From positions 248,001 through 312,000 of the forward strand of contig QPGO01000042.1 of NCBI GenBank assembly GCA_008632985.1: a stretch of 64,000 bases of DNA, read 5' to 3'. The number at the start of each line of letters is the position of its first letter. Position 1 is the stretch's first letter. The position numbers and the translations under genes were made by a program. The notes under the pieces are model-generated. The model was not told where the DNA came from, ran no database searches, and was given only the letters and a program-made list of their open reading frames with translations. The stretch comes from Psammoneis japonica. Lineage: Eukaryota. Positions 1 to 64,000 of this stretch are shown here, piece by piece.

Positions 1-834
1 CCACGGCACAATGGCCTGTTGTTCATATGGAGAAAGGTGACGAGTAACCTAGAAACGACAAGGAAAACATTGACGTTTGTTAGAGGAGGAGTCGAAGTCA
101 AAACGGTACAGGGAGACCTCAAATTCGGCCAGTACCAGCAGACACGTAGAAAAGAACGCGCGGAGGACTCGGTGCCGTGCTGTCTCTTACCATTCCGTTA
201 TCACCTCTGACATGCTTCCACCACTTCACCATATGGGGGGAGACATCATAACGTGCCATTACGACACGGGAACGGGAAAACGCGGAAGGGACCATTGTCA
301 AGAGCGTATCGAACACAACATCCAAAAATATTGAGTATTGCTTCGCTTTTCGTCATGACGCGATGCTCATCGAAGGAAGGTCGGATCAAGGCGGATGACC
401 AGCAGACGTTAGCGAGCATCATTGATCGATTACTTCGACCAATCCATCTTCACAGGTACGTACAGTAATAACATATTAAAACATAAAGCAACCGTTCATT
501 TAACGACTTCTCATTATTTGATATTCAAATGTTAGAATGCAATATAAAGTGCATATATATTGATTTATGTTGGCTGTTTGAAAATCGAATCATTATTCTT
601 AAAGTCTAAGAAAAACATACGAATGACATCCTTCGTTGACACATGTATTGAAAACCGAAAAGCGTTGAGTTCTTCGACGCGATTCACATGCATCGGGTCA
701 AAACTTCGCGGGTCGCGGGCAACAACATGGACGTTGAACGACGGGATTGCTGAAGTAGCTTTGCCCCGTCTTGCCCGGTCTTACATTCAAACAGCAGAGT
801 GACAGGTATCGAGATAGAAACGAAGATAAGAATA

Positions 835-2419
835 ATGGTGATTGCCTGGGAAGAGCAGGTTGCATCAAACTGTCAGACTGGATTTCATGCCGCTCTTTCC
901 TACGACAACGTGGTCGCGGCGGGACCGCCAGCACGTCCTCTCGACTTCATAACGCCGACGGTGTCGAGAGCAGTGATAGTTTCAGTTCCTGTATACGATC
1001 ATCGCTCGGGTCTACTTCATAATTCCAAAAACGTGCTCATGAGAGTTGGGCGGTCTCGGGGCGGTGCTTTCATACCTCCGGATCGTGCCTTTTTGGTGCG
1101 AAAGCAGGTCGCTCGATCTATCTACGGCGTTGTGTATCAGTGTGTAGTACTGAAGAGAAGAGCTCGGACTCCTACAGAAGAGGGACGGCAAGAGAAAACT
1201 AGAATCCATCGAGCAAGTCGTTTTGACGCACCGATACGAGATGAGGACGTCGAGTGGGAATCAACAGAACAATTGGTAGCTGCAAAGGTGCGCACAGAGA
1301 ATCTTTCACGCGTCACAGCTTTTTCTTTGTTCGCTTTGTTTTCAATGATATCCTGGTGTCTCATCACTCTCATGTGTTTGCACTATTAGGTATCAAAGTG
1401 GTCCAAGATACGACATTTGCGGGGACAGCACCTGGAAGATCCAATCAAAGAGATCGCGGCATTGCAACTGGTAGGCGATTATCATCCCAACATCAGTGGC
1501 TCTATCGAAGCACTCCAAGACGAGGCGAATCTTTATGCGATACTACCCTACTGCTCGGGGGGTGATTTGTATGGCAGAATCTTTGGCACTACAGATCGAA
1601 AGAAGTCGCGGTCAGATCGCACATGCACGACATCCGGGACCGATCGAACTCTGGAACCGGGTAATCGAATAGACGAGGATCGTGCCCGCATTTGGTTTAG
1701 GCAACTGCTTCAAGTAAGAATCAATCAAGGCATATTCTCATTCGTTTTATTGCTTGAAATCGCTCTCGTTCTTAACTCTTTTTTTCCTTTTTCATCGTCG
1801 GATTCTTGGTCAGGGCCTATTTCACCTTCAGAAGAAGGGGGTTTGTCACCGGGACCTTTCGCTTGAAAACATTGTTGTAGACGATAACGACCGATTGAAA
1901 ATCATTGATTTCGGCATGAGCTTGAGAGTTCCATACACAGATTTGAGTAACGTGGGGTGCGTAACAGATGTATCGGCAGGCACTGTGCGGAGGCTTATGG
2001 TTCCGCAAGGACAAGGCGGAAAGCTAATGTATGTGTCTCCTGAAGTCCTCGAGGGAAACGAACCATTTGATGGGTTTGCTATTGATTTATGGGCCGCAGC
2101 TACCATATTGTTCATTATGCTTGTCGGGGTGGCGCCTTTCAAATGGGCAAACAATTCCGACAGACGGTTTACCAAGATTACCAGAGGACACTTGAAGAAA
2201 ATGCTGAACAAGATGGACATCAAACTTAGTGAAGAGGCTTGCGATTTGCTCCAAAATATGTTTTGGCGTGATCCGAGAAAGAGGCTTACGCTTGAAGGAG
2301 TGATGAAACATCCTTGGGTTCTAAACGGAGAGTTCACGTCGGAGATGTCTACCGGCACTGGAACCAAGAAAGGAAAGCTTCACGGCAGTCCCCTTGTGGG
2401 CAAGCTTGCTCACGTCTAA
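835..2419 (+). CDS. Ser/Thr protein kinase (CAMK-like), 3 exons
   Basis: Motifs VAAK, HRDLSLEN, DFG, GKLMYVSPE, DLWA. GT-AG introns 1288-1389 and 1714-1813 join the three ORFs in frame. Confidence 0.9.
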
Positions 2420-2695
2420 CTCATTATTGTTCGAATCATCTCTTTTCCTGTTTGGGGTGTGCGCTTTGGAAGTGCCACGAAAACATATTCATTCCGCAGT
2501 TTCTTTGACAACGAGCTCGCAGACTTTGAATCATTGCCACAGGCAAACTGACGCATTGAGAAAGCTGCAGAACACGAAAACCATCACGTATCTATAATAT
2601 GAAGAAACACGGCTAAGATTCAAATAATGCAGAAAAAAAATAGACTGACTCTCTAGAGTGGTATGACTGAAGTGTCCCAAGCTTGAATCTATCGT

Positions 2696-4147
2696 TTAAA
2701 GCTCTATTCCGTTGTTTTTTCGCCCTACACGTATCGAGACCTGAAAGCAAAGCACAAAAACGACGCTGTGATGTGAGAAAAACAAAATGACCATTATTTG
2801 CCGCAGTACTACTGTAGGATTGTTTCCGCTCACCTCGTTCCTTCTTCTCCACGGCGGCGTAAACGGGTCGTTGTATTGAGCCAGAGTAGCGGTCTCCCCT
2901 TTCTCGACTATCCATTCACTGTCTTTCGCAAGGTTCGAGAGAAGCTCGACCTTCTTCTGTTCAACATCTTTCTTTGAAGCAAAGCCTCCAAACATAATTG
3001 CTGCACGTTCGCCGCCATCTTTTCTCTCCAACTGTACGCCACTTCCTTGCAACGGCTTAGGTGCAGACTCTAAACCATCGTCTTTCCAGAATTCAGAAGG
3101 AAGGACAAATGCCATTTTCTTATCATCCCCTTCGCCTTCTGATATAACAGGAGTCGTCATTTTCATTGCCGTTGACTCTTCGTTCTTCCCAAAGAGATAC
3201 CCAGCTAGAGCACCAAACGAACTAGCCCCAGCAAGTTGCGGGCTTGAAATCTTTGCATCGGTCTTAGACGAGTCGGGAGGACGGGGCTTCTTCATTGAGA
3301 CAAAGCAAACAGAGAATGGCTCGTAGCTTCTTATCTCGTAACCCTTGCGACGAGCAAGGACAGTATACTCAGGGGTCTCGAGACCTGGAGGGAGGCGATT
3401 TTCCATGTCTTCAACTTTGAATGATGCTCTCAGATCTTTTCGGGCTGCACTTTCTAATACGGAAATTGCAGGTCTCCATCTTCTGCCGGAAACCTTGTTG
3501 GAAGTCGCTGCGTCTCCCTCTTCTTCGTCGTCACTCTCCGTGTTGGCGAGTGCACGTATCAAAACAATGAGTGATCGACGTCTCTGTCTTTGGTCGGCGT
3601 CGGGATCGTCCCCAAGACTTTCCTTCTCATCAGAAGATGGTGTTGATATATCCAGTACACGACGAAGCGACGCGAGACGAGCACGACGCGAAAATCTTGC
3701 TAGTTGTCGAAACTTTGTCCAAAACGGAAGTGTTGCTGTCCCTCCGTTTTCAGATTGAATCCCCGCTGGGCCATCGACTGACTCCAACAGGTCATTCAAA
3801 AATCTCTCAATATCTTCTTGAGGTGCGTTGTCTTTTCGCATGCCATTCAGTTCGTCGAGCAAAACCGCAGCAGAAGAAGAATTAAAGCGAAGGGCATCGT
3901 CCAGAAGTGCTAGACGTTCATGGCTTGTATTGAGGTTCCCTCGTGTATCGTCTGTAGCTGGGGTTCCGCTTTGCGATGGACTATTACTAGTAGTGCTAAA
4001 GATCGGGGACACGGATTTGACAAACAGTAAATCGAGCGGATTAGCTCCGAGAGGCTGGTTTAGAAAGGATTTCGGGACGAAGCATGACACTGGTAAAAGA
4101 TGAGCCAAGAAACAGACTGCGACGCAGACAGATGCTCTGTTTCGCAT
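2696..4147 (-). CDS. SOUL heme-binding family protein, probably plastid-targeted
   Basis: SOUL motifs LETPEY, YEIRSY, FGALAGYLFGKN, MKMTTPV, AQYNDPFTPPWRRRNEV. N-terminal signal peptide followed by F (VSC-FVP). Intron about 2741-2833. Confidence 0.9.
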   Translation of the reverse strand: MRNRASVCVAVCFLAHLLPVSCFVPKSFLNQPLGANPLDLLFVKSVSPIFSTTSNSPSQSGTPATDDTRGNLNTSHERLALLDDALRFNSSSAAVLLDELNGMRKDNAPQEDIERFLNDLLESVDGPAGIQSENGGTATLPFWTKFRQLARFSRRARLASLRRVLDISTPSSDEKESLGDDPDADQRQRRRSLIVLIRALANTESDDEEEGDAATSNKVSGRRWRPAISVLESAARKDLRASFKVEDMENRLPPGLETPEYTVLARRKGYEIRSYEPFSVCFVSMKKPRPPDSSKTDAKISSPQLAGASSFGALAGYLFGKNEESTAMKMTTPVISEGEGDDKKMAFVLPSEFWKDDGLESAPKPLQGSGVQLERKDGGERAAIMFGGFASKKDVEQKKVELLSNLAKDSEWIVEKGETATLAQYNDPFTPPWRRRNEVSGNNPTVVLRQIMVILFFSHHSVVFVLCFQVSIRVGRKNNGIEL

Positions 4148-4682
4148 CTTCTTTCTCGGGTAAATAATTTAGACGTAGTTTCAGTGAAAGGGACTACGAG
4201 ATGCAAAACGAAGCGAGGCGACAGCGAACTGACATGGATAGGGAGGCATGCGACTTTCAACTTGAGATTTGGTGCCGCTGGTTATTGTCAAAGTTCCGTT
4301 TATTTCGCCATTGCGCCGCCGCAATGAGCTGGCCGCACAACCGCACAACGCACAAATCTGAAATCTTGAGGGTACCCCTAACCCTATGATAAGTGTATTT
4401 TTTCTTGCGTTACCGCTGCCGTCACGAACTTTTTCATTCGGAGCGGGGATGATGGATCAACCAGTCACCTGCCCACGGACTGAAATCGCATTCTCAAGCT
4501 GGAAGAGCGAGAGTCCAAAAGCCTTGTGTCGTTGTTTAACAAAATATACATCACACTATGTGAAGAAAGAAAATAGGCGCCTCTCTCTCTAGGTAGAGAG
4601 GGCTCTCTAGATAGAGCCAGAGAGTAGGTATAATCCAAGCTAGAGTGGTTATATATAATCAATTGCTTTACTTCAACAGTTT

Positions 4683-5123
4683 TTACGCCTTTCGAAAACC
4701 CAGTCCATTCTCTTCGCCGTATCTTTCCATGAATCGCATAAATCGATCCCACTCCTCTGGTGATTTCATGACGTAGGTCGATTCAATAGCCTGGGGTTTC
4801 CCATTTGCAAACCGAGCATTGACATCGGTCGTCGATATTTCGCCCTCTTCGTCTGACATAAACATGCCCGTGATCTCCCCTTGTGCAGCCGTCGATGCAT
4901 CAAATACATTGGGAGAAATGAAAGTAAAGCTTGCGATACCGGAAGACCCATCACGAGCGCGAGTCAACTTCACGTCGGGGACGACTTTTTCCTGCAACCC
5001 ACGAACAAACTCAATCTGGGCGTTAAGATCTGTCGCCATACGTGACGTGAAGGTCGTAGGAGCGACCGGTGCAAAGGCCTTGGCGCCTGAGACAAATAGT
5101 GCTACGAAAGTGGCGGTCTTCAT
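4683..5123 (-). CDS. psb28: Photosystem II assembly factor Psb28, nucleus-encoded with bipartite plastid presequence
   Basis: Mature part [48 protein letters not shown] is characteristic of Psb28. Presequence [19 protein letters not shown]. Confidence 0.95.
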
Positions 5124-5783
5124 TTTCCGTGGATGAAAGGTTGACTTGCAAAGGTTTGACAATGGCGTCTTGCGGGAGGGTGTTTGAGGATGAAAATGTG
5201 AAAAGACCAGTGACAATTTTTGGAGAGAGGATGACTGCGACGTGATAGTTTCGAGTCAGGAAGTGGAGTCAGTGTTCAGTGTGGTGGTGAAGTTAATGAG
5301 TTCGTTGTTTCGTCATCGCGGCAGCAATCAGCAAAGCGTGTTGTTGATGAGCCGCCACTGCTCACGCACACGGGAACACGTACGTCAGCGTTAATTCCCG
5401 TTATGAATTTTAACGGATAGATACATACCAAAAAATAGAAATTTTGAAAGTGTAGTGGAAAGTTCCCTCCAACGTCTGTATGTCGTCAGCAGAGGGGCAA
5501 AACTGAAACAACGACCAACGACGACCGTACCGATCGACAACAGCGGTTTCAAGTTTCGTCTACGTCTATCGGCACCGCTACATTATTATACCGGTAGCGA
5601 GGAGTCTTGTCTGTAGAACAAGTGAATCTGACGACAATATCGTGCTGAAGTCCAGTGTACTATTTCGAAACTAAGGCGAAGTCGCAAGAATTTTCCGCTT
5701 CAACCAATACAGTAGGGCCTTATCCTTTCTCGCCATTTTTCGAGAAGATTCGATCGGGGAGGTCCGTGGAAATCTAATCGAGA

Positions 5784-7309
5784 ATGGCATGTTACTTTCG
5801 AACTTTTTTCGCGGATAAGCTAGAATCAGATACAAGAGATGCATCTTTTTTGGTGACGCTTCCGGGAATCGACGGCTCGTTCGGCTTGCTGCTCCCCAGC
5901 TTGTCTTTCTGGGTGCAACTCACACAGGTAAAAAGAACATTCTTCGGGAAAGAGGAATATGGGTGGTCCTATTTTCCCAATACTTACCCAGCAGACTTCT
6001 TTCGCTACCTTCGTTCATTTCTGCAGATTTTGATGATTCAGACTATAATCAACGTCGCTCTTGCTGTTTTCGTTTTCCATTTCATCATTCGAAATCGAGG
6101 TGAAGCGTCTGCGTTCATCATTGGTTATGGAGTTGTCATTCCATTTGTGCTCGCCTTGCCCTACTACATTATTGAAGAATTTGATCTTCGGAACATGACT
6201 TTCATGGTCAGCGTAGCCTCTATACCCACTCTCGCAGTCTTTCGGTGCCTTGAAGGTAAGGCATTGGGCTCGTACTAGAGATGTCTTTGCTTTCTTCTCT
6301 CACCGTCGTTCTTGAACAGCAATGCACGGGACATCACCCCCCGTAGTAGAAAAAGACATGCGTAGTTACTGCGCTTACTATAGTGCGGTAATTCAATTTC
6401 GATTCGACTCCAATACAAAGGAAGTATCAAAGGCAACAAGAGACGAAATTCTCAAAAAGGCGCGCAAGTTTCTTACCAAATTCCTAATGCTGGGAGTCCT
6501 GTACAGCATCTTGATTCCGTCAGCGTACATGCCATTTCCTTCTCCCATATCCTTGAGAAATGATCATTATTCATTCTGGCACTTTCTTGACTGGGGCCAC
6601 GTCCTCAACAACCTTCTCCTTGCGTGTAAGTGCTATCAACCGTCAATATTGGTGCCGAAACTGTTTCTCTGACAGATACTGACATCAATATTTTAGATTT
6701 AACACATCTGAGCCTTGACACCGGAAGTATTGGAGTTGGGCTCGGCATCTCTTTAATTTCAGGACGCAGTACAATGTACTTGAATGACAACCCCCTGTTT
6801 GCATCGACATCAATATCTGAGTTTTGGGGGCGGCGTTGGAACCGACTCGTACATGGAGTACTGAAGGTATGGCTCGCACTTTCGTGTTTCTGTCATAAAC
6901 GTGTGACTTTTGATTGACTTACAAGTCTGTCGGTTTTAAATGATTTTGGAGAGAGGGGTGTTTATACCTGTGAGACGGTACGGCTCCAAACCCATTGCAG
7001 CGGCTTTTTTCAGTCGTTGCCTTGAAACATGAGCGTGATCTAAGTGAAAACAATCTCGAGTACACTCCACGCTATGGAAAACACCTTTCTTTTTTTGCGT
7101 GGAATGCGGCCATGATGGTTATTGAACAACTCTCAAGGGGGTCCTCACTATTGAAGTGGATGGAGCAATGTCTTCCGCGCCCCGTAATCACCATGCTTGT
7201 CATCATGACAGTGCTTCCCGTATCACACTGGTTTACACACGAGTATGTCGCCAGCGGTTTCTACACGGATTTTTCTTATGGTTTCCCCCTTATTGTTCGA
7301 GTATCATAG
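5784..7309 (+). CDS. Membrane-bound O-acyltransferase (MBOAT_2 / wax-synthase-like), multi-exon; possible lesion near 7000
   Basis: Hydrophobic ORFs separated by GT-AG introns. Motif NPLFASTSISEFWGRRWNRLVHGVLK-RGVFIPVR is typical of MBOAT_2. Confidence 0.8.
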
Positions 7310-7400
7310 GCGGACATGACGCTGTGTCTCTCCCTGAAGTAACGTGAATGATTTTTTTTTTCAAAACATGGCCACTCTAGTTTTGCTTATTATTCCACTT

Positions 7401-8760
7401 TTACACAGATTGATGTGACGTTCCATGTCGATTTTTCTCTAACGCCTCGAGAACGCCTCTAACGTTCTGTTTCCACAAATCAAGTTGCACCTGTAGCGCT
7501 TTCCATTCGTCCATACCAAATCGTCTTACGACACTCCTCTCCACCATCACACTCTTTTGAAGTTGATCCATTTTTGCAGAGAGAAGTCCGCTTGAAACTG
7601 CAGCAATCACCCATGATTCTACTTCGCCATCTGACGGCAGCTGCAGGGTTTGCGCCACCGTGGAGTATGGGATCTCCTCGTGTTCTGAGGCGAGCGAACA
7701 CAAGCTCAAAATTCGCATATATCTAACACATTCTTCTCCCGACAAACCCCACGGATCCAGGACAGCGTCTTCGCCTCCATTATCCTTGATAAAAGCTTGG
7801 TAATCTTCCAGTTTTTGTTCCTGGAAAACCGTCAAAAGTCCGTGTAATTTTTGCGTCTCAGAATTTTTCGCAAGAGCCTTAATGGCAGGCATTGTTAGCA
7901 TGCTACGTTGATGAGAGAAGAGAGTCACAGGGTCTTGAATTGCACCAATCGCAGCTTTCTTTGCCGCTTCAATTCCATCTTCATCTACTTGCGACTGGAA
8001 AAAGGAATGAGAAAAAAGTTGAAAAAAAGTGAGGGGAGTGAAGTCGAAAGCCTTTCTCGAAAGATTCCGTTTTACGCACCTCGTCGTCATAAGTGTCCGC
8101 CAACAATAGTGTAAATCGTTGTTTTCGGGCCACGGAATCTGGAATGCTATCAGCTACCGCTCTGTAAAGCGCACGTCTGTCTGCGGATGGCACGCCCCAT
8201 GAGTCCAACAGGGTGACAAAAGCGGGGACTGACGATGCTTCCTTGTCGGTAAGAAGATCACCAAGTGGTTGTCCTGAGGAGAGCATCTCAGGCTCATTGG
8301 CGCCAGCAAGTTTTACCATCCGCGCCATGAGGTCACATTTTTCTCGACCGTCTGACCTAAGGTTGTACAGAGCCGACAACAAGATGACACGCCGCTTTGC
8401 TTGCTCAGCTTCGCTTTTCTCTTCATTTCCCTTGCTATTGACAACAGCGTCTGCTAAAGAGATAGCTAAACCAGCTGCTTCATCGACTTGTTCTTCGGGA
8501 ACACGATCCAACAGCGCAGCCAGCAACGAGAATGCCGACACAGCTTCATCAAGAGGTTCGAGAACAAAGAGTGCAGCAATAGCACCTTCATCATTCACAA
8601 TAGTCCTCAGAAGTCCCAAGGCGTCACTTTGAACCATGCATGATTCACAATCCTGGACAAACGTTTTACTTATCAAGTTGGAAGGCGCTGCCTCAGCCAA
8701 CAGCCGGACCAAGCGAATTTCAGCGTCTTCCGCCACGTTCACGAGCGTTGATGAAACCAT
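7401..8760 (-). CDS. EIF3M: Translation initiation factor 3 subunit M (PCI domain)
   Basis: C-terminal PCI domain MRILSLCSLA..IPYSTVAQTL..EVESWVIAAVSSGLLSAKMDQ..RRFGMDEWKAL..LDLWKQNV. Intron about 7995-8079. Confidence 0.85.
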
Positions 8761-9336
8761 TTTGCGCGCGACTATCGAAACAAAGATTTCTTTCAGAACT
8801 CAGGCAATGGCAGCTCTCGAACAAAAGTAGACGCCTTTCCTCTACCTGAAGGCGAGCTAGTAGATAACTTTGCAGTGTCTAACCTCGACGGTGAAACAAC
8901 ACAGTGGCGACGCCGTGGTGGGTATTTTCATTTCGGTTGTTGTCGCGTTGATGGTCGGTCCGTGCCTCCTCCATGAGTGTGCGGCAGAGGAGAGGTTGGA
9001 AAATCTCATAACCTAATTTTAAATATAACATTCAATGTTGAAGGTTGCATAATGTCTCAACGGTCACGCAGCTGGTATCTACCCTACTCAGATTTCACGC
9101 ACGTACAATTTGTAGCCAATTTTCATTTTTCTACACGCGCCAACGCAACGCATTATCCACGAGTGAACGAGGCGAAGTCGCGGTTGCGTGTTCTATTCTG
9201 TGCATTGACGAACAAACTCAAAACACTTTAGGCCTACTGTTCTGAGTTCATTGAAAGAGCCAGGCATTGTATTAATCAAGTTTGGTCGCTTGGTATCCCA
9301 TAAGTTATTCAAAGAAGAACACGTGAGGAATATACA

Positions 9337-10107
9337 ATGTCGTGTTGGTCCGAGCCCACCGCAAAAGACGCCTTTCGAATGTCGTGGGTCAGTGTCATTG
9401 TGACGCTGGCGGCCGCAATTTTTGGTATAGGAGTATTTTTCGCATACAACTCAGCTTTGGTCCTGGTTTTTGGTTTGGAGAACTGTGTCGATCTCATGTC
9501 ATCGTTGGTCGTTCTCTGGAGATTCTACTGTCCGCACGAGCTTACGGAAGAGACTGAGAAACATCTCAAGAAGCGAGAAAAGCGAGCGAGCATTGCGATT
9601 TCTTTTGTTCTGGCGCTGCTGGGCATTGGCATTGTAGGCGCCGCCATTGCCGATTTTGCGAGAGGCCAAGAAGATGTTGAAGACTACAAGATCATCATTG
9701 GCATTTCGCTTGTCTCCGTTATCATCTTTGGCATTCTGGCCATTTTCAAATTTCATTACTCCATCGCACTCGAATCTGCGTCTCTTTACAAAGACGGAGT
9801 CTGTTCTTTAATTGGAGCTACTCTTGCGGGAGCTCTTTTTATCAACACTCTCATTATCGATAGTGCTCCAGGAGCTTGGTGGATAGATCCTGCTGTAGCT
9901 CTCGCCTGTGGTGTTGTTTCATTCATTATTGGTATGTACTCCATAATTGTCGCAGGTTGCAAACAAGGAATTCCAATCTGGTCGCCTTCTTGGTGGGTGT
10001 TGAGTCAAGGAGACGGAACTGATGAAGTGATGGGGCGGGAACTTGGACCAGAGGATCTAGAACCAAAAGCAGAGGAAGTTAAGGTTCAAATGAGCAATGT
10101 CATTTAG
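9337..10107 (+). CDS. TMEM163-like cation (Zn) efflux membrane protein
   Basis: About six TM segments. Motifs FGLENCVDLMSSLVVLWRF, REKRASIAI, SLYKDG, WWIDPAVA. Confidence 0.75.
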   Translation: MSCWSEPTAKDAFRMSWVSVIVTLAAAIFGIGVFFAYNSALVLVFGLENCVDLMSSLVVLWRFYCPHELTEETEKHLKKREKRASIAISFVLALLGIGIVGAAIADFARGQEDVEDYKIIIGISLVSVIIFGILAIFKFHYSIALESASLYKDGVCSLIGATLAGALFINTLIIDSAPGAWWIDPAVALACGVVSFIIGMYSIIVAGCKQGIPIWSPSWWVLSQGDGTDEVMGRELGPEDLEPKAEEVKVQMSNVI

Positions 10108-10206
10108 ATAGCCGCTGCACGTAAAGCGACACACAACGTTTGCATACTGATACATGAGGAAATAAATTTGCAATAATGACCTAGGCTTTCTCTCTAATAT
10201 CTAGCT

Positions 10207-11700
10207 CTAGCTAGAGGTGCCTAATCCGCCTAGTTGCCACGCCTGCCAGGCGGCGTTCTCACGATAAATTCTGCCTGCGACAGCAGTCGAAGTTTCGCGT
10301 TTCACTTGAGATCCGAACGGGTTGTCCTCAGGTTTCCACAGCCGTCTTCGATCGATTTCTCCATGTTTCTCCTCAAGAGGAAACGAGTTCTTCAATACGT
10401 CTTCAACTGTATTCGCGTCCTCATCAGCCTCTTCGCGAGTGTAAGAAGTAATGACAAAAGGAGTCGCCCACGATGCAGCGTTGAGCGCCTCCAAAGTCGG
10501 GCGCCACTCATTGTAGCCCCAGATTCCTGCGTTAAATGCCACTGCTATGTCCGGTTGTAACCATGATTGTACTTCTTTACCATTATTCTCTCGAGCCATC
10601 CAATCGTCGTAGACTCCCACATAGAAAGAGGCGGTGGCTGACTGGAGACGACCTGTTGCTGCGGAAGTCGGCATTAGATCGACCACTCTCGACGAGGCGG
10701 AGACAGGAAGATTGGGCCCAATAAGTTGAAAGAGAATGCGAGAAGGAGAATCTTTCATAGCACCAATCCAACGAACCAGTGGTCCAAAGAGAACCCGAAC
10801 TCGATCGTCGGAGTCGCATTCCACTGGATCAGCGCCAACTACATGTATTACCAGTGTTTCTGGTGACGAAGCAAAGCATCCAATACGGCAAAGCGCTTCT
10901 GCAATTGTAGCAGAACGAGAGAGATTGGCTGTTGCACGAATCGCTTTGGGAGTTAGCCTTCGAAAGGCAGCCAACGGCGTAGCAGGGATTACATCATGCT
11001 TCTTTGGGACCAATTCCTTTCGTTTCTGCTTCTCGCTTCCCTTGTCAAGATTTGTCGTCAAATCTGGAGCTCTGAGCCTTATTGATTCTACAGCTCGTAA
11101 CACTGCGTCAGCATCTATGGGGGGTAATTCGCGTTCAACTTGAGGTGCGTCAGGTAGAGTCACGGTGTCCTCAACGATCTCAGAACTCGTATCTCCCCTA
11201 TCGTCATTATCATCATGGGCATTATCGCCACCATTCACTTCTATCGGAGTATCTTCCATTTCTCTTGACCTTTCTCCAGCGCGTATTGTCATTGCATATT
11301 CTCTTTCCAAGGAAGAAAGTGCGTCGTCAGCCAAAGCTCGAAAGTCTCCTCCTAAAGAACTTCCTCTTGACTGCTGTGAGGGCGAATCTTCGGCACCTAC
11401 CCCATCACCACTTCCAGACTCTTCATCTCCTTGTGCGGGGTGAAACGCGCTCAAATCTGCAAAAAAGACGCCTCCCTCTCCTTGATGTGAATCATCGTTT
11501 TCGGAAGTGGGGAACGCAACAAACATTGCCTGCCCACCGAGGTCAGTCAAAGGCGAATATCCCTCCATCGCTGCGGTCCACTCAGTGGCATTAGTAGCCA
11601 CCATTTCTTGAGTGGGTTCCTCCTGATCATTGTCGCCGATGAGGCTATCATCTGGGTCGTCGCCAGACCGCGACGAGGCGTCTTGGGGGGGCATTGCCAA
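10207..11700 (-). CDS. Protein with MSS51/ZMYND15-like C-terminal domain and acidic low-complexity N-terminus
   Basis: 497-aa ORF. Motifs IHVVGA, LIGP, PDIAVAFNAG, W..TL, ITSY..EA..D, NPF. Confidence 0.65.
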   Translation of the reverse strand: MAMPPQDASSRSGDDPDDSLIGDNDQEEPTQEMVATNATEWTAAMEGYSPLTDLGGQAMFVAFPTSENDDSHQGEGGVFFADLSAFHPAQGDEESGSGDGVGAEDSPSQQSRGSSLGGDFRALADDALSSLEREYAMTIRAGERSREMEDTPIEVNGGDNAHDDNDDRGDTSSEIVEDTVTLPDAPQVERELPPIDADAVLRAVESIRLRAPDLTTNLDKGSEKQKRKELVPKKHDVIPATPLAAFRRLTPKAIRATANLSRSATIAEALCRIGCFASSPETLVIHVVGADPVECDSDDRVRVLFGPLVRWIGAMKDSPSRILFQLIGPNLPVSASSRVVDLMPTSAATGRLQSATASFYVGVYDDWMARENNGKEVQSWLQPDIAVAFNAGIWGYNEWRPTLEALNAASWATPFVITSYTREEADEDANTVEDVLKNSFPLEEKHGEIDRRRLWKPEDNPFGSQVKRETSTAVAGRIYRENAAWQAWQLGGLGTSS

Positions 11701-12146
11701 ACACTAAACTGCCTTCGCTGATTTTTGACTTGCTTCATCGTCATCGTTTTCGCGCATGAGAACTCAGAAGCGCAACGATGATGTAGTCGAATGATTCGAA
11801 ACGGTATTGAGCCGCGCGGAGTGTCACACGAAATTGCGCGCGAGATTCCTGTCCGCTGAAGCAAGATTCAACGACAACGCTTGAACGCCGACTGTCGACT
11901 GTGAAGACAAGGTGATGACTGGAGGAGCAGCAGTGGCATACCGTAGAGTCAGAGTTTGATCCAAGAAGAAGTAGTAAAAGCCAGGAAAAAAGCACTCGAG
12001 AATTGAAAGCTCTAGTAGCGAAACGGTATTTTCCATAGAGACACCATACCTGCGGCTAAGCTGCGCCAAACTTGCTATAAGTTGACACTCGCCCTCGCAT
12101 TGGCGTCAGCAGACTGAAACGAACTTGAAAAACTCAAGCTACAGAC

Positions 12147-14296
12147 ATGGTTGGGGCAAATCCTGAGATTATGCCTTCCATGGAAGACAGCATAAGCGTG
12201 GTGAGCAGAAGGACCGCGTCGACGGAAGCCACAACTGTGTCTACCGTCAGCTCAACCCAGAGCGAAACAAGGCGTCTAGGTGTCGCCAACGAGCCGGTTG
12301 ACATACCGCACCGTGCAGTTCATCGCATAAGTTTGTCGGCGTTGTCTCATAATTACCGATGCGTCGAGTCGGCAGCCAACCGCCAAAAATGCTCTGTGAT
12401 TGTGGTAGTAAAAGCAGATGGCTATGGCCACGGGGCTATCAATACGGCATTGCACTTGGCAGACTCTTGCGGAGCTGAGGCGTTTGCTGTGGCGACTTTG
12501 GAGGAGGCCATCGCTCTTCGTCGTGCTTTTGATTCGACGCCTCCGTTTGCATATCGAGAAAAGAAATCTGTGATTGGACCTCCTGCGGATGTTGCAGAGT
12601 TATTTTCGCCGCCAGATCCGATAAACAGTGCTGTACCGGTAGACGATACTACTTCGGCTTCAGCACCCTCCCGGCCAAAGTCTCCAAAATCGGTGCGAAG
12701 TATGAGACCGTCCAAGATTAGAATTTTAGTATTGGGACCTCCGGTGGGATATCCACGATGCTTTGATGATTATTATCACTATGATATTGAAGTTATGGTG
12801 TCTGGGCCAGAGATTGCAGACGCTTTGATGGTATGGGTATCCAACCCCAATGACCGCAAGCGAACGCAGGTTGCCAGAGCAGCAATGGAAGCAAAGGCTA
12901 ATGCACTCACATACACCGTGCCTAAAGATACTGTTCGGTGCTCTAAACCTGCCGAACCTGTTATTCCAGAGGACAAAAATCCCGAAGCCAAGGATATGGA
13001 CGATGCGCACAGAGCTGCGACTCTTTCGAATGTGTCTGGACACGAACTAGCTATGGAAGTTCGATCAATTCTTATGAACCAACATGCAGTGGAAGTAAAG
13101 AAGAAAAAGCCAACACCAGTAAACAGTGGATCTTCGACACCACCCATGCAATCACGATCGAGCAGTATCGTGTCTGCATATCCCGCAAAGCCGAAAAGTG
13201 GACCAAGCCCTGCCACGTCCGGCGAAGTCTTCGGTGGTATCGAGCATGCAGTCAAGAACTCACGTCACCGTGAGGTGGCTGCTGCACGGGTGAATGCGTT
13301 GGAAACAGGAGAGGAAGAAGGGAACGTAAACGAGGAAGACACAATGACGATGGCACCCATGAGACGAAAGCTCCGATGGCACGCACTTGTGGACAGCGGA
13401 ATGGGAAGACTGGGATTCAAGACGGAGATCATACACGAAGGTAGCAATAATGAAGAGAAGCAGATGAGAGATACAGTAGAGATATTGAAGGATCTTGTAA
13501 ATCAAGAGGTATACAAGGCAGCACCTATTGGTACGTAACATGTGTTTTCGATTGCATAAGAAAGGCGTACCATCTCACCTTCCTCATGATGCACTTAGAA
13601 TTTTTTGGGATGTGCACGCACATGGCAGAAGCGAACTCTGTCTCTAGCTATACTGATTCCCAAATGTCGCGCTTTCTTGAGTTGCTGGCTCGGGTCCGGG
13701 GGGACGGGATTTTTATACCAACACTCAGTACGGACAACTCATCGGCGCTTCTGACGACATCCCTGACGCACTTTAATCCCGATGTAGTTCTGAAGCAACC
13801 TGAAGTAGACTCACGTGGATGGGTTCGCACCGGTGGTGCTATCTACGGTCAGAGACCTTTTGAACAACTGCGAGCTGTTTCGACTTTAACAGCATCCGTA
13901 AGACACGTTGCGGTGTTGAAGAAAGGGGACAGTGCTGGCTATGACAGAGCTTATATAGCGGCCGAGGATGTACTTATAGCCACTCTCACTGTTGGGTTTG
14001 CGGATGGGTATCCTCGAGAACTCGGAAATGGAGTTGGAAAAGTCTCCATTCATCGAAAAGTCTATCCCGTGGCAGGAAACGTTTGCATGGATATGATTAT
14101 GGTGGAACTTGGTCCTGCGAGCGAGCAGTCCGCTGTAGCTGTCGGAGACGTGGCGTATCTTTGGGGCCCGGAGAGCGAAGATGATTTGGAAGGTGGGAGT
14201 GTCCGATTGGAAGACATTGCAGCTACTCTCAAGACGACACAGTCTGCGCTCACGTGTGGACTAGACAAAGTGCGAGTTCGAAGAGAGCTTGTATGA
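12147..14296 (+). CDS. alr: Alanine racemase (PLP-dependent, fold type III) with large insertions
   Basis: PLP-lysine motif VVVKADGYGHGA, plus AVATLEEA, VDSGMGRLG, THMA, VRTGGAIYG, GYDRAY, GFADGYPR, AGNVCMDM. Intron 13531-13598. Confidence 0.92.
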
Positions 14297-14344
14297 CACA
14301 TTTGGCAACATAGAATATAGATACAGTAGCAAATGCTACTTATC

Positions 14345-15992
14345 TTACTCTGCGACTACGTCCCAGTTTTGAGCTTGTACGTAGTGAGGGCCTTGACTCA
14401 AAACCTTTTCGAGCGAGTCGACAATACTTTCTGCTAGCAAGCCTCGGGCATCACTCTGCATCACAGCCTCAACAATTGCAAACTTTGCTTCCTTTCCTTC
14501 CTTCGTCGTTTCGCCCTCCCTACTAACCAAGAATTCATAGAAACCGCCATGGGACAGGAGAACTTGTGCACCCGTTCCTAGTCTTGCGACCGCTTCGAGC
14601 AGCGCATAGGCTCCCAATCGCGAAGTTACAAGTGAAGATGTCGCCATCGACATCACCAACTCGGTTGATTCGCGATTGTTCACTTGTCCTAGACAACGGT
14701 AAAGCCTCATTGACAGAGCGTTTGACGGAATCGATGACGTTAGAGAATCACCGTTTGCGTCCACTTGGTTCGGTGGGTGAAGCACCATGGCAACCGACTT
14801 CAAGACGACTGCTTTCAATTTCGGCTGGGCGACCGCTAGCGATAACCAGCCATCGACTAAAACTGAATCTTCTAGAACTGCCTCCAGAGCTTCCGGTGAG
14901 GCTGATGCAAATGATGACACCGCGTCGATATATGCCAGCTTTTCTAATTCACCGCTTCCATCGAACTTTCGTAAGCGTGGTGAAAACCTTTTAGCAATTC
15001 TTCGCCACCCAAACCAAATAATGTGGAATCGTTTTGTGCCAGTCGACAGAATTGAGATAGTATTCGTAGCGCGATTCCTCCCAAAATAGGATCTGGATAG
15101 TCATCTGGATTGCTTCCGCCTGCCATTACCAAAAGCGGGTGCAAAACTTGGTGGGAGAAGAGCCACCTAGCTCGTTCACCGTGCATCGGTAACGTGTTCG
15201 ACAACCTTTCAATCAAGTCCAAAGTCGACATTTGCAAGAGAGGATCAGATTCATCCGTAGCCATGGTGATTAAGAGATCAGTGCACCAGAGGAAATGGCA
15301 GAAACCATGTTGGCGTCTCCAACTACCGCGATATCAACCACTGTACTTGCGCATCGAACGCAAACTGTAGAGTACTTGCTCCTGTTTTCATTTATGTTTC
15401 GATGCGAGAGACTCCATGGGTCGAAGATAGCACGAATACCTCGATCAGATAACGGTGGGCCTAGTCGACGACAGCAGATATTGATAGTCTCGGATGCATT
15501 GGTTGAAACTTCCACGTCATCGCCGCTGAGCTGCGCAACCAGAGTAGACAACACCTCGTTGCATACCACAAAATTAGAAGTTGTTGACGAACAAAGGTGT
15601 TCTACCGCTACCTTAACTGCTCGGGACGCCGCTTTCAAATAGGACTCTCTATTCGACGTCACGAGGAGGCTTAGAATCGACAAAGCTTCTGCAATTGTTA
15701 TGGCTGGCTCCTCTGCTTTGTCCAGAAAAAGATACGGAGCCAAACATTCCGCGATGAATTGTGGCTGCGCCTGCTTCTCCATCTCCACACGCGTTGCTGT
15801 CACTGCTTCCATATCTTCCCTTTTCAGTTGATCTCTGAGATTACAAAGGTGCACCTTAATGACTTCCGAGTCCGGGGTAACACCCGTCCGCTTAGCGATC
15901 TCGTCACTCATCATCGTCGCTGCCATCTCTGAAAAATCCTTCTCTTCTTCTCGCTTCTCGTGTAGTCTTCGGTCAAGTTCGCCGCCGGGCAT
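14345..15992 (-). CDS. PSMD5: 26S proteasome assembly chaperone S5b/PSMD5-like ARM-repeat protein (two apparent 1-bp frameshifts)
   Basis: Three consecutive helical ORFs, with DPLLQMSTLDLI and C-terminal EGKEAKFAIV..VLSQGPHY. Frames rejoin with single-base additions near 15280 and 14975. Confidence 0.65.
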
Positions 15993-16140
15993 TCGCGATG
16001 CAACGTTTGTCCGTCAACATCAAAATTTCAAAAAATTGACGTCTGTCCGTCTCAAAATTTCAAAAAAGTGCTTAGGGCCCTACTAGTGACGCTTGGTCGT
16101 GCAATACAGTGAAGTGATTTTTGATACCATAAGAGAGGCG

Positions 16141-17486
16141 CTAGCTATCGATCAAAAGTCTTTCATTCTCTCCGTGATGCTGGATGAAACACTGCAGCGA
16201 AACTCTTATGCCTTGAGAGAAGCCAATCGCCGCATGTGGTCGTTGGACGCAAAGAAGAACCAAGTCCCCCGGTTCAACAATGACAACTTGCGGTTCCTTA
16301 AGTTCTTTGCGTAATCGAACTTGCATTTCTGGATCCTGTGACGATAGACCAGAAAGCAAAAGAGCGTTCTAAAAATGCGCATGACATTCGAGGAAAGCAA
16401 AGGAGAGTTTAGAACGGCTGAAAAAGTTCGAAGCAATCCAGGAGAGTACCGTACACCCCGATGCCAGAGCTTACCTTGTACCAGTCCCAACGTGATCGCA
16501 CACCCAAGGGCCATATATGCATCCCTGAAAACGACTTTTCAGATGGCAACTGTAGATATAAATTGGCACTAAACAGACCCTGTTGTGGCGACAGTATTCC
16601 CATGTCGTCGACGTGGATAAACCCTTTTTTCCATCGTGTCGGTCCCATCATTACTCGCGGCAGCCCTCCCCCAAAGGGTCGTCTGAGCCCATTTGACTCT
16701 CTCGCTAACCCAGCTCCACTTGGCCACGCTTCGTCCAGTTCCAGCCGCAACTTGTCAAGTGGCCACAGCTCTGGTACACCATTGTTTTTGTTAAATGGTT
16801 TTCGTCTTTCCTGAAACTCGTCTTGAACTCCAGCGAAATACGCATCAATATCTTTCTGTTTCCCTGAAGCAGATGCAATGTTGAAAGGGGCGTGAGCTCC
16901 TAAGGTGCAAACATCACTGCTCTCTAAGCCTCGTGATGTACTGACTTTCCAATTTCTCGCTCGACCTTGTTGAGCATCTTTCGCGAGACGCATCCCAAGT
17001 GTTTGTGACGCAACAGGATCATAAAATCCCTTCACTTGCAGTGCGGTCGCCTCGTGTTTCATCAGGCGCTGTAAGTCGGAAGGCATTATTCGTCTTTCAC
17101 GGACAATGACCTGAGCGCGGGGGCCTTTGTCCATCAGTTGTTGCAATCCACCAAACCTCGCCTCCAACATGGTGAAAAACTTCCTCATGGCGGCAGCGGA
17201 CTCCTGCGACCCTCCCTTCATTCTTGCAGATCTCTGAGTCACACGCAAACCACTTCAACGCGGTAGTGCCCGCTATGGCCTATCGCGACTCGCGACTTGA
17301 ATTGAATAGATAGATGAGGCGAGGGCGAGGCATGATCGATGATAGGCCCACCATAATCCATAATGGAGGAGTGCGTGGGGCGTGGGGCGAGCGAGTGGAG
17401 GCGCCGTCTTGAGTGATGCACGGACAAACTAACGGCAGCATCCGAAAGCAGCATAACAGGGGAGGTAGTAATACTACATAATACAT
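16141..17486 (-). CDS. Putative 2-oxoglutarate/Fe(II) dioxygenase-like protein; 5' end uncertain
   Basis: HVD motif, [21 protein letters not shown] and RVSLQCF fit a double-stranded beta-helix oxygenase. Intron about 16390-16475. Confidence 0.5.
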
Positions 17487-17588
17487 CTTCTTATTGCATC
17501 CTGGATCGCATGGGCGAGCGATTTTTGATTATTGAATAACTGTGCAGTCGCCATTTGCCATTCCCAACAACTTGTTGCATGAATCAAA

Positions 17589-18460
17589 ATGCGAGACAAT
17601 CCTAGCAACGAACAAGCTACAATGTCGGTACTGGCGGTGGAAAAGGAGCGATGGCGTGAATCGAAATACAGAGCAATGTACACGGAGCTTCTGAAGACAC
17701 ACAGAGGAGCTATAGGAGACGTCCAAGAGAAGCCGGACCACAAAATGGAAGACTACGCCGCCGAGACAGCGCTACTTAGAAATGCCATGACTTCGGAGCG
17801 ATCTGCGATCTTGCAAGGATGCGTCGCAGGTATTATGGCTTTTGCTTCAATGAGATACCTTCCTACCCACCTTATACGGAGATTTGGAAGCGCGGACAAG
17901 GTCAAAGCTCTGCGAGAAGCTGAGGAGCAGGCAAAAACTACCAATGTTGGAGCTATCCGTAGTGCAACCGGTAAGAAACTCAGGACCCATGATACTGCGC
18001 TATCATTCGCTTTCTTACACAACAGTATTCGATTTTCTGTCGCCTTTCCTCAGCGTTGTTTGTTGAAACCATGTTTGGAGTTTGGGTTGGTACACGAGGA
18101 TATCACGTGGCGTCGAGTTACTCGGAAGGAACCTATGAAATGATTGCGCAAATTCCTTTATGTGAAGGGAGAAGTGTCGTGTCTGACATTCTGTGCGATG
18201 AGTGGATCGATATTTCCGACAACAAAATACCAAAGGAATTCTGGAAAAATGTACATGATTCGGAAAAAGGTTTACAGGATATTCGGACATGGCGCGCAAT
18301 TCAATCATTTACAGAGAACTGCCGTAAGCGACAGGCTTTCGAATCGATTGTTAGAAAGGAAAGTGGCATGATTGGCGAGAACGAACCTGTTGTTTTGCCG
18401 AGAAAAGTGCCGCCGGACATATCACAGGAGGAAGCTCATTACTTTGTCTCTGATCGATAG
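17589..18460 (+). CDS. Hypothetical membrane protein, 2 exons
   Basis: Two ORFs joined by a GT-AG intron about 17971-18053. No family recognised. Confidence 0.6.
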
Positions 18461-18551
18461 TCACTGACCGAATGGTACCCAACCAATCAAGAAACAAAGA
18501 GAGGACTTGTGATTCCTAAACAAAGGTGTTGCGCGTTGATAAACCCTTTAA

Positions 18552-20262
18552 CTAAAAAAACGTGTTGTAAACCGCATTGCCCGTTGATATAAACATCACA
18601 GGGACGGAGAGCACGAGTAAAAAACAAGAAAATGCGATCGAGAGTGTCGAGCCGCGACCTTCGTCTTGAGTCAACGATCTCCTCTGCTTGACCAGCACCA
18701 GATACGAACCGCACGGTATCAGATATGAAAGCAGAATGGATAAGCTGCTCCCGAGTAAATCCCAAACCACATCGATGCTGGAAACGCAGCTGGCGACGAC
18801 AGCTCCAGACCAAAGTATTGCAATAGCGGCAATCAAACGATGCAGCAGAGGGGCTGAAATGTCTTCGTCGGTCACATCACCCAAAATAGCGTCAACTTCG
18901 CCTACACCCCCATTCTCGTCTGCAAGCAACGGTTCTTGAAGCTGTGTTTGTTCCTCGGTCACTTCATCTGTGCTGTTACTTCTTCCGCTCTCAACAGACG
19001 CAACGATAGAGCGACGGCTATGCCAAAAATGAAGAACAATATCACGTGCTGGGATTGTCAGCATCGGGAATGCCATTGTTAGCGTAAGGGCAAGGCAGAG
19101 CCGACCAACAAACAAGAGCGGGTCGTCTTCGTCAAAGTCAAGCAGGATATTGCCTTGGACGGTACCACTCGCAGTGCAGTTTCCATACTGACAAAAGAGA
19201 CGGGTAAACGGTATAAGCATAACGATATGTTCAAGGTGTAGTACACTTCTCGTTCTGGCACCATGAATTCCACAAAAGAGTCAGTCAACTCACCATGGAT
19301 CCCGCAAAGCCAATGACCAAATAAAAAGACGTGGCAAAGAGCACAGTCGACCTGACAAGCCACCGTACCCGCCTTGGAGTGGGATTACGTAATTCATTGT
19401 AGACTGGAAGCACATTGTAGTGACACACAAAGCACGAAATGTAGAGAGGCAGAGCATCTAACATGTCTTTCCCAGAGTCTGGAAAATAAGTCAAATAATC
19501 AAACCAACTGGTGTGTCGGTCACTTTCGTGGTCCAGGCCAAAGTTGCATTGAAGCGATCGGTACACCACACAACTTCCCACAATTAAAATGGAGCACATA
19601 CTAGCAGCTCCAGCTCGGCGTAAGGCAGTCATCGTTTCCAGCGTACAAAGAGGGGTAACGAGTAGAATAATGAGAAACATTGTCACGTTGTGCGCTGTTG
19701 TTGGTCCATCCAATGAACCAGAGGGCGGTCTAATAATTGCATCCGTGACTGGCTCAAGCATGTCTCGAAGAAGAACAGCGTATCCAACCGCGCCGAAGAA
19801 GCACATCATCAAGACAAGAACCGTTGAAGCGAAGTATGCCTGCTTCCCAAATGCTGAGCTAACGATAAATTCAAGCGATACAGTGCCTTTTGTTCTTGTA
19901 TTGTGTGCAGGGTTCGAAGCAGCTAGAATGTCGGAACACGCAATCAAGAGCCGAAAGCAGAATTCTGCAGACACAGCAACGAGTATTATAAACGCTGGCC
20001 CGACGAAAGCGTTTCCTGACTTGTGAAATGCTAAAGGCAGAGATAGAGAACCACCCCCGACCATGGTCGATAGAAGATTGAAACGTCCCGATGATACGGT
20101 CCCTTCTCTTTCGTGTTCAACCGGCCCCGCCGCGGTGGAGTCATCGGCATTCGTGCTGTCGCATTCTTGTTCAAAAATTTCGTCGCTCCTAACTGCCTCA
20201 TCAGACATTGCACTGTGGTCGCCATTCAAACCGGTTGTCTCTGCCTTCGTCCCCAAGTTCAT
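18552..20262 (-). CDS. Amino acid transporter (Aa_trans / SLC38-like)
   Basis: FNLLSTMVGGGSLSLPLAF, FVCHYNVLPVYNEL, GNILLDF and multiple TM helices. Intron 19188-19293. Confidence 0.9.
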
Positions 20263-20597
20263 CGTCGAAGTATTTCTGTCGACACAACAGCACTCTCCAA
20301 CTCGGGAAACTCCAAAAACAGAATGCGTTAGCGTGCGATGCGTTGGAGACCCTTCGTACGCAAAATATGTATGGAACCAACGTCGGTTTGCAACCTACGT
20401 GCACGTATAAAATAATTAATCACACCCACAAAGCTGAAAGCGTTCGACAAACCAACAACCGTACGGTAGGCGATCCAGATCGTTGTTCGTTGTGTTATTG
20501 TTGTAGCCGTGCATACTTCTTCCAGGTGGTGAAACGTCGCAGCTAGAGTTCCAAGACCAGGCAAGCAATAAGTTCGTTCATAAGCTCCTTGTGTAGT

Positions 20598-23500
20598 ATG
20601 TCTTGGTTTCGGGGAAGCGGAAACTCGTCGACGTCTTCCAACGCAAATGCAAAAGTACCGTTCAAAGATGCAATCAAAGCTCTCCACCCAGCTCCTGCAA
20701 ACATCGCACGACCTGATCGGCCACAAGATCGAAGTCGATTCTCACAGCTACTCCTCGAACATGGAGAAAAGCAGTTACAGGATTGGGCAGTGATTGCTTC
20801 CTCCAACGTGATTTCGACTCCTACTCAAACTGAAAACTCTGAAAACTCCGCTGCTGCATCTCCCAAGAAGCGTTCTAGCAATGGCGGAAAGACATTGTGG
20901 GCGCAAGCCTCGTTCTCAGGAAGCTCCTCGCGAAAGCAGAATCGATCATCGCCACCAAAGTCTCAGTCATTCGATGACTCTATAGTGGACCTCAAGGCCT
21001 TAGCTCCGTCAGCAAACATGGGGAAAATCGAAGGACGTTTGCATCTCTGCTCCAATTCTGTTGTGTTTGAACCGAACGACATTTCGAGAGCAATCGTACG
21101 TTGCCCATTTGCACGCATGGAATTTAGTCCTACTGTAACTCCTCCCGAGGAACTTTCATCCTTTGACTCTTCCTTCAAAACTCCAGTGGTCTTTCAGTGT
21201 AAGAGACACATCATTATGAAGGCGAACAATGTGATTGGGCCGTCAAGGACTGTGGAGATGCGTGTGCGGTTTAGATTCACTTTTCTACATTCGTCGCCAG
21301 ACAAGTTTATTGACTTTGCAGAAAGACTGTTCACTATGATCCAGGGAGATGGAGGTGGGCACAAAAGGTCGTTGCTAACTCCAGAGATTGAAGCGATAAT
21401 GAAGCCCATGCTGGATCGACCCTTTGACCCATCGAACCTTGTCGACGTACGCGAGCGCCCACTTACGCCAAACCTTCGATGCTCGTTACTGACACCTTTG
21501 CAATCAAAACCGGGGTGTGCTATCGTGACGAATGAAAGGATTTACTTCCAACCTGCATCAGGTGTGTTGAGTCCCACTGTTACAAAGGCAAGCAGTTGGG
21601 CCCTTGGCGAAATTTTGGCAACAGCTCGCCGTTACAACGGATTGCGTGACAGCGCCATTGAGTTTTACTGGAAAAGTGGCTCATCTATCTTGGTGGCATT
21701 TGAGAGTCAACGAGAACGTGAACAAGTGATGCGGCTCCTCCCGCTCAATGCACCTTGTTTTACTGATCGGTCCTTTATTGTCAAGGCAGAACGAGAATGG
21801 CACAATGGAAACATTTCAAACTTTGATTATCTGCTTGCGTTGAATGCTGCTGGAGGGCGATCGTTTCATGATTTATCGCGTTATCCGGTGTTTCCCTGGG
21901 TCATTGCAGACTACCAGAGCTCGTCTTTGGATATTAAGAATGAAAAGACGTTCAGAGACTTGTCAAAACCGGTTGGTGCACTCAATGAAGAAAGGTTAGA
22001 GTACTTTCGAACTCGTCTCCATGGAATGATGGACATGGAAGACCCCTTTCTTTATGGAACGCACTACTCTGCACCAGGATACGTCCTATACTATCTTGTG
22101 AGAAGCATGCCTGAGCATATGTTGTGCCTTCAGAATGGTGAGTGTCAGACAAAGTGTCAATTGGATAGATTGGGTTTAATGGAATGAATTCTCATTCAAC
22201 CTTCCCTTTCATTTACAGGTAAATTTGACGCTCCGGATCGCATGTTTCACTGCATGCAACACTGCTTTTCCTGTGTGCTTTCTAATCACGCAGACGTTAA
22301 GGAACTCATCCCTGAGTTTTACAATACGGACGGAGACTTTGACTTCCTCATCAATGCTCGGAGTTTGCAGCTTGGTGTAACTCAGAATGGGGAGCGCGTA
22401 CATGATGTCGGCTTACCGCCCTGGGCAAAGTCGCCTCGGGACTTTCTGAAGAAGAATCGTAAAGCGTTGGAGTCGGATATATGTACACAAATGCTCCCGC
22501 AATGGATTGATTTGATATTCGGATGCAAATCTCGTGGAGAAAACGCAATGGAAGCATCCAATTTGTTTCATAAGATGGCATACTTGGGTCCCGCGGATCT
22601 GGAGGCTTTGGAAAAAGACGACGATCGATATCAAGCGGAATTGCAAGCAACAGAATTCGGCATTGTCCCCGATATGCTATTTTGCGAACCTCATCCCTCC
22701 CGACAGGATGCCTTGGAGACAGATGGATTTGTGGCTCCTCTGTCTGACCGTGGAGCTCATTTGGAAATAGAAAGCGATGCTGGAAAAGGCGATCAACATG
22801 CCTGGGAATTCCTTGATCCGCCATCGCACAGCAGTGCCGAAGAGGGTAGGGCTCGGGATGTTTCTGACAATTGGAACAATGCTTCTGACCATGCATCATC
22901 CGACAGACATGCTTCGTCGTCTAAAGATGTGGTGTTTGGGCCTTCAGTACGGACATCTTTAGAGGACGACGGGTCGTTTCCAGGTAAGTTGGCGGCTACT
23001 AGCCCAGACTCTGGCGGCGAGAACCCTTTGGCTACTCCAGGGGGGAAGGCCAAGGCATCGTGGGGCTCGAATCTTTCGTCAATGAGCGACCTTGGTGATT
23101 TGGCCACTGACGAAGAAGTGAAGAGGGATTCGAATCCGCTCCGCTTGGCGGCTGAGAAAGGCGCGTCCTCTAGAAGAAAAGAAAGACAGCTACCTCTTAG
23201 AGGGAGCGGTGACGGAAGAGCTAATAGGTTTTACGAGGGCGTGAGTTGGTCCCGAAGCTTTTCTAGCACAGGTTCCAATGATGGAAATGAAGCCAATGAT
23301 GGTGTATGTAGTCCATCTACGCCGGCTGCTTCCTCAATGGGTTGGGATATGACTGTCATTGCAAGAAATTCCATGCATGGAGATTCCGTTACAGAATGTG
23401 CCTTGACTTTTGATGAAGGGAGTCCAAGCCAAGCATATCTAACAACTGTGTCACTGGATGGACGCCTTATGGTACATACTGTATCCCTAGGGCCTCCTGG

Positions 23501-24671
23501 AGGAGATTCAATCGAAAGCAAGCGACGAAGTTTCACTGGGACGCTCAGTCGGTTCGCAAACATGGGCATGAATAGAGACCAGACAGAAACAAAATTGAAT
23601 CCACATCGCAGCCACTCTGCGTCTGATCCTTTAGCGTGTTTGGCAATTACGAGCGACGACCGTGGGGGGCAGATTGTCTTTGCAGGTGGGCATGATGACT
23701 GCTTGCTTGCCTATGGTGTGAATTCGGCGTGTGCGGTGGCATCTGTTTACTCTCATCGAGACGCTGTAACCGGGTTAGATCTGATTCATCGGGCACCTTT
23801 TGGTCCAGCAAGTGCATTTTGGCCGGAGAAGGCGACGCACCTTCTGGTTTCGGGCAGCTGGGATGCAACTGTCAAAGTATGGTCCGTGGTCGTTTCGCCT
23901 GGGGAAACAGTCTCTATTAACCGAGAACCGTTGGCTGAACTATTCGACGCAGACTCTACAATTGTCTGCGTATCATCGACCCCAATACCAGGAGGTATTG
24001 CCATATGCGCAGGCTGCAATGATGGCTCATTTGTTGCCTGGATCTGTCATGATGATGGAAGTAAGTCATTCTTTATATCCGCCAGTATCAATATCTCTTT
24101 TCCCCATTCATGTTGATGTTTGCAATCCCATTACACAGTGATGGAGGTAATTTTCAAGGAATCTGCAAGAAGAGGTTCAAAACCTTGCTCAGCGGTCAGA
24201 TGGACTACGCAGAATGGCGAGACGGCCTTATTCACAGCTTTCTCGACCGGAAAGGTTGCCTCATATGTTTTGATCAATCGAGAACTGCGTTCTGTTAGCG
24301 CCGTTTCTCTTGGTGTCGCGGTAAGACTTCGATCTTGTTTTCTCAAGTGATAAACCAATTGAAGTACTCACTGGTCACTCCGTACACCTTTCCTCCACGC
24401 TTTCCTCCAGGTAACGTGCTTAAAGTATTCAGAAGGAATATTGCTTGCTGGTTGTGCTGATGGGGGTCTGCGATTGATTTCCATTGAAAGCGGTGCCCAA
24501 TTCAAGTCGAAACCGACCTTATGGAATGCGGTGAATGGAAAGTCCTCTCCGGGGTTGACTTGTATCAACGTTGCGTTTTACGATGACGCCAAGGAAGGTA
24601 TGGGTCGTTGCTTGTGCTTCACTGGAGCAGATGACGGTAGTGTTGCTCTCTTCGAGTTAAAGAAGGTGTAG
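20598..24671 (+). CDS. BEACH-domain/WD40 protein, FAN (NSMAF)-like
   Basis: GRAM/PH region, BEACH motifs (ISNFDYLLALN, GRSFHDLSRYPVFPWV, YGTHYS, GKFDAPDRMF, DVKELIPEFY, WIDLIFG) and WD40 (LLVSGSWDATVKVW). Introns about 22138-22218, 24061-24138 and 24321-24410. Confidence 0.9.
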
Positions 24672-24765
24672 ATATTAGCTAAATTCATCCTTTCAAGTTT
24701 ATCTACAGTTGATTATAGTACTGGAAGTTCAAATGTGATAACCAATCTGCTCAACAGGAGAATCT

Positions 24766-25233
24766 CTAGTTTTCATCGGAAAACACCTTATCCCAAAAAC
24801 TAGGATTTCGTTCGATGACCTTCTCCTTCATCCTTGTCACCGGGCGCATTTGTCCGTCATCGTCCTGGATCCATTTGAAGTATCCTGATGACGAGGGCCC
24901 TTGATAGTCCTCCGTCGGATCGGGGGTATTGCGATTCTGCTTTCGGTTCTTGTCAGTCGCTCCGTAAAAGTTGGATTTCCTCTTTCCATAAAACGCGCTG
25001 CCGGCCCCTAGGCGTCTAGAGGTCGCATCGTCCACGAAGGCATCAAGCTCTTCGAAGAAACCACCAAAGAATCCCTTCTTGGCAGGTTCTGGCTCTTCCT
25101 GCCTCGCAAGCCGAATCAAAGTGGCAGAGCTCAGAGCTGGGGGAGCAACATGTGAAGTAGTGAACGCCACGTTCTCGAGCGCTAGCGACGAGATAGCCAC
25201 AATCGCAGCAACAAAACAGACACTTGATTTCAT
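24766..25233 (-). CDS. Hypothetical protein with signal peptide + AF motif (likely plastid)
   Basis: 155-aa ORF with N-terminus MKSSVCFVAAIVAISSLALENVA-FT and ELDAFVDDATSRRLGAG core. Confidence 0.7.
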   Translation of the reverse strand: MKSSVCFVAAIVAISSLALENVAFTTSHVAPPALSSATLIRLARQEEPEPAKKGFFGGFFEELDAFVDDATSRRLGAGSAFYGKRKSNFYGATDKNRKQNRNTPDPTEDYQGPSSSGYFKWIQDDDGQMRPVTRMKEKVIERNPSFWDKVFSDEN

Positions 25234-25507
25234 TTCTTTCTCGCTTGCAGTGAATGGATTATGCTTCGTTTATGCATGCTAGAGAGTCGAGATGGCAGAA
25301 CAAACATGACCAAGAATCGTGAGCTAGAGCAATGAGCAACGATGAGCAATGCCCGCCAGGTCAGCAGGTCGTCAGGACGACTCCTCCTCGTCGGCACCCG
25401 TGAGCCTCTGTGCGCGCGCTTCTCGCATGTCAGAAGTTTTTTGCTCGACTGACTCCTCGCCTGTTCACCTGCTGTGTCTGCCCCGCCCTCCGCCCTGGCC
25501 TACAGCG

Positions 25508-25964
25508 ACTGGCGTCGCTTTGCTCGTACGACTTCTTGCGGTGATCTAATTCTAGAGACAGGTAATTAGGAGGGATGGGAGGACTTTACTAGCTTAGTTG
25601 GTCCCTTTCCATTCCCAAGCTGGAACGGTGTGGCCAGAGGGAGGGAGAGGTGGGAGCGCTTTTGGACTGTCCACTCGGCTTGCTGCCAAAGCTCTTCGGA
25701 AGAATGAGCAACAGCAGCTTGCTTCCAAATGCCAACTTGGACGCATTCAATGGTGGCAGTGCGGGGGGTGACTTCCAGGTGCGTCATTAACGGGCAATGA
25801 GGTCATCTCCCCTTGTCGGTCTTTACGAGGCCAACCACTGGGGTCGCTTTGCTCGCGCGACTTCTTGCGGTGATCTGATTCTAGAGACAGGCAATTGGCA
25901 GGGATGGGAGGACTTTGCTGGCACAGTTGGTCCCTTTCCATTTCCAAGCTGGAACGGCATGGCC
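25508..25964. repeat. Direct repeat A, 128 bp x2 (25508-25635 and 25837-25964)
   Basis: Ungapped alignment by eye, 14 mismatches. Confidence 0.95.
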
Positions 25965-26540
25965 GTTCTGGCACCACCCACACACACTGGTGTGGGCAGT
26001 GGCGGTGCAATTGGGTGGGTGGGTGGGCCTGGCTGGAAGGCTGAGGCGCGGCCTGTGATGGAATCACGGGTCGGCGGGAGCAAGTGGCACATCGGCATTT
26101 GGGTGTGGGACACATTGGCCACCAGCCAACATGCGGCTTGCGAAATTGCGCATGACGGGTTCTGCTTGCAGGCGGAGGTGACGGATCATTTCGTCGGAGC
26201 GCCATCGGCCCAAGAGGCGGATCACGTCGGTGTCAACATGGGCACATGGGAGGGCCATGGCACCAGCCACGCGCAAACAGCGAGCAGAGACATCGGCAGG
26301 TGTGAAACCCAGCGCAGCGGGGCCAATTGCCAGAATTGCGGCACGCAGGATGCTGGCAACATCGGCGGGAGAGACACGGCGCCAGGTGTTGTTGTGCAAG
26401 CACACGCCCCTGAGCAACAGCAGCTTGCTTCCAAATGCCAACTTGGACATGTTCAATGGTGGCATTGCGGGGGGTGACTTCCAGGTGCATCATTGATGGG
26501 TGATGAGGTCATCTCCCCCTTGTCGGTCTTTGCGAGGCCA
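25705..26540. repeat. Direct repeat B, about 130 bp x2 (25705-25833 and 26411-26540)
   Basis: Alignment by eye. Both copies translate as HLEVTPR.ATIE(C/H)VQVGIWKQAAVA. Confidence 0.95.
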
Positions 26541-26699
26541 GTGAACAGCTTGAGGAGCAGGCCTCAGCGAGCGAGCAAAGTCCTTTTTTCTTTTTGCTCT
26601 TGCCACATCCATGATCCATGACACCCAGTGCCAGTTGCCAGCGAACATCGCCATTGTCGCCATTCCTTGCATTCTTTGTCACAATGGATGACACAACAG

Positions 26700-29600
26700 C
26701 AACAACATTGAAGGCCACCACTGCTGGTTGACATTGTTCCCCACCAACCCCACCCCTGCTGCTCTCATCTGACACAGCAGTGGTGCTGCTGGAGCTGCTG
26801 ACCAAGAGTGCACACACTTGATTGAACACCTTGACAATGAACTCAAACATCAAAAATTGTCCTCTCTTCACTGTGCCAGAGAGCATCATCAAGAGAGGAA
26901 AATGCAGGGAGAAGGTCGAGAGAGTCCAAGACTGTCTTCTGGATCAGACCGGCCATTTGTTTGACATGCTCAACAATGAGCTGAACCAAGCAGAGGTGGC
27001 TGCAGACGATGAGGAGCTCAAGAGAGCTCACAGCCATTGTGAAAATGTGCACATTTGCACATCATTGACTGGCACAGAAAAGCCATCTCAATTGGTGGGT
27101 CAAGGTCGCAAAGCATGACTCTCTGAAAGGTGGCATCAGAAGGAGAAGAAAAGAGTTCAAAATGATCTGAAATGTGTTCTCATGCTTCTTCCCACAGCAT
27201 GGATTGACAAGCTTGCCCAAAAAGCTTGCTTCATCAAAGAAAACCATGCATGCTCATTGGCGCTCTGCGTGCCACAGCAGCTCTTCATTGAAAAGTTTTG
27301 CAATGAACTTGAGCAGGTCCAGACCACACAGCATTCAGAGGAGTGTCAGAAGGTGGCCACATGAAGTTGGGGTCATTGTTGAGAAGTGTGCAGTTGCTTG
27401 TCCAACCACTGGCTCAACAACAAGGAACTCGAGGTTGAGGGTGCCAACAAGGCTGCAATCAAGAGAAGCCAAGACTGTCATGAAACAGCATGCACTGAGC
27501 AACACATTTGCACAGACAGCAGAGAATGCACACTGGCCATGTGACTCCAACACAGAAAAGAAAATGGCAGTTCTTGACAGAGCTCGGAAGCTTCCAGAGT
27601 GCCACAAATCAGATCATCACCAGCCCAGACAGAGTGCCAGAAACAGCTGTGAGCACAGCACCTGCATTGTCAGCAGCAGCATCACACTGAACATGAAGGA
27701 GCCATGGCAGATTCTCCCCATGTGTGTTGACCCTTTCTCAGGCAGTGGTGCAAGCCGCCCACATTGCAGCACTGTTCTCATGTCCACTCATTAAAAAGCA
27801 GTTCTTCCTGATCTCACTCTTCTCACTTTTTGTCTCACACTCACATTTGGGAGGTGTGTTGTGTTGCTGCTCCTCCGCCAACATGCAATGAGACAGGAGG
27901 AGGAGATCTGTCCTGCTTCAACACAGCTCACCATTGCAAGTTTTAACATGAGTTTCAGAGTCAAGAAAGTGGTGCCACCAACATTGCTGGTGGCATGAAC
28001 CCCAGTGGGCCTCCCCCCAACACTGCACAGAGCAGCTCATCAGACATCTGTTTGGCCCCAGCACAACTCAATGGGGTCAAGCAACCTTTCAATGCTGCAC
28101 TCAGCATGCAGATTGCAAATGCCAAAGCAAGGCAGTTGTGACAATGCTGATTGCAGCCAAGGCAGCCATGGTGATGTGAATTCTCAAGGATGCAAAGCTG
28201 ATGACAGTGTCAACCTGGGAAAGCAGTTTGAGTCTGCCTTGGACTCAGTCATGACTCAATTGTCATTCAGTTGCCAAGTGTGAGATTGACACACAAGACA
28301 CATCAACATTTTGCTTTTTTTTTGGCTTCTGCCAGCAAATGTGACTTTCATCACAAATGCCCACTCACTTTGGTGATGTTTCCCCACAAATTCCAACCTC
28401 TGACAGCACTGTGGCACCCATTGTGAGTGCAGAGAGCATCTCTTGACAGGCTGTTTTGTCCAATTTGGTGTGCATTGGTGCCAAGCTTCTCACCAAGTTC
28501 ATTGTTGTAGATGTTTTCTCTCTCAACCCAGGAAAAATGACTGATTTCAAATTGCCCATCCTGTCCCAATGTTGCCAAAGTGACTGTCAAACCATTGATC
28601 TGGCAATCCTCAAACAAACAGCTGGTGGGTGGGACAGTCCAAGCAGTCACCAACAAACCACCACCTCTGACAAAGGCCAAACAATGCAGAAATCACTCAC
28701 AGCCCATGCTGGCACTTGCTTTGGAGGTTGAATGCTGGGTGACAGCTGCAAGCAGACAAGCAACTGTCATGCTTGCCATCTCCCAGCCAAGAGGCTTTTG
28801 ATTTGACCAAGCACTCTCTCCCCCAAGGTTGGCAAGCTTCTGTGATGACCTTTGCATTCAACAGTGAACTTGAGATTTCAAATGGTCCTCTCTGTGAGTT
28901 GGGCAAGGATTGCTTCATCATGGCTGCTCAAGATCTGGTCAAGGCTCATGACCAAGAGATGTTTTGTCTTGTCAAGCAAGCAATGGGCAAGGTTGTCTGC
29001 ATTTTTGTCATCTCCATGAGTTTTCCATTGCCAATCTGCTGGCAGGATGAGTGCAAGGCTTGCATGGTGGCAGCTGACACTTCAGCCTGTGCAACAGCAT
29101 TGAGCTTGATGACACTGGACTTTCTCAGCTTCTGATTCTGTCTAAAGTCATGAACACCTTTTGCAAGAAAATCAAAGTCAAGTCCAACCATTTGAAAAAC
29201 TGCAAAGATCACACCCTGGTTTGGCATTGTTCATGATGGCCCTTGCCACCATGCACTGCCAGTGCTCTTGTGGATGTGTTGAGAGTGCTGAGAAGAGTCT
29301 GGAAGATGTTGCTTTGTGCACTTGCCCAGTCAATGACTGTGTGAATTTTGCTGGCTGAAGCTCTCTGAATTGTCAAAATTGCACAGACAGACTGTGCGCT
29401 GTTGGTCAAAATGGGTTCCAAGATTTTGCACAAGGTCTTTGTGAGACATCATCTGAACACTTCAATTGCCCTCTCTGCATGACAAGCTGGACAAGGCAAA
29501 AGTGATGGAGCACAACTGTTGACTCTCAAGGACCCAGCTGAAATCAAGTCAGACAGTGAGTGCAATGATGACAAGGCCAGTTCAATCAGCATCAACGAAG

Positions 29601-30000
29601 ACTTGCACTCTTGTCTAAAAAATGTTCTCACTCTTGTTCAGAGTTGAACTGTGCTTGACAAGAACTCTGTGTTTTAGACAATGCCTTGTCAATTGTGGTT
29701 AAAGGACCATTCATGATTGGCATGACCAGCAAAGCAGGAAACAATGCTTGATGAAATTTGATCTTGCAGTGCATGTCATCTTGACAAGATGATGATCTTT
29801 GCATGCATTGAGAATGAGGACATCAACATGCAATTAAAATGATTGGTGAAGTGGGAAATGACCATGAACAAAACTTGTGACTTGCAAGTGTTCGTTCTTG
29901 ACAACAGCGCACCTGCAACAAATTTTCATGGCTCATGTCAGACAATGATTGCATTCATTTGTCTCATTGGCTTGCTTTTACATTGGCTGTGTGCTGCTTG
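26700..30000 (+). pseudogene. Decayed coding sequence(s) of unknown family inside the hypermutated block
   Basis: Protein-like + strand frames broken by TGA and frameshifts, Tyr-free and Cys/His-rich. No family recognised. Confidence 0.35.
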
Positions 30001-30399
30001 CAATCTGATTCACACACGTGACAATTTTCTTTTTTTTGCATTAAATCTTCTTTGCTTTCTGTTTCCTGCTCTTTCCTCTTTGATTTGTTGGCTCTTCTTC
30101 TGTCAATGCTCCTGTCATCGTTTGCTGTCTGTGCACAATGTCATCTTTTGGTGGCTGTGCTTGCGAGGCATTTTTCTCCACTGCCGGTGCCCTTGGATTG
30201 GCCACAGCTTTGCGTGCAAGAAGTGAAGAACATTGTGTGACAGATCTGAGTTTTTGCATGTGTTTTGTTTTGACTCAGCTTTGCACACATGTGGCTCATG
30301 CTCACCTTTGTGTTGCCCCTGCAGTGCCATCTTCCCTTTGTGCTGAACTTGCATGTCAGCATGTGTGAGCATCAAGATTGGCAAAAGCATCAGCAGTTT

Positions 30400-33300
30400 G
30401 CAATGTTGCCCAAGCTGCCTGCTGCACTCACCTCTCTCTCTCTCTCTCTCTCTCTCTTGCCTTGTCTTGCATCTTTTTTCCTTCAATTGTGCCAGCCCTC
30501 TGCTCTGCATTTTCCTTCCCTCACTGCTGTCATTGTCCGGATGTTGGGCAAGTCCTGTGTTTTGTGTTCTTTTGTGAGGTGATTGCGATGTTTTTTGTGG
30601 CCAAGATGCCAGATCTGCTTGAAGCATCCCAAAGCATTGCACCCTTCATGCTCTTGACCCAAACAAGTTGTCTCCCATGCATGGCTCTTGCAGAAACCAA
30701 CATCAAAAGCTCTGCCCCCATTTGCTGACCCACATCTTGGACAAGCTGAGGTGTGTAGAATCTTCCATCTCTCCATGTTCCTGTCAATGGATGCAAACCC
30801 AGTTGCCCATTTAGGTTGCCAAAGTTTCCCAAAGGTTGGCGCTCTTTGCACAGCTTTGCCAAGCACCTCCCAATCAACGGGGGGGTGTGCTGGTTTGCAT
30901 CCCAGCTTTTGTCCAGTGTTGTGCAGCCGGGGGCCCACAGATGTGCTCAATCATCTGGTTGTGGTCCCAATTTGCTTGTGCTTCACCATGCAGATGTGTG
31001 CGCCATTGTTGTTGTTCCGGCATTTTGCAGCATCTGAACTCTGGTTCTGTGTGAAGTGCTTCCCAATGCACCTTTGCAAGGAGGTCCATTTCCACATTCA
31101 GTTGTTCCATTGGGGTGAGTTCCTGAAGCGGCACTTCCTTGTCTTTGTGGCCATCCACCTCCTCTGGCACCACAAGTGCAGGCAGAGTTTTGATTGTTCT
31201 GTGAATGGGTTGAATCAAGTCATGGTTCCATTGTTTTGGATCATCAAAGTTGTTGTAGAAGCATGTCCGCAGACCATCATCACAATCACAGCCCACAACT
31301 GCCTTGCCTTTCCTGATGTTGCACCATTCGCAGAGGTCCACCAAATGTTGCAGCACTCCACAGATCCCGCCTGGCTCTGCCCCATGTGCAGTCATTTCTT
31401 GTTTCTTTCCTGGTGCCTGATTCACTCCACGATGTCGATGTGAGTGTCCCAGGGACAAGAGGAGTGTCATTGCCACTGTTGCCATGTCATCTTTAAAGGA
31501 GCTGTCGGTTGCACACACTGCGGTTCCTTCTTCAATGCCTTGGATGAGAGCTTCCAGTGGTGGCACCTGATTGCATGGGAAAAACCACTGCCAAAAGACT
31601 GGCTCCATTTCGGTCAATGAAAGAACTGTTGCTGTCCCTGTTTGTAGGATGCAGTTGTCCGATCCAATTGTTTTTGTTGGGAGAGTGCCATGTGGCATGT
31701 TCTGTGTGGTGCTTGTGAAGTGGCAGCAATGTTGTCATCTCCTGTGTGCTTGTGGAAGGATGGAGCACACTCTGTGCTTGCCTCCAGTCATCCATTGATG
31801 CACCCCATCTTCCCATGCTGAGCATCTCCAGGTGAGCTTGCTTGTGTCTGAGATCCATTTTCCCAGAGGTCAACACAATCCAAGGTTTTTCACATTCCTG
31901 CCTGGTGACAGACAGCACATTGTCAGGGCTTCCTGCCACAATCACCAACAATTGGCCAATGGGAACCCTGCTTTTGGCCAATCACACTCACTTTCACACT
32001 CAGATGCTCCAGTCCAGCAGTCCTGCAGAATGCGTTGCCCATCTCCTGATGCAATGTCCAAGAGTTGGAGTGCCTTGATCCACGTTCTGCATGGGTTGAT
32101 CTTCCTGAGTCATTCGCCTTTGTGTCCGTGATCCACAAAGGCAGCCATCAGGAATGAATCTCACTCCTGCTGTCATGATGGGCTTGGGTCTGGTGAGACA
32201 AGCTCCATTTTGCAGTTTCTTGCAGAATTTCCACAGTGACTTGACCTGCATTTTAGCAGCCAGTGGAGCCAGTTTTTTGCAGTCTGATTGTGCACTTGGT
32301 GTGACACTCCCAACTCAAGTTGCAGCAATTCCTGAATTGCTGCAAGTTCACATCCTGTCATGGAGAGCGAGTCCCCTTCCTGCAAGCACACCTCCAATTT
32401 CAGCAGTCCTTGTAGCACACAGATCTCTGGAGCTCCCAATCCATTGCACTTCCTTGGTGCGAAGAGCACTTTCCTTGGGGATGATCTGGGACATCCCAGT
32501 GCCGGGAGAGCTGCTCCAAACAGCGGTTTCTGTGTTGAGTCACAGTCTTTCTTTGTCAGCAAGCATGCTGCCAGTGGGTGCTTTGTGCTTTGTGTCACTC
32601 CTCATTAGAAAGACAGCCATGATTCTGTCCTGTTCAAGTGTCTGCTCTGGACTTGGTCCACCCATTCTTCCACTTTTGCTCCGAGAGCTGCCAGTTGTTG
32701 TTCCGCAGTGCCGTCCAAAGCCACCCACACTCCCAGTGTTTCTTCTGCTTCCCATGCCTCTAGTTTTCTAATGATTGAGCACTTTCCTTTGTGGTCCAGG
32801 ACAGACACATTTCCCAGCGTTTCTGTGGCAGACTGGTGATGCCAACAATTGTTTTCCCACTTGAATGACACCAGATGCCAATGACTTTTTGATGTCACCA
32901 GTGCTCTGCCTGTGGCGCTGATGCCTCCTTCCCAGCAATCTGTCATTTGCTGCATTCCCTGGATGACCATGTTGGAACAGATGTGTCTTGCTCCCTCGGT
33001 GAGTGTGGCAGGTCTGTGTTGTCAACGAATGTGCAGCAGATGCAGTGAAAAGTGTTCTTGGTTGTTGGGGTCTCAGCAAGGATGCTGCACCCTTCCTCCT
33101 TCAACATGTTTGTTGCCGGAATGCTGGCTGGCAGCCAAATTGCCAGAACTGCCCCATGTCCTTGAAACTTTCCTTGGAGGGGCACTTCCAGAGTGCCGCA
33201 CGATTCTTCTGAATCTCCACAGGTGGTGTGCACATGGTGTGTGATTTGGCTCAACGTTGCCACTGTCACAAAGAGGTCATTGTCATCTTCTTTGTCACAC

Positions 33301-36300
33301 ATGCGCCTCACACACAGCAGGGTGACCAAGTGCAGAATTCTGTCATGCACAATTTGGCATCTGCACTGCAAACAGCTCCAGATTGGTGCAGTTGCTGAGA
33401 CATGTCTCCTGTCAAGACCTCATTTAGAGCACAGATGATTGCCCGGTGTCGTTTCCTGCTGCCGCATGCCTCCCACAGCATTTCCTGGTAGACCTCTGCC
33501 TGATGCACTGTTGCTCTTCTGCAGTGCTTGTTCATTTTGTTGTGTTGTGTCAAAGAGGATGATGATCCTGAGTTCATTGACGTGCGATGACTCCTGTTTC
33601 TTTGGGATCATCACGTCTGCCACCTTGAACCAGCATTTTGGTGTGCATCCCTGTTTCCCTGGAACAGCAGACATGCAAGCATCAAATTCTGCTGCCATTG
33701 GATGTTGACATCCTGCCTTGCAATTGGAGAAGGCTGGTCCAAAGGGGTTGCTGGACATGTGTCCTTTCATCTTTTTCCAGCTGTGGATGTGCTCCTCCAT
33801 GGAGTGTCTGCATCCAGGCGTGGAAGAGGCGGATCCGGAAATTTAGGTTGTTTGATGAATTTTGCTGTCCCCACTCTTCTGCACCTGGCAGTGGAACATG
33901 CATTCCTTGCAACACTTGTTTGGCAGCCAGTGCATCTGCCAGATGTGGAAGTTGTCTGGCAAGGGTGACTTCATGAATGGCACTGTGCTCCCAGGAGCAA
34001 AGGTCTGGCTGCATCGATTGCCACCTTCTTTTGTGCATGCCTTCTCAACTCCTTGTTTGGGAGAACACTCTTTGTCTGGTCCTTGCCTGTCGGGCCCAGT
34101 GATGGTTCTCATTGCATGACGAGCTTTCCCGGTGACTGTTCTGATTTGTCTGCAAATCTTCTTTTGCCAACATGCATGGCCAATAGCTTCTCCTCATGCT
34201 CCACAGTTGTTTTGTTCCTCTCCACCTCTTTGCACATCTAGAATGAAACTCATTTTGATGCAGCTTTCAATCCATTTGCTTGAGTCTCCTGTGCTCCTTC
34301 ACAGCAGCCTTGTGTTGAGCCTTGATTCCTTCTGCTGGGATTTGGAAGGCATCCATCCATCCTGCACATTTCATCTGTCATCAAATCGTCCTTGCTGATG
34401 CTCTTTGCCTGAAACAGAATCTGCAGATCAGTCTCCACAGGTGTGTCACCTCCCTTGCCTTGTTGATCTTGTTGGAAGATTCTGCTGAGTTCATGAACAA
34501 CTTCCTGCATTTTTCCTTTGCTGTCTGCCGCATCTTTCTGTTCTCCTTGAATGTGATTTTGCACTGGAAGCTGTTCTTCCAGACCAAACTCATCGCAGTT
34601 CTCCAGTGCTGTCACTCTGCTCAACAAGTTGCAAGAGAGTGACATCTTACACACAATGTCATTGCATTTCTTCACCACCTTCAGCTCATTCAATTTGCCT
34701 GTCAATCTGGTTTCATGGTTGCCAAAAGTGAGGTGTGCATCCAAAAAGACTGGATTTTCTGATGTTGATCCATGGCAGTCTGTGATCAGCTGTACAATCC
34801 ACCTCTCCAAAACCTGTCATCTCACCTCATTGAACCTCTGAACTGGTGAAATGAAGTTCTGTCTGTTGGGATTTTGGATCTGTTTTTGTCACAGGTTGCC
34901 ACCATGGACAGTTTCAGATGGAGGATGCTTGGAGCATTGATCAGGTGCAGTGATCTCATCCAGGACAGCATGTCCATGTTCCGAGTGTTTTCATTCATGT
35001 CAATTCCCAGCACTGTCAGATCTCCTTGTTCCTGCCATTGTCTTATCTGGCTGTTCAAGTCTTCAAGGAATGCTTTTCTTGGATCTCTCAGATCTTGTTT
35101 TGATGGCAAGCACACTGAGTGTTGGCTGTAGAATGTGCCTGGGTGGCCTGTCCTGTCTTGCACTGGGCGGCAGGCTGTTGTCATCCCAGTGTGGATGCCA
35201 TCCTTTCCTTTGAATCTCGCCCACATCCACCTCCCCAAGCCTGTGTCATCTTTTCCTTTTGACACAAGGTGATGGCTAGTGTGTGTTGAATGAAGTGTCC
35301 TGCTCCTCTGCATTGTCTCCTTCCAGACATTGAGTGGTGATTGTTTGCGGCCACCAATTTGTGCGCCAGTCATAGTTGGCACCATTGATCATTCCACTGT
35401 TGGTTTTTTGGTGTCCTCTTGAAGTCAAGGTGCTTCAATGATGCCAATGACGTTGACCTTGCTCTTTGTCATCCATTGTTTGAGCTTGTTGTGCTTGTTG
35501 CATCTGGTCTTTTCCACAGGCAGCCCTCCAACATTGTGGAAGGCAAAATGGCAGGTGCTCTGCACTTTCACTTCCAATGAGTCTCCCCACTGTGTTTGTT
35601 GGTTTGTCGGCCAAATTTTCCGTTTTTACATCCTCCTTGGATGATCACCGACGGGATCATTGAGGATGCTTTGCTTTGGGGATCCTGTCCAGCCCCTTCA
35701 ACCCGGGAGCTGGTAGAGTCATTTGCCGCTTGATTGTTTGTTTCATCCATTGGTGTGGCGGACTTGATGAGAGATCTGCAACACCCAGTCTCTCATGCAG
35801 TTTTGCAAGCTCTACTTCTGCTCTTGCCAGTTTGTCTCTGGTTGACAGGGTGGCAGCAAGAGATTTGTTGTCTTGGTCCCTCTTGTCAGTTGTGCCACCC
35901 ACTTGCCCCAATCCTTGAAACACAACAGACTTGGTCACCTTGTGATTGGGAATGCGTTGCATTGTCATCTTCATTTCTTGCAATGCCAACTGAGCTGATG
36001 TCATCATTGTTTTCAAGACATTGGACTGCTTGTTCCATGGCTGTCTTGTCCTCTTTCTTCTTTGGTGGTTTGGCTGGCTTCAACAATTCTCGTTTTTGGT
36101 GTGCTTCCTGCTGAGTGCTTTTGTTGGACTGCCAATTGTCCTCCATGCCCCACGGATTGTCATCGATGATCTTGAGAAGTTTTTCATTTTCCTTGGAGGG
36201 CATGGTTCCTGTCAAGGGGTCGCATTGGTGATGCTGGCAGATGGCTGTGCCACTGGCCTTGAACCAGGATGCTGCGTTGGGTCCGAGGTTGCACAATGCT

Positions 36301-37850
36301 TTGGGAATCAGATTGTTGATCGTCTTCATTGCTTTGGCGAACACCTTCCTTGGGAATGTGATTACATGTTCCAACAGTTGGATCCATTTTTGGTCCACAT
36401 GATGAAAGAGTGGGATCATTTTGGCCTTCTTCTTGTCTGCCGTGGGATCCAGAATGCATTTCCTCATGAGGCAGTGCCAAAGATTGATTTCTCATCCTTG
36501 ACGATCTTTGACAACAGAGTCCAAATCCCTGAAGAATGTGAGTTCCACTTGACCTGGCACTTGTTCCATGAAGTGGTGCTGGCATTGTGCAAGTTCTGAC
36601 ATGTTCTTTTTGACGTCATCTGGGGCATGCCGAAGGGCCTGAGAGGAGCAGCATGGTGCAAAGCGCAAGGTCAGACCTAAGACTTTCTTTCTGGCTCCAA
36701 CTCTCCACAGTTTCTCTGCTGCAGTCCTGGCTGTGTGGGCATGATGGACTTCTGCATCAATGTGAATGGCCATGGGGTTCTTCTTTGGATTGTCTCTGTC
36801 AAATTTTGGTCTTTTCCCATCAGTTCCACAGATTGTCCTCCATTGAAGTCCCACAAGAGTCAGGTCTTTGATGCCCAAATGGTGACAAATCAGGTGGTGT
36901 GGAGCGTTCGTTCCATCATTGTTTTTGAGCTGCAGCAGAGCCACCCGACACATTCAGAGCAAGCAGCCTGGCAAGGAACCCTGTTCCTTGCCACCAAGAA
37001 CTTCCCCACCTCTGTTTCTTCCATTGTGCCACAGAGTTTTGTTCCAAAGTCATCCAGCTCACATTTTGGTCGTCCCTCTGCAGTGAAGTGGATTGAGCTC
37101 AGCAAGTTGTGTGCTCTTGATTTGCTCGAGGGTCACAATGACCTGCTCCCAGAAATGCACTGAAAAGCTCTCAATCTTGAGCTTTGTTTTCCAGAATGTC
37201 TTCTGGGGATCTCCAAACTCCGTGTGTCTCTTCCAGGTCTGGATCCCATGTTCCAATGCAGACATTGTCTCTGAGAATGCTCTGAACAATGTCAAAAGCT
37301 TGAGCCAGCACTTTCAATGTCTCCTTGAATGATTTGGCTGTTGTTGGGGTAACAAGCCATGCATTGCATCTGATGGCCCATGTTTCTACCTCCTCTTTGT
37401 CATCCTCTCCTTTGGATTCTGCCATTGCTGAAAGAGTCTTGGCAATTCTGGCTTGCAAGGTTTTCCACAGGATCTTCTTCTGGATTTCTGGTGTCTTCTT
37501 TGTCTTCTGTGGTTTCCTCCTCATCTGATTCATCAGATTTTTTGCTGCCCTTTTGCTGTTTTCATCTTCTTGTTCCTTCTCTTGCTTGACTTGATCTGGT
37601 TGGATGGCAGTGTCCTTGACAAATCCTTTGTCAAAGGCGTTGTTGCAGTTGTGTTCTTCTGCTTCCTCACCTGATCCTCCTTTGTGATCTCAAGTTCTTT
37701 TGGAGGTTCTTCCTTTCTTTGTTCTCATTCCTGTTGCACGTGTTGTGTTCATGGGGTGTGATGACTTTCTCCCCTGTTTCCTTGGTGCGTGTTTTTTGCA
37801 TGGAATTAGCACTGGAGTTCATTGGCGCCAACAATGATTGGTTGTCCTCA
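30400..37850 (-). mobile_element. Degenerate non-LTR retrotransposon, Ambal-like (ORF1 + APE/RT/RNase H ORF2)
   Basis: ORF1 remnants about 35.65-37.6 kb (LQWRTI..AIHID..GLTLRFAP; LFHHVD). ORF2: APE (WGD..FHNVGGL, DDTGLGRW, DPRKAFLEDL..GIDMNE), RT (QGKFQGHGA..IW, FVDNTDL, WEGGISATGRALV.SKSHW, ETLGVW), RNase H (ATDSSFK, AE.GGI, GCD, VDGHKD..LNVEMDLLAK), and CPRC. Ends approximate. Confidence 0.85.
30432..30457. repeat. (CT)n microsatellite near the 3' end of the LINE
   Basis: About 13 CT units seen directly. Confidence 0.9.
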
Positions 37851-37999
37851 TCGTCAGTCTTGTTGGATCATTCAATCAATTGATTTGCTTGGCCATCTTG
37901 TCCTTTAACTTTTTTCTTGTTCACACCCTTGCAAGGAGAGCCATGATTCTTCCTGCCAGAGGCAAGGCATTTCTTTCCCCCACCATGGTGCAATTTTTT

Positions 38000-40900
38000 T
38001 AGCTGTCAGTTTTTTTGTGTGTGCGTGTTGTGCTGCCTTCATCAAACCTCCTCCTGCATTCAAGCATTGGTCTGGCTCTCGAGACTGGGTTGTCTTTGAA
38101 TGACAACTGTCAAAACTCACCATGCCAAAGAAGAAGAAGAAGAAGCAGCACTCCAAGAGTCAGAAGGAAAACACTTGTCTGGACAGTGACAACAGACAAC
38201 CGGTTTTGCTCTGTTCCGAGCATAAAAAGGCTGCAGAGCAGTTTTGCCAAGGGCTTGCAGCTGTGATTTTGCCAGTCACATTGGGAGCAAACGTTTGTGA
38301 TTTGGTCAGGGCCATCGATTCCTTGACTGCAGCATCCAGCAAAACAACCCAGGTCTCTCCCAGTCTTCTCCGCATGCTCCGCTCTGTGATTCGCATTCAA
38401 CAACAAGTCTCCACAACATGCAATCAACAGGGAGAGGCAACAAAGGTCATGAATGCTTTGTCCAGGTCTTGCAATTTTGCCATCAGTGGCTCCAACTTCT
38501 TGTCATCAAACAAGAGGCTCCAGCAGCAAACACAGGCGGTGGAGATCACAGGAGTTGTCTGACAATTGGTTTGCAGCTCTCTCTGAAGCAGAGGATGCAC
38601 ATGCCCAAGATGAGAGCAACAGGGTTTCTGACTTGCCTCTGGACAAGATTGAACGTCCTGAGGAGCCAGAGCATGATTGTTGCCAAATCAAAGAGGACCG
38701 TGTTGATGGCTTGGACAGCTTTCTTGCTTGCACATTTTTGGATGCCATGAACACTCTCATGGGCAAGGTTTCGGGTGCGCTCGACAATCTCAAGAGTCGT
38801 TGTTGACAACAATCACATGCCAGCAATGGTCTTACATTTGAGCTGATCAAATGTGCTGTGGTCGCAAATGCTGCCATGCAGGAGCTTCGACATGCCAAAC
38901 AAATGATGATTGCCAAATGGCCTCATCTCAATGCCATCTTTTGGATCCCAGCGGAAGCATTGTTTCCTGACATTGTCAACAAACTTGTGGACAAGATAAA
39001 AGGCAACGACTGGTCAAAGTGAGCAACAGCAACAAGCATCGTTGAGGACAGCATGCACTTGCATTCATTCAGGATGGAAAAAGATCACAAGGAATTGTCC
39101 AGCAAATTGAGATGCTTTGAAAAGAAATGGAGTGCAACTGGTGTGAGCGTTGAATTTGCATGTGAACTTGTGGGTTCCTTCTGCTTGTTTGCGCTTGGCC
39201 ACACAAATCAAAAGCTGCTTGAAAAGGCAAACAGCTCATGGTTTGCAGTGAAAGAACTTGATGAGAATGGAGAATGTGTTCCGGCAAAAATTGAGCCTCA
39301 TTTTCTCCTTTCAAAATGTCATTTTCTTGCAGGCGATTGATCTCTTTGGTTTGCAATTGACTGTCTGGAATGGTTTGAAGAACACAGAGCCATTGTCTCC
39401 TCAGAGCCTGGCCTGAAGGATTGTCATTTGCCAGAATTCACAACAAAACATCCATGACCCTGCACAATCGGTCATGTCCTTGCACAATTTCATGACGTTC
39501 ACACAAGGGGTGGAAGCAGCCCTTTTGCGGCATGGCGGAATCCCTTTCTTGTGGACCTCAGTGACATGTTGATGGATGCCACAAATGCAAGAGTGGCAAG
39601 TCACCCCACCTCTCTGTCCCTGGTGCTCATTGTGCATTCCATCCAGATGGCAATGACATGCCTTGAAGGAGACAACAATTCATTTAGATTGTCTGCCATG
39701 GCCAAGGTACGTCACAAAAATGAGGTGCCAACTGTGACAGCATGTGTTTTTAATTGCGTTGCTGCTTTCTTGATGTTCTCGCACAAGTGGGTTTCTTTTG
39801 CAAAATCTGTCCAAGAGTTCTCCCATTCTTGTGAGTGTCCCAACTTGTTTGTCAGTGACATGAAGGACAAAGTGCAAACAGTCCCTTGCGCACAAAAAAT
39901 TCATTCTTGGAAGAAAAATGGCTTTCAGCTGGGATTCCTGGCAGTGGCAATGTTGCCTTTTGGAATCCTTGTGTGGCAGGAATGATGTCACAGGAACACT
40001 GTGACGTGACCTTGCGTCAAGGACACGATTTCCTTGACAACTTTGGCCAGATCAGGGCCATGCTTCATTTGGCACATGCGCTGTAAGAGCATGGCACAGA
40101 ACTCAAAAGACACGAGCCAGTTGGTTTTCTGGAAAATCTTCATGGGAAGGCAAAGTCAATCTGGGCTGTCAGTTCCTTGCTGAAGCAACCCAGTTTGCAA
40201 CTCACTGTTGGCTGGCAAAAGGAATCAAGCCAGATGTTGTGAGTGACCTTTCTCAGAGATCAGCTGTCTGTTTGGATGAAAGGTTGTCAATGGAGTGTTG
40301 CAGGCACATCCATCATGTCGCCTGGGTGCAAGACAAGCTCGAGGAGAAGAGCATCTCACGTCTTTTTGCTGGATGCATTCAAGAGAAATGAACAAGCTTG
40401 AAAGAAGAGTTGGCAGTGTGATGGACATCTGCCACAGCCACAAAGCACTTGAAGGTTCTTTTGGAAGTGGAGTTTCAGGATCTTGTGGATTGGAGGATTG
40501 GCCAGCCATGTTTTGCTGCCAGGTTGCTGAAATCCTGTTGTGCCTTGACAATGAAAAAGAACTTCTCTCTGCCAACCTCTTGTCTTTTGGACTGGACCTC
40601 TCTGACTTTTATCGGACACTTTTTGAAAAGACAGACATCAGTCTTGTTGTTGCAGATGGACATTTCAAGCTGTGGGAAGCTGAATGCTCTGCAGCATTGT
40701 TTCTTGCATCCTTGGACATTGCAGAATCAGTGGACAACAGCGACTTTGTGAGGAAAGTTGTCAAAAGTGGGCGAAGTGTTCAACACTTCCTTTGGCAACA
40801 AGAGCTTGTCAAAGCACACTTTCTTGATTTGACAAAATGGCATCAAACTGTCTTTCTCAGGTTTCTTCAAGTCTTTGGTTTGGCAGCTCTAAATTCTGAC

Positions 40901-43900
40901 ACAATGCATTTTTGTTTCTGCATGGAAGATGCACCTGTCGAAGGACATGCGTCCAACTTCTTGGGGGATGTCAGCGCAACTTGCAAAGGGATTCGCTTTG
41001 GTGACACTCATTGCTCAGATTGCTCAATGTCACAAGAATGGGTTGTGCTTGCAGATGATCTGTGTTGTCACAGAGAGTGGAGTCGTCAAACAACACAACA
41101 GGAAAAATGAAGTGTGACCCGGAAGGGCATTCATTGCCAAGTTCAGCCAGGGACAATTTGAGATTGTCCTCAGCTTGATTTCACCAATCTTCCAGTGCCA
41201 AGAGAGCCACAAATGTGCTCACAAGTTTGGAGACAGTGCCTCTCCTTGTGCAACCACTGACAAGACTGGACAACCTGCGGATCATGGAAAACCCTTCCCA
41301 CATGATGCAGTGAGGAAAATTGGCACAAACATGCTGGGGAAATTGGGTCCTTCATGCACAATGGAGTGGATGGGCTCTGGCCCAACACAATCAGCGTGCT
41401 GCTTTCTTGCATCACAAGGTGGTGGAGTGGGATAAAGGCTTGTGCTTGCAGTCACTCTCCTCTCCTTGGCATGTCCAGTCCAAGATGGAAAAGCCTTGCA
41501 CAATCTGCTTCATCATCATCACAACCAACTCTTTCTCCAATGGATGCAGCTTTTTGGTGGAGTTTGTTTCATGAAGGTGTGGAGGTCACACCAGTTGAGC
41601 TTCTTCCACAACCTCCAAATCCAGTGCATCAAAGCAGCACATGCCATCATCTTCATCAAAGACACTTCCATCATTGTCCTTGTGGGAGCAGGAAGAGGAT
41701 GAGCGAGAATGATGCACTGAGAGAACATCAAACTCCTCCTCAGAAATGGCATGTTGTCATGGCACAAGCCAGCATCAGACATCTCTTGAGCCAGAGAGCC
41801 AATGTGAGTTGCTCCATCACTGGAAAATGATGAGAGTTGGTGCTGTCAGCAAAAACACTCCCCACCTTGTTCATTGGGAGACATTGCCATCATTCACCAA
41901 TGGAAATTTCTTTGTTGCTGGCAGGAGACAACAAAAAGAGGGGAGACAAAAATGATGGATTGCCATTTGCAAGGGACAGGAACATGAATCCAAGCAAGCA
42001 AGAAGCCCAGACTCTTTCAGCACCATTGACTGCAGAGCATTCAGGCTGCTTTGAGCAACCCATTGAGAGGCAGGGAGCCTCATTTTGGCAACCTCTCTTC
42101 CATCAAGCCCCCCCAGCTGTGGAGCACCCGTGGGTTCATGCCAGAGCAATCTGCCAACAAGCTGCCTGAGAAAGAGCAGCTGGCCACGGGCCAGCACACA
42201 TGGGTGTGTGGTGTGCTGCTGCTGCTCATGCAGCCCCCAACCACAACCCTGGTTTTCTCAATGCTGCAGTTGCTGCAACAGCGCTGGTCACTCTTGTGCC
42301 TTTGGCTGAGAGGAAGAGCAATGAGGAAGTGAGTGTGGATGATGTGAGTTGCATCAACTTGAGTGCACAAAACACTTGCCAAGTCATGGGTCAAGTTGCA
42401 GCCCCAACCATGGTCAAGACAGTTGCATTCCTGAAGAAGCTGCAATGGCTTTCAAATGATCCAACACATTGTCTTCATTTGAGAACAAATCTCTGGCCAC
42501 TGAGCTGCTTCTGGCATCTAAATTGTGTTCAATCAAAAACCCTGATGAGATTTTTGATGTCCCCACTGACCTTGTGGACACACTGTCAGATGCCATCACT
42601 TCTGATCTCTGCCTCATTGTTGGGCACAACAAACACTTTGAAGACACCTGTGAAGAACAGCCAACTGGCATCACCTGCTGTGGTTTTGATTTTTGTGCCT
42701 TTTGGCACCTTGGCATCATGGATGATTGTCAGGGAGTGGATGAAAATGAGATCTGTTTGTGTCAGTCTCTTTTGGGATGAGAGCCACACTCTCTGTGTTT
42801 TGGTTCACAGCTGTGTTCTGGGGAACAACAACATGTTGTGTGGGTGTTTTGCTCCAACTCCATTCACCATTCATGCTCTGCACACCACCGGCACAAGATT
42901 CCTTCCTTGCACAGCTTCCCAGCATTGTGGGTGGTCCCATCTGCTGCCATCATGGTCTGGCTGGTTGGCAGTCTGCACCAGTTGGCAGGCCCAGCATCCT
43001 TTTTCAAATGCACCAAGCCACCCCTTTCTGCTGCTCCAGGGTCTGCAACACCATCACAGAAGAGCTGGGCAACCAGATTGTTGCTTTGGGTGCTGGGTCT
43101 CTGTGTGAGTGCAACAAGATCAAGGACAGGCAGGCACTTGCCATTTTGTCACTGAGCCAGCAGCTCTGAGCCTGCTGGAAAACTCTTGAGCCAGTTGGGG
43201 AGTCAGCAGCATTCAATGAACCAGCTCTCTTTGACACCTGGCACATGCAAGGAAGTTTGTGTGGGTGGGAGCAGCTCAAAGCGCTCTCAAAGAGTCAGCA
43301 CCCCCATGGATGGAAGCCCGCAAGGCTCAAGAACTTGCTCTCTTCTCAGGGGGGGCTGCTCGCAGGCAGCAGCATTCCTGAAATGCTCCCTTGGCACTCA
43401 TCACTTGATTCCATGTTTGGAGGGCACCAAGATGGGCACTTTGATGCTGGACAAAGCTGACCTTCTGCCAGAGGGTGTGGATCTTTAGATTGTCTCTGCA
43501 GCTGCAGATTGTTGAGAGATCCTGCACCATGCAGTGAAAGATTTCTCATGTGGCTCTTTGATGCTGCATGCTTTGGTGTCATCTTTTCAGCAATCTGACC
43601 TGCAGTTTCTCAAAAAATGCTTCATTTCAGTGAAAGACCATCTCTCTAGAGATGCACCAAAGCTGTGTGGGGATGATCTGACAATGAACAAAGTGATGAG
43701 TCTCACGCTGCTTGAAGAAGCAGACATTTTGCATTTCACCCACCAGATCAGCACCTTCTCAGAGGAGTCAGCTCCCAAACCCAAGCATGGGTGACCTCCA
43801 ACAATTCCACCCAGGCCCGTTGTCAGTGCTTTGGATGATGCTTTGGATGATGCCCTGGCACTTCTCCTGCTGGGAGCACAGGTGCTGCTCACACTGCCCC

Positions 43901-44600
43901 TGTGGCCTGCAGGTGAGCTGAGAGGCAGCAGCAGCACTTTTGCGGTTGAAGAGTGGGGCTGTGTTGCAGTCATCAGCACATTCTCAAAGCACAGCAGCTG
44001 CAAAGGAAAGGCATGTGCTGACATCAGGAGCAACAGATGTGCAAAGATTGAGCATTTTGATGATGGAGCTGTTGTTTGTGCACCAGGGTTTTGCCCACGG
44101 CAAGCTTGCAGCACAAGAGTGGGTGCCTCAAAGTTGCTGTGCATTGGCTCACCTGGAATGTCATGATCTTCTGCAGGGTTTGAATGGCCACTGATGGTCT
44201 TGAAAAAGGCATGTGCATCTTCAAATGAGTGTGGCAAAGAGTGAGAGCTGCAGTGCACAACATGCTCCCATTGCACCCACTCCAGCCAAGTGTGTCTCCC
44301 CACACTTTGTGGGCCAAGTTTGCGTCAATGTTGTTTGATGCCACCCATTGCCAACAGGGCACCTGACACCCTGCTTGCATGCAACATGATGTTGAGCATT
44401 TGTCACTTGACAGTGTTTGTCTGCAGCAACACCCACACTGCAAACTCTCATGGGCTCAATGTCATTTTCAAGCTTTTGGGGCTGGACACATGAAAAAGAT
44501 TTTTTGCCAAATCTTGAGCCGCTCCAGAGCAGAGCCAAAGCACTGTGCCAATGCATTTCTCACCTTCCTGAACTCTCATTGCTCTCCTTCTGTTCAGGCA
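38000..44600 (+). pseudogene. Long decayed + strand coding region(s) of unknown family; possible tyrosine-recombinase-like C-terminus near 41.3-41.45 kb
   Basis: Chains of protein-like ORF fragments, and HDAVRKIGTNML..(frameshift)..ALAQHNQRAAFLHH resembles YR box II spacing. Confidence 0.3.
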
Positions 44601-45055
44601 GCTGGGGGGGGGGGGGGGGCAACATTTGTGGCTTGCTTGAGCAGGGCTTTGTCTGCCATCTGACAAAACCAAGCATGTGCTTTTGCCCACAGTGCGAGCC
44701 ACAGTGCTTGTTCAGCAGCACCCACTTGCTCTCATTGAGACACTGTGGCTGAGTCGGGTCTGACTCATCGGGGGCATCTCGTGGCCCAGCAGGCTTTGGG
44801 CACGCAACTGTCAAAGTGTGGTCCATGGCTGGTCGGGATCGTGCTGGAGGTGGCAGGGACGGACCAAAGTACAAAATTGCTAAAAGTAAAGAAACATCGC
44901 ACAGACAGACCGCCATTGCGATTTTTTGTGCTGATGTCGGCCCAAATTCTTAGCACTAGCTGGGCACGTACTTTTCTACGCTGGTACTCCTACCTACAAA
45001 GCTTTGAATAATAATCGCTGTGTCGCGCGCGCTCGGCCATGCATACCCAACATGA

Positions 45056-45189
45056 ACCGATCCAACATTTTTGAAAATAATGTGGATCGGTCCTACCAGA
45101 AGAATCAAGTATAAAAATATTCAATTCTGTTTATTATTTGGGAACCCGGATCCAACATTTTTTCTGAAAAAATGTTGGATCCGGGTTCC
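45056..45189. repeat. Two related palindromes (imperfect 45056-45091; perfect 24-bp arms 45141-45189)
   Basis: ggaacccggatccaacattttttc-t-gaaaaaatgttggatccgggttcc and accgatccaacatt..aatgtggatcggt. Confidence 0.95.
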
Positions 45190-45326
45190 TGGTCCTGGTC
45201 CAATGACGTCATGACACAGGAGAACTACCGGCGGAACTTGGCGACACCCCAATCTGGAATCTGACCCCTGGAAAACCTGGAAACCCTCTCGCGTCGAAGC
45301 ACGAGGCACGAGGCACGAGACACAAG

Positions 45327-48300
45327 ATGGAAGGAACGGAAGGCGATGATGACGCCACTCGTGCTGTTAGTGGCAGTTCTGTAGACGATTTGCGAAGAGA
45401 ATTCGTGCAGAGACCGAATGGACAGAACTTTGATCCTAACACAGAAGAGAAAGAGAGAGCGCAAACTCCGTGCCCATGCGAAAGTTTTCGCACAAACGGA
45501 GACCTGAGAAGATGGCTCCATTCCCAAGAGCAAACAGACAATCTTGTAGAATGGCTCTCCTCTGGAAGGAAAAGCCATTCGTTAGATCAAGCTCTCTCGT
45601 GTCAAAAAGACTCAGGACTTTATCGTTGCCCACACCGGATTGGATTCGCTATTGCGGTGTTGAATGCGATACGTGACGCATGCCGCCATCATTTGGAATC
45701 ATCTCCGGGATCAGTCATAGTACCAGCAAAACCGCTCAAATGGGGAGACATCTCTTACGTCCAAATCATATGAAGAAGCGTTTCCCACTCTTTCTGTTAA
45801 TGCACGTTCACCAAAGAAGCGTAGTGAGACAGAACGCGTGGGTGTTGTGCAGAAAGTTGACAAGAAGTCCAGACCGAAGCGCCGCATTCGACCTGCTCCG
45901 GCCTCTCAGGGGCTTGCGAACAATTCAGTTTGGAGTAAACCTCTCATTTCAAATGCTGCGGAGGGAAACATTGCAACGCTACCGTCCGAGAGCCCACTCG
46001 TGCCGAGCTCGGTGTCGACAAAAGCAACTCGCAAAACGGGTCGATCTAAAGGATCTGTGAAAAGGATGACACCGACGCCTTTATCGCCAAGAACACTGGA
46101 CACAGATATCTCTGGAAATATCAACAACTCTGTTTGGACTGTTTCCTCTTCGAGCAAAAGCCATTATGTACGTCAGAGTGCCACTGAAAGCCACAACAAA
46201 ATCTGGAATGCGGCCGAAAAAAATTGCGCCGCTCAACTTGTGTCTGAGATCTCGCCAAAAGTTGCTGCCGACACGTCACAATCTGATTTATCATCGATCC
46301 CGCGAGACAGCACACCAACAAAGAAAGCAACAGGGGCTACAAAGAATCGAAGCAGTGAAAACTCGAATCCAGATCGAATGGAGATGTGCAACGAGCAATC
46401 GACGGAGGAACAACTTAAACGACTTGTGCAAGTCTACACAACCATTGTGCGAAGCCATCTCGCCCCATCGACGTTATTGGAAATTCACCTTTTGATAAGA
46501 CTTCTCACGGTGAAACAAGACTCTGCTAACCCCGCTGCTCATAGTGCTTCACAACAATTTTCATCCTTGTTTCCGACAGGAAGCAGCTGCCACTCTTTTG
46601 CCGCTTCAGTACTACGCGAGTTCAAAGAATTTTTGTCTTGTTTGGGCTTCGATGTGGTGCTTGCGTTGACAGAGTGTAGGCCCCTTCGAGAGATGCTACC
46701 AGAACTGGCGGAAAGCCTTGGTTCAGTCGCCGAAAGCCTACGCGAAAAATGTCAGTTTGTGGAACGCTCGTCCGGTGGCGTCGGGGCGCTACAGACTCCA
46801 ATGCTTACCGTGCCTTTTGACCACGAAAGAGATTCGCGTCATAATTACAGAAGTCGAGAAGCCGCAGGCTTGTACAAGAACAGGGAAGAAAGTCGAGATG
46901 CATTTCTTTATCAGTTGAGGGCCTTTCAGAACGTTCGTGGTCGAGAACTGGACGTCACACAAGCTGATCGCTCCTTGCAAAGAATTCGGCATGCATCGAG
47001 AGAAGTTGTCCGAGGTATTGTCCCCTCGAATATGATCTGGTTCACCGAGTTCTTCTGTGAGTTGTTGCTTCAGATTGGTCTTGTACCTATGGAAGAAACT
47101 GATGCGGAAATCTTGAAAATAAGTGACAAAGATACATTGCAGGTACGCTCAAAACAATGCTCAAGTTCTACGCAACTTAACGCTCGCTAACACATTATTC
47201 AAACATTCTTTAATTCGCTCTTGGCATAGAAATTGCACAGGCGATTTTCCAAGAAAGAAGGCAAGACAAGCAAGAGCATCCAGAAACTGGCACTGGAACC
47301 GAAAGGTCCGACGGGATCTGGAGGTCCACAGTCACAGCCGCAGCAGGTCTTTCCTGGACACCAAGAGTTCTTCTACATTTTTATTCAGTCTGCGGACTCG
47401 TACACCTTTGGAGTACAGCTCAAGCTTCGCTTAGTAGGAATTATATCCAAGCGCGCGACCAATTTTCGTACAAACGGACTTGAGCTACGGCTGCTTGAGA
47501 TGCAAATGCTAGCGCGATTTCTTGGTTTTCTCGTGTTCTCTCCAAACTGGTATTTTGAAGCTCAAGAAACTACGACAGGCTCTTTGTTTGATGACGCAGT
47601 ATCTCTTTTGAACTCAGTTGCACCGATCCTCCCTTTTGAAAATTACATTTCGAAAGCTCGACAAGAGAATCTCTTGGCGGTAGTTGTTCCATGGGTGGCG
47701 GAGTTCCTTCGTATGATGCGGTGGGATAGACTGTCGAAGAAGACTACTTACTACAGAGAGCTTTTCGCGCTCTTAAGAGCCATTCAGGAGGAGCATTATA
47801 TGGAGGGCTCGTCGGCAACTACATCCGAGAAGACTAATTCACTGTTCGTTACCTTCCATTTGGAAACATTGTTCAGTGAAATCATAGGCCTCGGTGAAAC
47901 ATCGTTGTTACCATTGATTAATTTGCCAAAACGAAGAGACGTCGAAAACGGGGTCGGTGGTGACGAGCTATTTGAACAGTCCTCCTTGATGCTTAGCAGG
48001 GACATCTTGGTCACGTCGTCTCCGCATTTTGAGGTGCTGGTCAACCTTGTTGACAACCTCAAGGATTCGCAGCGAAAAACCGTTGTTGACGCGCACGTGT
48101 CTCCTCGTAAGATGAGACCGCATGCACTCAGCGCGACACCCATGACTGGTATATCGAAGTTATCATTCACCGAAGCCTACCAGTCCGAAGTTTCATCTAT
48201 CGCCGTGATTGGCAAAAACACTGCAGACGAGTCAAACCCGTCGATTGATGACAAAAGATTTCTCATACAGAGAAAGCTTTCCGATGCCTTCTTTCATCAA

Positions 48301-49398
48301 CACAAAGACCTAAAAGAGATCTGTGATTTTGTTGTCGACAGGAGTTTGAAAAGGATGGCTCTCATTCTACCCCAACAATGTATTAACCCTGCGATTGAGA
48401 AGAGGCTTGAAAACGTCACAGAGGAATCGAGGTTGAACGGATCGCTGCTTTCCATAGTGGAAGAGGACTCAGTAGTAGAAGCGCAAGGAGCTGCGAGAAG
48501 CATTTTCGAGGCAACCTTGCCTGAATCCATACTGGTACTCGGCCCACCCGATTCCCCTGAGAGAGTCATAGAAGTTGCAACGAAGCTCGCTATTTCCCAT
48601 GCTTCTCGGCTGAGTGAGTCAGTTACTCGAGCTCTGGTCCATCAAGAGATAAAGAAGAAACGCGATGCTCTACTCAGGTCGAGGAAAGATCACTCCAGCA
48701 CAAAGTCCAAAGACAACCTAGATTCTGATCAAGTCGTTGATGCTCTGAACACGTTGGCAGCTTTGCTGGTTAGTCACAATGATATAAAGCTTGATGGTAA
48801 GCTTATGTCATCGGTCTCCGAGGCTGTGAATACGCTGAATTCGTGGCTCGGATCGAAACGGGGGGATTGCACGACGAATATGGATACGCTCGCTCTGCAA
48901 TACACGGTTACTAAGCTCGACCCATGCGGTCCTTGTGTTATACCGTATCTGGAGTTATGCCTGGACCAGTCCCCTTCAGGGGACGAAAGATGGCGTTTCA
49001 TATATGATCTAATGGGCCTCGCTGTATGCCTCTCTGAAGCAAGAATGTGCCAACGCGTGTTACAAAACATGACTTCCTTCTTCTCGAGGCGCCATTGGCT
49101 AGATAGGCTCCTGGAACTTGGAATAAGTACGGAGGCTGCCTCCGATCGAGCAGAACGGGTCGGTGAAACGTTGCTAAAAATGTTTCACACGAAACTTATC
49201 GACGTCGATCAATTAGAGAGCACACTGGTCTTCTCTCTGAACGAGCTTGACCTCGACTGTGTCGTTGCTAACTATTGTTTAAGTATGTTGGCGGAAAGCA
49301 CACACGTTAAAAGCTCCTGTGACGCCCAAGAAATTTCAGAGATCATGCCTCGGTTGAGAGAGCAGCTAATGTTACGGAATAAGCTTTCTGAAAAATAA
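45327..49398 (+). CDS. CDAN1: Codanin-1-like protein (apparent frameshift near 45740; intron about 47143-47229)
   Basis: Motifs LLEIHLLIRLL, NREESRDAF, FPGHQEFFYIFI..ADSY.F, LARFLGFL.F.P, VVPWVAEFL.M, L.DAFFHQH..LK.ICDFVV. Confidence 0.75.
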
Positions 49399-49406
49399 CT
49401 TTGTCT

Positions 49407-51127
49407 TTAACTTTGGTTTTTGAACATGTCGATAATGGTCCTCTGAGTAAAGCGTTTGTTCGCAGCTTTCGGAATCGGTTGAAACCTAGTTGATACGACT
49501 TTCCTCCTTATTGATTGTTTGGTCGTCGCGAACTTCGGAATCATCTCTCGACGAGCGACTTTGCCGCCTGCGAATTTCTGGTCACATGCTTGTTCCGCAG
49601 GCTGGGCTGTTTCATCAATGTTTGTATTGTTCTCCTCATGAGTTCTAACGGAAGCAACCTCTTCTGGCGATATGTTGTGTCGGTTTTCGAGGACACCGAA
49701 GCTGGTCCTAGTCGGATTAGGGGTGGAACGACTTTTTTCGAACGCCGAAAAAGTAGTTAGCCATACCCCATCTGTGCTAGGCCTACTCATCTTTCTTCCT
49801 CGTTTCTTTGCTTTTTGCTGGAGAGCTGGAGCACGTTCTCGCTTTTTCTGGAATTTGCTTTTCTCCCCTGCATAGTTCAACTCTTCAGATGCAGTTTCGG
49901 ACATATCCGTATCTGGGGCGACGATAGGAATTTTATCAAGTTTTGGCAGGTCCGACCGAACAGTCTGTGTCGCATCATTTTCTTTATTGCTGCCACAGGG
50001 ACTTTGATTGTTCAATGTCGATGTGATGTTTTCGATTTTCAATCGTCCAGCAGACGAAGTGTCAGAAGGTATTGCATTTTCCTCTTCATCGAGTTTCTTT
50101 TCGGGCGATGGCACATCGGGTAGAAGGACGGAACTCTCTTCACTGGTAGTAGAGAGGCTATCCTGGCTGTGATCACTGCAATCGAGATATAAAGCTCCGG
50201 GTATTGGCTCCACAGTATCGTTACGCTTCGTGCATGAGTTTTCTTCACTTACACATGGTAGGCTGCAAGAAGCTGGATGACTTAGCTGACTCACCCCGAA
50301 GTCATCGTCGCTACCGACGTGTCTGTCACAAGGAGTCGAAGGGGAGGTGAAACTTCTCCTTTCTCATCCTGCTCCGTGTTGATGAGATTCTCTGTCTCTT
50401 CGATATGCTGATCTGTTGTAGTATCAGGGCGAGATCCTTCTTGTTTCTTCGCTTCTGCAGTTTCCTGCGGACGAGAAGCGGTATTCGAAGCTTCCGCCTT
50501 TTCCTCGAAAGTATGGTGCACGCCCTTTTGTAGGACGAATGGTGGAGCTTGTAAACAATTAGTGGTTGCTTGCTGTGTGCATTTGTGTACTTCAATTCGT
50601 CTTCCCGAAACCACTTGTTGCGCATCACTGGTTTTCGTTGGCGATGGATGGACACCTGGCGTGCGAATCTCGGAAGGATCGGCCTTATGGCTGTCGTTAT
50701 TAGAAGATTTTTTATTGCGATCCTCCTCTTTTGATTCGAACGGAGCAGACTCTGGCTTGTCACGCAATTCGTCTAGGATGGCTTGGAAGTCGTTGCTATT
50801 TTGCGAAGGATGCATTAGGTGGTCTCGAAAAGCTTTGCCAGATTCTCTCTTGGTTTGGGCACTCTCCTCCTTTCCTTGATCTGCATCGAACAGTTGTGAT
50901 GAACGACTCTCACCCAGAGAAGAAATCTCGAGATGCCCTTGAGACTGAGAGTGACCGTCGCCGACTTCCGATTGACTGCCATTCGTCGCATCGAGGAATT
51001 GGCGTCGGATCTCATCGACATATCGAGCTTCGAAGGTGTTTGCACTAAGGCCAGCATAGTAAATGCTTTCTTGAGTCTCTGCCTTTCGTCTATAGTTAAG
51101 AAGATCGTCATAAAGAGATTCGCTCAT
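49407..51127 (-). CDS. Hypothetical low-complexity (S/E/K/T-rich) protein, two ORFs probably joined near 50292
   Basis: Two abutting ORFs of about 295 aa with the same composition, overlapping by 4 nt at a GGGG run. Confidence 0.55.
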
Positions 51128-51482
51128 GTTCGAAGTTACGAACGATTGTTGACAAAAGATGAAAGATGACAAAGTTGGAAGTTACCGTAGACCGTAGATA
51201 CGGTATAGAGCGAAAGAGAAGGTTGTTCGGCATGGTTTGAATGCCACTGTCTCCATACTCAAACTTCGTAGGATTCTACACGATCTGCTTGAGATTTCGG
51301 CGCGACACCTACCGTCTGTTCACCCCCCGTCCCACCCTCTGAACGAGAGCTGATGAAGAGTCGACAGTGGACACACGCAACAAAGATGGACAGCCAAGTT
51401 TGAAGTTGTTCGTCATAATTGCGTCGCTCAACCCAAAGCAAGCGGGCTCTACAAGTAGTGGTGAATTGGAAGGACTGATTCC

Positions 51483-52319
51483 ATGTCATTTCCGTATTCC
51501 TCTCCCGAAGAAGAGCGGAGGGCTTTCTCGGAGGCCGCCGCAGCATTAGCTCCGGATTTGCCGCTGTTGATGTTTGGCAGCGGAGACGTGCAGCCAGAAG
51601 CGCAAGATCCGGCAGCTGTTGCTCTACTAGCAGAACTCACTGCGCAGTACGTTTCGCACTTGGTCGATGCTGCCGTTGATGCTCACGATCTCTTGACGGA
51701 CGGAGCTGGTGGTATCTTGCCACCCCCACCCGTTCCAAACAAGAGAGTGCCGCCTCGACCGGCTCCTCCGGAACCTGCATCCGTCCGCACCGCCATATCT
51801 ACAAAGCCAAAGCCGCTTCAGAAAAAGAGGAAGCTTGCTAATGTGGAATACTGGGACGATCCTCTCCCAGAGCCAAAGATACGCGTCAAAAATTCTTCGC
51901 AGCCGGGGCGAAAACAGAGCCCAGCACAAATCGCTCAGAACAACAATGTGCATGTTGATGAATGGGTTGGAGTGGCAGGCGTGGATTTTTGGGAAACGTC
52001 AAGATCACGTGGAGTACACGTCTCGACACCATATGCGATTGGTACGAAGTGCTTCATCTTCCCTATTTGCCATGATGCTGGCCTCTATGGAAGAGTAATG
52101 GAGGTGCAAGCCGCGAGGAGAAACATAGAACCTGTTTTGCTTGATCCAATAATAATGGACATTGTGAGGACAGAGGGAGGAAAGCTTGGTAATTCCACAG
52201 CAAACGCGGCAAACGCTAGTCCTGATCAGGGTGGGGATGAGGATGAAGAGGACGAAGATCAAGACCACCGTGCAATGTGGCCAGGATTGGAGTCTTTGCT
52301 ACCAATACACCGAGCGTGA
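51483..52319 (+). CDS. TAF13/Spt3 (TFIID-18kDa) histone-fold-like protein
   Basis: DLPLLMFGSGD..P.AVALLAEL...YV..LV resembles the TAF13 N-terminal motif LMYGFGD. Confidence 0.55.
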   Translation: MSFPYSSPEEERRAFSEAAAALAPDLPLLMFGSGDVQPEAQDPAAVALLAELTAQYVSHLVDAAVDAHDLLTDGAGGILPPPPVPNKRVPPRPAPPEPASVRTAISTKPKPLQKKRKLANVEYWDDPLPEPKIRVKNSSQPGRKQSPAQIAQNNNVHVDEWVGVAGVDFWETSRSRGVHVSTPYAIGTKCFIFPICHDAGLYGRVMEVQAARRNIEPVLLDPIIMDIVRTEGGKLGNSTANAANASPDQGGDEDEEDEDQDHRAMWPGLESLLPIHRA

Positions 52320-52444
52320 TGCAATGGACGATGATTGTTTCACTCCTAAATAGTATTCAATGATGAGAAAGCTGTTTTCTCCCTAGCTTTGTGGCTTTTC
52401 GTGTAATTTGTTGGATGAAAAGATCCCACCTTGTCTAGGCCCTA

Positions 52445-55400
52445 CAGTAGTGTCTTCCGACCGAGAATGAAATGGGCAGCTGTTGCTTTGAATAATTCAG
52501 TTGGAATGTGGAGCGGCCGGCCTTTTGCTCGCTCGCTCGCTCGCTCCAGAGCGACGACAACAGATGATTTATGCACCTCTGCTCGCTCGCTCTAGAGAGT
52601 AGGTTCCTACCGGTTGCATGCTGTGCTGTACTGTGCTCCTTGTGCTCTTGTGTTTTAGTTGGCGGCAGGCACGCACGTTGGTTAATTGCCTGGCTGCCTG
52701 GAACTAGTACAGTAATAATTATGGTCCTCGGCGAGCGAGCGCTGCGCTCTCGACCATTCGCAGTGCGCAATGCACACGACAATGGTTGGAGCCGAAAAGC
52801 GACAAGTCCGACGCGAGATTGCTTTTCAAAAGTGCCACATGACAAGTGCATCCACTCCTGCACTTTTCAATGGCACCAAGGTCTTTCTTTTACATCAAGA
52901 AGATGATTTCTTGCTGTCTGGGTGGGTGAGAGAAGATTGCCAATGAGTTTGACGAGCTGTCACCATGCTCAAATCTCTCCAACTCGAGAGTGAAAATTCA
53001 TCCCTTTCAAGTGTGAAAGCCTTTGTGAGGAGTTCAGCAGTGTTGGTGTCATTCAGAGTGATGACAAGCCAATCACCATCAACTGCCACCACAGCTGCAG
53101 GCAACCTTTTCATGCGGCAATGCATTTGCACAAGACTTCTTGGCTCAAAACCCTGGTGTCAAAGATTTTTGTGGGCTCGCGCCCATGTGAATTTTGGGTG
53201 GAAATGATGGCCCAAAAAATGATGAAAAACTTTGCTGCACCAGTTCACACACAACACAACTCCCTCCACATCTGACAGCCCAGGTTCTTTTTTGTGTTTG
53301 TCAGGTGCTCTCACTGCATCCTTGAGCTCAACCTGTCACACAAACGCAGCTTCTCAGCTGCATGGCACAAAACAGCATGTGGCGCAAGTTCAAATGGTCA
53401 AACAAGCCAGAAAAGTGCTTGCTTGAGTCACCAAGCCTTCTGCAAACAACCCAGCAACCAACAAAACAGCCAGCTTTGAGGCAGGTGGCATCAGCCTCTG
53501 GGTTGGCCAGCTGTCTGGATGACCCCGGTCAACCCCACATGACATTGTTTTTTTTTCATGCTCATGTTCTCACTGTTGAAAAGTGGCGCCTTTGACAAAA
53601 ACCAAGCTGCACATGAAGTGTGGCAAAGAAAGCTGACGTGCCCTGTCCAAAAAAAGAAGGATTTTCAGTGGTCACTTTGCTTTGTGGTTGTTGTTGTTTC
53701 TGGCAAAACACACCTGAGAAAGCTCAAAAATTCTTTTTGTTTCAAGTGGTTGAGGAGTCATCCAGATGTTGCAGCACCAACAAACCCCAAAAAAGACACC
53801 ATGCTCACAACAAATGTTGATGGTGGTGAGAACAAGTGAGTGGTCAGCTGCACAGAAGTCAGCACTGGCATTTTGAATGATGTGTTGCTGGAGCCAGCTG
53901 CTTGAAGCAAGCACAGGTAAACTTGCACCTGCAATGGCATAAAAGGCAAAACGCCCACTCGAAACATTGCGCAGTGTGCGCAGCTGTGGTGCTTTTACAC
54001 CAATGTGCAGAGCTTCTGCAAAAACCTTGGGGTGCACTTCAATGTCAATGTCAGCTCCACAGGTGCAGAAGCAGCACCGCAGGCTTGTTGACCAACCTTG
54101 CCAGCAAAAGAGTTGCAACTGCTGCACAGAAAATCCTGAATTGGGTCATTTTGGCTGGTGTGTTGCTCAATGCAAAATGAAGGCCTTTGATGAAAATGGC
54201 AGAGCAGCACCTTCACCCACATCCCAAGAAGGTGCAACAGCTGCCATTGCATGCCCAAGAGCTTTTGCACTGGATGTGAGTGCTGGGCAAGTGCACAGCT
54301 TGACCATGCATGCAATGCCAGTGCTGGAACACAGCAAGCAGATGTCCAGGTAGTGCCAGCTGTTGACTTCATTTTAACAAGACTCAGTGCCCTTCAACAA
54401 AAATCTGTCCAAGCCACAGACAGCACCAAAAACACATGTGTTGTTGTGACACATCTTGGATGTTCTGCAAAAATGACAAATGGCTTGCAAGAGTTTGCAA
54501 ACCCAGTGGCATGCTTGTTGAGGGCTGTTGTGTGCCCAGTGCTGGAAAATTGCACCATCAATTGTGTCACATTGCTGTTCTGCTGGTGTGGAAAAACCAT
54601 CGTGTGAAGACACCAGATGAGGCACATCAGGCTGCTGGAGCCAGCATGTCAACACCAGCAGCGATCGTCAAAGGTGCTCATCATTGAAGCTCAGCCAACA
54701 GCCCCAGAGGGATTGCTGCAGCAGTGGTCAAAGCAATTGCACCAGTTGAAGGGCGCACCTGCAAGGTGGTGGTTGACAAAGCTGAAAAATCTGCCACTGT
54801 CATCGTCTTCCAGAAAATCTTGTTCCAAAATTGCACTGCTGTGTGCTGCACTCATTTGAAAAAGTTCTTTGGTTGGCTGCAAAGCCATGGCATGTGGGAG
54901 AAAGTGATGCAACCCTGAGGGACCACCAGGTGGTTGTGTGGAGCAATGCTGCAGTGGTGGCTTGATGCTGTGTTGCTGTCAGAAACAAGCACAGAACACC
55001 AAATCATTTTCAATCATTTGGTGCTCCAGAACACAACAACCAAGGCAAGGTTGGTGGGGCAGGAGCTTGCAACAAGCATGCCATCAAAGCCAACGAGGAG
55101 CAGACATCCATTGAGAGGAGTTTGCTGGAGTGGAGGAAACAAAAACTTGGCTGTGCTGCTGGTGTGCTCACTGGCTGGGCCACTGATGACATTGGCGCAC
55201 TGAGAGAACACAGCTTTGTAAGCAAATGAACTGTCTTGTTGAGCAACAAGCTAGAAAAGATGTTGGGCACTAAATGGCAACAACAAAAAGCCTGCAATGA
55301 CACAACAAAAGAGGAGCTGCATCACAAACATTCCAAGCAGATGTGTTTGGCCACAGCATCAAAAAGCATGTTTCTTGGGGCCCGGATCAGAAATGTGCTG

Positions 55401-57459
55401 CAAACATTGTTGTGGGTTGGGAGCAGACAGCAAAATCTGCAGCATGAGCACTGCATGCTTGTTGAGGTTGTTTGAGTCAATGCCAGTGTGCCGCCTTGGG
55501 CCACAACAATGTTTTGCACCCACAGAGCAACCTTGACATGCCACCTTGAGTGCTGTGCACAAGCCATTGCCTGCATGCTCTTGAAGTTTGAGTGGCTAAC
55601 ACACTTGCACATGGTTGCTGCAACAAATGGAGCAACAGCACAAAGGAGGAGCTTGCAATGAGATTTGATGAAGGGAGAGGGGGGGGGGGGGGGGGGGAGA
55701 AAAGAAAAGAGCAGGGCAACAATGCAATGTGATGACAGGGTTGTGGGCCAGAGCAGACAATGAAATGTGCAACCTGTGCAAAAAATGACTTTGATTGCAA
55801 GCTCATGACTGACAAGAAACTCTTATGATGAAACTGTTGTGTGGAGTTTGCACAATGTTTTCATTGCTTTTGAACCTTTTTGGTGGACAAAATGTGGTTT
55901 GACAAAAACTGCAGCCTGCACCAATGCCAACAAGTCATCTGTCAAGTGCAACACTTGTCTGGGGTTGTTGCAAAACCTTGCATCCTCAACCTCACTTTGA
56001 AGTGCTTTCTTTGTAAATTTTAAGAAACTTGCCATGCACAGCAAAGTCTCTGGGCAAAATGCATGTGGCAAATGACTGAGCTGCACCATGAGATGCATCA
56101 ATTGGAAATTGCCAGTTGCTTGAGGGCTTTGGTGCCCCCATCTGAGGTGCTTGTCTGGTTGCCAATGAGTTGGAAGACACTCAAAACACAGAGCCAATGT
56201 GCAGGTGGGGAAGTGAGAAATCCTGCAGAACTCTCAAACTGCCACACAGTGCACAACTTCTTCTGCAGCACCACTCTTGTGGTGTGCACCCCATCAACCT
56301 CTGTCAACAAAAGTCCACAGCACTGGCGCTGAAAAACCAAGCCAGCAACACTTTTGCAAAGCCCAGCAGTGCTGGCTGGCAAGGAATTTACCCCCTTGTG
56401 GCAATGAAGCAACATGGTCCATCCCCCTGAGATGCACAGAGCACATGAATTGTTCAAAGCCAGCTGAAAAGGGTGGGACACACTGTGGTTTGCAACTCTG
56501 AGCTGTCCAGAGAGTTTTTTGATGCAAGTGTGGCCAATGGTGGCACAAACATTGGCAAAACAACAGTGCACCACAACAGCCAGAGCAAGGCCAATTCCCC
56601 AGCATCAAGCTCTTTTCCATCAGAGGATTTTGCTGCACAGTTCATCAACAAGAAGTGCAAACACTTGTCATTGAGTTTGTTTTCAATGTCTCTTCAGCTG
56701 CCCTCATTGAATGATTGAAAAAAATCACCAATGTCTTGGAGGAACTTCTTTTGGAGCAAAACCTTGTTGTGGAGGACCAGACAAAACTTGTGCCATTTGA
56801 CTTTTCTGTTTGGCTCAATTCTTCACATTGTCACTTGATTGCCAAGTGCAACAAGAACTTTTGTGTCACATTTTTGGGTTCACCACACTGGCCAACATTT
56901 GCTCAAACCATGGATGGTGACTGTTTTAATCTCAGTTGTTGCAGATGTCTTGACTCAACTCAACACACACAACTGCACTCCTGGTGAACAATGTCAACAT
57001 TTTTAGCTTCAGATGGTGCAAAGTCATCTTCTTTGTCTGATGACATTGTCTTGGCAACCCATGCAACCAAAGCCATTGTCAATTCCTTGCTGCAACTGTA
57101 AAACTTTGCTGCTGCACCTTGTTTTGCCAATGATGTTGCTGATCTCTTTTTGCAACCACGAGCTGTCATCCACCATTGTCATCTCATGGAAACCACTGCT
57201 GCTGGTTTTTGCAGCATCTTCCCAAGCCAAAACTTTGCTCACATCTGTTCAAGCCAAGGCATTGCAACCCAACAAGAAAAACAACAATGTTCAAAGTGAT
57301 GGACCACAGCAAATGCCTCCAGTCTGACAACATTTTGAACCATTCGAGACATTGAGTTTTGTGCCGTGCACGCACCTTGCTTTTTTTTTGGCGAGCAGGC
57401 CAGTCTACTACTAGCTAGAGAGTAGAGTTCTTCCAGAAGCGATTTGAGTGCAAACACTG
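52445..57459. mobile_element. Degenerate repeat/transposon-like block of unknown family
   Basis: About 4.6 kb TpA- and CpG-depleted interior with no intact gene and unmutated edges. Weak TA-CAGT...ACTG-TA candidate termini. Confidence 0.5.
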
Positions 57460-57580
57460 TACATTCCCCCCTTTCAAATTTTTCTTCATTACTCGTATTC
57501 TATTCTAAAGCAGTCAGCAACTAACCCACAAACAGAATAGACAGTGTGATGTGACCGTGTGATCGCGCCTTTCTCAATTG

Positions 57581-58954
57581 TCAACGCAAGACGCAACCAA
57601 TCCCCGTCTCTTCCGCGCAGAGTTCAAAGATCTGTTTGAACAATGGCATGGCGTCACTCGCAAGGATTCGATCTTCTGGATTATAGGCAAGCATCTTCTT
57701 CATGCAGGTAATCAGCTCCAACCCGCCCGTCACCTCTTGAAAACATTTCAATTTGGAGTTCTCAAAGACTTTGGCGCGGAGCTTGAGGTTTGCGTCGCGA
57801 ACGGGCAGCTTTCCAGTCAGAAGGTAGTACAGAATCACGCCACAGCTGTAAACGTCGACTTTGGTGGTAGTTCCTCCAAGAGTACTTAGGAGTAGTTCTG
57901 GAGCTCGGTACACACCTGTTCCAGGCCCTTCTGTTCCAGCGCTGTCTTCGTGAACGGTGCGTGCCAACCCAAAATCAATCACTTTCACCTCCATTTTGTC
58001 ATGGTCACGTTTGTCGCCGTCAGGGCAACCTATATCCTTTGCAAACAATATGTTCTGCGGTTTAAGGTCGCGGTGGATCACTCGCTGGCATTCGGCTGCA
58101 CTAAGAGCAATCATGAGCTGTGCCATGTAGCGAGAGATGCGGCGAACCATGATTATGGCATCCACTTTCTTGAAATCTGTGACGACAACATCTAACGTAG
58201 ATCTGCTGCACTCTTCCATGAGTAACGCCAGAGTAACCTTACCCTGCTCCTCCTCCTCGTCCAGTCGAACATCCAAGACAAACCACCCATATAAGTTGGC
58301 CACGTAGCGTACGCCATTGAGCAAAGAGTGGCAGTATATTGGTCGACATCCATATTTTGGGATATCGTCCATCGGGTGTACCTCCAACTTGAGGACAGCC
58401 GAGAAATTCGAGAAGGCGACCGGAACAACTTTGTAACAGGTTCCAAAAGCGCCACTATCAATCTTATCAGTAATATGTAAGCGGTCAAGGTTCCAGATAT
58501 ATCCAGCAGCTGCATGCTCTAACACATCCTTTGGTTCTGGCTTTCCAAGTCTCTTGTATTCATCATTGAATTGCTTAATCAAGTTGGGAAGGTCTTCAAG
58601 AAAGTGATCACTTGTATCTTCATGTTCAAAGTTCTCCAGACAAGGACGAAATATGTCATTCATTATCTGAAGTCGAACAGGGAACAGTGGTTCCCCTTTC
58701 TCCATCATTTCTGTGATCTTTGGCGCTAATTTCGTGTCGATTGTACCAATTTCGGTCATCTGAGAAGAAGTGGCTGTAGGGATCGTCGAGCTTGCAGCAA
58801 GGTTGTAGTCCATAGCAACACTGTTTCCCGCAGCAACGGTTTCTCCAGCATTGTTAAACAAGGATCCGTAGCCCAACTCATGCAGGTAAGCTTTGGAATC
58901 GTTGAGGAAACAATCAAGGATACCATGACCCGGATTGAGCTGCTCAAGCTCCAT
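57581..58954 (-). CDS. Intronless Ser/Thr protein kinase with unrecognised N-terminal region (may start at 59177 via 1-bp frameshift)
   Basis: 457-aa ORF with DSGAFGTCY, AVLK, HRDLKPQN, DFGLA, GTGVYRAPE, DVYSCG. Confidence 0.88.
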   Translation of the reverse strand: MELEQLNPGHGILDCFLNDSKAYLHELGYGSLFNNAGETVAAGNSVAMDYNLAASSTIPTATSSQMTEIGTIDTKLAPKITEMMEKGEPLFPVRLQIMNDIFRPCLENFEHEDTSDHFLEDLPNLIKQFNDEYKRLGKPEPKDVLEHAAAGYIWNLDRLHITDKIDSGAFGTCYKVVPVAFSNFSAVLKLEVHPMDDIPKYGCRPIYCHSLLNGVRYVANLYGWFVLDVRLDEEEEQGKVTLALLMEECSRSTLDVVVTDFKKVDAIIMVRRISRYMAQLMIALSAAECQRVIHRDLKPQNILFAKDIGCPDGDKRDHDKMEVKVIDFGLARTVHEDSAGTEGPGTGVYRAPELLLSTLGGTTTKVDVYSCGVILYYLLTGKLPVRDANLKLRAKVFENSKLKCFQEVTGGLELITCMKKMLAYNPEDRILASDAMPLFKQIFELCAEETGIGCVLR

Positions 58955-59290
58955 GTGGGCAGCCTTAGCGACCGGAAATAGTGATGGCCTTATCGGTATC
59001 GAGGAGTTTGTTGGTCATAGCTTGGAAAGCCCCACGCAAGTCCATTTGGGTCTTTCCGAAAACCAGAGCATCTTCTTCCTCGAAGGTAATCTTACTGGCA
59101 ATCACATGATGCTCTCTGCGGTTTTCACCCCCATTGCGGGTGCGAGGCGTGGGCGCTGTTGACAACCGCTCCGTCATGTTTCATTTGTTTCCAAAGCAAT
59201 CCACAGTCGCGTTTGGATCACTGCTTGCTACTCTAGAGCTAAAAGCTTTGGCTTGCTTTTTGCAATTTGGCTTGTTGCTTGATGATTTCT

Positions 59291-59668
59291 TCTTGCCAGA
59301 AGGCGATTCGGCCAGAAAATCGACTGAAATCGATGAAAATTCTGGCTAAAGTGCGATTTTGAAATTTTACGGCAAAAGCCAGTGGATATTCTTGCCAGAA
59401 GGCGATTCGGCGAGAATTTCCGACTGAAATCGAGGGAAATTCTGGCCAAAGTGCGATTTGGAAATTTTTACCGCAGAAGCCGGTGGATATTCTTGCCAGA
59501 AGGCGATTCGGCGAGAATTTCCGACTGAAATCGATGGAAATTCTTGCCAAAGTGCGATTTGGAAATTTTTACCGCAGAAGCCGGTGGATATTCTTGCCAG
59601 AAGACGATTCGGCGAGAATTTCCGACTGAAATCGAAGGGAATTCTGGCTAAAGTGCGATTTGGAAATT
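59291..59668. repeat. Tandem repeat, about 101-bp unit, about 3.8 copies
   Basis: Units begin tcttgccagaag at 59291, 59390, 59491 and 59592. Confidence 0.95.
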
Positions 59669-59854
59669 CTTGGCCTTTGCGCGCGCTGCCGCTTCAGAGG
59701 GGAGTGAGGTGGTCGATCAAGCCATGCATGCAATCCTGTGCAATGTGCAATCCACATCATCTCGTTCTCTCTGAAGCACTTTGGGACATTGCAAATCGGC
59801 AGTGCGAGTTGAGAAGTCAGTTCATTTCATTCTTTTTGAGGAGCAGGAGCGAGT

Positions 59855-61675
59855 ATGACGTTTCGAATGCTCCGGCGTGCATTGGCCTGTTGCGGCGTTC
59901 TAATTTTGTCAGTCATGGGGATTGACGCATTTGTTTTGCCTCAACAGGGAAATCGACAAATGAGGGTGGAACCAGCACGCGCTTCTTTCACAGTCGGACT
60001 TAGGCAAGCATCCACTCTCCGCATGGAAACTACCTCACCAGGGAAGGAAGCAACGAGACGGCGAAAGAAGACGGTGCAAGATAGGACACAGGAAGAAACA
60101 GTTGGCTTGATACGAGATATTGTGCAGGCTGTCGTCGAGGCCGGCCCGAGGGCTGGGCCTGCAAGAACAATTCAAGCTTACCTGGCATTCACTACCACTG
60201 CGCGAGATTTTTTGCCTTTTGGAGCGAAGCATGCGGAAGCATTTTCACCCCCAGTCGCTCTACGGAAACTCTTTGAGCGATTAGGCGCTACGTACGTAAA
60301 ATTGGGCCAGTTTGTTGCATCAAGTCCTACTCTCTTTCCGAAGGAATATGTGATCGAATTCCAAAAATGTCTTGATGCGACCGAGCCTCTCGAGTGGAAG
60401 ACTATTGCAAACGTGATCGAAGGGGAACTCGGTCCAATCTCAAAAACCTTTTCTTACATCGACCAAAAACCACTGGCTTCTGCGAGTATAGCCCAAGTAT
60501 GTGATGGATGTGTCTTTAAATACCTGTTCCATTCTTCTTTTAAAATTGGATCCCATGAAACTAATTCCTTTTTGTCTTTGTCTTTTTAATGATTTGCGGC
60601 TTTGTTCAGGTCCATGCAGCAAAGTTGAAGACTGGAGAAGACGTCGTTATCAAGGTACAGAAACCTCGTGTCGATGAGTCTCTCAAAGCTGATCTTAGCT
60701 TCATTTATGTCACCTCCAGAGTATTGGAGTTCCTGCAACCGGACTGGGAGCGTACTTCGTTGTCAGCTATTGCTGGAGATATCCGTTCGTCCATGCTCGA
60801 GGAGCTCGATTTCGACAAAGAAGCAACGAACTTGGAGGAATTTCGACGATTTCTGGTCGACAACGAGCTGACAAGACAGGCCTCTGCACCGCGAGTTTAC
60901 CGTAAGTTTGAAAACATGTTTTTGTTAGGTCTTTTGCTTCCTCTTATCGTTCTCGCCGCGTCTGCTTTCGACTCTGGTCAGGGGAACACACGACGAAGAA
61001 GGTGCTAACAATGGAGAGATTGAAGGGCGTGAGTCTGTTGATTCAGAAGCAATTTCCAAGATTGTTGACGACCCTGAGTCCACCATTATCACGGCTCTTA
61101 ATGTTTGGACAACGTCCGTTGTGTCAATGCCTTGGTTTCACGCGGATGTTCACGCAGGTAACTTACTCGTTCTTGATGATGGTCGCGTTGGCTTTATCGA
61201 CTTTGGCATTGTTGGCCGTGTGAGCGAAAAGACTTTCAAAGCAGTAAATGAGTTGAGCAATGCTCTAGCGTTGGGTGACTTTGAAGGGATGGCGGTAGCG
61301 TTGTGCAACATGGGTGCAGCTGATGAACAGGTTGACACCAAGAAATTCGGACAAGACATTGAAAGAGTGATGAAAAATATGAGCCAGGTTCAGCCCGATA
61401 TGGTTGTGACGGCTTCTGCGGATGGGACCGTCCAGGGATCTCTCGATTTTGATGAAAACGAAGTCACGAACTTGTTACTTGAGATCGTGGACGTCACTGA
61501 AGACAACGGGCTGAAACTCCCGAGAGAATTCGGGTTGCTGGTAAAACAAAGCCTCTATTTCGACCGCTACCTCAAAATTTTGGCGCCTAATCTGGACGTC
61601 GTTGGCGATGCACGGGTTGAACTTGGCCGCAATGGTGCGCTGAGCGGTGTTCCAGCGGAAGTAATAGACGTGTAA
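59855..61675 (+). CDS. ABC1/UbiB atypical kinase, likely plastid-targeted (apparent 1-bp frameshift near 61037)
   Basis: LGATYVKLGQF, PLASASIAQVH, VVIKVQKP, EELDF.KEA, VLTMERL.G, FHADVHAGN, IDFG. Presequence ..GIDA-FVLP. Introns about 60497-60609 and 60902-60981. Confidence 0.92.
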
Positions 61676-61757
61676 AGCATTTTTTGTTGAGACATCAACA
61701 CTCTTTTCCTTTTTTGTACAGTACATGCTATCTATACTAAATTGCGACTTAAGAAAA

Positions 61758-62291
61758 CTATGTTCCACCTCCAGAGTGTCCGCCCTCGAAGTCCTTATCC
61801 GGGGCAATGCTCACCGTCAGTCCTTGTCGCTGCAAGCCTAGACAGTACTTCTCCGCTTGCTTCTTCCATGTCTTGGTGACAGTGGCCTTGCCTACCCCGT
61901 GCGTAGTCACACAGATCTCAAAGGCAGCCTTACGATCGAGGGTACCGATACACTTCACAATGCTCCGAATCACATAGTTGAACGTATGAACCTCATCATT
62001 GTGAAGGATCACTCGCCACTGATCCTCTTTCTTCTTTTCCTCCTCCGCTTTCGACTCAGTTCTGTCCTTTGTAATGGTAGAAACACCCTTCTTGGTTGAC
62101 TTGGAGCGTTCTTTCGAGGACATGAAAAGAGCCGTAGAATGACTTCGGCCGGCTACAAGTTGATCCGATAAAGCGATCTCGGCATGAGACTGGTGCAATC
62201 TGGTGGGCAACGGGACAACGACGGAGAATCCCATCGTGCAGCATGCTAGCATCAACAACTGCATCGTTGCGCACAATACAGCCTTCATCAT
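61758..62291 (-). CDS. clpS: Clp protease adaptor ClpS, plastid-targeted
   Basis: WRVILHNDEVHTFNYV..AFEI...H..GKATV core after a signal/transit peptide. Confidence 0.88.
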   Translation of the reverse strand: MMKAVLCATMQLLMLACCTMGFSVVVPLPTRLHQSHAEIALSDQLVAGRSHSTALFMSSKERSKSTKKGVSTITKDRTESKAEEEKKKEDQWRVILHNDEVHTFNYVIRSIVKCIGTLDRKAAFEICVTTHGVGKATVTKTWKKQAEKYCLGLQRQGLTVSIAPDKDFEGGHSGGGT

Positions 62292-62609
62292 TTTTTTCTT
62301 CCTCGAAACTCAACAAAACTCAATATGGAATGAAACGAAAATACACGATATATCGAGAAACCAACGTGCGACGACAATTAATAGAACTAACGAAGCAGGT
62401 TGTCGATGCTCGATGCAGATGCACGATGCACGCATCTGGATTTCCCCTTCAGAAGTAAGTGAAAAAAGCAGAAAACCTTCCACGTGTCGACAGGATGATT
62501 GTTTATGCAGATCTGCACGCCTGGCCCGCCACCTCAATCAATCATCCTGAATGACTCATCATCAGGAACTAACGGGGGGCCGACCAGGATCGTTGCGTCT
62601 CAAATTATC

Positions 62610-64000
62610 TCAAGAGTTCGTTGCAGCCAGGGGAATGTCTGCTTGGCCTTGCATGTGCTGGCAAAACAGAGGTGGCATGGATCGAATGGAAGAACCCCCT
62701 TTGTTGTCAATGCCATTGTCACCTCCCTCGTTTTCTCTTTTTTTTTTTGCTGAAAGGACAACACTTGGAATTGAGGTTCTCAGTCACGTCAACAACTCTC
62801 AACTCGCTCAAAGTGTTGGAACATCAGGGGAAAGTGTCAGCCTGCCCCATGCAGGGCACATGGGCAGACTGTGTGCAGACAATTGTCAGACCATTTTAGA
62901 TGGAAGAGATGGCAATCTCTGTGAGATCTTCTTTCACTCTTTCTCACTGGTGCACGTGTTGTCCACTGTCGCTGGTTTGCAGGGAGCTCTTTAGTGTGTT
63001 GCTCATGCCATTGGCATCCTGACAGGTTGTGGCCTTGCCAGGTTGCTTGTTCCTCTGCAACAAAAATCCCACTTTGATTCATTTGGTTTGTGAGCTCAAC
63101 AAGCCGGCTGCCATTTTTGATCCTGAGTCCGATTTTTTCCATCACAGGTTCTGCAAAACAGCACCGGGTTTTCTGCGCGTGCATGACCAACAAAAATTTT
63201 GTGCACCTCATCAACCATGGCACCCAACTCTTCCAAGAAACAGGCTTGTGATGGCATTGACAAAATGTCTGTGATCTTTGCTCCACACGGACGCAACGAT
63301 GATGCCAGCCGCGCCACTCAGGTCTTCAATGCCCTGTGCCGCAAAAAATCACAATCAATCTGGATCAATTTTTTGATGGTGCAAAATGCAAACCATGCAC
63401 AATCCAAGGACAACATTGTCGATCTGTTGAGAGAACACATCCTCCATGAACTTGTCCTGCCAGAAACCCTCAATCCCGCCAAAGAATCAACAGTCGCATC
63501 TCTCTTCAGGAAGGCTCCCCTCAAGGTTGACAGCCCCCAGAATCCTGCAAACTGGTCTCGCCTTTCCAGGCAGATGTTGGATCACAAAGTTCAGGATGCT
63601 CTCCAAGCCCGCCAATGATGTGTTGTCATGCCACTGCAACATCTGCTGCTTCAGGATCCATGGATGTGAAAGATTTGATTGATGCCCTGAACAACAACTG
63701 TGCAATGTCTCGAGCATCCCCCAAGACAGGATCTGGCACAACCACATCCTTGTCATCAAAATGTCTTTTCAACCCAGATGCTCTGTCTGAGGATGTTTGT
63801 GCTCATTTTGATTGGAATGCTTTGGGAAAAGTCATCCTCCAGAATTCTCTTGCAATGCACTCCAGTGGTCACATGCACCATCTGGATGGCACCAATTGTC
63901 TCCTCCTGGCAGACAGATCACTTTTCACCATGGAAACAACTCTGGACCACAAAGCATGACTCTGTGAACTGTCCTTGTGCCATGATGACACTCCACATGG
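62610..64000. mobile_element. Start of a third degenerate TpA-depleted block (unknown family, runs off the window)
   Basis: Abrupt loss of TpA after about 62606, with Tyr-free Cys/His-rich ORF fragments. Confidence 0.5.

Follow-up and report, generated by a model that had tools for sequence, protein, structure and literature searches.

The window analysed here, a 64,000-nucleotide stretch of contig QPGO01000042.1 of Psammoneis japonica, contains three islands of aberrant dinucleotide composition, together with repeat and transposon sequences in or beside the first island. The host is a diatom (Stramenopila). The features are as follows.

25503–25835, plus strand: unmutated, internally deleted copy of a repeat unit (segments A and B), with TA and CG kept, abutting island 1
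25832–26542, plus strand: mutated, longer copy of the same unit (A′–internal–B′), paralogue of 25503–25835
25837–44876, no strand assigned: island 1, TE-rich, about 93% of TpA and about 80% of CpG erased, both to TpG/CpA
30519–35604, minus strand: degraded APE-type non-LTR (LINE) retrotransposon with endonuclease, RT, RNase H-like region and zinc finger
52892–57405, no strand assigned: island 2, same signature, 16 TA (170 expected) and 30 CG (265 expected)
62607–64000, no strand assigned: island 3, same signature, 2 TA (53 expected) and 24 CG (82 expected)

Islands 2 and 3 fall beyond the coordinates given in a preliminary description of this DNA, and island 3, in which TA is gone and CG is lost only in part, runs into the end of the window.

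Over the three islands together (25883–44869, 52892–57405 and 62607–64000), 72 TA and 281 CG were counted, compared with about 940 and about 1459 expected at the flank rate. TA O/E was 0.04 across these 24.9 kb, and CG O/E was 0.19 as compared with 1.02 in the flanks. The span 25883–44869 contained 54 TA (717 expected at the flank rate), 227 CG (1113 expected), 2194 TG and 1985 CA; island 2 contained 530 TG and 541 CA. In the 1-kb bins from 26001 to 44000, O/E was 0.00–0.12 for TA, 0.00–0.55 for CG, 1.47–2.01 for TG and 1.75–2.04 for CA, whereas the flanking bins had a TA O/E of 0.4–0.8 and a CG O/E of about 1. These bins, a sliding-window check that the preliminary description had proposed, and the counts agree with its account of TpA nearly absent, CpG low and TpG/CpA abundant between normal flanks. 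The TA-free run that it placed from 25883 to about 27791 lies between 25882 and 27792, and a second one covers 43647–44870. The erasure is nearly saturated.

The loss of TA plus CG in the islands (0.082) is about equal to the gain of TG plus CA (0.085), so that the summed YR steps hardly differ (islands 0.2371, flanks 0.2344), while AA, AT, TT and the remaining dinucleotides show essentially no shift. TG (2871) and CA (2679) are nearly balanced over all islands, and a runs test on 4179 steps (z = 0.05) finds them randomly ordered, indicating independent hits. Among forward-strand stop trinucleotides, TGA accounts for 617 of 675 in the islands and 692 of 1325 in the flanks. The base 3′ of a surviving TA is A in 29 cases, G in 29, C in 11 and T in 3, as compared with 320, 313, 372 and 419, respectively, in the flanks (chi-square, p = 3e-8; p = 2e-12 for the context preference with both strands pooled). 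Most surviving TA stand in YTAR contexts, and the process evidently prefers TAT/ATA and spares YTAR.

The left edge of island 1 offers a before-and-after comparison. The outside unit at 25503–25835 is multi-copy (summed depth 720 vs about 58 elsewhere), and its aligned cores hold 10 TA and 13 CG. Its paralogue inside the island has no TA past position 25882 and has lost CG in part. Over 262 aligned positions the two differ by 26 mismatches, 21 of them transitions, and their identity rises from 89–91.5% in four letters to 97–98.5% in purine/pyrimidine space. The 10 TA of the outside copy are read in the island copy as TG (6), CA (2), CG (1) or TA (1), and the 13 CG are reduced to 9. In this small pair (10 TA, 13 CG), TA is thus lost to a greater extent (90%) than CG (31%). 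Likewise, the 26001–27000 bin has no TA and a CG O/E of 0.55, and the 63001–64000 bin has a TA O/E of 0.00 and a CG O/E of 0.30; TA was evidently lost faster than CG within the same DNA. Since the multi-copy unit with intact TA lies directly beside the island, not all repeated sequence is mutated. The edges of island 1 were set where paralogous contigs diverge, leaving loose ends at 25837 (before) and 44876 (behind), and mutation stops no more than a few tens of bases from where the repeated DNA ends, with the neighbouring genes untouched.

When 151 family proteins were aligned to the window by tblastn, they mapped only at 30519–35604, with 308 of 308 segments on the minus strand. Full-length relatives of this LINE carry recognisable domains (RVT_1 in 14 of 23, Exo_endo_phos in 12 and zf-RVT in 5). 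By contrast, a Pfam scan for TE domains in the 145 ORFs of 75 aa or more yielded no match at the curated cut-off, and only scattered chance-level matches up to E = 1. With a TA O/E of 0.068 and a CG O/E of 0.19, the window copy thus appears to be hypermutated beyond Pfam recognition. At 13 columns where Tyr is conserved, it reads His 7 times, Cys 5 times, Trp once and Tyr never; when 8 aligned relatives were counted separately, 285 Tyr positions faced His in 81 cases and Cys in 61. The replacement of Tyr by His and Cys in similar numbers indicates that both strands were mutated about equally. In the alignable part, Tyr makes up 0.1% of residues (2.9% in the relatives), Cys 5.0% (2.1%) and His 4.9% (3.8%). 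The earlier observation of ORF fragments that lack Tyr, are rich in Cys and His and mostly end in TGA is consistent with these values and with the TGA excess. Stops make up 1.1% of the aligned frame and the frame breaks between tblastn segments, so the reading frame is destroyed, which points to decay rather than selection.

The preliminary description had also asked whether related intact copies are themselves TA-free. They are not: TA O/E was 0.55–0.84 and CG O/E 0.70–1.09 in 80 of 80 related LINE loci, and none of the 1027 one-kb windows in 573 kb of these loci fell below a TA O/E of 0.37, so that the family is evidently not natively TA-poor. The search for these loci used a peptide pattern with Y/F in it and a ranking by similarity, and so worked against mutated copies; the loci therefore show the state of intact copies, not the rarity of mutated ones.

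The claim that 19 kb are transposon-derived holds for the 5.1-kb LINE copy and the multi-copy unit of about 0.7 kb at the left edge, where a transposon or repeat origin is demonstrated. It does not extend to the rest: no TE domain is recognisable in about 13 kb of island 1 or anywhere in islands 2 and 3, whose 55 ORFs gave no convincing Pfam match. Confinement to repeats is therefore read from the LINE copy, the multi-copy unit, a few segments in which the summed depth is raised, and the loose edge ends.

Contigs from a public DNA run (X1) of up to 3228 bases reproduced the TA-free state, with a word depth of about 58 and 30 of 30 bins covered, although this run, of unrecorded library type, may share its sample with the assembly and is thus not fully independent. 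X1 differed from the window at 251 places over 20 kb, of which 223 were transitions. They include adjacent TG/CA double differences at 27380/1, 27407/8, 27889/90 and 31007/8, as well as CG versus TG/CA differences, suggesting that mutation continued after the X1 and window sequences separated.

We conclude that islands of this diatom chromosome, in part shown to be transposon-derived, were very probably hypermutated in place at the DNA level. The sequence comparisons show the direction and context of the changes, their strand symmetry and confinement, and that they arose in place. The paralogue pair, the Tyr to His/Cys replacements in the LINE, its TA-normal relatives and the coincidence of the edges with paralogue divergence bear out the earlier proposal of a strand-symmetric, in-place change of TA to TG/CA. 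At each TpA, one of the two adenines, on the top or the bottom strand at random, would become G, yielding TpG or CpA, which would no longer be targets; at CpG, a slower C>T change on either strand would give the same two end products. We infer that the CpG loss reflects deamination of 5-methylcytosine in methylated TE DNA. For TpA, we tentatively favour an ADAT2/TadA-like adenine deaminase of the cytidine-deaminase fold that would be drawn to DNA bearing a mark (methylation or heterochromatin) and deaminate A after T to inosine, which replication would fix as G. This enzyme is putative, as are its targeting signal, the silencing of the DNA and a role in defence. A Pfam scan of the 27 long flanking ORFs gave no deaminase, DNMT or TET/JBP domain, which agrees with the preliminary description, where no responsible gene could be identified in the window.

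It might be argued that a modified base at TpA/CpG was miscalled by the platform or polisher and that the genome truly reads TA and CG. Miscalls are plausible in methylated TE DNA, which the islands probably are, and the possible identity of the X1 and assembly samples, with the unrecorded library, leaves room for a shared error. However, strand-specific miscalls at palindromes would break contigs or randomise TG/CA in each data set. If the choice of TG or CA were consensus noise, about half of the roughly 1550 former TA/CG sites of island 1 would disagree between data sets, as compared with the 251 differences seen. Combined with the lack of strand blocks in the TG/CA order, the TA kept in the adjoining paralogue and the match of the island edges to the ends of repeated DNA, this makes an artefact very improbable. 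It is equally improbable that the elements arrived poor in TA and CG from a foreign source or that TA was removed by selection, for instance because it exposes DNA to a TA-specific nuclease or to transposons that target TA. One foreign source would account for the like composition of several unrelated sequences, but TG/CA in the mutated copy stand opposite TA in the unmutated paralogue, the relatives of the LINE are normal in TA and Tyr, and its frame is wrecked by Tyr to His/Cys changes at conserved sites, stops and frame breaks. The least probable reading is ADAR-like A-to-I editing, with a 5′ U preference, of retrotransposon transcripts or of cDNA before integration. A>G after T does fit the neighbour preference of ADAR/ADAT (bioRxiv 10.64898/2026.01.13.699255). 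Such editing would nevertheless alter one strand and give Tyr to Cys alone, whereas both His and Cys occur and TG and CA are balanced in random order; equal hits on both strands argue against it. The signature is also found outside the LINE and starts and stops at the island edges, and sequences about 1% divergent carry TG versus CA at some sites, pointing to changes after insertion.

Two alternatives accept hypermutation of DNA and differ as to its chemistry. Polymerase eta is prone to A>G errors at WA motifs, TA included, and error-prone repair synthesis of this type recruited to heterochromatin was among the options of the preliminary description. WA also covers AA, yet AA shows no depletion (O/E 1.23 in the islands, 1.16 in the flanks) and AG and GA are not enriched; a TA loss of 92% (72 left of about 940) with AA unaffected does not match a WA hotspot, so that this option is very unlikely. 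Thymine oxidation is the strongest of the alternatives, though still unlikely, and the sequence by itself fits A deamination and T oxidation alike. 5fU and 5hmU mispair with G, and dinoflagellate 5hmU favours TpA. A TET/JBP-type 5-methylpyrimidine dioxygenase acting on palindromic YpR of marked TE DNA (T in TpA, 5mC in CpG) would give T>C through 5hmU/5fU mispairing and C>T through oxidised or deaminated 5mC. As TA and CG are both 5-methylpyrimidine–purine palindromes if CpG is methylated, and their losses coincide in islands and in edges, one enzyme class would explain exactly the loss of TA and CG and the build-up of TG/CA. In dinoflagellates, also SAR protists, a TET/JBP homologue makes TE-enriched 5hmU, and its inhibition activates those TEs (PMC11572971). 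On the other hand, the two losses are separable (in the two bins and the pair described above), the T of TpG is stable, so that strict TpA specificity would be required, and the preprint on TpA mutation in Bigelowiella natans nowhere uses the term CpG (bioRxiv 10.64898/2026.01.13.699255). A search for literature joining 5-hydroxymethyluracil, dinoflagellate and TpA found none, which also counts against thymine oxidation.

The favoured reading, adenine deamination at TpA alongside decay of methylated CpG, can be set beside known systems. Fungal RIP depends on RID/DIM-2, is premeiotic and is triggered by duplication. It turns CpA into TpA, creating TA and lowering GC, with C as the target base; the diatom islands are the opposite, in that A/T at TpA is the target, TA is destroyed and CpA/TpG pile up. 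The intact multi-copy unit beside island 1 further indicates that duplication alone is insufficient or that the process is not immediate, in contrast to RIP. The islands share with RIP (described in PMC9998398) irreversible, dinucleotide-specific transitions on repeated or TE DNA that destroy frames and leave neighbouring genes intact. TE methylation in diatoms is reported to depend on DNMT5a (PMC9998398), and methylated-CpG decay resembles what we observed in changing CG to TG/CA on both strands of TE DNA only, as also seen in the CG versus TG/CA differences between the window and X1. It accounts for only the CpG half, however; 5-methylcytosine deamination could not do away with TpA, and TA was lost faster. 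The 5-hydroxymethyluracil of dinoflagellates is likewise thymine-directed, TE-enriched, found in a SAR protist and tied to TE silencing, and T>C could arise from it, but the available part of the report describes an epigenetic mark rather than a mutator and gives no TpA erasure (PMC11572971).

The closest counterpart is the hypermutation of TpA to TpG/CpA in integrated viral and foreign DNA of the chlorarachniophyte B. natans, so that this kind of hypermutation can no longer be called undescribed, as it had been (Mettrop et al., April 2026, bioRxiv 10.64898/2026.01.13.699255). In mutation-accumulation lines, integrated viral DNA there acquired A>G/T>C changes at TpA only, at a rate of about 6e-7 per site per generation; TpA-poor gene sets were enriched in RT and endonuclease-RT domains, TE genes were TpA-depleted, and an ADAT2 homologue is named among possible enzymes (bioRxiv 10.64898/2026.01.13.699255). 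B. natans and the diatom islands share the change of TpA to TpG or CpA by strand, the confinement to foreign or selfish DNA with RT/endonuclease-RT sequences affected, the long-term signature (TpA depletion, CpA and TpG gain, clustered 1-kb windows) and the proposal of an adenine deaminase. They differ in host, a rhizarian there and a stramenopile here, and in saturation (Rho 0.45 in the B. natans NCLDV region vs a TA O/E of 0.04 here). The diatom islands also lose CpG strongly, show a flanking-base preference, YTAR being spared, and contain no recognised viral genes. By analogy, the diatom process appears to be of the same kind as that measured in B. natans. The near-total rewriting of TA and of most CG to TG/CA would then be the mark of targeted hypermutation, for which there is one earlier report, from an unrelated alga.

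Dinucleotide composition in 1-kb bins, a check that the preliminary description had proposed, sets island DNA apart from its gene-bearing surroundings. Across bins 26001–44000 the observed/expected ratio (O/E) was 0.00–0.12 for TA and 0.00–0.55 for CG, with TG at 1.47–2.01 and CA at 1.75–2.04, whereas gene-bearing flank bins had a TA O/E of 0.4–0.8 and a CG O/E of about 1, in line with the normal content attributed to the flanking genes. The features concerned are as follows.

25503–25835: intact unit of 333 bp outside island 1, a shorter, internally deleted copy lying directly upstream of the next unit, with TA and CG kept
25832–26542: mutated unit of roughly 0.7 kb, forming the left edge of island 1
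25883–44869 (edges 25837 and 44876): island 1
30519–35604, minus strand: degraded LINE copy inside island 1
52892–57405: island 2, with the same TA/CG signature, beyond the coordinates of the preliminary description
62607 to the window end: island 3, with the same signature, likewise beyond those coordinates

Together the three islands span 24,892 bp (24.9 kb, 39% of the window) and contain 72 TA and 281 CG dinucleotides, against about 940 and about 1459, respectively, predicted from the flank rate; this puts TA at a frequency of 0.0029, compared with 0.0378 in the flanks. The reported near-absence of TpA is thus borne out, is stronger than claimed and extends to two additional islands, and the report of low CpG with abundant TpG and CpA agrees with pooled island O/E values of 0.04 for TA, 0.19 for CG, 1.74 for TG and 1.85 for CA. 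TA-free runs in island 1 reach from 25882 to 27792, where none had been noticed between 25883 and about 27791, and from 43647 to 44870; the last kilobase of island 3 (63001–64000) has no TA and a CG O/E of 0.30. Only TA, CG, TG and CA are changed in the islands, AA, AT, TT and the other dinucleotides being as in the flanks. Relative to the flanks, TA plus CG is down by 0.082 of all steps and TG plus CA is up by 0.085, with a pyrimidine–purine total of 0.2371 in the islands and 0.2344 in the flanks; this balance is the pattern expected from transitions of TA and CG to TG and CA in DNA that was initially flank-like. Of 675 stop trinucleotides on the forward strand of the islands, 617 are TGA, versus 692 of 1325 in the flanks, and Tyr makes up 0.1% of the alignable coding remnant versus 2.9% in its relatives, with Cys and His raised, as expected from the earlier account of Tyr-poor, Cys/His-rich reading frames ending mostly in TGA. 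The gene-bearing kilobases bordering island 1 (45001–47000 and 25001–25880) have a TA O/E of 0.38–0.42 against a flank mean of 0.56, which could be due to chance or to a slight spread of the process.

According to Pfam, the proteins encoded in the flanks are of ordinary kinds: two protein kinases, a SOUL haem-binding protein, an eIF3m-like PCI protein, an alanine racemase, an amino-acid transporter, a BEACH protein, an ABC1 kinase and ClpS, among others. The named relatives of two flank proteins are exclusively diatoms (Thalassiosira, Skeletonema, Cyclotella, Stephanodiscus, Minutocellus, Extubocellulus, Attheya, Chaetoceros and Coscinodiscus), with top identities of 75–78%, and of 81% to unnamed sequences; by protein similarity, the host is a diatom, and its own proteins were not among the matches. 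Deaminase, DNA-methyltransferase and TET/JBP domains were absent from the 27 long flank ORFs scanned with Pfam, in keeping with the earlier remark that no responsible gene is identifiable there. A tandem array at 59290–59671 (units of about 100 bp, 88–93% identity between copies) lies in non-island DNA, with a protein-kinase ORF (57581–59014) on one side and the ORF for the ABC1 kinase, starting at 59840, on the other; the bin containing it, 59001–60000, has a lowish TA O/E of 0.24 and normal CG.

Domain searches of the islands returned almost nothing. Sixteen large island ORFs gave a single chance-level Pfam match at E ≤ 0.01 (TMEM43, 16.1 bits versus a cut-off of 23.3), all 145 ORFs of at least 75 aa in island 1 gave scattered weak matches at E ≤ 1 that never reached the curated cut-off, and islands 2 and 3, with 55 ORFs scanned, gave two chance-level matches at E ≤ 0.01. 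One ORF, at 30877–31734 on the minus strand, was 46% identical to a metagenomic protein, P0121, whose family comprises 5429 proteins (E ≤ 0.001) and whose full-length members measure about 1800–1900 aa. Among 23 full-length relatives of P0121, Pfam detected RVT_1 in 14 (best E 1.6e-11), Exo_endo_phos in 12 (7.2e-9) and zf-RVT in five, identifying the family as an APE-type non-LTR (LINE) retrotransposon. In tblastn searches, 151 family proteins aligned colinearly to 30519–35604 on the minus strand, their sole location in the window, with several frame breaks, spanning residues about 35–1660 of proteins of 1808–1893 aa. Through its relatives, this stretch has the architecture of an APE-type LINE, the window copy itself giving no Pfam match; part of the element, recognised from motifs by eye and without a tool match, we take to be RNase H-like. 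The family profile had no match among PDB sequences at E ≤ 0.01.

The preliminary description had called the whole 19 kb transposon-derived. This stands for the 5.1-kb LINE and the multi-copy 0.7-kb unit; the other ~13 kb of island 1, like islands 2 and 3, has no recognisable domain. When the window was compared with itself, both in four letters and as purines/pyrimidines, no LTR or TIR pairs emerged, and the only island paralogues were the two short left-edge pairs of island 1. A weak match between 23706–23813 (BEACH gene) and 44682–44794 (right end of island 1), with 93.8% identity over 113 columns in purine/pyrimidine space only, may be chance or low complexity. Within the left-edge unit, the sequence 'LLGRWRSDEMIRHL' in a 141-aa ORF (26067–26489, minus strand) resembles, to our eye, the catalytic C terminus of tyrosine recombinases of the Crypton/DIRS type, with His in place of the active-site Tyr; this reading was dropped, having no Pfam support and a best E of 0.85 in a PDB sequence search.

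Four lines of comparison point to mutation in place as the origin of the island signature: the paralogue pair, the Tyr columns of the LINE, the composition of its relatives and the island edges. The two left-edge units share 262 aligned positions with 26 mismatches, 21 of which are transitions, and their identity rises from 89–91.5% in four letters to 97–98.5% when purines and pyrimidines are collapsed. Ten TA dinucleotides of the outside copy read TG (six), CA (two), CG (one) and TA (one) in the inside copy, and CG falls from 13 outside to nine inside. The normal state gives way to the mutated one no more than about 30 bp from where the units join, and paralogous contigs part from the window sequence at positions 25837 and 44876, the start and end of the TA-free state. 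Tyr is shared by at least 60% of the aligned relatives in 13 LINE columns, at which the window shows seven His, five Cys, one Trp and no Tyr; TAY>CAY and TAY>TGY give exactly His and Cys.

That intact copies of these elements might themselves be TA-free, a possibility raised at the outset, is contradicted by all 80 related LINE loci from metagenomes, which have a TA O/E of 0.55–0.84 and a CG O/E of 0.70–1.09 within the element, compared with 0.068 and 0.19 in the window copy. Likewise, none of 1027 one-kilobase windows across 573 kb of these loci had a TA O/E below 0.37, although the loci, chosen by a Y/F-containing peptide pattern and ranked by similarity, portray intact copies and not the rarity of mutated ones. 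They come from a second scan (alignment A4), the first (A3) having yielded 472 pattern matches with none confirmed. Flanks of two loci, L058 and L026, had a CpG O/E of 0.49 and 0.61, raised TG/CA and normal TA (0.61 and 0.57), so that in other hosts of this LINE family CpG does decay on its own, with TpA left in place.

Sequencing artefact is an unlikely origin for the islands. Contigs from X1, a public DNA sequencing run that may share its sample with the assembly and whose library type is not recorded, covered all bins of 25200–45199 at a word depth of about 58 and differed from the window in 251 places, 223 of them transitions. Island 1 has roughly 1550 former TA/CG sites, and strand-specific miscall noise would make X1 and the window disagree at about half of them, many more than the 251 differing places over 20 kb. 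Moreover, TG and CA follow one another in random order along the islands, strand blocks being absent (runs test z = 0.05, 4179 steps). Of two other sequencing runs, X2 covered a small share of the compared stretch and X3 none of it.

The change is strand-symmetric, as had been proposed, with similar numbers of TG (2871) and CA (2679) in the islands, and seven His versus five Cys at the Tyr columns (81 versus 61 when each aligned relative is counted). Because editing of retrotransposon RNA or cDNA would alter one strand only, these similar hits on both strands exclude it; ADAR-type RNA editing followed by retrotransposition was rejected, as His and Cys both replace Tyr and the signature extends past the LINE. 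Error-prone repair of the polymerase-eta type, suggested earlier, would change A to G at the WA hotspot, that is at both TA and AA; it is disfavoured because AA is not depleted in the islands (O/E 1.23 versus 1.16 in the flanks). The 72 residual TA dinucleotides are followed by A in 29 cases, G in 29, C in 11 and T in three, against 320, 313, 372 and 419 in the flanks (p = 3e-8), and with both adenines of each site pooled the order of survival is TAA > TAG > TAC > TAT (p = 2e-12). Most residual sites are thus YTAR (TTAA, TTAG/CTAA, CTAG), and ATA/TAT is almost extinct. New TA arising from CA or TG would carry a 3′ T about one quarter of the time; the 3′ T at three of 72 sites, versus 29% in the flanks, therefore argues that the bias reflects substrate preference and not origin, and sparing of YTAR may be a preference of the putative enzyme.

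Judging from these sequences, the loss of TA can be told apart from that of CG and runs faster. Bin 26001–27000 has no TA and a CG O/E of 0.55, and in the paralogue pair 90% of TA but 31% of CG was lost, on small numbers. Methylated CpG is usually held to be the fastest-decaying site, so a TA loss that outpaces it, again on small numbers, implies a hypermutation-like rate at TpA. Comparison with X1 bears on timing. Among the places listed (40 of the 251), 38 were island differences, including 13 CG<>TG/CA changes, eight adjacent TG<>CA doubles, two TA<>CA transitions and one TA>TT transversion. TG facing CA is expected when a TA or CG once common to both sequences has been hit separately in each, suggesting some activity after the split of the two sequences, be they haplotypes or strains; most sites agree, so the bulk of the erasure is older than that split.

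These observations show a DNA-level process, confined to islands that include repeated or TE DNA, in which transitions on one strand or the other turn TpA into TpG or CpA, together with a slower second process converting CpG to TpG/CpA, TG/CA being the absorbing state. The islands are presumably methylated and silenced, with CpG probably lost by 5mC deamination and TpA enzymatically. The sequence carries the signature that methylated-CpG decay would leave, in its CG O/E of 0.19 and its CG<>TG/CA differences from X1. The natural substrate adenine of ADAT2/TadA-type enzymes follows a uridine. Deamination of adenine to inosine by such a CDA-fold enzyme is the chemistry that we prefer, tentatively and at a little under an even chance; in the available text of a preprint on Bigelowiella natans, the authors also favour an ADAT2-type adenine deaminase (bioRxiv 10.64898/2026.01.13.699255). 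The main rival, which we consider doubtful, is a TET/JBP-type dioxygenase that oxidises thymine at TpA, with subsequent mispairing with G. T and 5mC are both 5-methylpyrimidines, so one enzyme class could cover exactly the TA and CG loss, and a dinoflagellate TET/JBP homologue marks and silences TEs with 5hmU according to the available text of PMC11572971; the separability of TA loss from CG loss speaks against it, and a literature search joining 5-hydroxymethyluracil, dinoflagellate and TpA found no paper. As to methylation in diatoms, the available text of PMC9998398 documents DNMT5a-dependent TE methylation in Phaeodactylum and describes DNMT4, which is related to RID, the RIP enzyme, as widespread in centric diatoms. 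More broadly, an old SAR-wide defence common to diatoms and chlorarachniophytes might recognise marked selfish DNA and irreversibly rewrite two palindromic pyrimidine–purine steps, TpA and methylated CpG, to TpG/CpA by a single enzyme class (a dual A/C ADAT2-type deaminase or a 5-methylpyrimidine dioxygenase). We regard this as improbable; if true, island CpG loss would be part of an active system and not passive decay.

TE coding capacity has been erased so far that the elements escape standard domain searches, not one of the 145 ORFs of island 1 attaining the Pfam cut-off, and hence the TE content and 'orphan' DNA of such genomes may be misjudged. CRISPR knockouts have been achieved in a diatom, as reported in the available text of PMC9998398, and since several diatoms can be transformed and edited, knockout or phylogenetic profiling in a diatom with this signature offers a way to the enzyme. 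A natural A:T-to-G:C editor of double-stranded chromosomal DNA acting at a fixed dinucleotide would also be of interest to base-editing work.

Among known systems, fungal RIP has a kindred logic but the opposite direction: it changes C to T at CpA, and the TpA excess and CpA/TpG deficit that it leaves are not seen in the islands. Textbook RIP is triggered by duplication and hits all sufficiently long copies. By contrast, the left-edge unit, whose summed contig depth of 457–720 versus about 58 across most of island 1 indicates that it is multi-copy, includes an intact-TA form (summed depth 720; only 333 bp, and it may be young) adjoining its own mutated longer copy. Repetition alone thus seems not to ensure mutation; the 333-bp unit may have escaped by being too short, too young or outside marked chromatin.

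Among the papers that our literature searches listed, this signature was not described for any diatom, and TpA-specific hypermutation of selfish DNA appeared solely in the available text of the preprint on B. natans, a rhizarian alga (bioRxiv 10.64898/2026.01.13.699255). There, mutation-accumulation lines show A>G/T>C changes at TpA only, at about 6e-7 per site per generation, in integrated giant-virus and virophage regions; the local rate rises about 1000-fold and the process is active in some lines only, and TpA-poor, CpA- and TpG-rich windows are clustered, with RT and endonuclease-RT domains among the affected genes. This precedent, as far as its available text goes, removes the label 'undescribed' from the preliminary description, whose observation is confirmed and whose interpretation is partly supported. 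As in B. natans, changes of A:T pairs in the islands fall in a TpA context only and give TpG/CpA, both strands are hit with similar A>G and T>C numbers, and selfish DNA is affected and host genes spared, TE identity here being limited to 5.1 kb and the 0.7-kb unit. Compared with the same text, the window differs in its diatom host, near-saturation, erasure of CpG along with TpA and flanking-base preference. We rate the islands as a further case of this very recently described kind of TpA hypermutation. The same signature near saturation in a diatom suggests that the process is not peculiar to one species, and with two distant SAR lineages now represented, TpA hypermutation may be widespread across SAR protists.

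Follow-up and report, generated by a model that had tools for sequence, protein, structure and literature searches.

Positions 25508–26540 of the 64,000-nt stretch of the Psammoneis japonica genome analysed here (contig QPGO01000042.1; hereafter, the window) most probably represent two non-autonomous, Crypton-like copies of a tyrosine recombinase (YR) element, caught up in a local hypermutation of mobile and foreign DNA that turns TpA into TpG or CpA; we put the probability of this reading at about three in four. Both copies would lie on the left margin of 18 kb of old, degraded mobile sequence. In the mobile or foreign DNA of this genome, the palindromic TpA would be converted to TpG or CpA, i.e. 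by an A:T>G:C transition on either strand, and in the old domains CpG would also have been lost to TpG and CpA. The shorter of the two copies would be affected only in part, its left end still carrying 8 TpA. The outcome would be missense rather than nonsense: tyrosine codons would become His or Cys, the leucine codon CTA would become Pro, and TAA and TAG would nearly vanish, whereas the codon for the recombinase nucleophile would be an unavoidable target.

The window is eukaryotic and carries a BEACH/WD40 gene (20547–24671) and a protein kinase gene (57584–59014). The observed/expected ratio (o/e) in its host DNA is 0.47–0.58 for TpA, 0.92–1.03 for CpG and ~1.0–1.2 for TG and CA. Three domains are depleted of both TpA and CpG (coordinates of domains, blocks and repeats are unstranded throughout), namely, domain 1 (26617–44740; TpA o/e 0.04, with 54 TpA in 18,124 nt, CpG 0.17, TG 1.70, CA 1.86), domain 2 (52900–57390; TpA 0.05, CpG 0.12, TG 2.00, CA 1.83) and domain 3 (63000–64000, running off the window; 0 TpA, o/e 0.00, CpG 0.30, TG 2.00, CA 1.62). 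G+C content is nearly equal in host DNA and domains (0.47–0.48). The depletion is confined within sharp edges (~26617–26660, 44740–44870, 52890 and 57400), outside which lie host genes with normal TpA and CpG. The block with both element copies (25466–26616) adjoins domain 1 on the left and is distinct from it, being TA-poor (TpA o/e 0.24; 12 TpA, nine of them in or beside the left end of the short copy) and still fairly CpG-rich (CpG o/e 0.65; TG 1.27, CA 1.73); the drop in CpG starts only at ~26660. The longest TA-free run spans 1910 nt, from 25882 to 27792.

The depletion reshapes the coding potential of the domains. The tyrosine triplets TAT and TAC fall 28-fold, from 21.8 per 1000 trinucleotides in host DNA to 0.8 in the domains, and TAA plus TAG fall 8-fold, because of which the domains are crowded with long overlapping ORFs (3.15 per kb, vs 1.92 in host DNA). 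When 84 stop-to-stop ORFs of ≥110 aa from the depleted parts were searched against Pfam, none scored above the curated cut-off inside the domains and only the host kinase did so. Domain 1 includes the remnant of a retroelement, an RNase H-like ORF on the minus strand (30877–31734) whose one homologue, P0151, is 46% identical to it.

To place the two copies within their family, contigs of the one sample that contains the stretch were aligned to positions 25200–26800 at ≥80% likeness. In total, 258 contigs of the family align; as they come from runs of a single sample, probably the one from which the window itself derives, these other copies are not independent, and joint states at neighbouring sites are given as bounds from depths. 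Run X2 contributed 2 aligned contigs and run X3 none, and positions 26442–26495 are covered by no contig. Contig depth is ~58 in the single-copy flanks, 300–1000 over the YR part and 1600–3100 over two repeats, A and B, and the 69 nt that separate them in the short copy. The short copy consists of repeat A1 (25508–25635, its left-end segment), the 69-nt middle (25636–25704), which is part of the repeated family (depth 1638, vs ~58 for single-copy DNA), and repeat B1 (25705–25833, its right-end segment, with 2 TpA left). The long copy consists of A2 (25837–25964, left-end segment, 1 TpA left), the YR remnant (26073–26396, minus strand) and B2 (26411–26540, right-end segment, with no TpA and 3 CpG).

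A1, the 69 nt and B1 are spanned by other contigs, so that the short form is itself a member of the family, and it is the most abundant one. Loose contig ends at 25833 and 25837 mark the points where other copies run into unrelated flanks; the junction between B1 and A2 is private to this locus, and A and B are thus the ends of the element, and part of the divergence between the two copies may predate insertion. What the preliminary description took for internal duplications is, therefore, better read as two adjacent copies, [A1-69 nt-B1][A2-YR remnant-B2], of a multi-copy Crypton-like family, to judge from the aligned contigs. No third copy of A or B was found elsewhere in the 64-kb window by BLAST or repeat search, and a 22-letter pattern taken from repeat A had 0 matches in a metagenome scan. 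Positions 25465 and 26617 are joined in one contig, whose shorter side has only 28 letters, and the contig across the right junction of the block has half the depth (29 vs 58), a weak hint that the 1151-nt block may be missing from another haplotype.

Repeats A and B are unrelated by inversion, and the element has neither terminal inverted nor long direct repeats. Cryptons, as described by Kojima and Jurka (2011; PMC3212892), likewise have no terminal inverted repeats, and their non-autonomous derivatives retain both ends and are more numerous than the coding form. The family studied here resembles the Cryptons so described in that a YR is probably the sole enzyme, terminal inverted and long direct repeats are lacking and deletion derivatives with both ends are commoner than the coding form. 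We also considered a DIRS/Ngaro-type YR retroelement with split direct repeats (A1-[ORFs with reverse transcriptase]-B1A2-B2) and rejected it: no reverse transcriptase was found alongside the family, only 69 nt separate A1 from B1, and the B end and A start abut unrelated flanks elsewhere.

The remnant in the long copy covers ~106 of ~380 residues and is the C-terminal part of the recombinase. It has 1186 homologues at E ≤ 1e-3, and a profile built from 21 full-length relatives matches the window at 26396–26073 (profile positions 263–368 of 379; E = 8e-47), where no TpA is left. The full-length homologues are proteins of ~380 aa without any other Pfam domain; no Pfam family matches the YR protein, and a sequence-profile search of the PDB gave only chance matches (E = 0.27 or worse). 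An AlphaFold model of the homologue P0001 (mean pLDDT 82), however, matches Cre recombinase chains (E = 1.7e-6, TM 0.54–0.68), and the predicted structure identifies the family as tyrosine recombinases with a Cre-like two-domain fold, in agreement with the label 'YR element' given from the letters alone. In the window copy, the stretch SARxLRxxGA...GRWxS still has its conserved R, R and W. Given a His at the position of the nucleophile and the loss of all but ~106 residues, this copy is a dead remnant. A Tyr-free homologue, P0009, was followed up in a metagenome scan, which returned three loci of 35–39% identity, none of them TA-free.

The direction of change can be read from the codons of this remnant. 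The catalytic tyrosine codon (26180–26178, minus strand) reads CAC (His) in the window, with Tyr at that position in 144 of 150 homologues; the codon at 26249–26247 reads CCA (Pro), with Leu in 134 of 150 homologues; and that at 26108–26106 also reads CCA (Pro), with Leu in 82 of 143. The other genomic copies tell the same story at the nucleotide level. Of a depth of 720, A accounts for 466 at 26180, and C has a depth of 272 at 26179; the difference implies that TAC (Tyr) is present in other copies at a depth of at least 194, some others having TGC or CGC. The TA letter is held by 65% of the other-copy depth at 26180, by 93% at 26107 and 60% at 26248 (in both cases giving CTA, Leu, where the window has CCA), by 87% at 25983, 82% at 26169 and 54% at 26211, and in the middle of the short copy by 12 of 12 contigs at 25664, where the window reads TG (25663–64). 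A second, unrelated coding remnant behaves in the same way: opposite the six Tyr of P0151, the RNase H-like ORF has F, H, H, Y, F and C, so that three of the six face His, His and Cys. A Cys codon (TGT, 26114–26112) in the YR remnant was considered as a former Tyr and rejected, nine contigs having TTT (Phe) there, which makes the change a transversion.

The TpA losses private to the long copy are evenly split on the plus strand, three to TG (26107, 26180 and 26248) and three to CA (25983, 26169 and 26211). Its other private changes comprise two CpG transitions (26030 and 26286), two or three A>G changes outside TpA (26171, 26173 and possibly 25857), one other C>T (25943) and five transversions (25842, 26100, 26113, 26137 and 26186). 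The change at 26173 turns His CAC into Arg CGC against 15 of 15 contigs. The preliminary description had argued for a real, strand-symmetric process of TA>TG/CA change and had proposed other genomic copies as the means of polarizing it. The process is borne out by the Tyr and Leu codons, the TA of other copies and the even split between the two products; the comparison with other copies gave a divided answer, TA being held at seven TG/CA sites of the window, whereas at the sites in repeat A no departure from TG or CA is among the differences listed. The direction from TA to TG or CA thus holds wherever it can be polarized independently. Under a directional mutation process, the state of the majority of copies need not be the ancestral one.

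The preliminary description also maintained that the repeats record the direction of mutation directly, which is true of them only in part: three sites in repeat B agree, whereas repeat A provides no polarity and the site at 25744/45 was most likely CGCG. B1 and B2 are 91.5% identical over 130 columns, with 10 substitutions and a single 1-base indel between them. The strings singled out at first sight (acGCAtt/acATGtt, ggCAat/ggTGat, ttaa/ttga at 25789 and ttac/ttgc at 25825) are all present, and the three CpG transitions mentioned with them lie at 25743, 25783 and 25791. Ancestral TA is supported by other copies at three of these sites. At 25788/89, B1 has TA, B2 has TG and 14 of 14 other contigs have CA; TA alone lies one step from both other states. 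At 25795/96 (CA in B1, TG in B2), the other copies have T at a depth of 753 and G at 492 of 978, so that TA must account for a depth of 262 or more. At 25825, the differences listed include none from the TA of B1.

Ancestral TA is contradicted, by contrast, at 25744/45. Translation of the minus strand does give IECVQ for B1 and IEHVQ for B2, from which an ancestral IEYVQ had been deduced. At 25745, however, G is found in five contigs (388 of 441 depth units), with no change at 25744 among those listed; ACGCGTT is thus the most likely ancestral string, with the codon CGC (Arg) in the same frame, in which case B1 and B2 would each have changed by an ordinary CpG transition (Arg>Cys and Arg>His, respectively). 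Nor does that frame show detectable YR homology: tblastn with 21 long homologues against all frames of B1 and B2 gave nothing significant, B2 having YR homology in no reading frame, and when the profile was run against the three minus frames, the only match was at 26396–26073, with none in repeat B. The inferred tyrosine therefore fails. More generally, CA-versus-TG pairs between two copies are ambiguous, as an ancestral CG fits them equally well as TA, which is a methodological trap for any comparison of this kind.

Repeat A is where a different reading has its best footing. A1 and A2 align without gaps and differ at 14 of 128 positions (89% identity, by repeat search and BLAST). The formal alignment reproduces the counts that first drew attention to the locus: A1 has 8 TpA and A2 has 1, the common site being tcTAga, and the seven TpA of A1 absent from A2 correspond to TG (four), CA (two) and CG (one). 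The 16 positions that make up the TpA of A1 carry eight of the 14 differences (binomial p = 9e-5), and private TpA sites number seven in A1 and none in A2 (sign test p = 0.016). It also holds, as had been stated, that none of the six CpGs of A1 shows a C>T or G>A change, five being kept in A2 and the sixth (25513) having gone through a C>G transversion. At a further site (25629/30), A1 has TG, A2 has CA and one contig of run X2 has CG. The eight to 10 contigs that align to A2 differ from it, among the differences listed (40 of 109), only at the private positions 25842, 25857 and 25943, which implies that other copies, minor variants perhaps aside, have the TG and CA states of A2 at the seven sites. 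Taken by itself, the alignment of repeat A thus gives no polarity, and the direction is not recorded directly there.

The pattern could then be turned around: the A end would already have been TA-free, and A1, the outer copy, would have gained TpA by C>T and G>A changes at CpA and TpG like those that repeat-induced point mutation (RIP) inflicts on a nearby duplicate in fungi. Each A1/A2 transition at these sites can equally be written as a CpA>TpA change, the copies aligned to A2 show, among those differences listed, no departure from its TG/CA states, and the 8 TpA of A1 are crowded into 69 nt (25527–25595), next to TA-free stretches of 176 and 192 nt, which gives a TpA o/e of 1.08 over A1 against 0.58 in host DNA. 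By majority rule or simple parsimony, repeat A does show what the preliminary description had said would overturn it, namely, TG/CA in outgroup copies. We do not accept this as a refutation, for four reasons. A mutated master copy amplified later under a directional process would yield the same pattern. The 5' part of A1 is also covered by other contigs (depth 164–224, vs 58 for single-copy DNA) with no difference from A1 among those listed, so that TA-bearing versions probably exist at other loci. The short copy itself shows the reverse change at 25664. Finally, TpA o/e nowhere exceeds 0.78 in 1-kb stretches of the window, none of which is thus enriched in TA. Moreover, RIP normally affects both copies of a duplicate, and A2 shows no matching C>T load; every independently polarized site is a TA loss. 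A RIP-like origin of the TpA in A1, which would concern repeat A only, therefore seems to us improbable.

Under the preferred reading, that of TpA loss in mobile DNA, the loss of CpG is a separate and slower event. In the long copy, a single TpA remains whereas most CpG have been kept, which makes the loss of TA the faster process; the block is TA-poor (0.24) at a CpG o/e of 0.65 and the old domains are poor in both, which makes the two losses separable. In the domains, too, the loss of TA is more complete than that of CpG. The latter resembles the decay of 5-methylcytosine in silenced transposons: the old domains combine a CpG o/e of 0.12–0.30 with an excess of TG and CA, and plain CpG transitions are found at 25743, 25745, 25783, 25791, 26030 and 26286. 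Deamination of 5-methylcytosine, however, cannot remove TpA.

The few TpA that survive in the three domains (n = 70) are not a random sample of contexts. Relative to host DNA, their density is 0.008 for RTAY, 0.071 for the mixed contexts (RTAR or YTAY) and 0.21 for YTAR (chi-square p = 2.5e-11), with host context frequencies standing in for the original ones of the elements. This suggests that A followed by a pyrimidine (TAY) was lost soonest. The natural target of TadA is the A of the UAC anticodon step, and the resemblance of the TAY bias to this target may be taken as a lead, not a test. A broader scenario can be built on it, in which silenced domains would be purged first of TpA and later of CpG, with the TAY preference of TadA/ADAT-type deaminases; the abundant, near-identical and almost TA-free short elements would be escape variants, and the recombinase could not escape, its nucleophile codon containing TpA. 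We regard this scenario as speculative and, taken as a whole, rather unlikely.

The closest known parallel is Bigelowiella natans. In two viral regions integrated into its genome, mutation-accumulation lines yielded 231 mutations, of which 230 were A>G or T>C, all on TpA; genome-wide, there are 124 clusters that are poor in TpA, rich in CpA+TpG and enriched for domains of transposons (Mettrop et al., bioRxiv 2026, 10.64898/2026.01.13.699255). The two systems share the A:T>G:C change at TpA, giving TpG or CpA by strand and confined to foreign or mobile DNA, and the TpA-poor, CpA+TpG-rich clusters as its long-term residue. They differ in that the evidence here is comparative whereas there the mutations were measured; in that the target here is a YR transposon family together with a retroelement remnant, and there NCLDV and virophage DNA; and in that the depletion here is far deeper (TpA o/e 0.04, vs 0.45 in the NCLDV region there). 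The domains described here are also CpG-poor, whereas the main text of the preprint mentions neither CpG (0 occurrences) nor tyrosine recombinases or DIRS elements. As to the restriction to TpA, six of the polarized A>G or T>C transitions in the long copy lie at TpA, and 26171, 26173 and possibly 25857 lie outside it. A targeted DNA adenine deaminase is proposed in the preprint, with an ADAT2-like enzyme as the candidate (10.64898/2026.01.13.699255); by analogy, the chemistry in P. japonica may likewise be deamination of adenine to inosine in DNA by a targeted TadA/ADAT2-like enzyme, and we infer that some form of recognition marks out the domains.

The parallel with fungal RIP is more formal. 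Both processes produce dinucleotide-specific, strand-symmetric transitions that permanently inactivate repeated or mobile DNA in sharp-edged domains. However, in RIP, C>T changes turn CpA into TpA and G+C falls, whereas here TpA is destroyed by A>G, no stops are created and G+C is unchanged; in place of the TpA excess and lower G+C of the fungal signature, we find a TpA o/e of 0.04 in the domain and a G+C of 0.48 in both host DNA and domain 1.

Adenine could also have been deaminated in RNA rather than DNA, if ADAR-type A-to-I editing acted on double-stranded element RNA that was then reverse transcribed, the DNA never being mutated in place. ADAR prefers adenines with a U on their 5' side (Mettrop et al., 2026, 10.64898/2026.01.13.699255), and a retroelement remnant does lie within domain 1. 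Nevertheless, the family in question appears to encode only a YR-type enzyme, with no reverse transcriptase found with it, and whole sharp-edged domains are depleted rather than single elements; in B. natans, according to the same preprint, the changes arose in place in a single-copy, transcriptionally silent insert. We consider this route very improbable. Least credible of all is the absence of any special TA process, with a native foreign composition or selection against TpA and repeat differences due to drift and CpG decay: although CpG decay alone accounts for the CA-versus-TG pairs at 25744/45 and 25629/30, and two related YR loci from other sources (L002 and L003) are only CpG-poor, with a TpA o/e of 0.44–0.57, this view is already contradicted by the codon evidence, since the TpA o/e of 0.04 goes together with the disappearance of conserved Tyr and Leu codons from two coding remnants that are unrelated to each other. 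The seven-to-zero asymmetry of TA sites in repeat A and the TA that other copies still hold at the same sites also speak against it.

A mutator that acts by A>G on the TpA of foreign DNA is already known by experiment, from a single 2026 preprint built on one mutation-accumulation study (10.64898/2026.01.13.699255). In our search of the literature for TA>TG/CA hypermutation of transposons, no other reports were found, the results consisting of papers on fungal RIP and that preprint only. Absent from its main text are the joint depletion of CpG, the faster loss of TA than of CpG and the TAY bias. Against this background, the window adds an independent, natural record of the process in transposons, anchored on the catalytic tyrosine of a recombinase. 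It displays the end state, with TpA down to 4% of expectation, and establishes a link to CpG, which the same domains lose more slowly, while the surviving TpA sites hint at a TAY preference. Collectively, these features offer testable handles on the enzyme and on the choice of its targets.

Three sharp-edged domains of the window (26617-44740, 52900-57390 and 63000-64000) are depleted of two dinucleotides at once, with TpA at an observed/expected ratio of 0.00-0.05 and CpG at 0.12-0.30, whereas TG/CA is raised to 1.6-2.0 and G+C content remains about that of the host DNA outside them. The block of two adjacent Crypton-like tyrosine recombinase (YR) element copies beside the first domain (25466-26616) still has a CpG ratio of 0.65, although it is TA-poor; therefore, TpA sites seem to be lost more rapidly than CpG sites.

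The survival of TpA within the three domains, where 70 sites are left, varies with the flanking bases (chi-square p = 2.5e-11). Relative to host DNA, the surviving density is lowest in the RTAY context (0.008), intermediate in mixed contexts (0.071) and highest in YTAR (0.21), which suggests that the preferred target is an A followed by a pyrimidine. Changes private to the window among the genomic copies, A>G or T>C, are also found outside TpA, at 26171 and 26173 and possibly at 25857. The change at 26173 converts a His codon (CAC) into Arg (CGC) and creates a new CpG; the His is conserved in 120 of the best 150 of the 1186 homologues and in 15 of 15 contigs assembled from sequencing runs.

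The motif CTAGAGAGT occurs four times in the window, against 0.26 expected, a count reached in none of 100 shuffles. The four occurrences are at 2648 (minus strand), 25279, 52592 and 57415. Three of them are no more than ~300 nt away from an edge of one of the domains or of the block, and the sequences flanking the four show no alignment past the motif.

Several other features of the window were recorded. Between the left-end repeat of the short element copy (25508-25635) and the start of a secreted-protein ORF (24766-25269, minus strand) lies a CpG-dense, TA-free stretch of 176 nt (25326-25500), the right part of which is repeated in the genome (depth 91-164 versus 58). At 25249, the window carries A (gcAgt) where one contig from each of two runs (depths 57.7 and 5.7) carries G, a CpG/CpA difference between the sample's reads and the window. 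A tandem array in host DNA (59290-59671; period ~100 nt, 3-4 copies, 88%-93% identity) coincides with a local dip of the TpA ratio to 0.24.

Among the best 150 of the 1186 YR homologues, one protein of 213 aa (P0009) contains no Tyr and has His at the nucleophile position, and another of 283 aa (P0080) retains a single Tyr and has Cys there; thus, public protein sets also contain Tyr-purged YR copies. Two distant YR relatives on other public contigs (L002 and L003) are CpG-poor (0.12-0.21) yet retain TpA (0.44-0.57). Accordingly, TA purging is not a general property of the YR element family to which the block belongs.
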